Assembly (NCBI RefSeq): GCF_037042905.1
Contig: NC_087250.1
Coordinates: 11,906,001-11,970,000, forward strand
DNA from: Lytechinus pictus
Taxonomy: Eukaryota
Direction of reading: 5' to 3'
DNA: 64,000 nt
Part shown: one piece after another, positions 1 to 64,000 of the stretch
Layout of the letters: every line of letters starts with the position of its first letter
Numbering within the stretch: the stretch's first letter is position 1
Notes under the pieces: generated by a model
Seen by the model: only the letters and a program-made list of their open reading frames with translations
The model's database searches: none
Told to the model about the DNA's origin: nothing
Position numbers and translations under genes: made by a program

Positions 1-89
1 TTATTGTAGATGGTAGATCATTATATTCTCGTGATCCTCTATATAAGAACGTTCTTCGACAGCTTTTACTCTTGGGTTTGGGAATTTTA

Positions 90-1974
90 ATATTTCCTTG
101 CGATCGGAGAGAATACGAATAATTACAATATTGGAAAGACTCTTCTAAGTAATTCACATACCTTGTTCAACATGGAGCTTAAATATCAAGTTTGGAATTA
201 AATAAACAAAACATATTTCTCCTCGGAAACCGAACTTTCATTAATTTGTGTGATTTACAAATTGATTTTTTAACAGTGCTCTGTAAAAATGTCAGTTTTA
301 TGGTTTGAATATATACATTTTCTGCTCGCGCTGCGCGCTCGCGAATTTTTATTTATCAGGTACCTATTATTTTCATGTATTCCATAAAGTTTTTAAAATA
401 TCCCTTTTCAGGTCTGATTGCCAAAACGTATCTGCTAGCGCTGCCATGCTTGCATTTTGATTGGCTGGTTATGATGTATCAATATTGATTATGTAACAAA
501 CTACTTAAAATCCCCTTTTCATGACAGTTTATCAAAAATTTCGGCTCGCGATTTGCGCTCGCATTAATGGTTAAAAATATATCAACTGATTACTCATGCA
601 TCCTATTCATAATAAAAAAAGTGCTTGAAATGTACAGTGTTTAGGCCATAATATCATCAGATTCCGCGCCCTCATTATGCATTGATAAATAAAATATCAA
701 TTTAATCATTAAATTGTCCCTTTTGTTTAATCTCGCGCTTAGCAAGATGAATAGGAAGATATATAGTCATCATATTCATATGATAACATGTCCTAAGGAT
801 GTCACGGTCCTATGTCTCAAACTCAAAGTAATAATGAAATATATCAGCTCTTTATTAAGTGCGATTTATATCCACCTTACAATTTTCCTACAAAGTGTTT
901 GAAATATAAAGCTGAAATTGACCCCCTTTTTCAGATCGGAATATCAAATATTTTAAGCTCGCGCTTCACGCGCGCTTTAATTTTCATGATAAAAGATGCA
1001 TTCAAAAATCTGAAACACTACACGCGCGCGCATGGTCATTCAGTTATCCAATTTCAGATCACAATGTCAAACATTTTCTGATCGCCCTTTGTGCTCGAAT
1101 TATTAATGTAGGAAGATCCCCCCTTTCTCATCCCTTTCATGATTTACAAAACATGAATAGTGTCCCGTTCTAGGTCTAAATCTCGAATCTTTCCGCTCGC
1201 GCCTCGCGCTCGCATTATTTTATTGTTGAAATATGTAACGTCTTCATGGCTAAGTGCAAGCAGTCCTCAAAAGGCACTTTTCGATAAGTTTAAAACGTAT
1301 GCAAATATTTTCTGCTCGCGCTTTGCGCTCGCATTATTAATGTAGGAAGATCCCCCTTACTCATCCTTTTCATGATTTACAAAACATGAATAGAGTGTCC
1401 CGTACTAGGTCTAAAACTATAATTTTTCCGCTCGCGCTTCGCGCTCGCGTCAATTGTTTAGTTATAAAGCTATCCTGTTCATGATTACGAATATTGATTA
1501 AAATGTTCCTTTCTTTATGTAGAAATGTCAATTTTTTCAGCTCGCGCTTCGCGCTCGCATTATTCGATTGATGAAATATGTAACGTCTTCATGGCTAGCT
1601 GCAAGCAGTCCTTAACAGGTAGGCCTACCTTTCCGATCAGTTCAAAACGTGTATCAAAAATTTCTGCTCGCGCTTCGAGTTCGTAGTTATTATTGCAGGC
1701 ACATCTTTTTTTCAGAATGTTCAAATTTTAGGAAAAAATACATACAATTTCAAAAAAAGTTTGCTCGCGCTTCACGCTCGCATTATAAAATAAGGATTAT
1801 GATATTATATATTTATCTTGATTTAAAGAATAAAGCTAAGAAGTGACTTGTAGGACTACCCCCTTCAAAGGAACAAACAAAAATTCATCTTCGAGCGGCC
1901 GATCGGGGAAAATATGGCTGCAAAAAAAAAATCCGGGCCCCCCCCCCTATTGGCGAAGGCTTGATCCTCCCCTG
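90..1974. mobile_element. Non-autonomous DNA element with internal CTCGCGCTTCGCGCTCGC sub-repeats (copy 1)
   Basis: Many CTCGCGCT(T/G)CGCGCTCGC motifs; ends ...GATCCTCCCCTG; collinear with 17697-22095. Confidence 0.7.
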
Positions 1975-2286
1975 TATAATGACCTGAAAATTTTATTGTT
2001 AGTGTCAAAATATTTTAGGGAGCTAACCATGACTAGACGAGAAGAAATAAAAAAAAAATTGAAGAGTTAAAATTCTGTTTTTGAGTACTTTACAGCTTGA
2101 GTAAGATGCTTATGACAGCATTTACTATACATTTGTTTTCAGTTTTCAAAATTTCGGGGGGGGGGACGATCATAACATGGAAGGGGGATGACTGCATGTA
2201 GTCTGCAGGCACAGACCCTGATAGAAACTCTTATTACAAAATGCAGGTGGGTATTATAAAGAACTAGCTCTTTCAATTTCAGTACA

Positions 2287-2600
2287 CAGGCAGTAGCGTA
2301 CCTAGGATTTTCCACAGGGGGGGGGGGCAAAACCGTCCGCCAAAAAAATTGACAAGCAAAAAAAAAAAAGGTCTTCAACCACAAATATAGGATTTCGAAC
2401 CAGAAAAAAAATTGAAAAGCCAAAAAAAAAAAAAAAGGCTTCAAAAAAAATTGACAAGCCAAAAAAAAAAAGGTCTTCAACCACAAATATAGGATTTCTA
2501 ACCAGAAAAAAAATTGACAAGCAAAAAAAAAAACAAAAAAAAAACAAAAAGTTTTCAAGCTCGTCAGGGGGGGGAGGGGGCAAAAAGGTCTTCTTCTTAT
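2287..2600. repeat. MITE-like element with A-rich internal tandem repeats
   Basis: Starts CAGGCAGTAGCGTACCTAGG + G-run; repeated AAAAAAATTGACAAGC and GGTCTTCAACCACAAATATAGGATTTC units. Confidence 0.55.
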
Positions 2601-2761
2601 TTGCTTCATTTTTGGGGTAAATATTTTTGTATTTTGTTATTGATATGATTGATATGAAATGAAAATTTGTCAATTTTGCTTGTATTTAACCTGGGTTAAA
2701 TTCAATGAAAACCTTAATAAAAACATGTTGAAGAAGGTGCATGCGCGCACGTACTTCTCCC

Positions 2762-2789
<28 letters not shown>

Positions 2790-2792
<3 letters not shown>

Positions 2793-3013
2793 AACGAGTA
2801 GAAATTAGTGTAACTTCATGCAATACAGATCTGTTAATCCGCCGAACTGTAAACAATGGACCTTATAAACCTCTGTAATCAATTGTTTATTGGCAAGCAA
2901 GCTCCTTGGTATTGTATTGCTCCTTTGTACCTGTAGAGTTAGAGCAGCGTTCTTGCTGATCCTACGAAACAGATCTGTAGTGCATGAAGTTACACTAATT
3001 TCTACTTGTTTAT
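2790..3013. mobile_element. MITE in a (TA)n tract
   Basis: About 45-bp TIRs AGTAGAAATTAGTGTAACTTCATGCA.TACAGATCTG and its reverse complement, flanked by TA repeats. Confidence 0.7.
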
Positions 3014-3128
3014 ATATATATATTGTTTATTGCTCCTATATAGTCGAGCACTCTTTATATATATATAATATATATATATATATACATATATACCTAATAA
3101 AGAATATCCTCAATTTTACTTCAATTAC

Positions 3129-3234
3129 CATACTATAATCTCCAACAAAGGCAAATGCGTCAAACTTAAATCCTTCTCGATCCGTTTTGTCCGGAAACAA
3201 GACTTGAACCGTTTCATCCACATTAGAAGGGCAT
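3129..3234 (-). CDS. ZP-domain protein gene, ZP-C exon (gene probably continues beyond window start)
   Basis: CAG acceptor, GTAATT donor. AG+A completes Arg, then CPSNVDETVQVLFPDKTDREGFKFDAFAFVGDYSM (ZP-C CP..D.T and F.F.AF.F motifs). 106 bp, phase 2 to 0. Confidence 0.85.
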
Positions 3235-6200
3235 CTGTTGAATGAACAAAAAAAGGTTATGTTTTAATTTTATTTTTTCCATTCAATTATTATTCATTAT
3301 AAATAAGGGTAAAGCATGATTAGCAACAGCTGTTCAAAGGACAAGTCCACCCCAACAAAAAGTTGATATGAATAAAAAGAGAAAACACCAACAAGCAGAA
3401 CACTGAAAATTTCATCAAAATCGGATGTAACATAAGAAAGTTATAACATTTTGGAATTTCGTTTAATTTCATAAAACAGTTATTTTTCACATAATATTTA
3501 ATCAACAGCATTGGTAGCCGTATAAACTAAATATTGATGACTTTTTTTGTTCGGTCCCATGACAATCGACAATAGAAAAAAAAAAACTTCCAAAGAGTGC
3601 CAGAAGCTAGAATTATGTAGTATTCGTAAATCAAATAAAAAAGTAGCGGAATTGACATTTCCAGTCAATACTTTTGTGTAGAAACTTTGTTCCGAGAGTG
3701 AGATTTACTTTCAAGAAAACCCCAAATTCAATGATAAACTAACAAAATAATACGTATTAAGTTGAGATACAGATTTATCAAGTACTGAAGATAAGATAAA
3801 ATAGTAGGGGAAAATAGGCAGAGATATAGGAGCATGAAAAGAGAGGTCTTGACATGTTATTATAATACTCCATATTATTTTATTGAGAACTAAAATGACG
3901 TAATCATTTTATCCACGCTTCCCGCCCCCCCCCCCCCCACCCCCATGAAAACACCCTGGCGGTCCCAAACTGAATAGTAAGATTAATAGTTCTAGTATAA
4001 ATGTAAGTTTTACATAATGTTAATATAGCGGGGTGGAAAATAGAGAATTGTTTGTTTTGGTAAAATGTTCGTTTGCCTTCTTCTTGCACTGTTTACATTC
4101 CATAATGTGTAGATTTCAGTTCTGGGTCAAGCTGGCGTTTGAAATGTAGAAGTGAAAGATAAAAGAATGCAAACTGGCTTGGTCAATTATTGTTAGGCTG
4201 TCTGGGATTAAGAATGAGTATTTTCGGGGCTCGATGGATTTGGAAGAGTGGAGTTGAATACTGAATAAGATTTTATGGGCAGTCCAGCTGAACTATAATA
4301 TTTTCCTATTCTGCTTCTGATTTCCTGTTCTCCGGCTAGCTTGCATTCTTCAGCGACTAGAGAGAGAGACCGAATGAACAGGTGATGGGAGAGATAACTG
4401 AGTTGTAAGATACGAGAGTCGTAAAACGAGAGAATTGAGTGAGAGAGTGGATGAGAGAGCTGTAGTGGGAGTGGTTAAAATGTGAGAGTCGCCGAGGGGG
4501 AAAAGTTGATCGAGAGAGCAGTTGGGGAGCGGTGAAGAGAGAGTTTCATAAGAGGGAAGAATAATGGAAAGCCGAGGAACCTGGATTTGGAATCAGAATG
4601 CGCACATTGATTAGTTCCGTTTTATACAATAATACTATGGGCGGTTTCATTTGGCGCATTGCACCAAAAGTGATAGGACCGATTTGGGGAAGGGTCTTCT
4701 CGCCATATAGTGTTTGAGCCAGAAAGTATGAAAAGGGCGTGTGCTAGGTCGGGCGGGGTAATTCTCTCCGTTCACGATTTGTTTTGCTGCCGTAGGCCAT
4801 GTCGGTTTAGTCGTCTACTCCAGAGATGCGACGTTATCATACTATACCAGCTTGTTGATTTGACATTGATTATAAATAAATACATTATGTACAACTTTAC
4901 TTCATCTCGTCGTTCGAACTTGTCATTTGAGACCTTTCGTTTTCTGTGACGAGCCATGTGGACGTACGAGATTAAGGAATTTTGGGAGCGCTGCGCATGC
5001 GCGAAGTAATCTGTGACGAGCCTTCTCGTTCACTGCCCAAATCTGTGACTCGTATTTGAGGGTTTTGACGTTCGGTGTCATAGTGCTCGAACGAGTGCTA
5101 GTTCGTACATGATGACGTTATCCAAGCTTAGCAAAAATGAATGAAGCCGCATCAACATTCGAGTTTCGTTGATTCAGCAGGGCTGGTAAACTGCAAATTA
5201 CTGCTTGTTACCAGCTTTTCCATTACATTTAGTGTGTCCTGTTTTCAGACACTACATATCCGATAGGTAATTGATGTTCTATTTCCAAGCAACTGTGTTT
5301 TTTTCCGGCTTTTTGCGCAAGAGTGCAAATGTTGCACCCACAGTCGCCCCACTGGTTCGTAGCGTGATGCTACGCCTGATTCTCCGGCTGAGCATCGGCC
5401 CACGGCCCGCTCGCTATCACGCTTGTATATGCTGTGGCCTGGTACGGGTACGTCGACTTAAATCGAAACTGTTTTCATCAATGTACGAACGTGATACTGA
5501 ACGAGCGGTGTCACCACTTCCGGTGAACTAGGATTACGTTGCAGTCACAGACAATCGAAAGCTCTATTTCTTGACCCCGTCTTTCTTTATACGTGGCAGC
5601 GCAAGATGGTGGGTGGCCACCGGCCTTCTCGCTACATTCCCGAACTTTCGCTGGAGAACGCGAACGTTTATTTACGACGGTAGTTGATTTTGGAAGAGAC
5701 TTTTGAGCTTGTCGTCATGGTCGGAAAAACTCTGTCCTGCAATGCAGATTGTGTGGCAAGAGATTTTTTTTCGTTTCGCATCTGCAACGGAAACATTCAA
5801 TATGCGTTTCGTGTGCAAAATTATGGTTGCTACTATGGTAAAAGCGATATATCCGATTTAGGACGACTTTCCAGAGCCACATTTGGTTCCTCCCAGAGCT
5901 CGAGAGGCCGCCCGGGGGCGCACTTTTCATTGGCGAGTAGATACCAGGCGCGACCACGCGTAAAAGGGGACAGAGTGGGCAAGTACGCTACGTATAGGCC
6001 TATGTAACGTTATTAGGGTGTCAAAAACGATGTTTAAAATACTGAAAAAGGGATATATTTCCAATACTTGTAGGGTTTCACAAGCCAAATACTTGTTAAG
6101 AGATGCATTTTCATAATCTGGAAAAGACTTGCTTCCCTTGTTTAGGGTGCTTTTTGAAACCCCATGGTCGTGCCTGGTATCCACTCATCAATTGAAGTTG

Positions 6201-7649
6201 TCCCCCCCCCCCCGGGAATTTGAATCTAATCCCACATTTCTGGGGAAAGTAAAACATAATGCCCATTACATTGTGTGCTAGAGGCATACGTTTGTGTAGA
6301 AGGAGTAAACAAAAGAAAAAAAACCCGCAAATTCGGCTGGTGTTCAGACGTATATGCCTATTGCATATGCTGTGCAAATATCAGCGCATGCGAAATGGCT
6401 TCGGCTGGAGAGGTGATCTGACCCATTGAATCAATTGCCGGTGATCCACCAATAATCCACATTAAATGCAATATCGATTCGATGGACTGTAATGATCTAT
6501 GTCTAAGCCTTAATTCAGTAAGTTTTTCCTCACTCAATATGTACTCGATTTGTTTGAAAAAACAATTTCTTATCCATGTCATAATCTATTGTGGGCCCTG
6601 CATTTCGAATATCTCCAGCCAGCTGTCATAGAAGAGGCTCGCCGCCGGCTCCGGGGGGGGGGGGGCATATACGATGATGACCAGACGTACATGCATGAAA
6701 ATGGGATTTAATCTCGCAGCATGGTGCGGGTGTCGCGTGAAAGAATTTTGCAGACGAAAAGCAGATCTATAGGGCCTGCCTGTATCACAAAGCTTAGCAA
6801 TGAATGTAGAACAGCTTTCTATGATTGATTCCATTGATGACAATGTACAATTAATCGTGAAAATCGAATGCACGATTAATCGCTAATGTCTGTGTCAGGG
6901 ACGTGATGTTACCGTCCCTGAGGTTTGCGAAAGGTGGCTAATTAGTAGAGTAAAATGGCCTTTAAAACGAACAAACTGAAGCTTTCCAATATGTACTCAT
7001 CGGAGTATTAAAACTCGCATGAATGAGCAGAACGCTATATAAAGCGAGGCGATATATGATAGATCCGAAAGAGACAATGGGCACTTTTCACGCGTGAATC
7101 TTGAATCATTCTTTTGACGATTGCAATTCGTCTTTAGAATCATCGGACCTTTCACACGCTTCACTCGAACTGTGATCTGAATTCGAATTCCTGAGCGAAG
7201 GCGGTATGTGTCCTTGGTGACTTGTCAATCAAAGCACTGCATCGATACGATGAGTGCATGACAATCGCATTATATGCGGAAGTGCTTGAAAGGACAAGTA
7301 CCCTCCCCCCCCCCCCCCCAAAAAAAAGGGAGATGTATTTGAGTTATTTCAAACGTAAAATTCGTACCGTAATTTGAATGAAATTCACCTCAGGAGTAGA
7401 ATTTGAATTCGTGATTGTGATTGGCGTTCGTGATTCTAGTTTGGTTTCACACGTGCTAAGGATTCGTCATTAGGTTTATTTTTTTTAATGGAATCATCAT
7501 TCAAAGTACAATTTTTTTAACCGTGTGAAAGGGCGGTCTGGACGCTAAACAACGAGATGTGATTGGCTGTTATAAAGGTAAACAATGTAGGCAATGTGAA
7601 TTATAATAATGTTAATAATAATGTCAATGAAAACGATGATGAGGTTTAG

Positions 7650-10313
7650 CGACGGATGGTCTATTATCACTTGGTCTAATCATCAGATGGGCTAACAAAA
7701 TTCGGGCTAAACCCACTTAGTCCAATTCTCTTTTGGTCTAATGACCACTTGGTCTAATAGCCAATTAGTCTAATGACCACTTGGTCTAATAGCCAATTGG
7801 TCTAATGACCCCTTGGTCTAATAGCCGCTTGGTCTAATGCCAAGTTGGGCTAATCGTCACTTGGTCTAATTCTCATTAGGTCTAATTGCCATTTCGTCTA
7901 ATGTATTTTATTGTCACTTGGTCTAATTGCTTTTGGTCTAATACCAGTTCGTCTAATAGTCGGATGGTCTAATACTTTTTGGTCTAATACCAGTTGGTCT
8001 AATCCTCACTTGGTCCATTATTCATTTGGTCTATATTGCAGTTGGTCGAATGTGCAGTTGGTCTAATTTCCATTTCGGCCAATTTCCACTTTGTCTAATG
8101 TCCAGATAGTCTAACATTCATTTCGTCTACATGCCATTTGGTCTAATTTGTAAAGTCTGCATGGTGACTTGTTTTCAATTTTATGGTGAAATTTTTAAAG
8201 TTACTTTCCGCGCGCCGGCTTCGAATCTTCACACGCGCGCCCCTCGATATTGGAGTACAGTTAGAGTGACGTATATTTCGTCCTCTACTGAATTTTGAAA
8301 ATATGGGGATTTTCTAAAGCCTTTGGGGACGAAAAAAATATGGGGATTAAACAAACTTTGGGGATTCTTTTGTCTGTTTCAGGGGAGTTTTGAAGGTTTT
8401 GGTGAAAAACAATCAAATTTGCTATTTTTCTGTAAAATAACGCTAATATAAAGGTGGATAAAAATATGTATTTATCCACCTCTATGTATACGATCTACTG
8501 TAGATAGTTAAGGCTGGCTTAACCCAATCATGGCTCCCAACTTTTCAAGAAAACAAAAATTCCTGATTTTTCTCTGATGAAGTTAAAAAATTCCCGAATT
8601 ATTTAAACCCATTCCCAGTTTCTCATGTTTTCTAAGTTGTTGCAGTGAATTACATGTATTATCATTTTTTTAGTTATGAATGTATAATGTACCAGTAGGC
8701 CTATACTTATATTGGAGTAAAAGAGGCTACACTAAAAAAAAAACCATAACATGTCATTCAATGAATGCTGTTTTAATATACAACAAAATATAACAGAGTC
8801 TGAATGAATATCGTGCTTTCGACTTTTGGGCCGATCAAAATTCCCTGATTTTGCCCTCGATTGAGGCATTTCCCCCGGATTTGAGGCAATCCCTGACTGG
8901 AGAAACGTTTAGAAAATCCCTGATTTCCTTGATTTCCCTGATTGGGTGAGAACCTTGCCAATCCATTTAAAGGAGTAGGCGAAGAAGTAGAACAAAAAAC
9001 AGAATGAGAAGATATATAAGATGAATGACTACTGTGGTGATAACTGATAAAGGTCTGCAAGCGTAGACTATACTGTGTTATTATACGTCAGAGTGATATG
9101 GCTGCTACCAAGATGGTCGCAGTGATGTTGTTGCAGCTAACCCGACAGACCTGTATAGTGTTATCAAACTATATCTAACTGGCCTTTTATTTGCCTCCAA
9201 ACTAACTATTGAAATAACTAAACAAAATATTCATAACAAAATTACATGATCTAATGGCTTTGTAGTTTTTGAATCCCCCAAACTGCATAACTAGGCCATC
9301 AAGTTCAAGTATTGTCCGTAATGATGCATCACAATGATTTAAAAGAGGCATAAACATGTTTACCAAATACGTATCCACACAATCAATTACATTATATTTT
9401 CGTTCCTGTCCTCATAATAATTTTATTCTGATGAAACCCCGCCATTCGACCATTATAAGCTACAAGGTCCCCAACTTATTGTTGTGTAAATGTGCATGCG
9501 GTGATGTAATGATTATGAGTATGATTTCATTCATCTTATAATCGATATACAGGCCTAATTATAATAATTATTTGATTAGAATAATTCATTTGATGAGCGA
9601 CTATCTCATCATCGATAGTCCTTCACGGTGAGGTGTTGCGCCCACCAGCCCTACCCCGGCTCTACCCCTCCGGATCCTGGCGATATGTATTAACTGATGC
9701 ATGGTATTTATCCATTACGTTCCATATTTGCTAATTCTAGATAAAATAAATAATAATGAATGATGCTATATTAGAATAAATGGACATTAGACCAAGTGAC
9801 GATTAGCCCAACTGGTCATAAGACCAATCGGCGATTAGACAAAGTGGTCATTAGACTATTTGGCTATTAGACCAAGTGGTCATTAGACCAATTGGATATT
9901 AGACCAAGTGGAAATTAGAACAAACGGTCATTAGACCATGTGGCAATTAGACAAAATGATAGTTAGACCAAGTGAAAATTAGCCGAAGTGGAAATTAGAC
10001 CAAGTGGTGTAACCAAGTGGTGTTAGACCAACTGGAAATTAGACTAAATAGATTTAGCCCAACTGCTCATTAGACGAATTGGGTATTAGACCAAGTGGGA
10101 ATTAGACGAATTGGATATTAGACCAAGTGGAAATTAGCCCAAGTGGTTATTAGCCAAAATGGAAATTAGACGAATTAGATTTTTTTTTAAATAGACCAAG
10201 TGGGAATTAGACGAATTGGATATTAGACGAACTGGTTGTAGACGAAATGAGTTTAGACTATGTGAAGTTGGACGAACTGATAAGTAGACCATGTGGTATT
10301 AGACCATCCGATA
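7650..10313. mobile_element. Foldback-like element with inverted arrays of about 20-bp TTGGTCTAAT repeats
   Basis: Array 7652-8150 (TTGGTCTAAT) is mirrored by 9783-10313 (ATTAGACCAA); outer ends CGGATGGTCTA / TAGACCATCCG are complementary. Confidence 0.65.
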
Positions 10314-10379
10314 ATTCACCGATAATGATGAAGCAATATGAATAAAAATCAAGCTATAAGCTTGTTAAGAGTAGGACTG

Positions 10380-11160
10380 TGCCGGCCGCCATCAAACGAT
10401 TTAGGTCGAAAAATGCACTCGTTTGATCAAAGGCTGTCGAGCCGGCATGGGTCGGTCGCCCGCCGCCTGCTATCCGCTCATAAATAGGCCGGTGGCCGGT
10501 GGGAGACCTCCCGAGAATCGGTGGGTCTTCAGCCAAACAAAAAAGTTCCCCGATTTGACCAACATTTGGGTTTGAGTAATGGGTATTCAACAGTGGACTG
10601 CTCGGCCACCGATAAGTCTTTTTACAGCCCACTCGACTTCTACAAAAATCGTTGGGCGATGCCTTAAAAGTAGCAGGCTACTGATCGGTCGGTCGCCGCT
10701 CTGAGTTGTGACTAAAGACCACAAGACTTATCGGTGTCCCAGCAGTGCCAAGTCCGATACCCATTACTCAAAGCCAAATCTGGGCTAAAATTGGGGGAAC
10801 TTTTCTCCTTTGGCTTCCGAGCAGTGATCGGCTGAAGATCCACCGATTCTCGGGCGGTCTCAACCCGGCCACCGGCCATTTTTAAGTAATCGCCCGGCCG
10901 ATCTTGAATTCGCCGCGAGATCATCGACCGAATTCTGAACGGCCGGCGACCGGCCAGTGGCCGCTCGACAGCCTTTGATCAACGAGCTCAACTTTTAACC
11001 TAATTCGTTCGACGGCGACCGCTCGATTACGTCGGTGCCCGGACGGCGACCACCCGGGCACCAAGCCTATTTAGGGTGGTCGCTCAGTGCCCGGGCGACA
11101 TTGCCTAAAAACTCGCGGCCCGCTCGCCGAGCAGGCTAATTTTAGTGGTTGTGACCATAG
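10380..11160. mobile_element. GC-rich palindromic MITE
   Basis: Inverted segments such as TTGATCAAAGGCTGTCGAGC (about 10423) and GCTCGACAGCCTTTGATCAA (about 10963); no credible ORF. Confidence 0.55.
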
Positions 11161-11438
11161 AAATAAAGGTTGTGTCCCTAGCCTAATAGAGCCTCTTGAC
11201 TACCTGTTAGCGCGTTGTTAGCGATAAACAGGTTTTTGTGCGGTCAGTAAAGATTTATTTGTTATATAGGGTTTTTCTTGTGTTTCTCAGTGTTTTATAG
11301 ATTTTTTTCCGGGGAAAGGTGGTCATTACTGTCATTTCTAATCTTGTTATCTATTCTCCAAGGATAGATTGCCCATGTTTCACGGCCAGGATATGATCTT
11401 CAGTAATATCCTAGCTACATATAAAATTGTATACTAAC

Positions 11439-11836
11439 CTGTCAGTAAACAAATCATGTCGTGGAGTAGAATCATGGTCTGGGTCGGCTGTCGCCCAGCA
11501 TCGCTTAATGAACATACCAACCTCTCCTACCGAGTCAAGTTGGACTTGAAAGTAGAGCGCCTGGCTTTGCCAGACTTCAGCGTTGTCATCTTCGGGTTCA
11601 TCAAATGACTTGGTCTTGAACCTTGTCATGTACAGCTGGAACTGACCGGAACCCTTGTCGCTAAACTTTATTTCACCGAGCGTTGGTTTGAAAGACTGCC
11701 CAACCTGCGATGTCTTATCAAGACAGCACGAAACCTCAAGCTGCTTCTGATATTCACGGGTGATATCAGTACCAGGAAGAGACCTAGGCTTGTAATAAGT
11801 GATGACATTCGAGAATATAATGGTTGTGTCATTTTC
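11439..11836 (-). CDS. ZP-domain protein gene, exon encoding end of ZP-N, linker and start of ZP-C
   Basis: TTAG acceptor, GTTAGT donor, 398 bp open. Encodes ENDTTIIFSNVITYYKP...LEVSCCLDK...GSGQFQLYM...LYFQVQL...FIKRCWATADP...DLFTD; CWAT is the ZP-C hallmark. Phase 0 to 2. Confidence 0.9.
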
Positions 11837-12322
11837 CTAAGGGGAAAGTGGAAAAGTTGACGTGGAATCAAAAAACTGTTATAAAAGAATACAAACATCT
11901 ACCATAAAACCACAACCTTAAAAAATAACGACGACAACAAAATGGCTTGGGTATGATTATTTTGACAATAGTTATAATCGATCCGTTAGTTCGAGCATTG
12001 AACGCATGAACTTCATTCCTCATAAGTCAACGGGTCTTCCACTTTGCCGATGTTGCTACGATTCGACAAACCTTTAGAACGGGTAGGATCGGGGGAAAAT
12101 GAACCGTTTAATAGCGGGAGTAATCAACAATTTTTTTGCGGTATTAAAAATTGTCCAAGCGAACGGGGAATTAATTACGTTAGTGTGCCGCTGTTAGTAT
12201 GCCAGGAAAGGCCAGATTTTGCTCAACCCACGACTGTGCGCCGTGTCATCTACGCATTTCTCGCTTCCCCCACGTTTCAAAATGGTCGTTTTCTGATCAA
12301 GAGATCGGCATGAAATCTTTAA

Positions 12323-12891
12323 AGGGAAATCCAACCCAAATAAAGCTTGTTTTTATAAGGAAAAGGAAAATCAGACAAGTTGATAGGTGAAAGTTTGAAC
12401 AATATTGGACAAATAACAAGAAAGTTCTGAATTTTTAAAAGTTGTAAATATTGGTAATCACTATACCCATGGAGACTTCAAATTGGCCGCACATGGGATG
12501 TCATCGTGATGTAAGACAAGGACTACTCCTCCATGTACGCCAATACATATTATGGCTAAAATGTCATTTTCCCCAAAAGTTTTATTTCAAATTATATTTT
12601 TATTTCATGAGGACATAAAAAACTGGATTGTATTTAGATTACTGCCCCCAGGGGAATGGGTACTTAGGAGAAAACCACAAATCCCTGATAATAAAGTACA
12701 TGGCCTATGGGAAAGTTGTTCTTGCCCCTTGTTGCCAATTTGAAATCTACATAGTATTAGTGATCTCAATTTTAAAGCAGCTATAACTTCCTTATTGCTT
12801 GTTCGATTTTTTTTTCAAACGTTTACCATTCTGTTTAATTTATATTTCTCCTTCCCAACACAACATTTTATGGCCAAGGCTGGATTCCCCT
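12323..12891. mobile_element. Kolobok/T2-like MITE
   Basis: TTAA|AGGGAAATCCA ... TGGATTCCCCT|TTAA, with long imperfect TIRs. Confidence 0.75.
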
Positions 12892-14021
12892 TTAACATGT
12901 TCAAAATTTGTAGCCGGTCAGAATATTAGGCCCGCTGTTACCCCGTCGTCACAACGTTGTTATTACGCTGAACGCGATTAAAACCGATTCCTTTCCCGCT
13001 CTCCGTCGAACTAATGTTCGGGATGGATGGGGGTTTCAGGTCGTGATAGTGGAATGGCAAATGATGTGTTTGTGAATGATTGAGCCTTTTCAATATCTAT
13101 CAGCATGTAAATTTTCACGTTCATCGGACTTTGCGTCTCCGATGTCAGCAAGCAAAGCACAGAAAATTTCATCAAAATCGGATGTAAAATAAGAAAGTTA
13201 CTACAATTCAAAGTTTCGCTTAAATTCACAAAATAGCTATATGCACTTTCTGGTCGGTATGCAAATAAAGAGGATGCTGACGTCATCCACTCACTATTTC
13301 TTTTGTATTTTATTATATAAAATATTCTAATTTTCTCCTCATTTTTTAGTAAAACAACGATTAATTTCTCCCTGAACATGTGGAATTAGCATTATTTAAA
13401 ACTATCATGACTATATGGTTTAGTCAAGTTGGTCCTTATCGTCAATTCTGTAAAATATCAAATATTGTAGAATTTAATCAATAAAAAACAAAAGAAATAG
13501 TGAGTGAGGGACATCATCGTCTGTCTCATTTGTATGTCATTGAGTTGTGCATATCACTTTTTTGTGACAAATAAACGAATCTTTAAAATGTCACAACTTT
13601 CTGATTTTAAATCCGAATTTGATGAAATTTTCAGTGCTAGTTTGATTTTTCCCTTTTTATTCAAATCAACATTTTCTGGAGTAAACTTTACCTTTAAGCA
13701 CAGATGGGGGCTTGGGAGCCATGCCTACCCCCCCCCCCCCCCAAAAAAAAAATGTCACCAAGTAGACAGGGAGAGAAAGGAAAGAAACAAAAGGAAGCAG
13801 AACAGTGAAGTGTAAATTGGTATAATATTATTTGTATATTACGTAAAAATATATCCTAAAATTATATTCTTTATTTGACGAGATAATCTTTCTGCTAGCT
13901 CGCTCGCCTGTTTGAATAACTTTGACTCCATACGCCATGTCTGACCCCTTCATATTGTTTAACCATTACATTACTGCACCCCCCCCCCCCCCTCCAAAAA
14001 TAGGAGGGGACAGGAATTTAC

Positions 14022-14197
14022 CGTTCTGGTGGTACCACATTCATTATAGGTCGTATTCAGAGTCATATAAGTAGGAGTAAAGGCGGCACATGGGCAGGAA
14101 AGGTCACGAAAATGGACATCTTCCGGGTCAGTGCCCTGAAGGAGATCTGTATATATGATGACGGTCATCGAGTCACTTTCACACGCTACTGATGTAA
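14022..14197 (-). CDS. ZP-domain protein gene, exon encoding first part of ZP-N
   Basis: Polypyrimidine tract + CAG acceptor, GTAAAT donor. Encodes (V)TSVACESDSMTVIIYTDLLQGTDPEDVHFRDLSCPCAAFTPTYMTLNTTYNECGTTRT, with the ZP-N C..SMTV and ECGT motifs. 176 bp, phase 1 to 0. Confidence 0.88.
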
Positions 14198-14564
14198 CTG
14201 AAGAGATGGGAAAAGGAAACACATTTGCGCAGGATTATAATAAATGCTAATAGTTATAAAAGTTGTAGTAGTACTATTACTTCTACTACTACTACTACTA
14301 ATACTGCTGCTGCTGCTACTAATCCTTGGGGTTCTTCAGCACCCCCAGCACCCCCGCTTCCAAGGGCCATGCTTAATTTTAGTGATTTTATCAATTCCCA
14401 TTTTTAACACATGAGCGTATGGAGAAACAGTTGGTGGTATATTGCCTTATCAGTCTGCTTGAATAGTGAGAACCACTAGATAACGACACTTTGAAATGCC
14501 GTATGTACCTGTTCCAAATCCCATATCTTTCTTCTCCTAAAAACTGCAGAGAATGGGACGACTT

Positions 14565-15090
14565 GAAGTTCAATTCAATTCAATTTATTGACCATAAAAA
14601 AACATCAAAATATTTACAGAAATAACATGATACCAACAAAATAATACAAAATATAACAGGTTACAAGTTACTTAATAGTCAGGACCCCTAAGAAGCAAAA
14701 TTGCTTATAGCCGGGGCCCTACAAATACATAAATATCATAACCGGTAAAAAAGTTATAAATAATCACACACCCACATCCACACATCATCACACAATGCAA
14801 AAACACAGAATATAGAATAGAAGATAAAACAACATTAAAAAAGAAGATAAAATACAATTGCAATTACAGGGGGGGGGGGGTTGGAGTTGTTTAAATATTT
14901 GAACAAAAATGACTTTGATAGTGACTGAAATCGTTAGAGTGTTGTGCTGTTTTTAATATCATATGTGATAGAATTCCATTCTTTCGCCCCGATACATCTG
15001 ATCAAATTACGAATAAGATTAATTTTAGAAAAAGGAATATATCAATTGTTTTGTTGTCTAGTAGAGTAATTATGAATTTTATAATTCTAT
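14565..15090 (-). mobile_element. Degraded 3' end of a CR1/L2-group LINE
   Basis: Minus strand encodes HNYSTRQQNN...IRCIGAKEWNSI (RT C-terminal motifs also seen in the 19383 LINE) and ends AATAAA(TTGAA)n. Confidence 0.65.
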
Positions 15091-15136
15091 ATAAGTAGCA
15101 GGATTATGCCGCGTTCCCCTCACTTCATGCCTTTAA

Positions 15137-15850
15137 AGGGGAAATTCACATTGGTGTTGTAAAAAAAGTTTATGATTTGTGACGTCATACACATGATAAA
15201 CGAGCAGCTGCCCATATGTTATGTAATGTAGGATGCATAAATTTCAATTTTCAATGGTTCGTGATGAGCTGTTTTTTGGTTTTTGTTTTTAGGAACGGGT
15301 GTGAAATGATTTGTCAATTAAAATACTGTTTCTGTTTATGGTAACTCCCGTATGAACTCGCCAGGACAGCTTTTTGCTGGTAAACGCCAAGCTGGTATAT
15401 AACCAATTTTTTAACCTTGGAAACATTTTGCACCTAGTTTAATCAGTCATAGCATGGACCTATTACGATGGTTCATGGTCATAGTGGCTGACCTTAAAGA
15501 CGAAAGATATTACTCTCGGGCCCTTTTATCAAAGTGGAGACAATGGCAGAGTGGGGATTCGAACTCACAGCCTTGTGATTATGAGTCCAATGCTCTAACC
15601 ACTGGACCACACTACCCTATATACTGAAGGTACAGTAAAAAACATTTTCAATTTTCTGAGAAAATGGCATTTCATTGATTTTTACCATACGATATGTGGA
15701 AAAGCTGCTCGTATATGACGTCACAAATCAAATAATTAAAATCATGATAACCTTCTTTAATTCTTTGATGGATATTTTAAAACCTTCGGCAATATTTTAT
15801 ACTTTTTCTGCTATTTTACAACGAACTTTTCTTCAGTGTAATCTTTCCCT
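15137..15850. mobile_element. Kolobok/T2-like MITE containing a SINE
   Basis: TTAA|AGGGGAA ... TTCCCT|TTAA; internal inverted TTTGTGACGTCATA / TATGACGTCACAAA. Confidence 0.7.
15329..15620 (-). mobile_element. tRNA-derived SINE
   Basis: Minus-strand head GGGTAGTGTGGTCCAGTGGTTAGAGC...GAGTTCGAATCCC (A and B boxes) followed by a non-tRNA body; ATACTG on both flanks. Confidence 0.7.
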
Positions 15851-17074
15851 TTAAGAGGGCATTAAGGAAGACCACGTGCACACTCCCGTCTATCATATCT
15901 CATTCACTCATATGAACAAACCCAATAACTAATTCTCTTGCATTTTATTGAATGAAACATACATTTCTGTTAGATTCTTAGATAGGCTTAGAAGTTGTCT
16001 TTATGAATCACAGAAGGTTGTTAGAGTGACAATCCAAAACTCTCTTGAGAAACAAATCCCTGTTTCACATTATAGCGAGGGAAAATTAAGATACCTCAAA
16101 TATCAAATATAATGAAATACAAAAGAAATATTGAGTGGCTAACGTTATTACCCCCCCCCCCCCAAAAAAAAAAATTATAAATAAAAAAAAAATCACCGAC
16201 TAGGATATGCACATTACTGTTTTTACATTTTGACGAAATTATTAGCGTGATGACAGTTCGATATTTTCTCGAATCAATTCTTGTTGGGATAAAATTACCC
16301 TTTACCTAAGAACGATATGCTACATGAACTTCAGAAGAAGTAAAACAAAAAAAGAACGGAAAACCTACGTTTAAACCCACAGTCAACGCCTCCAAATCCT
16401 TCAGGGCAAGCGCAATCGCCATTTTCCAGACATGTACCTCCGTTGAGACACGTGCAAACAGCTGGGTGGAAAAAGTTTGTGAACAGGACAAAGATTTCTT
16501 TAAATTACAAAATAACATTTCATGCATCACTCTAAAAATAAAATGTTGAATCAACATGTTAAAGGTTGGAGGAGGGGCAACCTTTTAGATCCAACGTTGC
16601 ATAAAGCTGAATCCAATAATGTAAGTGCTGGCTCGAACCATTTAACATGTTTAAAGAGGTAAATGCAACATTAAAAAAAATAATTTTTACTCCTCCAATC
16701 TTTCAATTTTGATTTAAAATTTCATTTTCTTGAGTGAGTCATATCATTTCACAAACAAGGTTAGGCAACATACATGTATATCTACAAAGCAGTCTCAAGA
16801 ACACCTGTAATCTTACTGCACTGTGTAATCTTACATGCAATTTTGTGTAAAATTACAGAAAATTGGTATTTCGTGTATGTAACCTCAAAAAAATTTTGCA
16901 GTAAAACTGTTTCCACTTTTTTAAACCTGGCCTGTTCTGTAACATTGTATTGTAAAAAAGTATTTCATCAAATAATGACTTCCATCTTAAAAACATATTA
17001 ACATGATTAAACTTTATAGTCTAATAGACTTTAAGGTGGCTTTGAATGGCTCTATAGACTTGGCATTGTGTATT

Positions 17075-17360
17075 ATAATAATAATAATATAATAATATAG
17101 GGTATTTATATTGCGCACATATCCACCTTGTTAGGTGCTCAAGGCGCTCCTATATATTACCCGGCTAAGCTAGGCGTTCATAGCGCACACAGCTTTTTAA
17201 GGAATTACTTCCTACCGGTACCCATTTACCTCACCTGGGTTGAGTGCAGCACATTGTGGATCAGTTTCTTGCCGAAGGAAATTACGCCATGGCTGGGATT
17301 CGAACCCACGACCCTCTGTTTCAAAGTCCGAAGACTAATCCACTGGGCCACAACGCTCCA
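17075..17360 (-). mobile_element. tRNA-derived SINE with (ATT)n tail
   Basis: Head TGGAGCGTTGTGGCCCAGTGG...GGTTCGAATCCC; core AACCCAGGTGAGGTAAATGGGTACC (Deu/Nin-like); second copy at 25432-25715. Confidence 0.8.
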
Positions 17361-17696
17361 CATTATTATTCTCTATAGCGAATCATATCAATTCACAAAC
17401 AAGGTTAGGTATTATACATGTATATCTATACTGCTAGAAAATTTCTACTTAAAAAGATATATCATGCACAGTTTCGGGAACACCTGTTATCTTACACTTT
17501 AAAAAAGGTTTACTTAAGAGATAAATGATATTTCCTCATTAATTCATCTATGTAAAAATGCTTGTAGCCATTAGAGAAGCACATTGGTGAAGTTCGAGCA
17601 AATCGGACAGTCGTAGATGATATTTCATTTTGTTTATTTTCTTTAATTTCCAACCATTTGCTTTCGTACATCTTGAAATATACAGTATACATACAT

Positions 17697-20600
17697 AGGC
17701 GGATCCACTAGGGCCCCCCCCCCCCCTATTGGCGGAGCAAAAAAAAGGAAAAAAAGGGAAAGAAAGAAAAAAAAGGAAAAAAAGGTAAGAGAGAGGAGAA
17801 AAAAGAGGGGGAAACATAAGAGGAAGAAGACGAGTGAATAAAATAAGATGGGGGGGAAGACTTGGAAAATGATTAAGAAAATCTTTCATGTCACTAAAAT
17901 TTTCGCCCGCGCTTCGCGCTCGCACTGGCTTTTAGGTGATTTACATATCTTGTTCAATATGAAGTTTAAATATCAAGTTTGGAAGTCAATATACAAACAT
18001 ATTTCATCTCAGAAATCGAACTTTCATTATTTTGTGTGACTTTCAAATTGATTTTTAAAAAGGGCTCTGTAAAAAAAAATCAGTTTTATGGTCTGAATAT
18101 TAAAATTTTCTGCTCGCGCTGCGCGCTCGCAAATTTTGATTTATCAGGTACCTATTATTTTCTTGTATTCCAAAAAGTTTTTAAAATATTCCTTTTCAGG
18201 TCTGATTGTCAAAACGTATCAGCTAGCGCTGCACGCTCGCATTTTGATTGGCGAGTTATGTATGTCTCAATATTGATTATACAACAAACTACTTAAAATC
18301 CCCTTTTCATGACAGTGTATAAAATATTTAGGCTCGCAATTTGCGCTCGCATTAATGGTTAATAATATATTAACTGATGCATCCTAGTTATAATTACAAA
18401 AGTGCTTGAAATGTCAAGTTTTCAGGCCATCATATCATCAGATTTCGCGCCCTCATTAGGTATTAATGAATAAGATATTCATTTAATAATTGATCTTTTT
18501 TTTTTCATCTTGCGCTTAACAAGAGGAATAGGAAGACAGTCTTCATTTTCATATTATGTCCTAAGGATGTGCCGGTACGTCCTATGTCAAAACTCAAAGT
18601 AATAATAATGAAAATATGAGCTCTTAATTAAGTGCGATCCATATCCACCTCACAATTTTCCTACAAAATTAAGTGCTTGAAATATAGAGCTGAAATTGAC
18701 TCTTTTTTAGATCGGATTATCAAATAGTTTAAGCTCGCGCTCGCTTGATTTTCACGATAAAAGATGTATAGAATGGCTATATTCTATATAGGTCTAAATA
18801 TGACACACGCGCGCGCATGTTTATTCGATACTCAACTTGTTCTCTATTCAAATCATTATCCAGTTTCAGATCACAATATCAAATTTTCTGCTCGCGCTTT
18901 GTGCTCGCATTATTAATGTAGAAAGATCCCCTATTACTCATTCTTTTTATGATATACAAAACATGAATAGAGTGTCCCGTTTTTAGGTCTAAATTTCGAA
19001 AAAAAAATCGCTCGCGCTTCACGCTCGCATCAATTGTTCAGTTATAAAGCTATCTTGTTTACGATTATAAAATTTGATAAAAAAATTATATTCATTATGT
19101 CGAAATAACAATTTTTTCAGCTCGCGCTTCGCGCTCGCATTATTTGATTGCTGAAATATGTAACGTCTTCATGGCTAAGTGGCAGTCCTTAACAGGTACC
19201 TTTTCGATCAGTTCAAAACGCATATGGACATTTTCTGCTCGCGCTTTGCGCTCGCATTATTAATGTAAAGAAGATCCCCAATTACTCATCCTTTTAATGA
19301 TTCACAAAGTATGAATAGAGTGTCTCGTTCAAGTAGGTCTAAATCTCGAAATTTTCCGCTCGCGCTTCGCGCTCGCATCAATCTTTACTATTATGACAAA
19401 AATGTACCTTTGACAAAAATCAAACCTGGTAAAAATAAGAATAAACAACCATGGATCACCCAAGGTATAATTCAATCAATATTCACCCGTAATCGATTAT
19501 ATAAGATATCGCTTAAATCACCAACTCTAGGACATTTAAATAAATACAAGAAATACCGTAATAAATTAACCTCAATAATTCGATTGGCTCGAAGATCGAA
19601 CTTTTCTAATAAAATTGAAATAAATAAGGATAATAACAAAACATTGTGGCATACAGTAAATGAAATGTTAAATAAAAATACGCGTGATTTTAACAATGTT
19701 GAGTTCCTTTTAAACGGGCATAAAACGCAAGACCCTTCAGAAATTGCTAAAGCATTTAATTCTTTTTTTACCAATGTTGGTCCTAATCTTGCATCTAAAA
19801 TTGCAACTAATGCCAATGATTTTTCTACATATTTAGGTAATCATGCCGAACATTCTTTATTTTTTATCCCTACCAATACTCATGAAATCATAGAAATTGT
19901 TCGGTCTTTTAAATCTACTCAATCCAGTGGCCATGACGGTATCAGTGTATGTTTACTTAAAGAAATAATTCATTATTTAGCTTCTCCGCTTTCATATATT
20001 TTCAATTTATCTCTCTCAAATGGAATTTTTCCGGATCAACTAAAAATTGAAAAAATAATTCCTATTTACAAAAAAGAAGACCCTTGCCAAATATCTAACT
20101 ACCGTCCCATTTCATTATTACCCAGTATATCCAAAATACTTGAAAAAATTGTTTACAAACGATTGTACTCTTTTCTGGATACAAATAAATTATTAATCTC
20201 AAATCAATATGGCTTTAGGAAAAATCATTCAACTGACTATGCAATTTTACAATTACATGATCAAATAATAGATTCACTTTCTAAAAATGAACACACCGTT
20301 GGGGTCTTTATGGATCTATCGAAGGCATTCGATACTATGGATCACCATATTCTTTTGTGTAAATTAAAGACTTACGGAATCAGAGGTATTGTTTTATCAT
20401 GGTTTAATGATTATTTATCCAACAGACGTCAGTATGTTAATTTTCATTATAAATCATCCCAAGTTTGTACCGTTAAGTGTGGGGTACCACAGGGCTCCAT
20501 CCTAGGCCCTTTGTTATTTTTAATTTATATGAATGATATAATTAATGCATCACCTCTACTTACCTATGTTCTCTTTGCAGATGACACTAATGTATTTTAT

Positions 20601-22095
20601 TCTCACAAAAACTTAGACATACTTGAAACAATACTTAATCACGAATTAGATAAATTTTCTATGTGGTTTAAATCAAACAAACTCTCCTTAAACATTAACA
20701 AAACAAATTTCATATACTTTAAACACCTTAATTCTAAACATACATTTCGTGGTTCCATTCAAATTAATAACATCAGTCTCATTGAAAAACAAGAGACTAA
20801 ATTTTTAGGGGTAATAATCGATTCTAATTTAACTTGGAACAGCCACATTCATAATGTTAGCACACTAGTTGCCAGAGGTATTGGTATATTATATAAACTC
20901 AAATATTGTCTTTCCCAAAGATCACTATTTATGTTGTACAATTCTTTTATTTTATCACATATTTCATATTGCAATATATTGTGGGGTAATAGCAATAAAA
21001 CAAAAATAGATTCAATTCTGCGCCTTCAAAAAAAGGCACTCCGTATTTGCACCCATTCGCAATATTTAGCTCACTCTGATCCCATTTTTCGGAAACTCAA
21101 AACGTTGAAAATAAACGATATCCATACTTTACAATCTGCCATTTTTATGTACAAATTCTCAACCAATGCTATACCTACATCCTTTCAAAACATGTTTACC
21201 TACAATAGCGACATTCATTCATATCCTACACGTCACTCATCAGACTTTCATTTGACAAACCCGAAAATAATTTTAGCACAGAAAACAATTAGACACCACG
21301 GCCCAGATATATGAAACAACATACCAAATCATATTAAACTCACTGCATCTGTCTTTTCTTTTAAAGCTTCATTGAAAAAATATATTTTATCCAGATATTC
21401 ATAAATCTCTCACCTGCACTTGCACCCACTAGCACTCACTAGCACACACTTCATTTGTCAATTTCTACTTTTTTCCCCGTTATTTGATGATTCGTGACAT
21501 TAATTTTTTTTTCTTACAGACACAATTAATTTCTTAGGTTTCCATGTAGCCCTTCCCTTTTTTGGCTGCTATGCTTCAAGCATATATTTGCTTATATAGT
21601 TTGCCTCTGCATTTTACTTATTATATATATTTTTTATATATTGTATTTATGTCTTTCTCCAGTCACTACATATAAGATTGTCACTTGGTTATGTACTTTA
21701 TGCTATATTATGATTATGTCTCAAGCATTGTAAATTTGTTTTGTATATATTCCAATAAATGCAGAAAATCCTGCAAAAAAAAATTGTTTAGTTATATACA
21801 TATTTTGTTTAAGTTACAAAAAGTGCTTAGAATTTCCATTCTTTTGATAAAAATGTCATAAATTTCATCTCTCGCTTCGCGCTGGCATTATTTGATTTTG
21901 TAAATATTTATAACGTCTTCATGGCTAACAGCATGCAGTCTTTAACAGGTACATTTTCCATCAGTTCATTTTCTGCTCGCGCTTCGTGTTCGTAGTAATT
22001 ATTTAGTTGCATACACATCTTTATCAGGATAACAAACATTGCCCAGAATGTTCAAATTTAAGGAAAAAATACATAAGATTTCCAAAAAATTTGAT
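17697..22095. mobile_element. Non-autonomous DNA element with CTCGCGCTTCGCGCTCGC sub-repeats (copy 2, interrupted by a LINE)
   Basis: Begins TAGGCGGATCCA; collinear with 90-1974; the repeat unit GCATCA|ATTGTTTAGTTATA is split by the LINE. Confidence 0.7.
19383..21782 (+). mobile_element. 5'-truncated CR1/L2-group (Crack-like) LINE, RT region
   Basis: PWIT, NYRPISLL, QYGFR, DLSKAFD, GVPQGSILGP, FADD, KFLGV motifs; no endonuclease. TGA at 21312 replaces the conserved Trp (GPDI*NNIP) and the frame continues to about 21404. AATAAA near 21754 and an A-tail. Confidence 0.9.
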
Positions 22096-23034
22096 GAATA
22101 ACAAGTCCAACAATGACAAACGACACTAGCAGACGACAGTTTATTATGGTCAATTCAATCTTACGATGCAGATATTCAAAGCCTCTAGTCAGAGAGAACC
22201 GATAACCTGTTCTCTGCTGAGAGATCACCTGCTATTTTATACATTTCTAACTTTGTTTTTTCCCTCGTTTATACAACACCCGAGGCAACATATGGGTTCA
22301 AATCGAAAATCGAAAACTCAATAATTCATGTAAATGTATCGTTAATCATTGATACTGCACGTTTTATTTTACCAAAAAAAGGTACATGTTGGAAACGTTG
22401 TTTATGATATTTTTAACCTAAATCAAATCGCTTTCCCCCCTCAGGTGTTTTTTTGTCAATATTCATTTTTTTTTCCGACGGAAAAGTATAAATTTATTTG
22501 CTTTTGCCCGCAAACTTTTGTAGTTAAAAAAAGAGTTTTTACATTGCACATTTGTACGCTGAATTAAACCATGGACCTAAACTAGCACACAGGCAGGATT
22601 TCCTTTCTTCTTAAAACAACCATAGCAATACTTTGACTAATATAGCCCAATCTCTGCACGATGTATTTGATATCATCAGTTCCAAATATCACGATCCTGT
22701 CATGTCGACATCTTTTAAAAAGAGATGAATAAAATAACAAGATCTCAATATAAATTGAGAAATAATGATAAGATTTTGTTGATCTTCTGCATGATTTTTG
22801 TTGAAAATGAAATAAACATGACTCGTAACATTAATTTCAAAAAAAAAAATGGGGCAGTAGCTCGATACCTTGTCCCCCCCCCCCCCCCCCCCCCCCCCTT
22901 CACCTCGTTGTGCAGTCCTGTCTCTAGTCCCCGACGGACTTGACAAAATCTCCTGCCATTGACACGACATCAAAGATCTCGGTTCTTGTTAATGAATCAA
23001 CTATTCCAAAGAACTTGATATGGAATCTGTGACT

Positions 23035-23317
23035 TGGAACCCGTTTTGCAAATAGTTGCGATTGATCCGATCATCAACCACAACTATAGAAGCCAGCAAC
23101 GTCAACATCTAAATTGCATGTTTGTTCAAAATATTTTGTTTAGATATAATGCTGTTCACTCATACATTATTTACTTTCTTGAAAAGTTAGGGCGATTATC
23201 TTTGTTTACAAAGTGTATTGCGCAAATTTCCTGTAGAAAATATTATGACCATAACGGATTTTCATTATATTTGAGCTTGATCGGATAAATCGTAATTCTT
23301 TGTAAGACGGGGACCTG
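23035..23317. mobile_element. MITE with GG(C/A)CCCGTTT-type TIRs (related elements near 36120, 49510, 59228)
   Basis: CCCGTTTTGCAAA...GATCCGATCA versus TGATCGGAT...TTTGTAAGACGGGG inverted ends. Confidence 0.55.
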
Positions 23318-24359
23318 ATCATCTATTTGACTTTACACTTTTGTTGACATGCTTCATATTTTGGTCGAACTTGCATTGACTCCGCACTATCGTACCGCAA
23401 TAAAGTGGAACAAGTCAATTTGGAAAGCGTAATAACCAACTTTTGCCCCACCCCGCCCCCCAAACAATCAATCTTAATAATATGTAGATTTATAAATAAA
23501 TCATGAATAACTAGCTAATTATTGTATCGTACGTAAATAAGGATTCAGACACGTTGATTTTCGGACGTGAATGACGAAGCAAAGGATTGCCCAATACGGC
23601 TTACTCCAAGACTACAAGAGATACGAGAATCCCAGAGATGGGCAAGGGCCGAGTGTGAATTTTATTCATGTGGATTGTAGCTCTTTTATGCACCTTTTCC
23701 CTTCATATATAGCTTGGCGTGCTATATACGGGAAATATAGAGCGAGGCGCTAGCGCAGCTTACTGTATACTGACTCCTTGGCCCTCCCCAAAGGAAAGGG
23801 GGAGGGAGGAAAAAGAAAGAAAGAAGTGGATTGGTGAAAGAAAATCAGGAGAGCCATCATAAAGGGATCAGAATACAACATACCCTAATTTAATATTTTG
23901 GTGTTTTTTATCTTTCCTGAATGTTTCAGTCAGTTTCAGATTATTTGGCTCCACTCACAAAGCACAGAGGAGCAATTGGAAATAAAAAGCTAAAACAAAA
24001 ATATTTAAAACTCTAAACAGACGGCCACCACCATTCTATCTACAGTCAAGCATGAAGAAAGGGAAAGGGCGAAGAGAAAAACGATTACTTTTAGGGCGGG
24101 TTCTGCGATATAATGGGTAAGATGGGAATATGCATGTTAGTTGGGTAAAAAGATACCAAATATTTTGTAAATTCTACGTAATGTTGCATTGAAATAGCCC
24201 ATTATTGGGTTAAAAAAAAACATGCATGTTCCCTTTTTACCCAATATTGGGTAAAATTTTACTCAGTGTTTTAGAGTGTACTGCACTATGTAATCTTACA
24301 TGCATTTGTGTAAAACTACACAGAATTGGTATTTGGTGTATGTAACCTTAAAAAATATT

Positions 24360-24537
24360 GGCAAAAAGAAGCTGCTGAAAACTGCTTATCTAATAAAAGA
24401 GAGCCAATGGAGTAAATTAGAAAGTCAAAAGGGGCCTAAGCTTTCGATCCTAGCAGAATCTTCGTCGGAGGCAAAGGCAAAATGCCTCCGACGAAGATTC
24501 TGCTAGGATCGAAAGCTTAGGCCCCTTTTGACTTTCT
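24360..24537. mobile_element. Penelope-like terminal fragment, inverted-duplicated, with minimal hammerhead-like motifs
   Basis: Perfect 55-bp arms 24419-24473 / 24483-24537, 9-nt loop; each arm reads GCCT-CCGACGAAG-ATTCT-GCT-AGGAT-CGAAAGCTT-AGGC. Confidence 0.6.
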
Positions 24538-25431
24538 TAAAACATACTGTAATAAAACTGTTTCCCCTTTTCTAAAACAGACCTGTTCAGTAAAATTGCA
24601 TTGTAGAAAATTATTTCATCAAATAATTACCTCCGTCTCCAGACCCTCCAAACATTTCTTCTGCTACTGTATACGTATATAAGAGCGAATTCATAGAATG
24701 ATAAAGATAAACGGAAATAGCAATGAAATAAAATAAACATATCAGACTGGTCCAATAGACTTGTCCTTTAACCCTTTGCGCGCTGATGTTGTAATCTTGC
24801 ACATTCTTACAATCAAATTCAACAATCGTAATAAATAGTTTTCTCCCATACCTTCAAATTAGATAAGCTAACAAAATGCAATAGTTCTTGCATCATATAT
24901 AATATAATAATAATAATTACCAATAGTACAATATGGATATCTTGAAGTAAAGAAAGAAACAATTGTCATTATTATCTCCCCAAGATCAATTCAGCGTGCA
25001 AAGAGTTGCAGTTGGCTTTGAATGACTCTATAGACTTGGCATTGCGTATTGTTGATGAGAGTGCATTCTACAAAGTTGGACACAATTCCCAAAAGCTTTT
25101 TAATCAATTGAGTATTTGACTCTACGAGCTGTCACCAACCCTGTTCCTGAGGATCTTAGACTTTTAGAGGGTACATATTCCGAGATAGATCGTTAAAATA
25201 ATGAGGAGCACAACCATTAACAATTTTTCATGTAAGCTACAAAATCATGAACTTCAATCGCTACCACCACGGGCAGCCAGTGAAGTTCTTTAGAACAGGA
25301 GTTATGTGCGTATATCAAGAACATGTAGAAGTTTCACTGAGAATTAGGGCGGAGGCATTTTCCACTCTCTGTAGCTTGAGGATCTGAACATTGTTAGCAT
25401 GATCAACAGTGCATAGTCTAAACGAGAAATA

Positions 25432-25715
25432 CAGTCCGTTATTGTATAGCGCATAACACATTATAAATAACGTCTCTATGCGCTTCCAAAGGACTTGAAT
25501 ATCACTACCCCGGCTGTAGCTCAAGCAGCTAGCTTCAAGCGCTCGGCATTTCAAGGAATAAGTTCCTGCCAGGTACCCATTCACCTCACCTGGGTTGAGT
25601 GCAGCACAAGGTGGATACATTTCTTGTTGAAGGAAATCACACCATGGCTGGGATTTGAACCCACGGCCCTCTGTTTCAAAGTCCGGAGACTAATTTACTG
25701 GGCCACAATGCTCCA
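25432..25715 (-). mobile_element. tRNA-derived SINE (same family as 17075-17360)
   Basis: Shares GTACCCATT.ACCTCACCTGGGTTGAGTGCAGCAC and the tRNA-like head. Confidence 0.75.
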
Positions 25716-26050
25716 TCGATAAATGTGAAGGTGAAGTCACCTTCGCGGACATAGATTTTCGAACACTATTAATATTACGCATTTGGATATACATGTATAG
25801 GCCTATATATATTAAAAATTATGAGGGTTGACTGTGAAGGTTCTCAGAAAAGACACCACACTCCATTTACCCACGGGACTTACGCCATTATTTTCGACGT
25901 AATATTCAGTGTTTTGTTTGTCTGATTTTATTTTTTCATATCATATCATTTTCAGTCTGACCCCCTTTAAACATAAAAAAAATGTATTATCCTTGAACAA
26001 TACTACCACGAAAGGATACATATCAGATATATATTTGGGTTATCAACTAC

Positions 26051-26266
26051 ACAGTAAAAAAAAATTATGCAACGCTGTTTACTATATGAACCATACAGTA
26101 ATTGTTTAAACAGCATACAAGTGTTTAAATCTTAAGCAACAAAGTTTAATTTTCAATATCTAATCTTCAATAAATTAAACATGATTGTTTAAACGGTTAA
26201 ACAAATACTGTAGGGTTCATATTGTAAACAGCGTTGTATAAAATCTTAAACAGCGTTTTTACTGTG
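26051..26266. mobile_element. TA-flanked MITE
   Basis: TA|CACAGTAAAAA ... TTTTTACTGTG|TA. Confidence 0.65.
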
Positions 26267-26644
26267 TACAAAACCTGTACAACTCGTAGAATTTGGAAAG
26301 GGCAGAGTCGTTGGGCCGAAAATCTGAAACCATACCCTAAATAACTTTGGTTACCATGAAATGAGGGGGCTTCTGTAAATGAGGGTGTTTGAGAGCGAGA
26401 ATTTAAAATGAAAGAACACAGTGTGTGATACAGTGTGGAACACAATGTGTGTTATCCCCTTCACACTGTTAAATATGCGCATTTCAACAGTGTGAATCAC
26501 ATATTCACGTAGTCGACCATGACATGTGAACACGTTGTGAACAGCCACACTGTCGGGGTGTCTTCAGTGTGAAAGTGTCTAGACACTTTTGGATTTGAGC
26601 ATTTTATTGCTATCACACTGTGTGACACTGAGTTACCTTTGAAA

Positions 26645-27216
26645 CCGGGGGGGGGGGGCACTTCCATTGACGAGCGGATACCATGCGGTCTCGAAAAGCA
26701 CCCTAAACAAGTATTTTTCCATATTCTGAATATGCACCCCTCACCAAGTATTTGCAAGTGAAACCCTACCCTTAACAAGTATTGGAAATGAAACGATACC
26801 CTTGGCAAGTATTCCCTGAATCGAACCCCTAAACAAGTACAGCGATAGTTTAATTGTTACATGTCACGGACGTCGGTTTTACCTTTACCTCCATGTACAT
26901 CATTGGGTTTACTAGTTTAGTAAAGCCACACCTCGCGCAAACCGGACTCTAAACACGTAGTGTTGACTGTTGGGTAAAACGTACATCCTTTATAAAACAT
27001 TTTAGTCTGTTTTCTATACCCTCCCAAATTTGACCCTAAACACGTAGCCTTCCTAGCGAAATAGATACCCTTTTTTCATTACATGTATTTAAGTGTTTTG
27101 GCACCCTTATTACGTTACGTACATAACGTGCCCTATCTTGAAAAAGACATCCTTTTTACGTGTTTTTTTTTTTGGTCGCGCATGGTATCCACTCATCAAT
27201 GCAATTGGCCCCCGGG
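26645..27216. mobile_element. MITE with CCGGGGG termini (related right end near 6170-6215)
   Basis: CCGGGG..CATTGACGAGCGGATACCATGCG versus CGCATGGTATCCACTCATCAATG..CCCCCGG; internal ACCC(C/T)...CAAGTA repeats. Confidence 0.65.
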
Positions 27217-27263
27217 CTTCGAAAGTAGATTAGTGAAACCGTTGACTACCAACAAAAACTTAC

Positions 27264-27330
27264 CAGGTGCATCGGCAGCAACCATGCTAACAGCATAACA
27301 GTAAAGAACAAGTCTTAGTGAGGATATCAT
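27264..27330 (-). CDS. ZP-domain protein gene, first coding exon (signal peptide)
   Basis: Minus strand ATG...CCT G|GTAAGT encodes MISSLRLVLYCYAVSMVAADAP (hydrophobic core, VAA-D cleavage-like). Consensus donor; its phase-1 end fits the TT start of the 14197 exon (G+TT = Val). Additional phase-1 exons in between cannot be excluded. Confidence 0.75.
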
Positions 27331-27520
27331 CTTGGAAGAAAAAGACGGTCCTTCTCATTCGGAGTAGTCAGACAACTGATATGATATGACAAACTCAGAG
27401 ATGAAATGAACCCATCGTATCGATCGAGAGCTGCAATCTTCTCGGCACCTGGAATACGGAGGTTCATAACTGCAGCTGTTACACCCATCGGAGACCTGGA
27501 ATGGGTGCGGCCTGTGAAGA

Positions 27521-27528
27521 TGACGTCA
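27521..27528. promoter_or_regulatory. CRE/ATF palindrome upstream of the ZP gene ATG
   Basis: TGACGTCA about 190 bp 5' of the predicted ATG; motif only, function unproven. Confidence 0.3.
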
Positions 27529-28538
27529 GAGGTTTCTCGATGGCTCACATCCAAAATGGTGAAGTGTTGATGCAGATAATCCAGTAAATACCAGTAAACC
27601 TACCAACACTTTGGTTTTACATACTGAATTTTAGTCGTCAATCGTATTAATATTTTCGATCAAAATTTTTAATAAATTTGGAACTACATATAATGATTCA
27701 TCAGCTCTGGGCTAAAATATGACTAAAACGACCAATGCAGTCATGTTTCTGTCATGTTTTGTTTTATTGTTAATTCATGTTTTTTTTTTCATGATTAAGC
27801 CCTTCCGAATTACTGGTTTCTATGTTTTTTTAAGACTTCCAAGCTGTTCTTTTACCAGTTTACGGGCATTTTCAATAGATTTACTGTGTTCTTGAATCGG
27901 CCCCCGTTCGAGTTGCGAGAACTCCCTCTGGTAAAAAAAAATAGTATGTGATATCGCCTTACAACTGTTTACAAATGCTAATAACAGATTTCCGCACGCT
28001 AGTAACTGTCGCCCCCCCCCCCCCACAAAAAAAATGCAATGAAATTTCGAACAAGTAGAAAATTTGTTTGCGACAAGAAAAACTGTTTGCAACAATGAAA
28101 AGGAATGAAAAGGATTTTTTGGCAACCTCTTACGAACCTTTTGCAACCTTTTACGAACCCTGGCGAAAGTTCGAATTCGCTATACGTTCGCAAGCATTCA
28201 CCGCTCAGTGAGACGCCCCTTTTCAATAATGTCGCACTCCAGTACTACGTAAACATTTGAACATATACCTAGGAGGTACGACGTATTTACAATTGAAGGA
28301 CTAGTTGTTATGCTATTTCTTTTGTCTCTCCTGAACATCTGTTAAAAACTGATATTTGTTGACAGTTACGGCATCAAATATTTCATTATTTCACACCTAT
28401 CGGCCTACATAAATTCTGAAAACACATTGATTTGTTTTTATGTACTAGGTCTAACCATGAAACACTACACATATCGCATCGGCCAATTATAACTGTAGGA
28501 TCACTTAATCTTTTCTTTTCACCACTCCCTCATCTTAA

Positions 28539-28815
28539 AGATAAATACTAGTTGTGGTAACGATTTCAAAATTGGTTCGAAAAGAATCCAATGAAATTAC
28601 CACCAAAGTGTTTGTATGCATAAAAAAATATGTGCCAAAAAGCGCTGAAAGAAAATGCCTAATTGCTGAGAAATGAGCAAAATAGAAACGGAATTCCATC
28701 AAATGGAGGGTATTTTTCGAAGCAATAGTAATACACTGTCCCGCATATTTGTTTCTGTGTAAGTGATCATCAGAATTATTCATTTTGAGCTAAGATTTCA
28801 AGATTTTTTTAAAGA
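28539..28815 (+). mobile_element. Truncated TTAA/AG MITE (inverted copy of the split element at 33110-33240 + 53011-53269)
   Basis: TTAA|AGATAAATACTAGTTGTGGTAACG; reverse-complement match to 53011-53269. Confidence 0.7.
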
Positions 28816-29695
28816 CCAGTTTGGAATCAAACCGATGCTGTTTTAATACTAATTGGTGTTGTTTAAACACATATCTGGTGTTGGACCAAACGAAACTGGT
28901 GTTGTTTAACACGTCTCTGGTGTGGACATATATAGATTCTGGGCTGGTGTTAAAACAATACCAGAGTGTTTGCAGTGCAGGTGCGCACCTCCCAGACACA
29001 ACCAAATATTATTCACTCCACAGTTTTTGCTTTTTCACAATAGACATTTATTGCAACTAAACGGGGACGGATTCAAGAAAACTGTTAAAGGGGAATAAAA
29101 CCTTTGGAACAAGTAGGCTTGTGTTGAAACAGAAAAATCAAAAAATAAGATAAAAGAAAGTTTGAGAAAATCGGACAAATAATGAGAAAGTTACGAGCAT
29201 TTGAATATAATTGCAATGGAGATCCTCCCATTGGCAATGCGACAAGGATGTGTGATGTCACATGTGAACAACTTTCCCTTTGATGGACTATAAAATACCC
29301 TCAAAATGTATCTTTTTTGCTTTTTCTTATGGTGATACAAACTCTTTATCCATGATGTATTCTTTAAAAATCTGTATTACATGCCCTCCTATAGAAAGAA
29401 CACATGATCTACTGATAGATGTGATATTAGAGGCAATTAAGTGAAATATATACTAAAGTAATGGGGAGAGTTGTTCACAAGTGACATCACACATATTTGT
29501 CGCATTGCCAATGGTAGGATCTCCATAGCATTAGTGATTACAATAGTAGTTAATGGATAGACCTCATACCAATTTTGGTGACCTTTGACCTTTGACCCAT
29601 GACCTTTGACCCCAACTTCCGGTCACTGTTGACCCCGTGACCCCACCTTCCGGTCAATCATGACCTTTGACCTTTGGGTACGCGGTAAACAGGAA

Positions 29696-30080
29696 ATTGG
29701 ATAATGGAGCGCGGGAAGCGATTTTAATTGGATAATGGAGCGCGGGACGCGAATTTAATTGGATAATGGAGCGCGGGACGCGATTTTAATTGGATAATGA
29801 AGCGCGGGACGCGATTTTAATTGGATAATGACTCCGCGTGGGGACGCCATCTTAATTGGATAATGACTCCGCGTGGGGACGCCATCTTAATTGGATAATG
29901 ACTCCGCGTGGGGACGCCATCTTAATTGGATAATGAAACGCGGGACGCGATTTTAATTGGATAATGACTCCGCGTGGGGACGCCACGCTTCAACCCGGAA
30001 ATGATGGGGGTGAATCTTAAAGAAAGAGTAAAAAGCAGCGCGTGCTATAAAACCCGCCAACTTGGACACCCGGCGCATTC
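29696..30080 (+). promoter_or_regulatory. Predicted promoter in Polinton left arm: 9x ATTGG repeat array, TATA box, Inr (mirrored at about 31770-32155 on minus)
   Basis: Nine ATTGGATAATG copies spaced 31 or 35 bp, with GCGCGGGA motifs; TATAAAA at 30046-30052; GCATTC about 30 bp downstream. Confidence 0.55.
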
Positions 30081-30138
30081 TGGACCTCGGACTAACCAGA
30101 ACAGCTCTGCCGCAGGAACACCAATTTATCTACATGCC

Positions 30139-30282
30139 ATGTTGATAACCGTGTGGATGTTGTTTGCGCTTTGGAGAGAGCCGTACATAGGTTTTGAATT
30201 TTGGAGGAACTGGGAGAAAGTGTGGGAAGCGTATGAAGAGGAAAGGAAGAAAGGTATTTGCCGGTCCAAAGGTGAATCATGA
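30139..30282 (+). CDS. Putative 47-aa Trp-rich Polinton microprotein (mirror copy 31567-31710, minus)
   Basis: First long ATG-ORF after the TATA/Inr: MLITVWMLFALWREPYIGFEFWRNWEKVWEAYEEERKKGICRSKGES; no homology recognised. Confidence 0.3.
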   Translation: MLITVWMLFALWREPYIGFEFWRNWEKVWEAYEEERKKGICRSKGES

Positions 30283-30500
30283 GTCAAACGCAGTGGAGCA
30301 TCGAGGACGAAGCCATGCTTCGTCTCCTTCTGGAGCGAAGGAGGAGAGCAACGGAGCGGCAAAGGCAGGCCAGAGCAGAGGTGGTGGAGAGGATGCGGGA
30401 AGAGAACATCGAGGATGAAGAACGGGACGCGAGGTCTGATATGGACGCGATGGAGGGTCATTCCAACGTGGATGAACATATTTTCCTTGAGATTATATGA
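30279..30500 (+). CDS. Putative 73-aa charged helical Polinton protein
   Basis: ATCATGA start overlaps the upstream stop (ATGA); Arg/Glu-rich, purine-rich; stop lies just before the 10-bp array. Confidence 0.45.
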   Translation: MSQTQWSIEDEAMLRLLLERRRRATERQRQARAEVVERMREENIEDEERDARSDMDAMEGHSNVDEHIFLEII

Positions 30501-30511
30501 AAGCATTGATT

Positions 30512-30888
30512 AATCCGTAAACATCCGTAAGAATCCGTAAGAATCCGTAAACATCCGTAAGAATCCGTAAAAAATCCGTAAGAATCCGTAAAAAATCCGT
30601 AAGAATCCGTAAACATCCGTAAGAATCCGTAAAAAATCCGTAAGAATGAGTAAGAATGAGTAAACATCCGTAAGAATCCGTAAGAATGAGTAAGAATCCG
30701 TAAGAATGAGTAAACATCCGTAAGAATGAGTAAGAATCCGTAAGAATCCGTAAACATCCGTAAGAATCCGTAAACATCCGTAAGAATCCGTAAAAAATCC
30801 GTAAGAATGAGTAAGAATGAGTAAACATCCGTAAGAATCCGTAAGAATGAGTAAGAATCCGTAAGAATGCGTAAAAATCCGTAAGAAT
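30512..30888. repeat. 10-bp tandem array (GAATCCGTAA / ACATCCGTAA / GAATGAGTAA); shorter mirror at about 31149-31337
   Basis: Read directly; the mirror lacks 188 bp at the junction TCTTACG|ACGGAT near 31207. Confidence 0.95.
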
Positions 30889-30981
30889 CAAAGTACCTTC
30901 GCGCGCGTTTCATGATTACGTATAATTACAAGTTTGAACGTTAATTTTCTTCATTTCCCAACAAATAATCATCGAGTCAGC

Positions 30982-31068
30982 ATGAATATATTGGATATGT
31001 CCAACCGTTACGCTTGTTCACGATGCGATAAAACTTTTAGTAGGAAATATAACATGCTGACTCGATGA
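30982..31068 (+). pseudogene. Truncated C2H2 zinc-finger ORF spanning the palindrome spacer
   Basis: MNILDMSNRYACSRCDKTFSRKYNMLTR*: Y-x-C-x2-C-x3-F-x5-M, cut before the His pair where the right arm starts. TATAATT at 30921 and TCATTT at 30951 lie upstream. Confidence 0.7.
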
Positions 31069-31348
31069 TTATTTGTTGGGAAATGAAGAAAATTAACGTT
31101 CAAACTTGTAATTATACGTAATCATGAAACGCGCGCGAAGGTACTTTGATTCTTACGGATTTTTACGCATTCTTACGGATTCTTACTCATTCTTACGGAT
31201 TCTTACGACGGATTTTTTACGGATTCTTACGGATGTTTACGGATTCTTACGGATTTTTTACGGATTCTTACGGATTTTTTACGGATTCTTACGGATGTTT
31301 ACGGATTCTTACGGATTCTTACGGATGTTTACGGATTAATCAATGCTT

Positions 31349-31570
31349 TCATATAATCTCAAGGAAAATATGTTCATCCACGTTGGAATGACCCTCCATC
31401 GCGTCCATATCAGACCTCGCGTCCCGTTCTTCATCCTCGATGTTCTCTTCCCGCATCCTCTCCACCACCTCTGCTCTGGCCTGCCTTTGCCGCTCCGTTG
31501 CTCTCCTCCTTCGCTCCAGAAGGAGACGAAGCATGGCTTCGTCCTCGATGCTCCACTGCGTTTGACTCAT
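31349..31570 (-). CDS. Mirror copy of the 73-aa ORF in the right arm
   Basis: Identical translation in the ORF track. Confidence 0.45.
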   Translation of the reverse strand: MSQTQWSIEDEAMLRLLLERRRRATERQRQARAEVVERMREENIEDEERDARSDMDAMEGHSNVDEHIFLEII

Positions 31571-33402
31571 GATTCACCTTTGGACCGGCAAATACCTTTC
31601 TTCCTTTCCTCTTCATACGCTTCCCACACTTTCTCCCAGTTCCTCCAAAATTCAAAACCTATGTACGGCTCTCTCCAAAGCGCAAACAACATCCACACGG
31701 TTATCAACATGGCATGTAGATAAATTGGTGTTCCTGCGGCAGAGCTGTTCTGGTTAGTCCGAGGTCCAGAATGCGCCGGGTGTCCAAGTTGGCGGGTTTT
31801 ATAGCACGCGCTGCTTTTTACTCTTTCTTTAAGATTCACCCCCATCATTTCCGGGTTGAAGCGTGGCGTCCCCACGCGGAGTCATTATCCAATTAAAATC
31901 GCGTCCCGCGTTTCATTATCCAATTAAGATGGCGTCCCCACGCGGAGTCATTATCCAATTAAGATGGCGTCCCCACGCGGAGTCATTATCCAATTAAGAT
32001 GGCGTCCCCACGCGGAGTCATTATCCAATTAAAATCGCGTCCCGCGCTTCATTATCCAATTAAAATCGCGTCCCGCGCTCCATTATCCAATTAAAATCGC
32101 GTCCCGCGCTCCATTATCCAATTAAAATCGCTTCCCGCGCTCCATTATCCAATTTCCTGTTTACCGCGTACCCAAAGGTCAAAGGTCATGATTGACCGGA
32201 AGGTGGGGTCACGGGGTCAACAGTGACCGGAAGTTGGGGTCAAAGGTCATGGGTCAAAGGTCAAAGGTCACCAAAATTGGTATGAGGTCTATCCATTAAC
32301 TACTTACAATATTCAAATGCTCATAACTTTCTCATTATTTGTCCGATTTTTCTCAAACTTTTGTTGATCTGTTTCTTCGATTTTTCTGTTTTCATACAAG
32401 CTATCTTGTGCCAAAGGTTTCATTCTCCTTTCATATATCACAAATGCCCTTCAAGCGACAATGAACAACTGGAAGGCCTTTGTCGAAAATTGCTGAACCA
32501 GAATGACAGTTCCTTACTATGTTTAGGAGCGGACGAAAAATTGCAAATACGTTTTTTGTCTACGGCGGTGGAGGACGAAACTTTGCATTTGCAATACTTT
32601 AACATCCCAGTTGCAGATGCAAAAAACACTCTCTATTGTGGAAAGAAAAAAGGAGTTGGAGTAAATAATATTTGATTGTGTCTGGGTCGGTGTGCGCGAG
32701 AGTGTGTTTGGGTGGGTTTGGTAAACGTTTGTGTCTTCTGAGCCGACTTAACCATCTACATGTCCACATATTTATCTTGATAGATTTAAACTTTAACATC
32801 TGTGTAAGTCTGACAAATACTAATGAATATTAAACACATGGCAAGGAAAACACCAAAATACAACTGTTACGTTTGTAGCATAAATATATGAAATAAACAA
32901 GTTACGTACGATTTGGGAGATGTGTGTTTAAAATCAAATAATAATCAGTCAATACTAAACAAGGCAAATACAGTTTTGAAAAAAATGTATTATCAATGTT
33001 TTTTTCCGATATCAGTTTGTTGGAATGTAACAACTATGTTATGTGTAGATTTTAATAACTTGTACGATGGGTTTATTCACATGAAAGAAACAAAGTGAAT
33101 AGCTATTAAGAATAAAAGACAGTAGTCGCAGCAAACAATTATTTCATGAGAAAGTCTTTTAAATCAAGGTTAATTGTCAAAATATTATCATACACCTATA
33201 TCTGGTACATTGATATAAACTCATCTTTGTAAAATCAAGAGCATAGGCTTTATTTTTAAATAAAGATAAAAGTCAAATGTGACCTCTGCTAACCTCGTTT
33301 TTAGAGGTCAATGACCTTAAGGTCAACGACCTTAAAATATCCGAAAATATATGTTTTTCATCATTAGTTCATAATAAATATGGTTATAATGAAAAAAATG
33401 AT

Positions 33403-33756
33403 TTTTTGACCTTTGACCCGGGACAGCTGGAAAAGGTAAATGACCTTAACATTTTAGAATATTGACACTTAGCATCTCTGATTTATGATAAACAGGCTTC
33501 TAGTTTAAAAATTTCAATAAAAGTAATTAGAGCACGATGCATTTCCATGAAGTCTCGAAAATCACATACTAAAAGTCCATTTTTGACCTTTGACCCGGGA
33601 CAGCTGGAAAAGGTAAATGACCTTAACATTTTAGAATATTGACACTTAGCATCTCTGATTTATGATAAACAGGCTTCTAGTTTAAAAATTTCAATAAAAG
33701 TAATTAGAGCACGATGCATTTCCATGAAGTCTCGAAAATCACATACTAAAAGTCCA
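33403..33756. repeat. Apparently perfect 177-bp tandem duplication
   Basis: 33403-33579 is repeated at 33580-33756. Confidence 0.9.
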
Positions 33757-36700
33757 GAAAAATCCATGTAGTGAAAAAACGTCTAATTTGCATAAATCCA
33801 AAATGGCGGCCATCATGAGAACGTTTCATCTGTTCATAATTATTAATAGTGGTACAAACCCTGGTTTGATCATAGCACTTTTGAAATAAAGATTGAAGCA
33901 TTAAACTTTCATCAGTGTTATATCTTACAATATGCTTCATTTTGAAATTAGGATGCAAGTCAGATTTGTCCTCTGCTGATCTCTCGAAGTCAAAGACCTT
34001 AAGGTCAATGACCTCAAAATATCATAAAATTTATGTTTTGCACCAATAGCTCATGATAAAAATGGTAATAATGAAAACAAAATTATTCAAATTTGACTTT
34101 CAAGGTATCCTGATATTTTAGAAAGAATTTGGTGGGTTATAAGCTTTGACCTTTGAACCCTGGAGAACTAGAAAGGGCCAATGACCATAACATCTTGGGA
34201 TATTGACACTAAGCATCACTATTTTATGATAAACAGACCTCTAGTGTAAAAATTGCAATACTATTCATTTCAACACAGTGCATCTCCACGAAGTTTCCAA
34301 AATGACATACCAAATTGAAGTCCAGAAAAATCCAAGTGGTGGAAATGCGTCTAATTTGCATCCAAAGCGATCCAAAATGATTAATCGTTGTAGTACAAAC
34401 ACTGGTCTGATCATTACCCGGATAACACTAAAAATATGATTAAAGCACTAAACTTTCATCAGTGTTATATTTCGTCATAGGTTTAATTCTAAAATTTGGG
34501 TGTAATTCAGATTTGGCCTGTGCTGAACTCTAAAGGCATTGACCTAAAGGATTATTGACGTCGAAATATCATAAAAATTCATGTTTTGCATCATAATAGT
34601 TCGTTATAAACATTGTTAGCATGGTTAGGTTGTAAGAATAGTTATTTTAACTTGCAGGGTCCCTTGATAGATGAGAAAATTTGCGAGTATTAAAAGTTGT
34701 GACCTTTGACCCTGAAACTGTCAATGGTCACTGTATTTAGAGTATCAAACTTAATTAGTTTACTATCTAGCTTCTGCTGAAAGAACAACCCAGTATAAGC
34801 CACACCAAAGTGAATATCTTCAATGGGACCAGTCCAAGGGAGACTTCACCTGGATATTCATATTGAAGGAACAAAGAAGGGAGAAGCAGCACGCTTCGGT
34901 GACATCCCACTGATTAAAGTCATTTTGATCGTATTGCTTAAGAATGGCTTGTCAGCCCGTTTAACAATGTGCTACACATTTCATCTTCCAGTAATTTTTG
35001 AGGAAGGCTAAAGTACTTTATTTAGATTTAGATTTATTTATTTCCGTTCAACAAAATTTATAAAATATAATCAAAGTAACAATACATATTCAATATGATA
35101 CAGTCAGATCAATTACATTTCGTAACAAATATCAAATATAAATTAAACAAAGCTACAGTGTATTACAATGTTATCTATGAAAATAATGTCGAAATGAACG
35201 GAGGGACTTGCCAAGAAAAGCAAAGCTTGTATAGAAGTAATTTCTCAAACCTGAGAAAGATCCAAATGTGCCTATACAAGCTACAGGCCAATCGCCCTAT
35301 TCTGAAATCTCTACAAGCTACTTGAGCATCTCATCCTGAAAAGAAGATGTTCCCATTATATAGAACAACATATCCTATTCCTAACCAGGCTGGTTTTTAA
35401 CTTGGGAAATAATAAACAGGCTAGGTTCAAAACCAGACCCAGTTAACTGAATGAGGACTTCCGACTTAATAAGGTAGCTAACGGGTGTAGAATTTTTGTT
35501 TTTAATTAACAGCTGCATCTGATACTGTGGTCTACTCTTATATCTATACAAAACATTGATGACATTTATCTGACCAAACTCATCAAACTTCGACTAGAAA
35601 ACAGACATCTCTTATGGAGCTCAACAGGAAGACCAGCAGGTAAAGACAAATACTCCAACTCTCACGCTTTTCGCGGGAGATCACCCGACCAAAGCCCATT
35701 TTCCCAAAAATCTCCCGTTCTCCCGCTTGAGATTTAATATCTCCTGCCCAGGCTCTGTTTCTCCCGCTTAAGATGTATTTTCTTCCCCTTAAAATGATAT
35801 TTCTCCCGCCCAAACACCCTTTTAAAAACGGCATTTGAATTTTCATATCCAAGCAGATTTCAAGGTAACTAGAGCGTCAGAGCTGTGCGCTATCTCGTTA
35901 ATTTAGCGGGCGCGAGCTATCTAGATAGCATTATCCCTCCTATAGTCCCTTCTACGTTGCGTATACAAAAAAAATGATAACATGACATGACATGAATAAT
36001 TGATGACTATATATCATTAGAATGTAAAAAGTGAGGAAATTCCTCAGTCATTTTGGTTTCTAGGAATACCATGTGAAATATTTACACTTTAAGCAATCTT
36101 ACTCCAGAGATCATCATCAAGGGCCCGTTTCATAAACATTGATCAAGGACTACTGCTGTAACTTTGCCATTATCATGATTATGGCATCTACCATAGAAAC
36201 CTTGATTATAATTGGCTGCAGAGCCCTTTTATCATGGAAGTTGCCATTGTGGCAAAGTTATGTGTAAGTCCTTAAAAAAACAGGCCCCAGATGAGACCAG
36301 ATGGATATGGAAATGTCAATTTGAGGTGAGGTAGTATTTATTACGTCTTTACTGGGTGATACAAATAAAGATATCGCAAAAATGTACGGTTTTGTAGATG
36401 CTTCATATTGATTGAATTGATTGACAATCACATTTATTTCCTTCAAACAGATACAAAATGATATTTGACATAGTAACGAATACAGTATATATTTCGACAC
36501 AATTTTGAAGGAGGCGAAAACCCGGAAAGCAGAGCTTGAGTTGGGGTCGCCAGATACAAATAAATAACAAGTTAGGTACTGTAATGACATCATATGTAAT
36601 TGCATATCATATGCATACATGAATAATGATATATGAAAATAATTTTTATAAAACCAAAATTTAAGATTTGATTCATTGAATTGTTATTCACTTAGAGCCA

Positions 36701-39700
36701 TCATATATTGAAAATTAGCCTGAGATAGCACGGAAGAGCATCTAGGACCTTACAGTTTTCAGGGCCCTTAAGTGAGCCTATACATCCCGGCCGCAAGGGA
36801 CTTCGCGCAATTCAAGTTGGAGTCTCCAGTTTGCTTGGGGATCCAGGCGGGAGTATCTCCAGATCAGAAGGTGCTTGGGGTTGGAGTCTCGGTAAAGAAT
36901 TCAAAAGAATTGGCTCTCTCGGGGTAGTGTTCTTGCTCGAGTCCAGTGTTCGTCAAACCCAAAGACCAAGGTTAGCTTGTTTCATCCCCACAATCCTCAT
37001 GCTTGAATGAAACTCAAAACAACAACAATCTATGGTTGGAATTCCCTTCTAGCACTGCGACCATGCCAGTATCTTGGTGTCACATTTGATCAGTCACATT
37101 AAGAGTGAAGGGGGAAAGTGAGGATCCATAATAACCTTCTCCGGAACTCACAAACTAGGGCCATAAAATGTGAAGAGTCTTTATGCCGTGTCAAGTATTG
37201 CCAATCTGATATACGCAGATCAGTAGCTATACCACAGAGCTCTCAGCAAAGCGAAAATAGCAAGTTATACATGGAAGAGAGGAGGGCGCTCGTCATTATC
37301 AAGATATAGACACGTCTTCCCTGGAATTGGAGAATTTTATAGTTATTTTTTTGACTTTTGCAGACTGGTATAAGTCAAATTTTAAGACCGAAAATTTGAG
37401 AACATTAGAACAATAGCTTCGAATAGGACTAGTTAAAGGCAAATTGATAAAGAGGTGGAAAGAATATCATGTATGAAAGTGACGATTCAACCCGGCCTGT
37501 TGAGTATGGTGCTACGTCGGATGCCACGTATGCAGACGCAACCAAAACAATGGCACGTGATACGGATCGTACGGGCGTGGAGAACGGGGTCAAGCCTGTC
37601 TTCCTAAAGAACAGAGACGTGCCCGAAGGAAAGCCACTTCAGCATGAAGAAATATATATAGCCATACACAGACATCTTGGCTCAACAAAAAACCTGAAAG
37701 GGTTGCAGAAAATAGGAGGACTCTGGAGGATCTACTTTGTAGATAGAGTCGATAGGATTGCTCTGATATCTACAGGACTCAACGTAAGAGGAGTGTCTGC
37801 CCCCATCTACGACACAAACCCCTTCCAGAATCGCCATGACCCTACTACATCTTTGAAAGTCATCGTGAAGGATATCCCTTTGTCTGTGAAAGACGAAGTA
37901 ATTGCTAACGAAATCGAAAAAAAAGAAATGCAAAGTGCTAAGTAGAGTGCAAAGGATGAAATTAAGAGTAAATGGTCTTCTGACCGACTGCTACACAGGT
38001 GATCGAATGCTGTTCATCGCACCCTCCACAACGCCTCTGTCGCGAGCCATGAATATGGGTGGATTCAAAGCACGTATTTACCATGAAGGGCAGGACAAAC
38101 CCCCACCCTGTGTTCTAGGTGTCTATCACAGGGGCATCATGCTTCAAGATGTGTCAACGATGTTGTTTGCAGAAAGTGTTCCCAGCCTGGTCACAAGGCT
38201 ATGGATTGTGCCCATTACCCGAACAACGAATATACGGTTGCCCCTACTTCGAAACCATCGGGTCCTGTACAAAAGAAGATAGATACGCCTTCAGTGAGAA
38301 ATTCCAATGGAAATGAGCTAGAACGCGAGATTGAGATGAATCAGCGTGATCGTAAGGTACAGAGCAACAAAGCATCAAGTAGCAACGAGATACCTCGAGC
38401 CCAAGCAAATATCACTGTTACGTTTGCTGGTCCGGACAAGCTCTTACTATGACCTGTCCTGGACAAACTCCTACGTAAACCTCCTGAATCCTGTTCTCTA
38501 TTCAGACAATCATGAACTAGAAAACAAGCCACGCTGTGTCAAATCGTTTAAAACACAGTTTATTTACAAAATGTACACATGACGATTCAGATTCACAAGT
38601 CCGTTGTTCACATAGCGATATATCATTTTTCTAATCTTCTCTCCAGACCCAAAACGCCTATTATTATCTCGTCACACTCCCTTCCTTAAAAACATGCTTA
38701 TAATTTTTCAAAGAAATTGCAATAAGTATGTTCGCAACTCAAACTTTGCTTCTTAATATAAACGAACATTATCACAATGAATATAGCGCTTAACCAAACA
38801 CAGTTAATGCATTAAAACATATTGAAATGCCTTTTTTTCAATTTCACGCTCTTTGTGCAGCAATTTTGCATACTTTGGCAAAAGATAAGCATAATATAAA
38901 ACATAGTGTAATGAAATGAGTAAAACAGACATGTATTGATAGCGCATGCATGTAGTAAAACTTATTCATCAAAAGGTACACGCATGTTCTGAAATACATG
39001 TATGTTCATAATAAACATAGTCATAAGAAATTTCACATGAATAATCAACATAAAAATACATGATATTACTTCCAAGTGTGATGAGAAAAGCAATATAAAA
39101 AGCATTTCTTCACTGAGTCCAAAAGTCAATAATATGAGAAATCATTCAAGAAGTAAGTTCAAACTTCTGATTTCCAATATCTTCTTCCAATTATAGTTTC
39201 AGTTCAACGAAGTTCAACATCATCGCTTCAGTTAGGGTTCATTGAATGTTCATGAAGATTCACAGTAGGTTCAGATTACTTGATCCAAGATATAATGTAA
39301 ACATGAGCACAGTTGGCATCCATAAATCCAGGAAAAAAAACAAGTTCAGTTCACTTTCAAATCAAACATGGTAAAGAGTCCATTCCGGAGTATCCATTAA
39401 GTTGAGATGACAAGTAATCATTTAGGTATAAATTCACATGATGATATAAATTTCAAGTTCAACAGTTCACAGAAAGTGCAGTTTCCAAATTTCCCCTTGA
39501 TTATACACAATATCAAACATTCACAGTTCAAATGTCACGATGAATTAACACGCTGTCAAACGTTCACTGCTCAAACGTCACGATGACATAACACGATGTC
39601 AAACGTTCACTGTTTATCACATTGATGATATCAAACTTTCATTGTCCGAATTTCGCATTGATACACACGACGTTAAACTTCCATTGTCCAGACTTCAAAG

Positions 39701-39748
39701 TTCACACGAATTCGAAGTTATCAAATTGTTCAAAGTTAAGGATTCAGT

Positions 39749-42700
39749 TTACACTCGCGACAATGTGTCTGCAATAATGTTGTCTTTTCCCGGTAGATGT
39801 CTAATGTTCAAGTTGTACTCTTGGAGCAGTAGACTCCACCTTGTAAGTCTTTGATTTTTGTTTTTCATCTTACTTAGAAACGTCAAAGGATTATGATCTG
39901 TCCATATGTCCAATGCATGTTGAGATCCACTCACATACACTTCAAAGTGTTGCAGTGCAAAGATTAACGCCAAAGTTTCCTTCTCCACAGTGGAATAATT
40001 TCTCTGACTGCTCGAAAACTTCCTTGAGAAGAACGATATGGGCCTGTCTGTTCCCTGTTCATCTTTCTGCGTAAGAACAGCTCCGGCACCCACATCACTA
40101 GCGTCAACCATCAGAGAGAATGGCTGACTAAAATCTGGAGCCACCAGTACAGGATTGGTAGATAGGAGTGCTTTCACCTTGTCAAAAGCACTCTGACAGT
40201 CACTGGACCAGATGAACTTCACCTCCTTGCGTAGTAGATTGGTCAGCGGGGCGACGACATCAGAGAAGTTATGGCAGAATCGTCTGTAGTAGCCTGCCAT
40301 GCCAAGAAACCTCATCAGTCCCTTCCGGTTGGTTGGAGTCGGGAACGCCAGAATAGCTTCTACCTTCGCTGAGAGTGGTCGAACATGACCTGAACCAACA
40401 ACGTGACCCAAGAAACTAACAGTAGCACCTCCAAACTCACTCTTTGCCAAGTTGACTGTCAATTTGGCATCAGACAATCTCCTGAACAAATCTCTAATTC
40501 TTTGTACATGAACTTCCCAATCTTCACTATACACAATCAAGTCATCTATGTAAGCTTCACAGCCTTCAAGACGAGAGACAAGACTATTCACAAGTCTTTG
40601 GAATGTAGCCGGCGCGTTTTTCATACCGAATAGCATCACAGTGTACTGGAATAGGCCTTGGTGTGTAGCAAATGCAGAGATTTCTTGCGCTCTCTTAGTC
40701 AACGGAATCTGCCAATAGCCTTTAAGCAGATCAAATTTGCTCACATACTTCGCCTTTCCTATACGGTCAATACAGTCATCTACGCGCGGTATCGGGAAAG
40801 AATCGGTCTTTGTACTCGAATTGACTTTTCTGTAGTCAGTACAGAAACGATATGACTTATCCGGTTTCGGAACTAAGATGCATGGTGACGACCATGCGCT
40901 GCTACTTGGCTCGATGATGCCATTCTGCAGCATGTACTCTATTTCTTTTTCAAGATTCTTCTTCTTTACTGGGTTAACACGATAAGGCGCCTGCTTGATT
41001 GGGGCGGTATCTCCCACATCAACATCATGTTCAACAACATCAATACGAGATGGGATATCTGCAAATAACTGCGGATACTCATTCAACAGCTCTTTCACAT
41101 CCCTCCTCTCCTTCTCAGACAAGTGGGTTAGTTTGTCATTGATGTGTCTTAGAACTTCTGAATTTTTCAATTTCACACATGGTTCATCTCTCTCAATGTT
41201 ACACATCTCTTCACTTTCATCATTCAGCTCAGATTCTACAGCACTCAACACTGGTTGTGCTCTCTTTTCATCATCTCTTCGAACATAAGCTTTTATCATA
41301 TTCACATGACATACACGCTTTCTCTTTCTTCTATCTGGAGTTTTGACGACATAGTCAACATCACCAACTTTCTTCAGAATGGTATACGGTCCAGTAAATC
41401 TAGCCTGCAAAGCATTACCAACTACTGGTAACAAAACCAAAACCTCATCACCTGCCTTGAAATTCCTTTCCTTGGACTTCTTGTCATACCAAGACTTCAT
41501 TTTCTCCTGAGAATCAGACAAATTCTTCTTAGCAACTTCACAAGCACGATGCAATCTCTCACGGAAAGACGATACATAGTCCAACATATTCACATCTTCC
41601 TCATCTGACAACAACCTTTCACTCAACAACCTGAGGGGTCCACGAACTTCATGTCCATACACGAGCTGAAATGGGCTGAAACCAAGAGATTCTTGAACAG
41701 ATTCTCTCAAAGCAAATAGCAACAATGGAATTCCCTCATCCCATTGTTTCTCTGTCTCCAAACAATATGTTTTGAGCATGTTCTTGAGTGTCTTATGACA
41801 TCTCTCAAGTGCTCCTTGCGATTCAGGATGGTATGCACTAGAAACTACATGTTCAATCCCTAACTGCCTGAGCACTTGCTTAAAGACTTTCGACATAAAG
41901 TTTGATCCTTGATCAGACTGAACGGTACGCGGTAATCCTACAGTCGTGGAAAACTTGATCAGCGCCTTGCTCACATTGTTTGCGGTGATGCGTCTAAGTG
42001 GAATCGCTTCGACATACCTGTTACTTGCGCACATAATGGTAAACAGGAATTCATTACCTGCTTTTGTCCTCGGAAGCGGACCTACGCAATCTATGATAAT
42101 TCTTGCAAACGGTTCATCGAACGCTGGCACTGGTTTTAATGGCGCGACTGGTATTTTCTGATTCGGTTTACCAACTACCTGACATACATGACAATTTCTG
42201 CAATAGTTTGCAACATCCTTTTGTAAACCTGGCCAAAAGAAATGAGAAAGGATTTCCAAACTTCATCAGCAGGAACATCTATCGGCCTCCACTTTCTCAT
42301 CAAAACACCTGACTTCGTATAATAACAAACAGGCACGGTCAATGCCTCCTCCTCAGAGATCGCTCTCTCAAACATGGATACTAACTGAGGATCTTTTTGT
42401 TGCTCCTCCAACAACTTACTCTTACTTATCGGCATTGGTTCACATTTATTTTTCTCTTCTGTACGTTGAGTTTCTCCTGCACCCTCATTCACATTTGATT
42501 CACATTCATCATCAACCAAACGACAAAAGAAATAATCTCCCAAGTTAACCTCATCTAGCTCACTAGACTTCGATTCAGACTCTACTTTCTTTGCCATCGA
42601 ACGAGTTACAGCACAAGACGGAAACACAGTAGGAAATTCTGCAACCAACTGCTCTGTTTCACTACTCTCACACGGAATATCACACAACTGGACATGGCAC
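39749..42700 (-). pseudogene. pol: Pol: integrase, then RT, then RNase H; two lesions
   Basis: CRNCHVCQ, DCVGP, SDQGSNF, YHPESQGALER, GPY; FDLLKGYWQ, YIDD; DAS, EKE, TDH. Frameshift near 42685; the His-His half of the integrase HHCC motif is missing near 42255. Confidence 0.9.
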
Positions 42701-44194
42701 AACTTTATCACCAGCAAGATCATTCCCTAAAATGATGGAAACATCTGCCATCGGAAGTGATGGTCTCACAGCTATTTTCACACTGCCAGAAACAAGGTCT
42801 GATTTCAAGTCTACCACATGAAGGGGTGCTTTTACAAAGCCATCTCCTATTCCTTGGAGCAAAACACTAGTTCCAACACAAGATTTCTCACCAAAAGGCA
42901 ACACACTCTCCAAAATCAAAGACTGAGAAGAACCAGTATCACGCAACACTTTCACTTTTCTTGCTTCGACACTACCAGCTAGGGAAACATATCCTACAGA
43001 AACAAACGGTTCATATTGCTTTTTCACTTTCTCTAAGTTAACTGGCTCAATCCTACTCTCTGAACTTAGCAAATTATTCACAAATGCATTTGGATGTGCA
43101 TTACTTGATTCACTTGTTTCTCCTTTAAGTGTAGGACACTTTGCTTTAAAATGACCAACCTTGTGACATGCATAGCATTTCTTTTCTTGCTCGTCATCTT
43201 TAGATTGTGATTTTACTTCTTTCTTGTTGTGTGCTGAAGCACCATTTTTGTTTTTGTTTTTCCACTTTCCAGATTTGTTTGTCTCATCTGATTTTTTGTT
43301 TGTGATTTTGTGCGTTAGCGCATAATCATCTGCAAGCTTCGCTGCTTCATTAAGCGTTCCTATTTGCTGCTCTTCAAGATGCAACCTAGCATCGAAATGC
43401 ACACTACGCTTAAACTCTTCGAGAAGAATTATTTCTCTAAGCTTATCAAAGCTATCTGCATGGAGTGACGAACTCCATCTATCAAACAACTGTTGTTTGC
43501 GCCTAGCAAACTCAAGATGAGTTTCGGTCTCATCTTTGCGCGTTTTCCGAAATTGTTGACGATACGCATCCGGTACAAGCTCATAAGCACGCAACACTGC
43601 TGCTTTAACAACGTCATAACGACCCGCATCATCAACTGACAAAGCTGAATAAGCATCTCGAGCTTTACCCTTCAACTGAGATCGTAACAAGTGTGACCAT
43701 TTTTCTTGCGGCCAACTCAAACTAACAGCTACCTTTTCAAAGTGAAGGAAATATTTCTCTATCTCCTCCCCCTCCTGAAAAACGGGAACCATTCGAACAT
43801 GTTTCGCAACATCAAAATCAGACTTTACTTGCCTAATTTCTTCTCGTTCTCTAGCATTCTCATGCCCCCTTCTCAAAACTACTTGTTCTCGTTCAAGTTC
43901 AACTTTCGCTATCTCTAGTTCCAACTCTTTCAAACGCAATTTCTCTGTCAAGTCCACATTCACAGACTCAATCTGAACCTTAGATAAAGCTTCAAGTGGC
44001 AGAACATCTTCCTCTTCCACTAACCACTGAATTACAGCTTTCAGAATTTCTAATTTACGCCAAGTATTCCTTACCTCAGCAACCTGGTAATGATGAGCAA
44101 TCTCCAAGAGATGAACCTTCTTCAGAACCAGCAACTTCTCAACACTGGGAGAATCAACGAAATCATCCAAAGAAAATTCCGCCATGGTCAACAA
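42680..44194 (-). CDS. gag: Gag (capsid/SCAN-like, CCHC knuckle) fused to aspartic protease
   Basis: YFLHFEKVA..W..W; LEEFK...AAKLADDY; CYACHKVGHFKAKC; LRDTGSSQS; ILGND. Ends at a frameshift. Confidence 0.88.
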   Translation of the reverse strand: MLTMAEFSLDDFVDSPSVEKLLVLKKVHLLEIAHHYQVAEVRNTWRKLEILKAVIQWLVEEEDVLPLEALSKVQIESVNVDLTEKLRLKELELEIAKVELEREQVVLRRGHENAREREEIRQVKSDFDVAKHVRMVPVFQEGEEIEKYFLHFEKVAVSLSWPQEKWSHLLRSQLKGKARDAYSALSVDDAGRYDVVKAAVLRAYELVPDAYRQQFRKTRKDETETHLEFARRKQQLFDRWSSSLHADSFDKLREIILLEEFKRSVHFDARLHLEEQQIGTLNEAAKLADDYALTHKITNKKSDETNKSGKWKNKNKNGASAHNKKEVKSQSKDDEQEKKCYACHKVGHFKAKCPTLKGETSESSNAHPNAFVNNLLSSESRIEPVNLEKVKKQYEPFVSVGYVSLAGSVEARKVKVLRDTGSSQSLILESVLPFGEKSCVGTSVLLQGIGDGFVKAPLHVVDLKSDLVSGSVKIAVRPSLPMADVSIILGNDLAGDKVVPCPVV

Positions 44195-45414
44195 AAGACC
44201 CCTAATCTTTAACGCTGAAAAGACTAGAAACAGCTAAAGAAAACCTTTAATTCTTAGCCAAGACAATAACCAATATGGTTATCACAGTTGAAAATTATAT
44301 CAATAACATAAGAAAATGTCAACCTGACCTGGCTGACCCTGTATATATGACCTCAACCTACAGAAACGGTAACCTGACTCGGTCACCCCAGTTGAAAATT
44401 TTTCCAACCACACTGTCAACTTGACTCCAGTCGACACTGTCAGTTCCCATCAACCGACACAGCAACAACAAAAAAATGGTTAACCAGTTGAAATATCATC
44501 AACCCAAATTTCATTCAACACTACGTGAACTAAACACATCGCACAGCAAGACACACTGAAATACATGGAATTGCCTCATGGGACAAACAGCACGCCATAC
44601 TCTACCGTGTGCGCCACCACACAGCGTCATACACAACACACTGACAGCGATATCCACACACTGGCATTACATCTACGTGTACACACACCCATGCAAATGT
44701 CTAATGACAATCCTCACGTTGAATACGATTGCACAATACATGTACGTTCATGCGACTTTGCCGCGCCGGCATTATACGGTATACGGAACTTCGATACAAC
44801 TTACGCCGAGAGTTCTGGTTCGACTCTCACCAAGCCCCCACTGTTACGCGGGGGAATTGACTCCGGACATGCCCCCACTGTTACGTTTGCTGGTCCGGAC
44901 AAGCTCTTCCTATGACCTGTCTTGGACAAACTCCTACGTAAACCTCCTGAATCCTGTTTTCCATTCAGACAATCATGAACTAGAAAACAAGCCACGCTGT
45001 GTCAAATCGTTTAAAACACAGTTTATTTACAAAATGTACACATGACGATTCAGATTCACAAGTCCGTTGTTCACATAGCGATATATCCTTTTTCTAATCT
45101 TCTCTCCAGACCCAAAACACATATTATTATCTCGTCACATCACTCAATTCATCTCAGCAGAAAAGGTGCGTGAACATGATTCACAAGGAGATTCAGAGAG
45201 TGACGAAGAGTTTGAAGATGCTGATACGCGTGAAGATGAGGAGCAAGAGTACTCCGATATGTCAGCAGATTCCCCCAAACTACCGAAGGATGGGAAAAAG
45301 TTCGCCAAGGGTAAGCGGAAACAAAAAATCAGGAGCAAACCAGCCAAAAAGAAATAGGAAGCTGCTTCCGATTTCTGACAATAACAGAGTGTAAATAGTG
45401 TAAATAAATCACCT

Positions 45415-48400
45415 ATGCCAGGAATAAAAAACAAATACTGCAACTTGATTAGTTTGAATGTTAGAGGTATCAGAAGTAAAGAAAAAAGAGACACAATCCT
45501 GTTATGGAGCAAGCATCAGAAAACAGACATATTGTTATTACAAGAAACTTATTGGACAGATAATATTTTGAAAATCATTCGAAATGAATGGAAAGGGCAA
45601 GTTTTTTGTTCAAATGGATCTAATCATGCCAGAGGAGTCGCCATTCTTATTTCAAAAGATTTACCAATAACTTTCAATAACATAATTTATGGTCAAGAAG
45701 GACGGATGATTATGTTAAATAGTATGATTAGTAATTGTAATCTATGTATAGTAAATATTTATGCACCCACAGAAAAGAAATACAGAGAACGATTCTTCAA
45801 AAAGCTTTATAGGTGGATCGAGTCGAACAGACCTCTAGATAGCGAGTTAGTAATAGGTGGAGACTTTCATTCCATCCTCTCCCCAACTAAAGACGTAAAA
45901 AGAAATCCGAATACTTATTATAAGACACCACACAATCTTAAAGCTATTATCAAACATTTTGATTTATGTGATATATGGAGACGTTTTAATCCAAACAAAC
46001 GACAGTTTACTTGGAGAAATGTATCTTTAGATTTGGCATCACGCCTTGATTATTGGCTGGTAAATAAGAATCTGAAAGCAAAAATAATGATGTGTGATAT
46101 ACGTCCATCTGTACGTTGTGACCACAACGCTATTTTTTTAAGGTGTTGATAGGTAAAGTGGAGAAAGGTCCAGGATTCTGGAAATTAAATACGCATATTC
46201 TGAAAGATGATGTGTATAAAAGTAAAGTAAGAAAAATTATTAGAAACATTGAAAATATGAATCTTAGTTTCTCTGAAAGATGGGAACTTACAAAGATTAG
46301 ATGTCGTGAATTTACACAAACATACTGTATTGGAAAGAAGCATAAATCAAAAGAATCAAAGACAAGCTTAGAAGAAAGATTTGCTAAGATAACTAGGAAA
46401 ATTGATGAACAAGGTAACATTGATGATGTGACTAGAAAAGAGTACCTCTGTATTAAAAGTGATTTAGATAGACTGTATAAAAGATATTGTAAAGCAGCAA
46501 GTATACGAGCTAGAATCAAATGGCTAGAAAAGGGCGAAAAAAATACAAAATATTTTCTGAGTCTAGAAAAGAAAAACGCCCAGAAAAGAAATATAACTAA
46601 AATACGAAAAGATAATAAGATTATTACGAAACGAGTACAGATTCTAAATGAGGTTGTTTCTTTTTACAAAGAACTATACGCCAGTAAACATATACGAAAA
46701 GAAGATATTGAAAGATATTTTGTAGGTTCCGTTGTAAATAAGTTATATGAAACAGACAAAGAAAAATGTGAAGGACTGTTAACATATTCAGAATGTCGAA
46801 TTGATGCTTTTAAGATGAGCAAAAACAAAAGTCCGGGAGCAGACGGTTTACCCGTCGAATTCTTTTTCGAGTTTTGGGACGATATTTAATTTATGTTGGT
46901 CAATGCTCTAAATGAAAATTGTAGTAATAAGGTTATGTCAAAAACCCAACGGTTAGGAATTATTACGTTGATTCACAAAAAAGGACAGATTGAAGATTTG
47001 AATAACTGGAGGCCAATAACCTTGTTAAATTACGACTACAAAATAATGGCGGCTGCCTTATCAAACAGGTTACATAAAGTGTTATCAAAACTTGTTCATG
47101 AAAATCAGGTAGGTTACATAAAAAACAGAATGAGTGGTTTTAATATTAGACTTACGCAAGATGTTTTTGATTATATGAAAAAGTACAATTTAGAAGGTGC
47201 CTTAATGTTAGTTGACTTTCGGAAGGCATTCGACTCCGTGGAATTTGATTTTATTGAAAGCTGTTTGAGTCATTTTAATTTCGGCGAAGACTTCCGATGT
47301 TGGGTTAAATTAATGTATGAAAAAGTGGAGAGTTCGATACTAATCAATGGTTGGAGAACGCAAACATTTCAGATCTGTAGATAGAGGCATAAGACAAGGC
47401 TGCCCCCTATCGGCAATGTTGTTTATCTTGGTGGTAGAAACCCTAGCAGAAAGAATCAGAAGAAATGACAAAATTAAAGGAATTCTATTTGGACACAACA
47501 AAAGAACAGAATTAAAAATCTTACAATATGCAGACGATACATCTGTGTTTTTGAGAGAGAAATCGTCTATGCAATATATTATGGAAGAATTAGATAAATT
47601 TGGACATGTGGCCGGGCCGGTTGTTAATAAAGACAAAACAATGCTGAAATGGTTAGGCTCTACGGAAACTTATTGGAATTTTGATAAATATGGTTTGAAG
47701 TGGACGAAAGGTTGTATTAAATATTTAGGAGTTCATATAGACCATGACCTAGATAAGGTTGTGAAATTGAACTGGGAAACCAAATTACAAAAGATACAGA
47801 GAATCCTGGACAATTGGAGGAAAAGAGATCTCACAATTATAGGAAGAGTCCTTATCATCAAGACTCTACTTGTAAGTCAAATAATTCATTTAATTATGTT
47901 TTGTCCAGTTCCTCACCAGATAGTAAAGAAACTGGAGAATATAATTTACCATTTTTTATGGAACGCGAAAGTTGACAAAGTTAAGAGAATGACAATTGTA
48001 AAGGAATATGAGGATGGTGGTATTAGAATGATCGACATTCAGAAATTAATACAGAGTTTCAGATTGAAATGGTTGGCGAGAATAGTTGACGATACAAGTG
48101 GTTATTGGACAGATTTTGCTTTATTGAATTTGGAATCAGTAGGGGGTGTCAGACTAGTTCTTAACCGTACTATGGATAATCACAGATAGAAAAATGGTTT
48201 GTTAACAAATTGCCAAAATTTTATGTTGAGATTATAAAATCATGGTCACACTTGAAAGAATCCACAAAAAAGATGATTTGTTATCGAACACACAGATTCT
48301 ATGGTATAATAAATATATTGTATATCATAATCAACCATTTTTCTATAGAGATTGGTACGCTAGCAAAATAATTTTTCTGAAAGATATTTGTATCGAAGGA

Positions 48401-49196
48401 AAATTTGTATCTCTTACGAAACTGAAAGAATATTTTGAATCCGAGAAAACAAAAGCAAGAGCCCTGTTTGATTATTCTAAACTACAAAGGGCGATACCGA
48501 AAAATATGGTTGAATGATTTAACAGATGGTATTACGTTGGACATTCCAAAAATACCACTGAAGGGAAAAGACAAACAACTTAGGTTCTGTTCCAGCAAGC
48601 TATTTTACCACATTTTATTAACACATGACAAAACAAACGACGCTCCTACATATTGGGCTGACTTTGCCGATAGTCCTATAAATTGGAAGAATGTCTTTCA
48701 GAGAAATTTGAAAAATATAGGGGAAAACAAATTGAAACAATTCAATTTAAAATTGTTGTATAACTTAATTCCTACGAAGAGGATGTTGTTTTTATGGCAA
48801 TTGGACAATGATGATAAATGTGAAGTTTGTAATATCAAAGAAGATTTAATTCATGCTTTTTTGTATTGTAGTTTGAATATGCATTTCTTTTATAATTTAT
48901 TCATAATGATCAAAAATGTGTATGATGTAGACCTTTGTTTTCATGTCGATATTTTGTTGAAAAATTACAAAGAAAAGAAGATTGATGATATTATAACAAT
49001 AGCACTTTGGAGTATTTATAAGATGTTAATTTTTAGAAACTTACATAGAAAAGAAGAAAGAGAAAATAAATTATGGTTTACTTTTGTCAGAGAATTGAAA
49101 TTAAGATTAGATATCAATAAGATCATGAAGATTCTGAGGAAAAGAAGAAAGAAAGAAATGTATAATTTGCCTGTTGCTTTGGAAATGTATCTATGA
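45415..49196 (+). pseudogene. L1/Tx1 ORF2 (APE endonuclease, RT, C-terminal zinc motif), disrupted
   Basis: SLNVRG, LQET, NIYAP, GGDF, SRLDY, DH; KSPGADG, WRPITLLN, DFRKAFD, RQGCPLS, YADD, KYLG; CEVC..EDLIHAFLYC. Several frameshifts plus an in-frame stop at 46887. Confidence 0.92.
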
Positions 49197-50182
49197 GTTT
49201 TGTTTAAAAACGATGTGTATATGAAATGAATTTTTGTTGAAAATAAATGCCCCTGTTATGGGTGAAAGAGAGAAAAAAAGTTATACATGGAAGAGAAGTG
49301 CAGTGTCAACCAGCATCATGGTAAGCTGCATCTCCCTTCTAAAGAGCAACTACGCCAGGTTACAATCTGGATAGGAAAACTTGCAAGTCTCTCGGGGAGA
49401 ATACAAAGATGATAACAGCAAAGATTTAATTTCACATATCATTTCACATATCATGTAAAAACTCCTCAATGCTCTAACCTCAGTCAGGAATATACTAGCC
49501 AAAAACACCTGAGGCCCGTTTCATAAAAAATTGCAACTGTTGCAACTGCAATTGCAACTGGTGTAAGTGACAACAGTTGTATCTTTTTATGAAACGGGCC
49601 CCTGGAGTCAGTTTCATAAAGATTTAGAACTATACAGATGATATAGTTTTGTTCTTTTTAACAGATCGTTTGGGTAAAGATCGCAGATCTCAACATTTGA
49701 CTGCTGAGGAAAGTGAAAGGTCAATTTCCTCAAAATATCAATTATTTATCGTATTAACCAGTGATGCAGAGTACCAATATTTTTACATTTTAAGGTCAAT
49801 CATCTTTAGAGATCCTCAAATTTCAAACATAAGTTGATATTAAAACTAATTTAACATGAACATGTTAATCAAGAACTATGGATGCAAAACATCAATATTC
49901 TGATATTTTAAAGTCATTGACCTTAAAATCATTGTCCTCAAGAGGTCAGGAGAGGTCAAATCTGAATTGCATTATAATTTTTAAATGAAGCCTATGGTAA
50001 GATATAACACTAGTGAAAGCTAAATGCGTTAATCATTATTTTAAAAAGTGCTATGACCAGACCAGTGTTTTTACTATAATTTTTTTTAAATGAAAAATTC
50101 TCACGATGGCCTCCATTTTGGATTTATGCAAATTTATGCAAGATAGATTAGAATTATTTCCACTTCGTTGATTTTTATGGAC

Positions 50183-50892
50183 TTTTTGTCTCGCCCACCA
50201 GAGGTGAAGGCGAGACTTAGGGATCCAAATGTCGTCCATCGTCCGTCCGTCATCTGTCTTCCGTCCGTCGTCCGTCCGTCACAAACCTTATGACACATAA
50301 CTCCACAACCGTTAGTCACTTTTCAATCAAACTTGGATCATGGTAGATGGACTTGGGAGACCTGCATGTTATGCTGCAGTCGGAGGTCACAGGGTAAGGT
50401 CAAAAGTCATTTTCAGGTCAAGGTTAAAGTTTGCATGCAAGACTCTCGTATGACACCTAACTCCGCAACCGTAAGTCACTTTTCAACCAAACTTGGATGG
50501 TAGATGGACTTGGGCGACCTGCATGTTATGCTGCAGTCGGAGGTCACAGGGTAAGGTCAAAAGTCATTTTCAGGTCAAGGTTAAAGTTTGCATGCAAGAC
50601 TCTCGTATGACACCTAACTCCGCAACCGTAAGTCACTTTTCAACCAAACTTGGATGGTAGATGGACTTGGGGGGCCTGCATGTTATGCTGCAGTCGTAGG
50701 TCACATGGTATGGTCAAAGTAAATTTTTAGGTCAACATTAAAGTTTACGTGCAAGACTCTTATGACAAGTGTTATTCCATCCCAGTCATTTCACAATGAA
50801 ATTTCTATACAATTCGTTGCCTGCCCCCGCAAACCACGATATTTCTGGTTATTTTTATAAGTGGGCGAGACACAAAATCGCTTTTGCCTTGT
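50183..50892 (+). mobile_element. HINE/DINE-1-like non-autonomous Helentron-type element
   Basis: Sub-TIRs TGTCTCGCCCAC (50187) / GTGGGCGAGACA (50861); inner IR GGCGAGAC (50209); (CCGT)n microsatellite; about three 157-bp core repeats; 3' hairpin CAAAATCGCTTTTG; T-run at the insertion site. Confidence 0.8.
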
Positions 50893-50987
50893 ATGTAATT
50901 TTGGAGACATTATGGAAATGCATTCTGTTGAAATAAATTGTACGAGAGGCCTGTTAATCATAAACCACTGATGCTAAGTATCAATAT

Positions 50988-51675
50988 TGTAGCGAACCCG
51001 TTTGCTACGGTTTTTGGTTATAATGCAGTAAACGTAGATGGCGCTATAGCTTTTGGTGCGTTAGAACTCAATGATCGACTTACGCAACGCACTGCGTAAG
51101 GCAGCTCTCGGAGACTATAAATAGCGGAGTTTCGCAGTGATCTCGTCACTTCGACGCTGGCGGAGGTCGGAGTCGGACGAAGAACTCCCTTCGCTCCTCT
51201 CAAACTGGGCTGAATCAAGAAAAGGTTTGGAAATGAACATTGCTCGCTTAATTTCTACTACTGCAAATACAAGTCTGGATAATTGGTGACGGTGTTAATG
51301 GTGATAACCTGTACAATTGCTGAACAATGATGTATAATTAAAATATGACCGTTGTCATACACCAAATGTAATCATCGTCTCCAACCCGTGTGATCTATGG
51401 AATCCAATTGACTACTGCAGTATAAGCCTACCCATAGAGATTATACAGCCCCAATAGAAATCTCTGTTCAGACTACCCCTCAACACTCCACCCCCATATC
51501 TTTTGGGAAAACGGAACACGCCCAGGTCTCTACATAAAGCCATATTATACATATTATAAGGAAGCCGCTCGCATCAAAGATGGCTAGTAATTCATCAACG
51601 GATGAAGGTGATAGAGGCAAGGGACAGGCCGGCCCCCAGCATCCAGGACCCGTTCAAAGACGGAGGGCCGCCACA
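50988..51675 (+). mobile_element. Solo LTR (688 bp)
   Basis: TGTAGCG...CGCCACA ends; ATAT TSD; TATAAATA at 51116; the flanks rejoin into the host repeat seen at 33410-33475. Confidence 0.8.
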
Positions 51676-54356
51676 ATATTCTAATATGTTAAGGTTATCG
51701 ACCGTTCCCAGTGCTCCAGGGTCAAAGGTCAACATTAAATACACAAAATTCTTTCTAGAATATCAGGTTACATCGAAGTCAATGGTGAATAATAATTTTG
51801 TTTGCATTATTACTGTATCTATCATGAACTAATGATGCAAAACATCAATTTCCTGATATTTCGAGGTCGTTGACCTTAAGGTCATTGAGCTCTAGAGGTC
51901 AGCAGAGGTCAAATCTGACTTGCATCCTAATTTTAACATGAAGCCTTTGGTAAGATATAACACTGGTGAAAGGTAAATGCTTTAATCATAATTTTTAAAA
52001 GTGCTAAGATCACACCAGTGTTTGTACTACTATAAGTAATCATGACTGAAAATTCTCACAATGGCCGCCATTTGGGATTTATGCAAATTAGACATCTTTC
52101 CACTACATCGATTTTCGTTTAAAATTTTAGTATGTAATTTTGGGGCTTCAAGAAAATGCACTGGGGTGAAAAATTTATGTTGCAATTTGTTTGTGGTTGA
52201 CCCCCAAAATCAGTAATTTTCCCGGGACTATAAAGCTAACCAAACTTTCACAAATTTAAAATGAAATGTGGTTGCGTTAATTTTGATATACACTGTCCAA
52301 CATAATATAGCCAGGTGGCGTGACTTCGACAGCCCCCTGAGAGGGATAGGCGTCGATGTTCCAGCCCTTTTTATGTAGCTGATAGAGAAAAGCCTAATCT
52401 TAACTATCCAAGTGGTTAAAAAATTCATAAATGCATACAATTCGTAACTTTACACTACATGTATATTATATAAAATACATAACAAAATTGAGTAATCAAT
52501 TTTGATACCTTATGAATTTGTTTAAAAAGAAAGAGACCAAGTTTGAATCGCATTCACATGATAATAGTATATCAATAAAGTTTTCTGGAACATTTCAAGG
52601 TAATTGTTCTATTTTTTCTTAGATCTATGTAAAATCATGTATTTCCAAAATTTTCAATTTTTGTGAAAAAATGACAACAATGCAGTTTTCTACTAAAAAT
52701 CTCTGCCAAATTATATATTTATCGCCTATAAATAGTACCAACTTATAAGAAATTTATTTCTCTTTTATTTGACACTAATTTTGTGGCAATTAACTGTTCA
52801 TGTAGAAACCTATGTACGATAATTCAAATTTTCTGAAAATTTGGTGGCCATTTTGGATTTATACATATTAGACGTCTTTCCACTACTGGGATATTTCTGG
52901 ACTTTTAGTATGCCATTTTAGGGACTCCAGGGAAATGAATTGTGGTAAAAAAAAATTAATGCAATTTGTTTGCAATTGACCCCCAAAATCAGTTATTTTT
53001 CTTTGACTAAGAACTCTTAGCTCAAAATCGATGATTACTAACACAGAAAAGAATATGTGGGACAGTTGATTAATATTGCTCAGAAAATACCCGACATTGA
53101 TGGAACCCCGTGCTTAATTTGCTCATTTCTCAGCAATTAGGCATTTTCTTCCAGAGCTATTTGGCACATATTTTTTATTCAGTTGATGCATACAAATCTT
53201 TTGGTGGTAGTTTCATTGGATTCTGTCGGAACAAATTTTTGAAAGCGTTACCACAACTAGTATTTATCTTTAAGATGACGGAGTGGTGAAAAGAAAAAGA
53301 TTGAGCGATATTACAATTATAATTGGTCGATGCGAAATGTTTAGTGTTTCATGGTCGTTAGACCTAGTACATAAAAACAAATCAATGTGTTTTCAGAATT
53401 TATGTAGGCCGATAGGTGTGAACTTATGAAATCTTTGATGCCGTAACTGTCAACAAATATCAGTTGTTAACAGATGTTCAGGAGAGACAAAAAGAAATAG
53501 CATGATAATCAGTACTTCAACTTTAAACACTTATTTGGGTGCGCTACCTCCGAGATATACATGGTATATGCACAAATGTTATTAGAGTACAGGATTGCGA
53601 CGTTATTGAAAAGGGCGCTTCTGTGAATGCTTGCGAACGTAGCGAATTCGGGATTTTGCCAGGGTTCGTAAAAGGTTGCAAAAGAATCGGTTGAAAGGTT
53701 GCTAAAAAATCGTTAAAATTGTTCATGGTTGCAAATGTTTTTTTTTCTTCTTGTCGCAAAGAAAGTTTGTAAAATTTAATTGTGAATCTTTTCGTTTTTT
53801 TCGCAAACAGTCACCCGAGTTCGGAAGTATGTTATTAGCATTTGTAAACAGTTGTAAAACGATATCACTGAAGTCCTGTCCTTCATTTCTCCCTATCTCT
53901 CTCTCTCCTTCCATATCTTTCTTCTCATACCCTCTCCCCCCTCTTTTTCTCTCATCTTCAATTGCCACCTTTTCTCTTCGCTATCTTCTTATCCTGTCCA
54001 TCTTCATTGTCTCGATACTATATTCCTCCATCTCCTTTTTTCCCTTTTCTCTCATTCATTTTTTCTTTCTATCCTTCTTCATCTCTCTTGCAGTACACAA
54101 AACACTTGAGAAATTAGTTTTTTGAAGTAGAGTTATGCATGGTACAATTTATATTTGAATGCTATATTAAGTGCAATCATAAAGGTAAATTACGGTAAAG
54201 TAAAAGTAAGAGTTGCAATTTTATCTCTTACATTTTTCGTTATATGTAAAATTGAACATTGCTGGCATTGCATATATCTTTACTTTCTCTTCTTCTTTCC
54301 TATATCCTTTTTTTCTTTCTTCCTATTTTCTGTTTCTCCGTTCTCCCTATCCCTCA

Positions 54357-54812
54357 GCCGTTTTAGCATTTAGTCCTATTTCTTGGTATCAAGAATTCAT
54401 TTCTTGATATCAAGAAATGAATTCTTGATATCAAGAAATAGAATTCTTTATATCAAGAATTGAATTCTTGATATTAAGAATTATATTTCTTGATATCAAG
54501 AATTACCATTGCTTAACTACACAAAACCATTTCTTGATATCAAGAATTCGATTTCTTGATATCAAGAATTCATTTCTTGATATCAAGAAATGAGTTCTTC
54601 ATATCAAGAAATGAATTCTTGATATCAAGAAATTATGAAATATTTGATGCCGTAACTGTCAACAAATATCAGTTGTTAACAGATGTTCAGGAGAACTCAA
54701 TTCTTGATATCAAGAAATGGTTTTGTGTAGTTAAGCAATGGTAATTCTTGATATCAAGAATTCGAATTCTTGATATCAAGAAATAGGAATAAATGCTAAA
54801 ACGGCTTGCCAT
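54357..54812. mobile_element. MITE built from TTCTTGATATCAAGAA palindromes
   Basis: TIRs GCCGTTTTAGCATTTA / TAAATGCTAAAACGGC; many copies of the 16-bp palindrome. Confidence 0.8.
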
Positions 54813-57169
54813 ACGCCCCTACTGTAGGTACATTTCAATGGATAGAGGAGTAACGGCTAGAATGTTAAGTGCTTATGCTTATTTCGGTCCTCTTTTTGTT
54901 CGGGTCGGCTTGTTGCTGAGGCAGACTTGTGCTTTTGTTAAAATTCCTGAATACGCGTCGAATGTATAATGTATAATTAAACATTTCGATGCATGTCCAA
55001 TAATTTAAATTATATTCCAGTGCTCCATTCGACTTTGTTAACCGCCTTTTTGTTCGTTTACACCGATATATTGTTCTCTTTATAATTCAATAATACACAA
55101 TGCTACTCAATGATTATGCCGAATGTTGCTTATTTCTTTTCCCCTGTTGTTCTTACTGTTTCTGTTCCACATATTGTGTTAAATACTTATTGGTGTCTTA
55201 TACCGCTTGATCAACCTAATTCCATATCGTCACTCATTTATGTTTCTTTGTTATTTTTGCAAGGTCGAATGGAGTTCTTGACTGGCTGTTACATATGTAT
55301 TTTTATCCATACCTTGTTTGTATATTTGCATTTTTGTCAATTCATATGATTTTTTTTACCTTGTACAAGCATTTGCAATTCAGCCTTTGGCTGCAACGAA
55401 TGTTTTTTGATGTATCTATAAAGACCATTATTATTATTATTATTTTTATTTGACAAGAGGGAGTTTTTGCAACTGCAACGGGATTCAAGAAAACTCTAAA
55501 AGAGGGAGTGAACTGTGTGTGGTCTCTCATTGACTGTGTGTTATAAATACTTAGTCTTAAAATATACTTTTTCAGATATCTTGTAATACTACAGAGAATA
55601 AATTGACCTATAATTGTATTTGTTTTATTAATGATAGAGAAACTATTTTTTTTAGAGGAAAAGTAATTGATTTGCTGCTTGGTAACCTAATTATTGTGGT
55701 ATAAATATATTGAGTAGTTAATTAGCATGTTATCATTATGGGTCAGTAAACTGGCCAGGTATGAGTAGTTGAGGACTCGAGATGGTGCTATTGGTTAGTA
55801 TCTGCTTTAACATATTACAAATGTGACCGGGCACCACAAAGCCCACAAAATGTCGCCAGAAATTGAATTTTATTTAAATAACCCTTTTGAAAGAGGAGAC
55901 TCGAAGCTTTATAAATTAATATAACTCATGAACAATTATTGATCCTAACCCGCACAAGAAAGAGGAGAATGTTCACTACCATGAAACATTCGTTATGAGA
56001 AAAGGGGGATTAAAAATTACTATTGGAAGAGCACGTGCTCTTCCAATAACTTATTGTAGACAAAAGGAAGATAAAAAAATCAATGAAATCTTGATAGAAG
56101 GAATTATCAGATTGCTTTGCAAAGTTCACACACTAATTAAAGTTGTCCATTAGTTTGAATAAGTATCAATGTTAGAAATTATCCTGTTCTAAATTTATAG
56201 GAGTTCAAAGAGAGATGAATATTCAGGTTTTCGTAAAAACCAAGCATGAATACATTTACCTAAAAATATTTGTAAGAAATAGGTCTAATAAAAAATTAAA
56301 AAATTACACTTTAGGTTTGATTGGTACATCCGAATTTTTACAGTAAATATGGGAAAGTGTACTCTTTCAGAAAACACAAAAATCTAAAATGTGAATAGTC
56401 TGACCAAAATACTCTTAATTGACTCCAATTGAAAACCACATGGTGCAAATTTTTGTGGGTTTTGTGGCGCTGGGTTACAAATGCCCTTTAAGTGACATTG
56501 AACAACGGGAAGGCATTTGTCGCAAATTGCTTGACCAGAGTGGCAGGTCTGTTGTAAGTTTCGCAGCTGACGAAAAATTGCAAATGCGTTGTTTCTCAAC
56601 AGTCGAGGACTACACTTCTGCTTCACCAATTTTCGACAACGGCCTTCCAGTTGTTCATTGTCACTTGAGGGGAAATTTTTCGACAAAGACTTCTTGGTTG
56701 TGCTTTCTTTTGAAGGGCATTTGTCAATGCATTTCTTATGTGCTTGAATCCGCTGTACGTCGTGGAGACGGTAACTCCCTTTATGTAGTATGATGGGGGC
56801 GGCAGGCATAGAAAAGCTACTGAAAATTGTATAATGCCGCAGGACCTCCAGGGATAACAGAATATCGATTACTGATAGAGCCAGCTTACCAAAAGAGCAA
56901 TAAAAAAAAATATATATCTTAAGTTAATTAATCAGTGGTTGCTATTCACTCAAGCATTTTGCGTGCTATAGCTGGCAGCTGCATTCTACACACTTAAAAT
57001 GTTGGGCAACATACTGTCTACTGTGTTGGGTAATGTATGTTGGTAAATCATATATATAAATAATAAACTCAAGTATAAAAATTCCGTAATGAAAGAATGT
57101 TCATGAATTGTCGTTTTATCAAGTGCATTACTTGACAAAGCCGTTGGCCAGGAACAATAAGGCAACAAT

Positions 57170-57210
<41 letters not shown>

Positions 57211-57895
57211 TACCCTCACCGTGTGTGTGTGGGTACAAGTATCTCGAAGGCTAAAATTATCTATTTTAGAGAAACTGCATTGCTTATATAAAATTGATAT
57301 CTTGTGTTTTATTTCAAATGCGTGGTTGTGTTTGGATTGGGTTAATGGCATTATTATGGGCATGCAATATAAGATATTATTACCTATACAAGGCATTTTG
57401 GCAGATAAATAAAAGTCAGATTTCGCTCGCTACTTTCAATCCGAGACCAACGAGGGGAACATTTGCCATCTTGCCCTCCCCGGGCTTTGCCCATCGAAAT
57501 CCTGTACAAAATAGAGAGCAATATTGGCCATATCTCTGCTAATGCGCTTGCACAGTAGGAGCCGATTTTGATCGTTAATTTCAGTATTTCCGAAATCTGG
57601 CTGGAACCCGTTTATGAAACAAAGTACAACGCATTGTAGACAATGCGCGGCTCGGCCAGTGCATACACAAACGTAACCCAAGCGCAAGATTTCTACGCGT
57701 TGAGTGTACGTGCACGCCATGCCTGATGCGCGACTGCAAGGTAACAATTACGTCACAATTGCTTATTAAAAGTTACTTCGCTTTTAAAAGTCGTGAATAA
57801 CCTGAAATCAGAAGTAGTGATAAGCAAACAAGCATATACATGTAAATTGTTCCGAATAGGAGCTTGAATTACACATTGTACAGCTTTAGGTAATA

Positions 57896-58042
57896 ATAAT
57901 ATTGACTGGTTCTTCTTTCGGGAAACATCAAAAATGTCTCCCTTAAAAGAGCCATATTGCCCTCGTCTAAAGACTCAGGCCAATATGATTCTCTTGCGGG
58001 CGACATATTTGATGTTTCCCTCAAGACCAGTCAATATTATAT
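57896..58042. mobile_element. Short palindromic MITE
   Basis: AATATTGACTGGT..GGGAAACATCAAA versus TTTGATGTTTCCC..ACCAGTCAATATT. Confidence 0.65.
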
Positions 58043-58701
58043 AAGTATTTCTTGATTTTATGTATGTGTGTGTACGTGTTTCCCTTTTTAAATGTATAAT
58101 AATGATCATTTTAATGTATAATAATATCCTTACATTAGAAGTTTAAAATAATGAAATTGAACGAAACGGATGTTGCTATAGGCCTTTAATTTTTTTTTTC
58201 ATTAATCTCTGCTAAAGAAACAATTTTGACAATTCAATTTCGACAACACTTGGATGGAAATCGACCTGGATGTTCCCAGGCAGATCAATTTTGGCAATCA
58301 GGTAATCACTTTTATAGGGCAATAATAGAAAATGGAGAATTATTCATATCCGAGATAAAAAGTGGGAGGTCAGTTAAGATGACAGAAATGAAAGACCATG
58401 CACCACACTTAATTTTAATCAACAGTCCGGTTACGCTACCTACTCGGGGCCAAAAAGGCTATTACGTTATTACCAATGGCATACAATCAGGGGGGTCCAA
58501 ATACCTTCCATTAATTTCATTAAATACACTGCAAAAACTCCGGTGTCGATTTAACACCAGACCGGAAATTATCTATGTATGTCCACACCAGAGAAGTATT
58601 GAAACAACACGGTAGAACAGTGGAGGATACGGGCTGTGTGCAGAGGGCACACGCTCCATCTTCTGAATATTTCAAGAATCATTCATTCAAAATAATTGCT
58701 A

Positions 58702-58942
58702 CACTGCAAAAACTCCGGTGTTGATTCAACACCAGCACGGAATCTATATATGTCCACACCAGATAAGTATTGAAACAACACCAGTTTGGAATCAAACCGA
58801 TGCTGTTTTAATACTAATTGGTGTTGTATAAACGCCTATCTGGTGTTAGACCAAAACCAAACTGGTGTTGTTTAACACTTCTCTGGTGTGGACCTATATA
58901 GATTCCAGACTGGTGTTAATTCAACACCGGATTTTTGCAGTG
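58702..58942. mobile_element. TA-flanked CACTGCAAAAA MITE (partial copies at 28815-28978, 58527-58612, 63891-64000)
   Basis: TA|CACTGCAAAAACTCCGGTG ... CACCGGATTTTTGCAGTG|TA. Confidence 0.75.
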
Positions 58943-60769
58943 TATATTTAAAAGTAACCATCCGATTGTGTTTCTTTCATGGTCCGTCCACCCTCTACCC
59001 CTCCCCCTCCCCCGCACTTTCAAAACCGTTCCACGACCCCCGTAAATACAAAAAATGCAACAACAAAAACCCATCTGATTGTGTTTCTTCCACGGTCCGT
59101 CCACCCTAAACATCCTCCCCCGCACTTACAAAACCGTTCCACGACCTCCCTAAATATAGGGTAAATAGCAATTTCATTTTGATGTGTGTGTTGGGGATTG
59201 CAAGGGGTTATTCTGCAATCTAAACCTGAGGCCCGTTTGTAAAAAGCTGTTTGTAAGTTAAGAGCGACTTTACCAACGACTGGTAAACCTTTCTGAGACG
59301 CTAAATCATTGCCAATGAATATATCATTTACCACAAGAAATGATCACCAGTCGTTCCTAAAGTCGCTCTTAACTTACGAACAGCTTTATGAAACACCGAC
59401 CTGTATTCCAATTAAATGATTGGCCAGTGCACTCCTTTCTTAAGCCAGTTTTAATTATGATAATGGCTGTGTGTTTCAGGTCAGTAAGTTAATCAGTCTA
59501 TTGTCTATTCTGTTACTGTTTTAAAAGGAAGGTAGCTGAAATATAGTGCGTCCCACAAAAAAAAGGAAATCTATGTTTAGAGATAGATTTCACAATAATT
59601 ATTAAATGTTTTTTTACTGTAAATTTGATGCTTTTGGCAATTTGAGAACAACTGTACATATATAGCCTTCCATGGTTTCGCATGGCAGGTTACAAACAAC
59701 AAAAGTATATCAGAAACGATTTGCGCAGAAAATCACGAGTGAATCTGAGTCCACTCTCATTTCGGGGATCAGTGAGAAAAGACTTAACAAAGAAAGCAAA
59801 AGAAATGATTATCTGTCAATCGTCGAATACGCACGATCGCCCTATTACGACCCAATTTTGTCATTTATTTTAGCTCAACATGATTTTGACATTGACATTT
59901 CAAACCCATCTTGCTTATTAATGTGTGAAGTATTTGTCTCGTAGTAGGTATGAAAATATAGAGGAATGATTTAATTGTATGAATTTTTTTTTCTTGAACG
60001 CACTGTATAAGAATTGATCTGATAATGAAATGGTGGTGTATTTATGGCCATGCGCAGAATTGTTATATTCTGGGGGAAACGACCAGACAGCAGCATCAAA
60101 CCGTCCCAGCTAAACGTCTAAACGCGAAAAGGTTTTTGTTTTAATGTTTTTGTTTTCTTAATTGAATATTGAAATAGAGAGCTCGGCACTTATTTTCTTT
60201 TATCATCCAGATCATCGGGATAGTACAGGTAAACATGGACTCCTTTTTTTTCTTGGCGGACATGGGTGATTAATAGTCTAATCTACGTGTTTGTAACGTA
60301 AATAGCCTAAGTTTTATTGCGCTGTAATTCAAGATGTTTTGATGTCAGTTTTCATGAAATTGAACCACTTTTGGTGCCGGTACTGTTATGATTCTTATTA
60401 TCCTAAGTTAGATTTTGTTGTGTATTTGTGGGGGAAACAACCCTAGCGTTTCTATATGAAACAGTCCTTGGTTTCCCCTCTTTTTTTTAATAATCAAGCG
60501 AACAAAAGTCTTCAAGAGCTGAAGGGAAACTACCAAAAGAATAACAGCAATGATGACCAGCTATAGACCTACATCAAAAGCAAACGGGCGTGATCTGGTA
60601 AGTAATTTTAATGGTTTCATGCCAACGGTATCCTGCGTCGTTTGGCAGCTTCCAAATATAACGGCTATCAAACTCATGCACGACGTCATAAAGCCGCCAA
60701 AATGGAGGCTGAAGCAAAGCAGAAGCCATTGCCGTGCACGCGTTGGTTATCTCCAGCTGACGCATCTCT

Positions 60770-61612
60770 GGCCGTGTTTATGCTTCCACTTTTCAGGCCA
60801 GAATCAGCGTTTCCAAACGTGATTAGTCCAAAACACGGTTGCGTCCATGCTTACTTTCATTTAAACGCTGTTTCAAAACACCGATCGTAAACTCACAAGA
60901 AGGTGCGTTTGTAAACGTCGTTTGACCAGAATCAGGCTTTCTGGGGAAGTATAAACAGAACCACGATCGTAAACGTGTTTAAATGACGTCACTTGGTACA
61001 TGCTTCCGGTGAGATGAAAATCCGCAGGCAAATACAGTCGCATTGATCCATGGTCGCATGTTACCTCCATGGAATTACCTCTCATCTCCCTTGTTTTGCA
61101 TGTGTATAGTACTATTACTTGTATTACTCTTCCAAGTTTGTCATCACGATGAACGTTGAGAGATTTACACCAAAAAAGCCTGGAACATGAGTTATAATGA
61201 GGAGACATCGCCAGATGCCCCAGGAGCATACTTTTTTTTTATTATTTTGTATACTTAATATTCTTTATTTTTCTTACTATTATCTTCACCATGGTGGAAA
61301 TCATATGGCTATTTCAAGAAGCTCCATGCAATGACTGAAATATCGGAAATTGTTCGATGTTTATATAACAGTCGACGTACCTTCCCCATAACAACACTCG
61401 GAAAAAAAAAATGTCGAAAAAGGGCGCGCCCAATTTGACCTCGCTTTCCTGCTCAACGAAAATTACGATGCGAAGCCATCTGGAGATCGTGATTTCGTCT
61501 CTGAAGAGTTAAGCATAAACAGCACTCCCAGAACCATGTTTACGATCGGCGTTTTGAATCGACGTTTGAAAACGCTGATTCTGTCCTCGCAATGGAAGCA
61601 TATAAACACACC
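60770..61612. mobile_element. MITE (Harbinger-like ends, tentative)
   Basis: GTGTTTATGCTTCCA..CAGAATCAGCGTTT versus AAACGCTGATTCTG..TGGAAGCATATAAACAC. Confidence 0.55.
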
Positions 61613-64000
61613 AGTCAACTCAGTTTACGCGTATTCCTATATCCTCTGAGGAAGGGGGGAGTGGGTCCCCCCTACTATTTTGGGTAGGAGGGGCTAATGG
61701 CGAATATTTAGCACGTATGAAACCAAACTAGAATATGATTAGAATCACCATGGACCTATGAAAGCTGGACATTCATCGGTTAGTTAATGAATTCACTAAC
61801 ATCTGACTGTCATTGTCATGTGAATAACATTCTCTTCATATTTATCTCCTGTGATACCATCATGGTCGCCGCCAATTAAACCATGAGTTACAGAAGCTTT
61901 CGGTGATTAGACATTTAACATTAGACAAATTGTATGCGCAGAAGGTAATAAATTACCTGAATTCTCGGAAATTAATGTGCAGTTCTGGTTTACAAATGGT
62001 TATCTTAGTTCCATGGTTTTTATTTGGAAAAATGTATGAATATTTCAAGATAGAGGCTAAAATGAAATTGATTGATTGTAATTTATAATCAAATTTTAAA
62101 GATTTCCTCATAATATTCCAGAGAAACATGGTGGGTTTCTTGTAGGGGTCGTCCCCCTCTCGTTGTTAGAAAAGTCATTATGAGTGTGCAGAAGCGTGCA
62201 AATCGATAATAATAAATTTGATATCACAAAAATCGTCTGCTTCTCAATTTGCTGTTCCAAATCTGAAACATCTTAATTGAAAGGTATAATCTGCTACAAA
62301 CATCAGCCAACAAACGGCAAAAAGAGCAAAACATTCCTTTGTGAAGATCAGATTCGCCTTGGTAGTCGCTATTGTCAAAGCACCTGTATGTTATCATTAA
62401 TATGCACATAATCAGGAGACGGCGACTATGATTGCATCAAAAGAATGATCGCGTTAATCGTCCATTTCTTATAGGTTCATGGAATCACGATCGCTAATCA
62501 CAGTCATGATTACAATAGCAATCATCATTACAATGATGATTCAAGGCTCACGTATGAAAAGGCCCTTAGTTTTGTAGGTTAGATTTTACGCTTGACTTGA
62601 CATGCAGAGTTTTCCATCGGCGCAATTGTCGCCGGAGCAAATGTCCTGAAACCGTCAAATACAGCGACTCTCCGACTAAACTAATCGCTCTAAACGCCTA
62701 TAATTGCTCGATAGTGATCCCATCCAGTCTGGTGATGATGGAGGCATGAGAATCATCTACAAGAAAACTTATGTTTAGGTTACACGGGCCTTATTACAAC
62801 TGGCAGGCAAAATAAGGTATTCATTCGAGACAACCCAGTCTCAATTTTTAAATCTGATATTGCTGATTGACAAAAATGAATAAATATGATTAACAATCTA
62901 ACACTGATTCTAGTGAGGGTAACTACTGAACTTCCTTTTTAGATATATCACCACTTTGGAACTATTTCCTTTTACTGGCGGAAGAATTTTACTATCTCAA
63001 GTGATGAATTTGATCATGTCAGGTGTAGTCTTCACAAATGACGATTTATTTTAAAAATGAGCCGGTCGAGGTACCCTTTTCTGGTCAGATATGGAATGTC
63101 AGACATATATCCTATCCACTGGTAATGAACATCCAGCCCTCGAATTTTCATCCTTACTTTTTATGATTTTTTAAGTGCCACTTTAACACACGAGTCTATG
63201 GGAAATGTTTTAGACTCGTCATACCTTTAGATCTTATGCATGTGTCGCCATAATCTCATAGCGCCCTCCCTCAGATACTATAGGAATACGTGTCAACGGA
63301 ATTTTCAGAGGTGCGCCAGATGCAGATTACCAACGCGGACAAGGCAATGGCATCGACATCATTATGGCGCAGGTGCGATTACGTAAATGCATGAGATCAA
63401 TAAGCCAGTTCACGGTTAGCTCATGATCAACTTTTCTCAAATGACCTTTGTGATTTTTCATTAGGATAAGCACTACCATTTTCAAATGTAGATGTTGCGT
63501 AATCTGTCCGGTAGAGTATTCAAATTCTAAGAACAAAAAGCATTGTATAGACCAGGTGGCTAGAATAGTACATCAGGGATAAAGTTTGGAAATCTGTTTT
63601 ATTGTCTGCCTTTGGCACATTTGACTATTGTTTAGGCTACTGTCAAATACCAGTGATTATGAAGGCTCTATTTATTACTCTTCAGCTTGGACGTGATAAA
63701 TATATTGAAAGGAATACATGAATAATCATCAAATCACAAATGCCTATGTCAGTGAATTTGAAAGCCACCTTCATGGTTGTCTCCAATGACCTTTTTCTGC
63801 TCGTGCGCAGTTTACAACCGTGAACAGGCTTATTGAAAATGTTACTTTGATGTTTTCGATAAGTGCTTGATTTAGTACGAGAGTCGATGGACTGCAAAAA
63901 ACACCGGTGTTGATTTAACACCAGCCTGGTATCTATATCGGTCCACAACAGAGAAGCGTAGAAACAAAACCAGTTAAGATTAAAACCGATATTGGTTTAA

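Follow-up and report, generated by a model that had tools for sequence, protein, structure and literature searches.

A palindromic insertion with Polinton-type ends in the genome of the sea urchin Lytechinus pictus

Structure of the insertion

The window analyzed here is a stretch of 64,000 nucleotides of the Lytechinus pictus genome (RefSeq assembly GCF_037042905.1, contig NC_087250.1, positions 11,906,001 to 11,970,000), and all coordinates refer to it. Inverted-repeat mapping places a palindrome of 2,760 bp at positions 29545 to 32304, inserted in a host repeat. The repeat, the insertion site and the arms are composed as follows.

29087..29538, no strand: left part of a MITE-like host repeat, with its right part at 32311-32431 and its own inverted ends of about 84 nt at 29087-29170 and 32348-32431
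29539..29544, no strand: left copy of the 6-bp target-site duplication TACAAT (from the sequence and from empty-site joints in paralogs of the flanking repeat)
29545..30984, plus strand: left arm of the palindrome, 1,440 bp, inverted repeat with 1 mismatch in 1,252 paired positions
29545..29550, plus strand: terminal reiteration AGT-AGT at the 5'-AG end, mirrored at 32299-32304 (from the sequence)
29579..29665, plus strand: subterminal repeats of TGACCT(T) and a pair of 31-nt units that each contain CCGGAAGT on one strand, with a mirror copy in the right arm (TRF)
29695..29985, plus strand: tandem array of 31-bp and 35-bp repeats, about 8 to 9 units, mirrored at 31864-32154
30512..30889, plus strand: 10-bp tandem array with units AATCCGTAAG and AATGAGTAAG, 37.4 copies, against 18.4 copies in its right-arm counterpart (31148-31337)
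30985..31052, no strand: unpaired center of the palindrome, 68 nt
31053..32304, minus strand: right arm of the palindrome, 1,252 bp, reverse-complementary to the left arm except that 188 bp are missing
32305..32310, no strand: right copy of the target-site duplication TACAAT (from the sequence and from empty-site joints)

The arms pair in two blocks, an outer one of 1,097 nt (29545-30641 with 31208-32304) and an inner one of 155 nt (30830-30984 with 31053-31207), which encloses the unpaired 68 nt. Compared base by base, they differ at a single paired position, 29753, where the left arm has A and its partner is T; the inner 155 nt are free of mismatches. The left arm carries 188 additional bases (about 30642 to 30829) that lie wholly within the 10-bp array, inside which the exact place of the length difference is ambiguous. 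These results bear out a preliminary description of the locus, which had reported the same size, arm lengths and unpaired center, as well as one substitution and one 188-bp difference between the arms. The subterminal repeats and 31-nt units can be read as putative nuclear-receptor DR1-like and ETS-like sites.

The element begins with AGTAGTTAATGG and ends with CCATTAACTACT, so written that it reads 5'-AGTAGT...ACTACT-3'. The terminal 26-mer has two matches in the window (none expected), both of which are the ends of the element, and no further copy of the arms was found within the window. A match to the Rfam family MIR1023 at the center of the palindrome (51.8 bits, compared with a gathering score of 90) was rejected as a hairpin look-alike.

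The interrupted host repeat is very abundant, as seen from a very high word depth and from loose ends at 32431 in three public runs (X1, X3, and X23). Copies of it that are free of the insertion join position 29540 to position 32307, with an ambiguity of 5 nt, and thereby skip 2,766 nt, i.e., the 2,760 bp of the element plus 6 bp. This joint is present in three of the four runs (one contig in X1, two contigs in X3, and 79 RNA reads in X23), and none was found in run X8; in each case the empty site comes from paralogous copies of the flanking repeat. The TACAAT duplication of the preliminary description is confirmed independently by the length of this skip. No tRNA gene exists at the insertion site, nor does any Rfam family reach its gathering score between 28500 and 33300. 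The element is a young-looking insertion that keeps two complete ends.

Coding content

Four features bear on coding capacity and on the way in which the arms are joined.

30046..30052, plus strand: inward-pointing TATAAAA box, a putative promoter, mirrored in the right arm (from the sequence)
30279..30500, plus strand: charged open reading frame of 73 aa (P0001), mirrored on the minus strand at 31349-31570
30982..31065, plus strand: truncated start of a gene for a C2H2-finger/acidic protein, with 25 homologous codons followed by 3 codons and a stop codon from the right arm
31053..31057, no strand: fold-back junction, CATGC, complementary to GCATG at 30980-30984 (5-nt microhomology)

The element had been described as gene-less. 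This holds for the genes of Polintons, as no pPolB, integrase, ATPase, protease, or capsid gene is present in the element, and no Polinton gene was found in 58 of the 63 open reading frames of at least 95 aa in the window. It does not hold strictly, because both arms contain a TATA-like box along with an open reading frame of 73 aa, and the center contains the truncated zinc-finger gene. The coding status of the 73-aa frame is doubtful, since a contig from organism C diverges within it, at 30400; the frame has no homologue among proteins of 40 to 128 aa and no Pfam family at E ≤ 0.001. In RNA run X23, coverage of the arms (0 to 13 reads per bin, mostly 90 to 95% alike) is too thin and too ambiguous between the arms for an expression call.

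The central reading frame corresponds to the N terminus of Lytechinus pictus proteins of about 225 aa and is exact up to residue 25. These full-length relatives have one C2H2 finger and an acidic region, and the first exon of the zinc-finger gene is fused to at least four different host genes in Lytechinus pictus gene models. The family is widespread on short contigs, on which it was never observed beside Polinton genes, and the protein is not among the known proteins of Polintons. A pattern search of metagenome contigs gave 500 matches, of which 4 were confirmed, all on contigs of 1.1 to 2 kb that give no gene neighborhood; among IMG/VR viral contigs, none of 183 pattern matches was confirmed. 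Three metagenome loci include the region upstream of the gene, and AATGAGTAA-type arrays precede the related zinc-finger genes in L001 and L003. For protein P0006, an AlphaFold model (pLDDT 73) had no matches at E ≤ 0.001 in BFVD or PDB beyond the finger itself, and matches in the ESM Atlas were to generic zinc-finger clusters only.

A longer parent element

In contigs of related organisms the zinc-finger gene continues past position 31057, which demonstrates that a longer parent exists. Such parent-type contigs occur in two of the three contig runs (X1 and X3, from two related organisms), match the element up to 31057 without any difference over 30840 to 31057, and then continue into unlike sequence for 99 nt (X1, record 7) or 245 nt (X3, record 15); a loose end at 31057 marks the same breakpoint. 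The element is an uncommon kind of defective copy, most likely the left end of this longer parent folded back on itself. Neither X1 nor X3 shows the fold-back junction, and parent contigs alone explain the depth there in the bin 31041-31146; this weighs little because the runs offer little depth (95 to 1,032 million letters) and may derive from other species.

The terminal 120 bp have zero depth in X1 and X3, whereas the inner module is present there, and the arm may therefore be a patchwork of separate modules. Two forms of contig exist in organism C: one departs from the arm at the equivalent of 30086, about 35 nt past the TATA-like box, and the other runs through 30052 to 30400. This fork hints that the terminal inverted repeat (TIR) of the parent may have its inner border near 540 bp. 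In that case, the part of the right arm past the border could have had no other template than the left end. With parental TIRs of at least 1.44 kb, by contrast, simple loss of the interior would give the same structure and copy-back would not be needed.

Comparison with known mobile elements

In the excerpts of the literature available to us, Polintons have a 6-bp target-site duplication, a 5'-AG end, and short terminal tandem repeats of 1 to 3 bp (PMC4196379). Their TIRs measure about 100 to 1,500 bp and their bodies 13 to 25 kb; butterfly polintons have long TIRs of about 2 kb with genes inside, and sea urchins are known to have Polintons (Polinton-1_SP). Autonomous copies are expected to encode a protein-primed PolB (pPolB) and a retroviral-type integrase, along with a protease, a packaging ATPase, and capsid proteins. 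The end marks of our element agree with these excerpts: TACAAT is present on both sides, the 5' terminus is AG, and AGT occurs twice per end, a post hoc observation for which the chance at an end is about 1 in 64. Its 3' end reads CT (AG on the opposite strand), whereas the excerpted source writes the Polinton ends as 5'-AG...TC-3'. In adenovirus, a 3-nt reiteration serves jumping-back (PMC5175343). The element also resembles Polintons/Mavericks (polintoviruses, adintoviruses) in its animal host and, on the face of it, in its long inverted ends, although it is wholly inverted repeat by construction and the fork near 540 bp is only a hint at the TIR length of the parent. Unlike Polintons, it is only 2.76 kb long and entirely palindromic, has no core Polinton genes, and contains as its sole gene remnant the start of a gene for a zinc-finger/acidic protein. 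The termini have no match in metagenome contigs (terminal 26-mer) or in viral contigs (19-mer). From the end marks alone, we infer that the element may belong to the Polinton/Maverick superfamily.

Several other superfamilies were considered and rejected. As far as the excerpted sources go, IS3EU/GingerRoot elements, which occur in marine animals, have 6-bp duplications, TA..TA (occasionally TG..CA) ends, and TIRs of 100 to 150 bp, and Ginger2 has 4- to 5-bp duplications and TGTNR ends. Our element shares the duplication length with IS3EU/GingerRoot and differs in the length of its inverted ends and in its termini, which are AG..CT rather than TA..TA; it has neither the duplication length nor the termini of Ginger2/TDD. 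Foldback transposons (FB, Galileo, and Tetris of Drosophila; TU of sea urchin) are similar in that they have long, modular, repetitive inverted ends and a small center and lack a transposase. However, characterized foldback elements produce 8- to 10-bp duplications (7 bp in Galileo), are linked to Mutator or P, and have TIRs that in the FB/TU/Tetris type are mostly tandem repeats, whereas our element has AG...CT ends, a 6-bp duplication, and arms that are in part unique, with promoter-like and open reading frame sequences from one end of the parent. Dada elements insert into tRNA or snRNA genes, whereas the target here is a MITE-like repeat with no tRNA gene and no Rfam family at gathering score.

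Incomplete adenovirus genomes with large inverted duplications are snap-back/copy-back defectives of a linear replicon. Hairpin or panhandle defective interfering (DI) genomes are described for RNA viruses (PMC6140465). Like such defectives, our element combines one genome end with a reverse-complement copy of it across a short self-complementary junction, keeping both replication ends and losing the coding body. It is unlike them in being integrated in a chromosome with a target-site duplication. No palindromic, foldback, or copy-back derivative of a Polinton was found in the excerpts of papers that we covered (including PMC6431247 and PMC4196379).

Origin of the palindrome

With confidence that is about evenly balanced, we regard the element as a recent insertion of a nonautonomous palindromic derivative of a longer DNA element with Polinton/Maverick-type ends, made by snap-back/copy-back and integrated in trans. 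On this view, the derivative would comprise the leftmost 1,513 bp of its parent (the end, the subterminal repeats, the TATA-like promoter, the small open reading frame, the 10-bp array, and 25 zinc-finger codons) and, after them, the reverse complement of that stretch. A strand that was nascent or broken and ended at 31057 most probably folded back on the 5-nt complement GCATG/CATGC, leaving a 68-nt loop, and was then extended back to the end; such a snap-back event is expected of a linear replicon that is copied from its ends by strand displacement. The product would be a linear molecule of roughly 2.95 kb with two identical ends, which an integrase supplied in trans could insert, thereby generating the 6-bp duplication. 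Subsequent slippage in the array would have removed 188 bp from the right arm, and a single base would have changed. We infer the copy-back route, and likewise the integration as a mini form and any later mobilization in trans.

Three other explanations have to be weighed against this origin. Fold-back chimeras occur in long-read data, and a false palindrome could have been assembled from a chimeric read of this kind. Such an artefact is highly improbable: the exact empty site and the 6-bp duplication indicate a real insertion, both ends stop at the same terminal base with the perfect duplication outside, the flanks, put back together, match the empty site of the host repeat exactly, the arms differ by the array indel and one base, and assemblers do not bridge a join on a homology of just 5 nt. 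A real possibility, though one to which we give well under even weight, is that a full-length element with TIRs of at least 1.44 kb collapsed in place, losing its interior through a 5-nt microhomology deletion that, in this somewhat improbable scheme, extended from codon 25 of the left zinc-finger copy to the inner part of the right TIR; a free mini element would never have existed. In line with such a collapse, the two runs that carry the parent junction do not show the fold-back junction, the window holds no second copy of the element, Polinton TIRs of up to 1.5 kb, and of about 2 kb with genes inside, have been reported, and a 5-nt microhomology suits end joining as well as strand switching. 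However, the collapse requires that the parental TIR reach the start codon of the zinc-finger gene, and no such TIR is evidenced; the arm sequence of organism C already forks only about 540 bp from the end, and the absent junction counts for little in such shallow runs. Whether the element collapsed in place or integrated as a mini form is a question separate from that of its superfamily.

As to the superfamily, it is unlikely, but deserves consideration, that the element is not a Polinton derivative and belongs instead to an unclassified foldback-like family of TIR transposons of marine animals, with a zinc-finger/acidic cargo gene, an upstream array, and a transposase that makes 6-bp duplications. 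The recurrence of the zinc-finger gene and its upstream array in distant relatives (L001 and L003) speaks for such a family, as does the wide occurrence of the gene on short contigs, where no Polinton gene was seen beside it; the first-exon fusions are what would be expected of many small dispersed copies, and modular, repeat-filled long TIRs typify foldback elements, a group that sea urchins also harbor. Against it, characterized foldback elements make longer duplications and are tied to Mutator or P, the other known superfamilies with 6-bp duplications have TA..TA or TG..CA ends, the insertion lies outside tRNA and small-RNA genes, unlike those of Dada, and the AGT-AGT reiteration is, in the excerpted literature, a mark of protein-primed ends.

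Within the snap-back origin that we favor, a more specific and rather doubtful proposal takes the element for a snap-back defective genome that arose while a sea urchin Polinton-type virus was being copied by protein-primed strand displacement, and that then entered the germ line through the integrase of a helper. If this were true, the element would be fossil evidence for end-to-end copying of Polintons as free linear molecules, starting at their ends, and for the shedding of hairpin-type defective or satellite genomes that are still able to integrate. So far, the replication of Polintons has been deduced almost wholly from their genes. An end copied back at a tiny self-complementary site, together with a clean 6-bp duplication, is the residue expected of end-initiated strand displacement with strand switching. 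Should the element be tied to a parent with pPolB and integrase, it would provide natural evidence for a free linear replicative form and for parasitic mini genomes in animals. With a parent other than a Polinton, the element would still mark an unclassified family of marine animals with 6-bp target-site duplications, characterized by a conserved zinc-finger/acidic gene and its upstream array. In both cases, the element disperses putative promoters and a first exon, which gene predictors join to host genes of Lytechinus pictus.

Palindrome and target site

The 2,760-bp insertion at 29545-32304 was described in a preliminary account as a palindrome with only 68 nt unpaired, and both a repeat search of the window and a base-by-base comparison of the arms bear this out. 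The repeat search returned outer inverted arms at 29545-30641 and 31208-32304 (1,097 nt each) and inner arms at 30830-30984 and 31053-31207 (155 nt each), the latter separated by the 68-nt centre. Over 1,252 paired positions the arms differ at one, 29753 (A versus T), with no mismatch in the inner 155 nt. The right arm is 188 bp shorter than the left, and the whole difference falls within a tandem array of 10-bp units, of which the left arm has 37.4 and the right arm 18.4. Both the substitution and the length difference had been noticed before the arms were compared in full. The termini read 5'-AGTAGTTAATGG...CCATTAACTACT-3', and TACAAT borders the element at both ends. The terminal 26-mer has two matches in the window, both being the element ends (expected, 0), and a search across the window found no further arm pieces outside the element.

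The flanks (about 29087-29544 and 32311-32431) are parts of a very abundant MITE-like host repeat with inverted ends of its own (about 84 nt) and a total length of about 580 bp. Among the public sequencing runs, the word depth of this repeat is extreme in X1 (organism A; up to about 1e5) and high in X3 (organism B), and the RNA reads of X23 cover it well, in many sequence variants that include CG and TA states at the target site. Insertion-free copies of the repeat join 29540 to 32307, skipping 2,766 nt (2,760 + 6) with an ambiguity of 5 nt. This joint occurs in three of four runs (one contig of X1, two contigs of X3, and 79 reads of X23) and was not found in the fourth, X8. It represents the empty site in paralogous copies, where TACAAT is present once, and confirms the 6-bp target-site duplication; the proposed AGTAGT-type ends with a TACAAT duplication agree with the sequence and with these empty sites.

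A fold-back chimera produced during assembly is a very unlikely source of the palindrome, because it would not stop at one identical terminal base on both sides, restore the host repeat exactly, give arms whose arrays are of unequal length, or form its join on 5 nt of homology. The near-identical arms and the intact duplication suggest a young insertion, the date being soft because arm-to-arm gene conversion could likewise preserve their likeness.

A longer parental form

A 463-nt contig of X3 follows 30840-31057 with no differences before continuing into 245 nt of dissimilar sequence, and a 223-nt contig of X1 follows 30934-31057 with four differences and continues for 99 nt. Both part from the window at 31057, 5 nt into the paired right arm. 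Here CATGC (31053-31057) complements GCATG (30980-30984), which overlaps a start codon. Because the reading frame is open across 31057 in these contigs and continues as in Lytechinus pictus proteins, a longer form with the whole zinc-finger gene exists. The palindrome consists of this parent's left 1,513 bp and, after it, the reverse complement of roughly the first 1,435 to 1,440 bp, the two halves meeting at an inverted microhomology of 5 nt. Before the array lost 188 bp, the product would have measured 2,948 bp.

The fold-back junction was not seen in the runs. Depth in the bin 31041-31146 of X3 is 1.66, as expected from the parent contig alone (10.3 x 17/106), with a similar result in X1. 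Since the runs are shallow and may come from other species, this points weakly to a rare mini form.

Contents of the arms

Features of the arms, from the ends inward
Outermost in each arm: terminal AGT-AGT, from the sequence
Next inward (subterminal), 29579-29665 and 32184-32270: TGACCT(T) repeats, as TGACCTnTGACC, and a pair of 31-nt units that each contain a CCGGAAGT motif on one strand
Inside the subterminal units of each arm: about nine 31/35-bp tandem repeats
30046-30052, pointing inward: TATAAAA box, from the sequence
30279-30500, mirror copy at 31349-31570: charged ORF of 73 aa
Innermost in each arm: 10-bp array

The TGACCTnTGACC repeats have a spacing that we take to be like that of nuclear-receptor DR1 sites, and the CCGGAAGT motifs are presumably ETS-like; both assignments are putative. 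Protein and Pfam searches with the 73-aa ORF returned no homologue and no Pfam match, and its coding is doubted because a contig of organism C departs from the arm midway through it. X1 and X3 contain the array/zinc-finger module, with zero depth over the terminal 120 bp and over 30087-30510; X8 contains 29629-30400 without the inner module. The arm thus looks modular. At the palindrome centre (30925-31112), a match to the plant miRNA precursor family MIR1023 (51.8 bits versus a gathering score of 90) was rejected as a sub-threshold hairpin look-alike and not a miRNA gene.

The zinc-finger gene and its relatives

The central ATG at 30982 starts an ORF of 28 codons. A 50-residue stop-to-stop query matches four of six candidate L. 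pictus proteins, to which its first 25 residues are 88-92% identical, and the window ORF can be aligned to the protein family only up to residue 25. In five L. pictus gene models (P0002, P0003, P0004, P0005, and P0201), the first 25-92 residues are those of the zinc-finger protein of the element. In four of them an unrelated host protein follows (hydroxylysine kinase-like, trichohyalin-like, sialyltransferase-like, or RFC3-like, the last being a replication factor C subunit); the remaining one, P0004, is an internal duplication. Either host genes acquire promoters and first exons from this element family, or these gene models were merged wrongly.

A HMMER scan with one fused protein gave 154 proteins at E <=0.001, 25 of them at <=1e-10. 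Within these matches is a family of about 200-230 residues with one C2H2 finger at the N-terminus, an acidic linker after it, and a helical domain conserved at the C-terminus, and it includes the L. pictus "uncharacterized protein LOC135157287" (225 aa). Pfam detects the finger alone, in 17 of 20 members, and an AlphaFold model of a family protein (pLDDT 73) had no BFVD or PDB match at E <=0.001. Distant relatives of the gene also occur at four metagenome loci, three of which (L001, L003, and L004) cover the upstream region in which a tandem array was looked for.

Repeats beside the gene in the metagenome loci
L001, 112-377: clear AATGAGTAA-type array, upstream
L003, 345-369: 2.1 copies of a 12-nt unit with the AATGAGTAA motif, upstream
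L004, 736-1004: different array, upstream
L002, 823-1121: TTGACCT repeats and 30-mers with ATGCAAAT, downstream

The AATGAGTAA motif is present as a unit variant in the 10-bp array of the window, and because L001 and L003 have it in common with that array, the array-plus-gene module seems to be conserved. Our guess is that the array may provide putative binding sites for the finger protein. The TTGACCT repeats of L002 recall the subterminal TGACCT repeats of the window element.

Superfamily assignment

Dada elements insert into small-RNA genes, and neither a tRNA gene nor an Rfam family at gathering score was found around the element. In the accounts consulted, few superfamilies make 6-bp duplications. 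IS3EU/GingerRoot elements, described with 6-bp duplications, "always" TA..TA ends, and TIRs of 100-150 bp, have the duplication length in common with our element but differ from its AGT-AGT in their ends. Ginger2 elements (4-5-bp duplications and TGTNR ends) and foldback elements, including those of sea urchin (8-10-bp duplications), differ from its 6 bp. In contrast, the AGT-AGT end fits the short 1-3-bp terminal tandem repeats described for Polintons (PMC4196379), and it parallels the 3-nt reiteration used in adenovirus jumping-back and the reiteration of Bam35 (PMC5175343). According to the sources consulted, Polintons are present in sea urchins, and a preprint reports gene-carrying TIRs of about 2 kb in butterfly Polintons.

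The window is animal DNA rich in retroelements.

Other features of the window
11414-11836, minus strand: ORF with a ZP-C (zona pellucida) domain (E 8e-11), probably a host gene exon
19269-21314: reverse transcriptase ORF, 681 aa
39749-44233, minus strand: Gypsy-type retroelement; pol with reverse transcriptase, RNase H, and integrase, and a SCAN domain in the upstream gag ORF
45385-49196, plus strand: frameshifted L1-like non-LTR retrotransposon; apurinic-type endonuclease, reverse transcriptase split over two frames, and zf-RVT tail

Its sole rve domain is part of the Gypsy pol. Polinton-like genes were found neither in the element nor in 58 of the 63 window ORFs of at least 95 aa (the five left out being three that fall in the array and two that are mirror copies). 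Viral contigs yielded no matches to the element termini or the zinc-finger family, and the contigs of the four metagenome loci end short of any gene neighbours. Because its end marks (the 6-bp duplication and AGT-AGT) fit and the other 6-bp superfamilies differ, the element is best filed, by these marks alone, with the Polintons; we regard actual membership as an even chance. What stands of the mini-Polinton initially proposed is a real, young-looking, non-autonomous element with Polinton-type ends, as far as end marks go, and a longer parent, seen in the contigs that run past 31057. The literature searched, whose scope did not extend to Repbase, yielded no description of a Polinton derivative that is palindromic or of foldback or copy-back type.

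Origin of the palindrome

Snap-back synthesis would be the simplest route to this structure. A strand started from the left end would halt at 31057, its last 5 nt would pair with their complement 73 nt upstream, and its extension back to the end would give a self-complementary strand with both replicon ends. Alternatively, a simple deletion between two very long TIRs, whether in place or ahead of integration, would yield an identical structure if the parent TIRs extended to the start of the zinc-finger gene. Contigs of organism C include a form that departs from the arm at the position matching 30086, some 35 nt beyond the TATA box, and another that continues through 30052-30400; this fork resembles a TIR whose inner border lies near 540 bp, a hint that favours snap-back synthesis. 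After snap-back, one more round of copying would produce a linear duplex whose two ends are identical and complete, and this duplex would be a substrate for the polymerase and integrase of a helper while coding for nothing useful.

Follow-up and report, generated by a model that had tools for sequence, protein, structure and literature searches.

A 2,760-bp segment of a sea urchin chromosome (positions 29545-32304 of the window, i.e., the whole 64-kb stretch of DNA analyzed here) is, as assembled, almost entirely self-complementary, and derives from a resident Polinton/Maverick as a chimeric, non-autonomous form. Judged by its sequence, this mini element is a one-off hybrid, in which an end of a Polinton is joined to the middle of a palindromic foldback family that has the same ends. 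It lacks genes for replication, integration, and capsid proteins and would need a helper. The explanation that we favor, and regard as somewhat probable, is that the mini element is a snap-back defective replication product that was integrated once.

The element begins with AGTAGT and ends with ACTACT. At the left boundary, the flank ...GTGATTACAAT is followed by the terminus AGTAGTTAATGG, and at the right boundary the terminus CCATTAACTACT is followed by the flank TACAATATTC. Since TACAAT abuts the element on both sides (29539-29544 and 32305-32310), it represents a 6-bp target-site duplication (TSD). The left arm (1,440 bp, 29545-30984, plus strand) pairs with the right arm (1,252 bp, 31053-32304, minus strand), which is its reverse complement, except for 188 bp and one mismatch. 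The outer pairing joins 29545-30641 to 32304-31208 over 1,097 bp with a single mismatch (A at 29753 versus T at 32096), and the inner pairing joins 30830-30984 to 31207-31053 over 155 bp with none. The remaining 188 bp (30642-30829), which lie inside a 10-bp tandem array, have no partner in the right arm. The arms thus differ by 1 substitution per ~1,250 bp. The terminal 19-mer occurs twice in the window versus 0.02 occurrences expected by chance. The original prediction had described the size, ends, TACAAT duplication, arms, 68-bp center, single substitution, and 188-bp gap, and all of these were confirmed.

The element split a short, high-copy repeat of ~520 bp (29154-29544 and 32311-32436, spanning 29154-32436 with the insertion), which was recognized by 1,999 first-look candidates, paralogous copies, and contig depths in the thousands. 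Two paralogous copies of this repeat in the same assembly are uninterrupted and carry a single TACAAT (L069) or CACAAT (L068). In addition, contigs from three runs join 29540 to 32307, omitting 2,766 bases, i.e., the 2,760 bp of the element plus 6. The uninterrupted repeats and the contig joints show that the insertion boundaries are exact. An allelic empty site was considered and rejected: because the flanks are a high-copy repeat, both the 2,766-bp joints and L068/L069 are paralogous sites rather than alleles.

Each arm is composite (coordinates are those of the left arm, plus strand, unless indicated). The terminal domain (29545-29694) contains the (AGT)2 end, TGACCTT 7-mers (29579-29611), and two 31-bp units (29607-29665) with CCGGAAG. 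The ends of one foldback copy (L038) match its first 30 nt exactly, and its identity to the remaining foldback copies is 92-97%. It is followed by 31/35-bp tandem repeats (29695-29985, 8.4 and 6.3 copies) that are common to the Polinton terminal inverted repeat (TIR), and then by region A (29990-30479), which belongs to the pPolB-side Polinton end only. Region A contains TATAAAA (30046-30052) and a 73-aa open reading frame (ORF, 30279-30500). On comparison with Polinton copies, this ORF is a first-exon remnant of a Polinton gene; its counterpart in the C21 Polinton extends to CGAG/GTAAGC. Positions 29998-30461 show 5 mismatches in 464 nucleotides to the end of the C21 Polinton, and region A of the mini element is 97% identical to the C6 copy and 87% identical to the C17 copy.

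Polinton sequence meets the leader of the foldback-family center at junction J1 (30455-30461), with a 7-bp overlap, GGGTCAT: Polinton copies match up to 30461, and foldback centers match from 30455. A 10-bp tandem array (AATCCGTAAG, 30512-30889) then follows in 37.4 copies, with a counterpart of 18.4 copies in the right arm (31148-31337), and the same array is the center of every foldback copy. The promoter/5' leader of a zinc-finger gene (30890-30981), with a TATAAT-like word at ~30921, is 100% identical over 93 bp to six foldback copies (L031, L033, and L035-L038). The next segment (30982-31057), identified by comparison with parent ORFs, contains the first 25 codons of a 216-aa C2H2 zinc-finger ORF (MNILDMSNRYACSRCDKTFSRKYNM). 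Here, 25 codons into the gene, the element folds at junction J2, which is closed by GCATG (30980-30984) with CATGC (31053-31057), a 5-nt overlap, around the unpaired center of 68 bp (30985-31052). In the mini element, the zinc-finger frame continues into the fold and ends at 28 aa; all other copies carry on into the ORF.

Originally, the element was described as gene-less. This holds for Polinton core genes, as an ORF listing and Pfam analysis revealed no pPolB, integrase, or ATPase, and the mini element is therefore not an autonomous Polinton. It does not hold for small ORFs and regulatory sequences, since each arm carries a TATA promoter, the 73-aa first-exon remnant, and the zinc-finger promoter with 25 codons. 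No ORF in the element exceeds 155 aa, the long ORFs are within the 10-bp array, and Pfam searches with the 73- and 93-aa ORFs gave no match.

Recovery of the full-length parent had been proposed, and a full-length relative is located on C17 (12792967-12809161, 16.2 kb); it shares the (AGT)2 ends and is flanked by a 6-bp duplication, ATCATG. Profile matches in this element included rve (E 1e-10), Pox_A32 ATPase (2.6e-8), and DNA_pol_B_2 (1e-17 and 1e-15). In this copy, pPolB is split over several ORFs, and there is an odd 3.8-kb internal tandem duplication. The idea that the mini element is a Polinton derivative was borne out, as identical ends and a TSD of the same length bound a pPolB/rve/A32-ATPase element and the arms match 917 bp into this Polinton. 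Positions 1-917 of the mini element match the pPolB-side end of the C17 Polinton only; the opposite end shares ~308 bp. These 917 bp of each arm, which are 99% identical to one Polinton copy, extend well beyond the Polinton TIR of ~300 bp. Region A adjoins pPolB, on the same strand and 2.8-4 kb away, in all three Polinton copies that have it (C17, C21, and C6). Another candidate parent, a pair of termini 26 kb apart at C6 21.77 Mb, was discarded; it contained two or three foldback copies and other DNA, with no Polinton genes. The suggestion that a full element collapsed in place did not survive, because both arms represent the same pPolB-side end and are joined to a different family at an identical chimeric junction, and no simple deletion yields such a structure.

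The satellite role suggested for the mini element would better fit a larger, 4.6-5.8-kb palindromic family, which the original prediction could not have included. All eight foldback copies examined are whole-length palindromes (4,599-5,753 bp) with (AGT)2 ends and perfect 6-bp TSDs that differ between copies; palindromic molecules of this kind therefore do integrate. Each of the eight contains two copies of the 216-aa zinc-finger gene, and no transposase ORF was found in any foldback copy examined. Variants include asymmetric copies (L059 and L060), outer arms in which 72-388 bp of region A remain, and a satellite-like array at C17:8.13-8.18 Mb. Positions 389-472 of region A are missing from the listed foldback copies, except for a C7 type with 87% identity. 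In addition, the foldback leader and the end of region A share an older, imperfect homology of ~33 bp. As ~120 of 150 scored zinc-finger gene matches were of the foldback type, the genome probably contains at least 60 such elements.

Four diverged subfamilies have an intact zinc-finger gene. Six subfamily comparisons gave dN/dS values of 0.34-0.71, five of them at 0.34-0.44, with few substitutions. Pfam detected a single C2H2 finger in the protein at the cut-off (E 2e-5), and a protein atlas placed it in generic C2H2 clusters only. We rejected it as a Polinton gene, since none of the 150 scored matches was within 20 kb of any of 36 pPolB matches. Also rejected was a candidate spread snap-back variant, in which three loci fold within the zinc-finger ORF. 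Two of these loci were examined, and they share a 99.6%-identical flank of >2 kb, and are thus segmental duplicates of another subfamily.

In genome searches, the best 40 candidates per query were scored, and "unique" accordingly means unique among those. The full J1 span was found solely in the mini element, once in each arm (best 40 of 65 candidates), and the whole center query, which includes fold J2, matched this locus alone (best 40 of 149 candidates). The finding of the same junction at several loci had been proposed as a sign that the mini form itself transposes; among the candidates scored, J1 and J2 occurred at the mini locus only, and there is thus no sign of its renewed movement. 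Since the element is single-copy in the assembly, only one integration is in evidence, and there is no second insertion to prove a free palindromic molecule. No asymmetric ancestor with region A joined to the leader was found; full-length J1 was present in the mini element alone among the best 40 of 65 candidates.

In the mechanism that we favor, extrachromosomal, protein-primed, strand-displacing replication would begin at the pPolB-side end of a Polinton. The growing strand would switch template to a co-replicating foldback element at J1, across the 7-bp overlap, and would then snap back on itself by pairing CATGC with GCATG located 68 nt upstream, and be copied to its own 5' end. A further round of copying may turn this hairpin into linear double-stranded DNA bearing the same Polinton end on either side, and insertion of this DNA by the Polinton integrase would generate the 6-bp duplication. 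The short overlaps at both junctions, 7 nt at J1 and 5 nt at J2, agree with such switches, but microhomology-mediated repair or template switching at a chromosomal fork could also leave overlaps of 5-7 nt. Moreover, given the ~33-bp homology between the leader and region A, J1 could represent homeologous recombination between chromosomal copies. To our knowledge, extrachromosomal replication of Polintons has been shown in no animal, and we know of no observation of Polinton/Maverick self-copying, which so far is a model. According to PMC8097293, the jumping-back step of protein-primed replication has been linked to repeated end motifs, which are expected to play the same part in Mavericks. Snap-back defective genomes are defined in PMC13506859 as whole-length palindromes that arise by reverse-complementary copying.

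A broader version of this scenario, which we propose more tentatively as a lesser possibility, is that the foldback family is a satellite lineage of an animal Polinton, with borrowed ends, a helper polymerase, and a zinc-finger gene of its own, and that the mini element is a germline-captured snap-back genome of a helper-satellite recombinant. The foldback mini-genomes would then replicate as hairpins or linear palindromes on the protein-primed polymerase of the helper, and the zinc-finger protein may bind the neighboring 10-bp array.

The single-copy state of the mini element, and microhomologies of 7 and 5 nt that are typical of host processes, would also be consistent with a rearrangement in place, an origin that we consider rather unlikely. 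Here, a foldback-type or asymmetric Polinton-ended insertion would have been followed by host replication or repair that copied one side in inverted form and rejoined the template within the identical terminal repeats, either through fork stalling with template switching or through repair of a hairpin-capped break, and TACAAT would date from the first insertion. Long palindromes and tandem arrays are fragile, and the foldback family has many structural variants. However, at least two switches that exactly restored both termini and the duplication would be needed, and all eight relatives integrate as ready-made palindromes. Furthermore, because J1 joins Polinton-specific sequence to a foldback center, a second element is needed as donor in any case.

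It is quite improbable that the structure is an assembly artifact, in which the assembler compressed or wrongly joined the interior of a real insertion (e.g., a foldback copy of the usual ~5 kb) at tandem arrays and inverted repeats. Palindromes with internal tandem arrays are difficult to assemble, and the 3.8-kb tandem duplication in the C17 Polinton could itself be an assembly problem. Nevertheless, J1 and J2 are in unique sequence outside the arrays, and J1 is present in both arms, which differ by one substitution and one array length and thereby look like two genuine copies and not like a single folded read. The element should also be short enough for single long reads, if the assembly used such reads. 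Short-read contigs of four runs are neutral on the palindrome: none bridges the fold or a boundary between flank and terminus, and the arms are partly uncovered. The single X1 contig that spans 30840-31057 extends into the zinc-finger ORF and thus derives from a foldback copy.

It is very improbable that the mini element is a classical foldback transposon mobilized by some other cut-and-paste transposase (Mutator- or P-like), its similarity to Polinton ends being secondary. In favor of this model, foldbacks are marked by long inverted repeats with internal repetition around a short middle, and foldback elements of a sea urchin are on record (Liebermann 1983, cited in PMC4079207). Against it, the TSD is 6 bp in nine of nine elements including the mini element rather than the 7-10 bp given for Mutator/P foldbacks (PMC4079207), the termini carry the Maverick (AGT)2 motif (PMC8097293), colinearity with a pPolB/integrase element extends over 917 bp, and the copies examined have no transposase ORF.

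A palindrome whose arms derive from one end, with microhomology at both junctions and a clean 6-bp duplication, is the expected trace of a strand-switching polymerase that initiates at ends. If the satellite-lineage scenario is correct, the mini element would be the first genomic trace of extrachromosomal strand-displacement replication of Polintons that spawns defective genomes as adenoviruses do. It also exposed a palindromic, Polinton-ended foldback family with a gene of its own, and our literature search found no paper describing Polinton-ended palindromic elements of this type. If the satellite relationship is true, it would tie the old puzzle of the sea urchin "foldback element" to a virus-like helper and offer a tractable helper-satellite pair in an animal.

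The mini element combines features of several known systems. As described in PMC8097293, Mavericks end in 5'-(AGT)2 ... (ACT)2-3' or (AG)3, and intact vertebrate Mavericks are 12.7-24.6 kb long. The mini element resembles them in its 6-bp TSD, (AGT)2 and (ACT)2 ends, terminal inverted repeats, and 917-bp colinearity with a resident element. Polinton TIRs range from tens to ~1,500 bp, and the repeats of the mini element (1,440/1,252 bp) are an extreme form. Unlike Polintons/Mavericks, it is only 2.76 kb long and has no core genes, its "TIR" is the whole element, and its inner third comes from another family. It is similar to foldback transposons (Drosophila FB, Galileo, and Tetris, and sea urchin TU) in having very long inverted repeats of tandem-repeat sequence, a small middle, and numerous rearranged variants, and the satellite-like array into which the family has been amplified at C17:8.13-8.18 Mb is a likeness to Tetris (PMC4079207). 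It differs from FB, Galileo, and Tetris, which have 7-10 bp TSDs and belong to the Mutator or P superfamilies (PMC4079207), in its 6-bp TSD and Polinton ends.

Like MITEs and other non-autonomous DNA transposons, the mini element keeps cis-acting ends, has lost enzymes, and has breakpoints at short overlaps, but unlike MITEs formed by microhomology deletion, it was born by inverted duplication, not internal deletion, and is single-copy. Incomplete particles of adenoviruses contain inverted duplications of one genome end. As in snap-back or copy-back defective viral genomes, which are described in PMC13506859, the mini element is palindromic over its whole length, derives from one end, turns at a short unpaired segment, and has no replication genes. 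Both of its ends correspond to one parental end, in that the match of each arm to the pPolB-side end extends past the TIR. In contrast to these viral genomes, which are free, occur in infected cells, and are mostly those of RNA viruses, the mini element is integrated in a germline chromosome, is flanked by a TSD, and is a chimera of helper and satellite.

The mini-element spans positions 29545-32304 of the window (2,760 bp), starts with AGTAGTTAATGG, ends with CCATTAACTACT and is flanked on each side by TACAAT. Its outer arms pair over 1,097 bp (29545-30641 with 32304-31208) with a single mismatch (29753 vs 32096), and its inner arms over 155 bp (30830-30984 with 31207-31053) with none. A 188-bp segment (30642-30829) within a 10-bp tandem array has no partner, the array having 37.4 copies in the left arm and 18.4 in the right, and the central 68 bp (30985-31052) are unpaired. 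Recomputation returned the same ends, TSD, arms, centre, mismatch and gap as the original prediction. Two occurrences of the terminal 19-mer were counted in the window (0.02 expected). The insertion boundaries are exact; TACAAT or CACAAT is present once at the matching point in two uninterrupted paralogues of the host repeat, and in contigs from three public runs position 29540 is directly followed by 32307, an omission of 2,766 bases (2,760 + 6).

The mini-element inserted into a short repeat of ~520 bp (29154-29544 plus 32311-32436), which itself contains inverted repeats (I15 and I19). Across the genome, 1,999 first-look candidates were returned for this repeat, which reaches contig depths in the thousands and is probably a MITE. 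The surroundings are rich in transposons: the intervals 19269-21314, 39749-44233 and 45385-49196 contain, in turn, a non-LTR reverse transcriptase (RT) ORF, a pol of Gypsy type (RT, RNase H, integrase) beside a SCAN-like gag, and an endonuclease/RT of L1 type. Within the mini-element, each terminal domain (29579-29672; mirror 32177-32270) has four GGTCAAAGGTCA words, which are AGGTCA half-site direct repeats with spacing 1, and two CCGGAAG words. We take these to resemble nuclear-receptor DR1 and ETS sites; such putative host-factor sites beside a protein-primed origin would presumably parallel adenovirus ends.

Relatives were sought in the 812-Mb, 368-contig assembly, in which the window is C6:11906001-11970000. 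The terminal 200 bp had at least 152 matches (best 40 of 158 candidates scored), and 36 matches were obtained for the pPolB family PF03175. On contig C17, one of these pPolB matches has a solitary terminus 3.4 kb away. The element there (C17:12792967-12809161) has ends AGTAGTTAGGGG...CCCCTAACTACT, terminal inverted repeats of ~300 bp and a 6-bp duplication, ATCATG. Its minus strand encodes an rve integrase (E 1e-10), a Pox_A32-type ATPase (2.6e-8) and DNA_pol_B_2 across two ORFs (1e-17 and 1e-15). Thus, the termini do flank an element with pPolB and integrase, and the Polinton origin first proposed for them is borne out. In this C17 Polinton, the left end is duplicated in tandem (12792967-12800568; fetched loci L053 and L054; 3.8 kb, 99.8% identical), which brings a second terminus inside the element, and pPolB is split among three overlapping or adjacent ORFs. 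These oddities may be either real or an assembly problem.

Both arms of the mini-element derive from one Polinton end. Its positions 1-917 align at ~90% to the pPolB-side end of the C17 Polinton, whereas likeness to the opposite end is confined to the first ~308 bp. Region A (29990-30479), located past the TIR and specific to the pPolB-side end, shares 99% identity with C21:5805576-5806038 (5 of 464 positions mismatched) and 97% with C6:1315749-1316211. The distance between region A and pPolB is 2.8-4 kb in each of the three Polinton copies, always with both on one strand. The alternative of a full element collapsed in place is therefore discarded: simple internal deletion would leave two different ends, and the mini-element has one end twice. 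Region A contains a TATAAAA box (30046-30052) and a 73-aa ORF (30279-30500). In the C21 copy this ORF extends to a splice-donor-like CGAG|GTAAGC, so that it resembles a Polinton gene's first exon.

Pairs of termini spaced 4.6-5.8 kb apart proved to be whole-length palindromes, here called the foldback family. Each of the eight fetched copies bears (AGT)2 ends within a perfect 6-bp duplication, no two of these being alike (AACACT, TGTGAC, CATGTC, TGGCGT, TAGGAG, CATGAG, ACACAG and TATATT). Between the two arms of a copy there are 2-22 substitutions over 2.2-2.8 kb. From the outside inward, a copy consists of the terminus with 31-bp repeats, variable filler, an outward-facing ORF of 210-216 aa, the ORF leader, a 10-bp array and a single central "leader" of ~60 bp, followed by the mirror image. 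This ORF, intact across four diverged subfamilies and with relatives 44-72% identical in other public assemblies, encodes a single N-terminal C2H2 zinc finger (Pfam E 2e-5, at the cut-off). Its dN/dS, resting on only 8-24 substitutions per pair, was 0.71 for the closest pair and 0.34-0.44 for the five remaining pairwise comparisons. In a six-frame search, ~120 of the best 150 of 299 candidates were of foldback type, mostly paired and inverted, and no pPolB match lay closer than 20 kb to any of these 150; the zinc-finger gene therefore belongs to the palindromic family and not to the Polinton.

Other arrangements of the family were also observed. At G000:C17:8134560-8181441 (L021-L030), truncated units form a head-to-tail array of ~47 kb with a period of ~4.1 kb and at least 20 zinc-finger ORFs; each unit comprises terminus, filler, inverted zinc-finger gene pair and filler, with the next terminus directly after. 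It looks like a transposon becoming a satellite. Two palindromes of ~1.8 kb, L070 (G000:C4:16280785-16282660) and L071 (G000:C5:45622578-45624360), fold inside the zinc-finger ORF of a second subfamily (P0003 type, 70% identical), with arm ends ..CCAGTAGATGGCACTAGC.. and no clean 6-bp duplication. They are segmental duplicates and not separate insertions, since their common flank is 99.6% identical over >2 kb. Foldback outer arms, including those of L032 and L066, keep 72, 184, 216, 305, 344 or 388 bp of region A, and a C7 copy ~472 bp, a pattern suggestive of recurrent exchanges between the family and helper ends, or of deletion in steps.

The mini-element is a chimera of a Polinton end and an inner third from the foldback family. 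At J1, the junction in each arm, Polinton copies match until 30461 and foldback centres from 30455, the overlap being GGGTCAT. The central leader has an imperfect, older likeness (~33 bp) to the end of region A, so the crossover fell within an ancient homology patch. At J2, the fold, all other scored copies match only the first 176 bases of the query (30885-31152) and continue into the zinc-finger ORF; the mini-element tracks this ORF through 25 codons (30982-31056) and then turns, GCATG (30980-84) pairing with CATGC (31053-57) and leaving a 68-nt loop. Since both arms carry J1, it either preceded the fold or the two formed in a single event. The original prediction sought the same junction at several loci as a sign that the mini form itself transposes; full matches were found only in the two arms for J1 (query 30405-30512; best 40 of 65 candidates) and only at this locus for J2 (best 40 of 149). 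Junctions confined to one locus lend no support to the mini form as a propagating satellite. The mini-element is a single defective, non-autonomous copy, and the propagating parasite is the 4.6-5.8-kb foldback family. The description "gene-less" holds for core Polinton genes, none being present, and fails for the remainder, which includes, per arm, two promoters, a putative 73-aa exon remnant and a 28-aa zinc-finger stump lacking the histidines; that any of these is functional is unlikely.

We consider it rather probable that the mini-element is a snap-back replication product of a Polinton/foldback chimera that was then integrated. The observed basis is its structure, two sequence sources, two microhomologies and clean Polinton-type integration. 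A Polinton would begin to replicate from its pPolB-side end, and the new strand would jump at GGGTCAT to a co-replicating foldback element, from which it would copy the array, the promoter and 25 codons. The 3' end of this strand would next fold onto GCATG and be elongated as far as the strand's 5' end. Another end-initiated round of copying would turn this hairpin into a 2.76-kb duplex with identical ends, to be inserted by the integrase. Adenovirus incomplete particles contain such inverted duplications of one genome end. The proposed route is the snap-back one described for defective viral genomes (PMC13506859). The main rival, in which host replication or repair made the same switches on an element already at the site, is possible but unlikely; palindromes with Polinton ends integrate routinely (8/8 fetched foldback copies). 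It is quite improbable that the interior is misassembled. None of the public-run contigs examined bridged the fold. The most doubtful reading, a classical foldback element moved by some unrelated transposase, is contradicted by the 6-bp duplications, the Polinton-type end motif and the 917 bp colinear with a Polinton.

The anatomy of the mini-element and the foldback family bear directly on the mode of Polinton replication. Mavericks are described as having an (AGT)2 end motif, linked to the jumping-back step of protein-primed replication, and perfect 6-bp TSDs (PMC8097293); the AGTAGT of the mini-element is this motif. Tlr1 elements are at times termed non-autonomous Polintons in one account (PMC5499653), and another refers, for a lizard, to an "apparent absence of nonautonomous copies" (PMC3014272). 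Our literature search returned no account of Polinton derivatives that are palindromic over their whole length, nor of foldback families with Polinton ends, although Repbase or the founding 2006 paper may annotate such elements. The mini-element shares its end motif, TSD and inverted repeats with Polintons/Mavericks but lacks their core genes, and therefore belongs among them solely as a non-autonomous derivative; with foldback elements it shares the architecture but differs in TSD length and superfamily.

Follow-up and report, generated by a model that had tools for sequence, protein, structure and literature searches.

Mavericks (or Polintons) have ends of the form 5'-(AGT)2//(ACT)2-3' and duplicate 6 bp of target sequence, and their terminal inverted repeats (TIRs) in vertebrates range from 46 to 1,447 bp with a mean of 402 bp (PMC8097293). 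They are thought to use a protein-primed polymerase and to replicate as free linear DNA molecules, a route that rests on inference, and virions are described as unseen (PMC8097293). The Polinton polymerase pPolB has the domain order TP-vOTU-EXO-PALM, with a catalytic Cys and His in the vOTU, which has the terminal protein domain on one side and the exonuclease domain on the other (PMC11161782). Palindromes made from a single end are known from other systems. Asymmetric snap-back genomes of AAV are self-complementary for one end, carry a promoter and a partial gene, and close in a single-stranded loop (PMC8235507). In the inverted amplification of yeast known as ODIRA, template-switch junctions form at inverted repeats of about 5 nt that lie 40-80 nt apart (PMC10766186, PMC4689423). 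Mariner MITEs with one end replaced are non-autonomous and have very long inverted arms that include a gene fragment, and their origin is called elusive or attributed to a deletion between adjacent copies (PMC4161770, PMC4678618). The word "microhomology" is absent from the main texts of these two papers. Direct-repeat microhomologies have been described at mariner deletions (PMC5490172), with a geometry that differs from the inverted match reported here. The accessible literature on palindromic or non-autonomous Polintons, including the consulted parts of PMC3014272, PMC6431247, PMC8097293 and PMC5499653, describes no such element; most subscription papers and Repbase lie outside this scope, and Repbase may list non-autonomous urchin Polintons.

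We describe a palindromic element of 2760 bp (29545-32304) with Maverick ends in the sea urchin Lytechinus pictus. Positions refer to the window, the whole 64-kb stretch of DNA that was analysed. The left arm (29545-30984, plus strand, 1440 nt) begins with AGTAGT at 29545. The right arm (31053-32304, minus strand, 1252 nt) ends with ACTACT at 32299-32304 and, by arm alignment, is the reverse complement of the left arm minus 188 nt of a tandem array. Apart from this loss in the right-arm 10-bp array, the only exception to complementarity is a single substitution (29753). Comparison of both flanks revealed a 6-bp target site duplication, TACAAT, at 29539-29544 on the left and 32305-32310 on the right. 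The element thus shares its ends and 6-bp duplication with Mavericks/Polintons (PMC8097293, PMC11161782). It also shares an inward gene beside the end, whose full-length relative has a putative OTU-like domain where pPolB has its vOTU. It differs in size (2.76 kb versus 12.7-24.6 kb), in having no intact core gene and in using one end twice. Autonomous Mavericks of 12-25 kb have intact genes for pPolB, integrase, ATPase, protease and capsid; here the longest open reading frame (ORF) has 151 codons and lies within an array, and the pPolB-like content is limited to 61 codons. With no core gene intact, the element is non-autonomous, and its ends and target duplication identify it as a Maverick derivative. 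What is new is a Maverick derivative made of one end, probably folded back, whose junction is mapped against uncut copies; the underlying mechanism is already known from yeast, AAV and mariner. No second copy was found within the 64-kb window.

Both flanks of the element belong to one older inverted-repeat element, in which they are consecutive. On the left, 29464-29530 pairs with 29278-29212, and the right flank (32309-32431) pairs with 29208-29087. The right flank does not mirror the left. Each flank is single and continuous, with no inverted triplication. Because the flanks follow one another in a single older element, they point to an insertion and not to a mirrored read. The older element (29087-29530 and 32309-32431) has arms that are 85-91% alike and received the insertion within its right arm. 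Related pieces lie near 3369-3451 and 12361-12446.

Each arm carries several repeat blocks. Subterminal tandem repeats with units of 7, 31 and 35 bp occupy 29579-29985 (plus strand), with a mirror at about 31864-32270, and are probably the true terminal repeat region. Runs of TGACCT(T) occur near both element ends (29579-29611 and 32237-32270), and we take these to resemble nuclear-receptor half-sites. A putative TATA-like TATAAAA, spotted by eye, stands upstream of the inward genes at 30046-30052 (plus strand). A bacterial promoter scan gave no signal, under a bacterial model that is inapplicable to this host. Further inward, a 10-bp tandem array runs through 37.4 units on the plus strand (30512-30889). 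Its mirror on the minus strand (31148-31337) is shortened to 18.4 units with an out-of-register joint. The 188-nt loss at this joint (31198-31215) amounts to an in-register loss plus a 3-nt duplication. End joining fits it better than slippage, and a polishing error could also have produced it. The remaining ORFs across arms and arrays were considered as genes and rejected as mirror or repeat frames.

Both arms contain the start of a pPolB-like gene that is broken at the same point. A small ORF of 47 codons (30139-30282, plus strand), whose first 33 codons match the proteins P0016, P0028 and P0030 at 55%, has a stop codon overlapping the ATG of the next gene. From there, 61 codons resemble a pPolB-like gene (30279-30461, plus strand); similarity extends as far as 30461, and the stop of the ORF follows at 30500. 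The mirror copy at 31388-31570 (minus strand) breaks identically. The 73-codon ORF at 30279 shares 60 of its first 61 residues with P0025, an L. pictus protein of 701 residues, and does not match it thereafter. Past codon 61, P0013 continues as P0025 does. For the 73-residue arm ORF, a word-sharing search gave no relative of similar length, and an exhaustive one gave four relatives. Splicing was considered as the reason for the different continuation of P0025 and was rejected on indirect grounds, as P0016, P0028 and P0030, which come from assembled contigs, share the later motif.

The identity of the longer gene was approached through structure. Residues 244-371 of P0025 give an OTU-like model (best Z 6.3, rmsd 3.5, 84 aligned residues) with a pLDDT of 49. 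In a structure search of this stretch against 48,161 chains, the best 30 matches were OTU-type or related papain-like deubiquitinases. Foldseek against the PDB returned no match with E < 0.001 for the domain, though OTU entries head its list. The best viral match is an adintovirus protein (E 2.6e-3); sequence searches with P0025 gave no Pfam hit and no PHROG or PDB match of note. The whole-length model reaches a pLDDT of 39, at which a structure search is meaningless, and no palm domain appears in the 701-residue model. What we take to be exonuclease motifs occur at 616 and 694. Overall, P0025 resembles the first half of a pPolB of the Polinton type, an assignment with moderate support given its low-confidence model.

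The broken gene bears on how long the terminal repeat of an autonomous parent could have been. The preliminary description had offered, as an alternative to snap-back, a microhomology deletion ending where a long TIR on the right begins, in which an autonomous Maverick with terminal repeats of about 1.44 kb reaching the finger ATG lost its interior. Length would allow this, with vertebrate Maverick TIRs extending to 1,447 bp (PMC8097293). Yet the polymerase-like gene is broken at codon 61 in both arms and continuous in P0025 and P0013. As the gene of the parent runs on past codon 61, the arm would not be the terminal repeat of an autonomous parent. Whatever the gene is, such a repeat presumably cannot include 30462-30984, judging from the sequence of the arms. 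If the pPolB reading is right, the upper bound of the parental TIR is about 917 bp. The same break in both arms also indicates that the arms were doubled after the break. In addition, no second continuation at the finger ATG was seen in four sequencing runs. One contig, from run X3, passes 30984 unbranched and no loose end occurs at the ATG, which is weak evidence as contigs drop rare variants. We consider such a deletion extremely improbable.

At the inner end of the left arm, the palindrome enters a C2H2 zinc-finger gene. The last codon of the arm, ATG at 30982-30984, starts an ORF of 28 codons (30982-31068, plus strand) with the translation MNILDMSNRYACSRCDKTFSRKYNMLTR and then a stop; it is gene-derived to 31057 and arm-derived beyond. 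It matches positions 1-16 of 23 in PF00096 (E 8.7e-4; 20.1 bits, below the curated cut-off of 25.2), in line with the earlier proposal that the left arm ends at the start of a truncated finger. Base pairing ends immediately on entering an unpaired loop of 68 nt (30985-31052, plus strand), which reads inward from the terminus and contains an additional 6-bp inverted match (30987-30992 with 31046-31051). From 31053 the sequence turns into the reverse complement of its own start region, as had been noticed from the letters. The ORF in the window consequently retains the two Cys of the C-x2-C motif and lacks the two His ligands.

Relatives of the ORF show what was cut. Among 30 collected proteins, 18 align to the loop ORF, and in all 18 the alignment ends at 31056. 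A complete finger with both His follows in every one, so that the loop ORF represents a cut finger gene. The His residues are spaced by four in 17 of the 18 relatives and by five, under a greedy pattern, in the remaining one; the H-x3-H expected of the parent was wrong. With the in-frame window stretch as protein query, four of five candidates were confirmed, all L. pictus gene models that start with the finger (88-92% identity). The part behind the finger confirmed all nine of its candidates and defines a family of about 200-250 residues with a finger, an acidic tract and a helical domain. Five members of 225 residues occur at six L. pictus accessions. The Atlas returned only generic C2H2 clusters and had no match to the domain at the C-terminus of this protein family. 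Judging from its place in the arm, the finger gene would adjoin Maverick core genes. Three L. pictus models (P0001, XP_054767540.1; P0002, XP_054761126.1; P0004, XP_054765308.1) open with the finger and acidic tract of the element and continue into host-like sequence (kinase-like, coiled-coil and sialyltransferase-like). They are either annotation chimeras or transcripts begun in the element.

Sequencing records provide uncut copies of the same region. Four of 21 listed runs, none known to derive from the source animal, were compared with 30889-31072 of the window. Run X1 yielded six contigs, X3 one contig, X6 none and the RNA run X19 five reads. Two of the seven contig records, from two of the four runs, reach 31057. 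Both diverge there from the window, and their onward letters are near-identical to each other. The X3 contig agrees with the window over all 169 nt of 30889-31057 and then departs from it; the X1 record reaching 31057 has four differences over 124 nt. On inspection by eye, the divergent letters hold two His codons, four residues apart, in the reading frame of the ORF. Together with the 18 complete relatives, the X3 contig bears out the expectation that a parent gene completes the finger beside the same arm. Four of the six X1 records show 2 to 5 letter differences from the window in this region, and X1 possibly represents another species or population. The five X19 reads were drawn from about 6 in 100 of the run; they can derive from any intact copy and are uninformative on the palindrome. 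In these RNA reads, A>G differences occur at 30918 (3/3), 30931 (4/4) and 30943 (4/4), which could reflect a divergent copy or A-to-I editing.

The fold junction itself is crossed by no read or contig in the four runs. A fold-back chimera at the microhomology, created during assembly or library preparation, would account for this. Palindromes are hard to sequence. Such an artefact would not be expected to carry a 6-bp duplication at both ends or flanks that are consecutive in one older inverted-repeat element, nor arms distinguished by a substitution and the loss of 188 nt. The missing records also come from runs of which none is known to be the source animal. We therefore regard an artefact as very unlikely.

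The junction coincides with a short inverted repeat. The left half, GCATG (30980-30984, plus strand), includes the finger ATG, and the right half, CATGC (31053-31057, plus strand), forms the fold-back junction. Native CATG or CATGCTG had been proposed at the breakpoint. A core of 4-5 nt holds in the uncut copies and the 7-mer does not: five letters are exact (31053-31057), the next differs and two more agree (7/8). The element is one rearranged end, doubled, that turns at a short inverted repeat already present in uncut copies. Of 83,901 random fold junctions, drawn from pairs spaced by 20-199 nt in the non-repetitive sequence of the arm, 0.35% had an inverted match that was exact over at least 5 nt. 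The predicted DNA fold of 30960-31057, computed from window letters up to 31057 only, has a lowest energy of -8.5 kcal/mol and pairs 30980-30984 exactly with 31053-31057, next to an adjacent inner stem. A 3' end at 31057 pairs with a probability of 0.57, a value equalled or exceeded by 44 of the 1358 possible 3' ends of a strand that starts at the terminus. Three of the 169 ends after the array, 31057 itself counted, pair as well or better; this rank depends on the 5-nt match and is not independent evidence. With 14 stems of 5 bp or more in 30889-31057, such fold sites are common.

The origin of the element was probably a fold-back or template switch at this short inverted repeat, which doubled one rearranged end. 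The evidence in favour consists of the uncut continuation at 31057, the 5-nt match and a fold that closes exactly there. A further argument is the divergence between arms of 1 in 1252 nt, against 2 to 5 differences in four of six X1 records. The inward reading of the loop, the broken pPolB-like gene common to both arms and the agreement with the junction geometry described in yeast (PMC10766186) also speak for it. Against a fold-back stand the junction missing from every record of the four runs, the lack of a full-length parent, the frequency of comparable stems nearby, the single copy and a pPolB call that has no Pfam support and a model pLDDT of 49. Exact DNA patterns from loop and terminus matched no locus in either viral or metagenome contigs. 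Protein-based locus searches confirmed 0/108, 0/6, 0/600 and 0/1 candidate stretches in viral contigs and 0/595 candidates in metagenome contigs, and thus no full-length parent was found in either.

The same letters could have been left by erosion. A longer palindrome, or two head-to-head copies, might have undergone a later central deletion at a 5-nt direct repeat that left a 68-nt loop. In a longer palindrome the junction letters constitute a direct microhomology, so a deletion explains them equally well and yields an identical sequence. Palindromes are described as eroding by end joining with a longer spacer left behind (PMC10766186), and mariner elements in which one end took the place of the other have been proposed to stem from a deletion between neighbouring copies (PMC4678618). 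The out-of-register 188-nt loss in the right array attests to at least one past rearrangement of the palindrome, and a longer palindrome would collapse into a single contig such as that of X3. Erosion nevertheless requires an extra, unseen intermediate, and the junction ranks in the top three of the 169 fold-back ends after the array. Separate copies should also exceed one difference in 1252 nt if the variation in X1, which may be another species or population, applies. We rate erosion as a serious though less probable origin than a fold-back.

Under the favoured fold-back, the element could have arisen in three steps. An earlier rearrangement, suggested by the mirrored break at 30461, would have fused the terminus and 61 polymerase-like codons with the 10-bp array and the finger gene. 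Synthesis of a strand running inward from the terminus would then have halted after 25 codons of the finger gene. The 3' end of this strand might have annealed 68 nt back to the 5-nt inverted match, either within the strand or on the displaced strand of identical sequence, and synthesis would have returned to the terminus to give a hairpin with two identical ends. The junction of this second step is directly visible, and its mechanism is deduced. Two intact ends would finally have allowed copying and insertion by an intact family member, as the end motifs and the 6-bp duplication suggest. The snap-back priming at a microhomology put forward in the preliminary description gains from the uncut gene beside the arm, the inverted match at the breakpoint and the rarity of such matches at random junctions. 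It is not singled out by them, as a switch at a host fork or the central deletion of a longer palindrome would give the sequence of a copy-back.

Comparison with known systems helps to place the fold-back. As in asymmetric AAV snap-back genomes, a single end is present in self-complementary form with a loop, and head-to-head genes could yield double-stranded RNA (PMC8235507). AAV is single-stranded and primed by a hairpin, and its forms were seen in particles (PMC8235507). The urchin element in contrast is a double-stranded, presumably protein-primed element fixed in a chromosome and known from sequence alone. ODIRA likewise keeps a pre-existing inverted repeat at the junction, here 5 nt long, 68 nt apart and present in uncut copies. 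ODIRA generates inverted triplications of chromosome segments around an origin, whereas here a mobile element is closed by two termini and its flanks are single and continuous. Mariner MITEs likewise derive very long inverted arms, gene fragment included, from a single parental end, and differ in moving by cut-and-paste without a polymerase of their own.

Within the favoured fold-back, a free protein-primed copy before insertion takes somewhat over half of the weight, and a host-fork switch on an inserted copy takes the rest. The sequence of one copy does not separate the polymerase of the element from a host fork. Free protein-primed copying is expected to leave a trace of this kind, a one-end palindrome whose turning point can be compared with an uncut copy. 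In its fullest form, the scenario is of a fossil copy-back defective Maverick genome, generated on a free germ-line copy by the protein-primed, strand-displacing polymerase of the element itself and then inserted by its integrase, with hairpin RNA as a possible product. We put this forward tentatively and think it rather doubtful as a whole.

A fold-back would account for the birth, in one step, of a helper-dependent element with both ends perfect. This raises the class-wide question of whether the junctions of palindromic Maverick derivatives lie at short inverted repeats. If the copy-back reading is true, palindromic Maverick derivatives would form a general class of defective interfering genomes. 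Inward head-to-head promoters might then direct hairpin RNA at the genes for the polymerase and the finger protein in the intact family, in parallel to a proposal for AAV 5' snap-back genomes (PMC8235507).

The window contains further repeats and mobile elements. An LTR retrotransposon on the minus strand (38413-45139), Gypsy-like by eye, has gag/pol-like ORFs that occupy separate frames, and its 264-nt repeats are 97% alike. Broken-up endonuclease and reverse-transcriptase ORFs at 45415-49196 resemble a LINE by eye, and 19311-21314 is a 667-codon ORF with PF00078 (E 7.8e-40). Two inverted arrays with a 16-bp unit (7681-8149 and 9739-10296) lie about 1.6 kb apart in a foldback-like arrangement. 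An array of 21-22-bp units at 54377-54782 is based on the palindrome TTCTTGATATCAAGAA.
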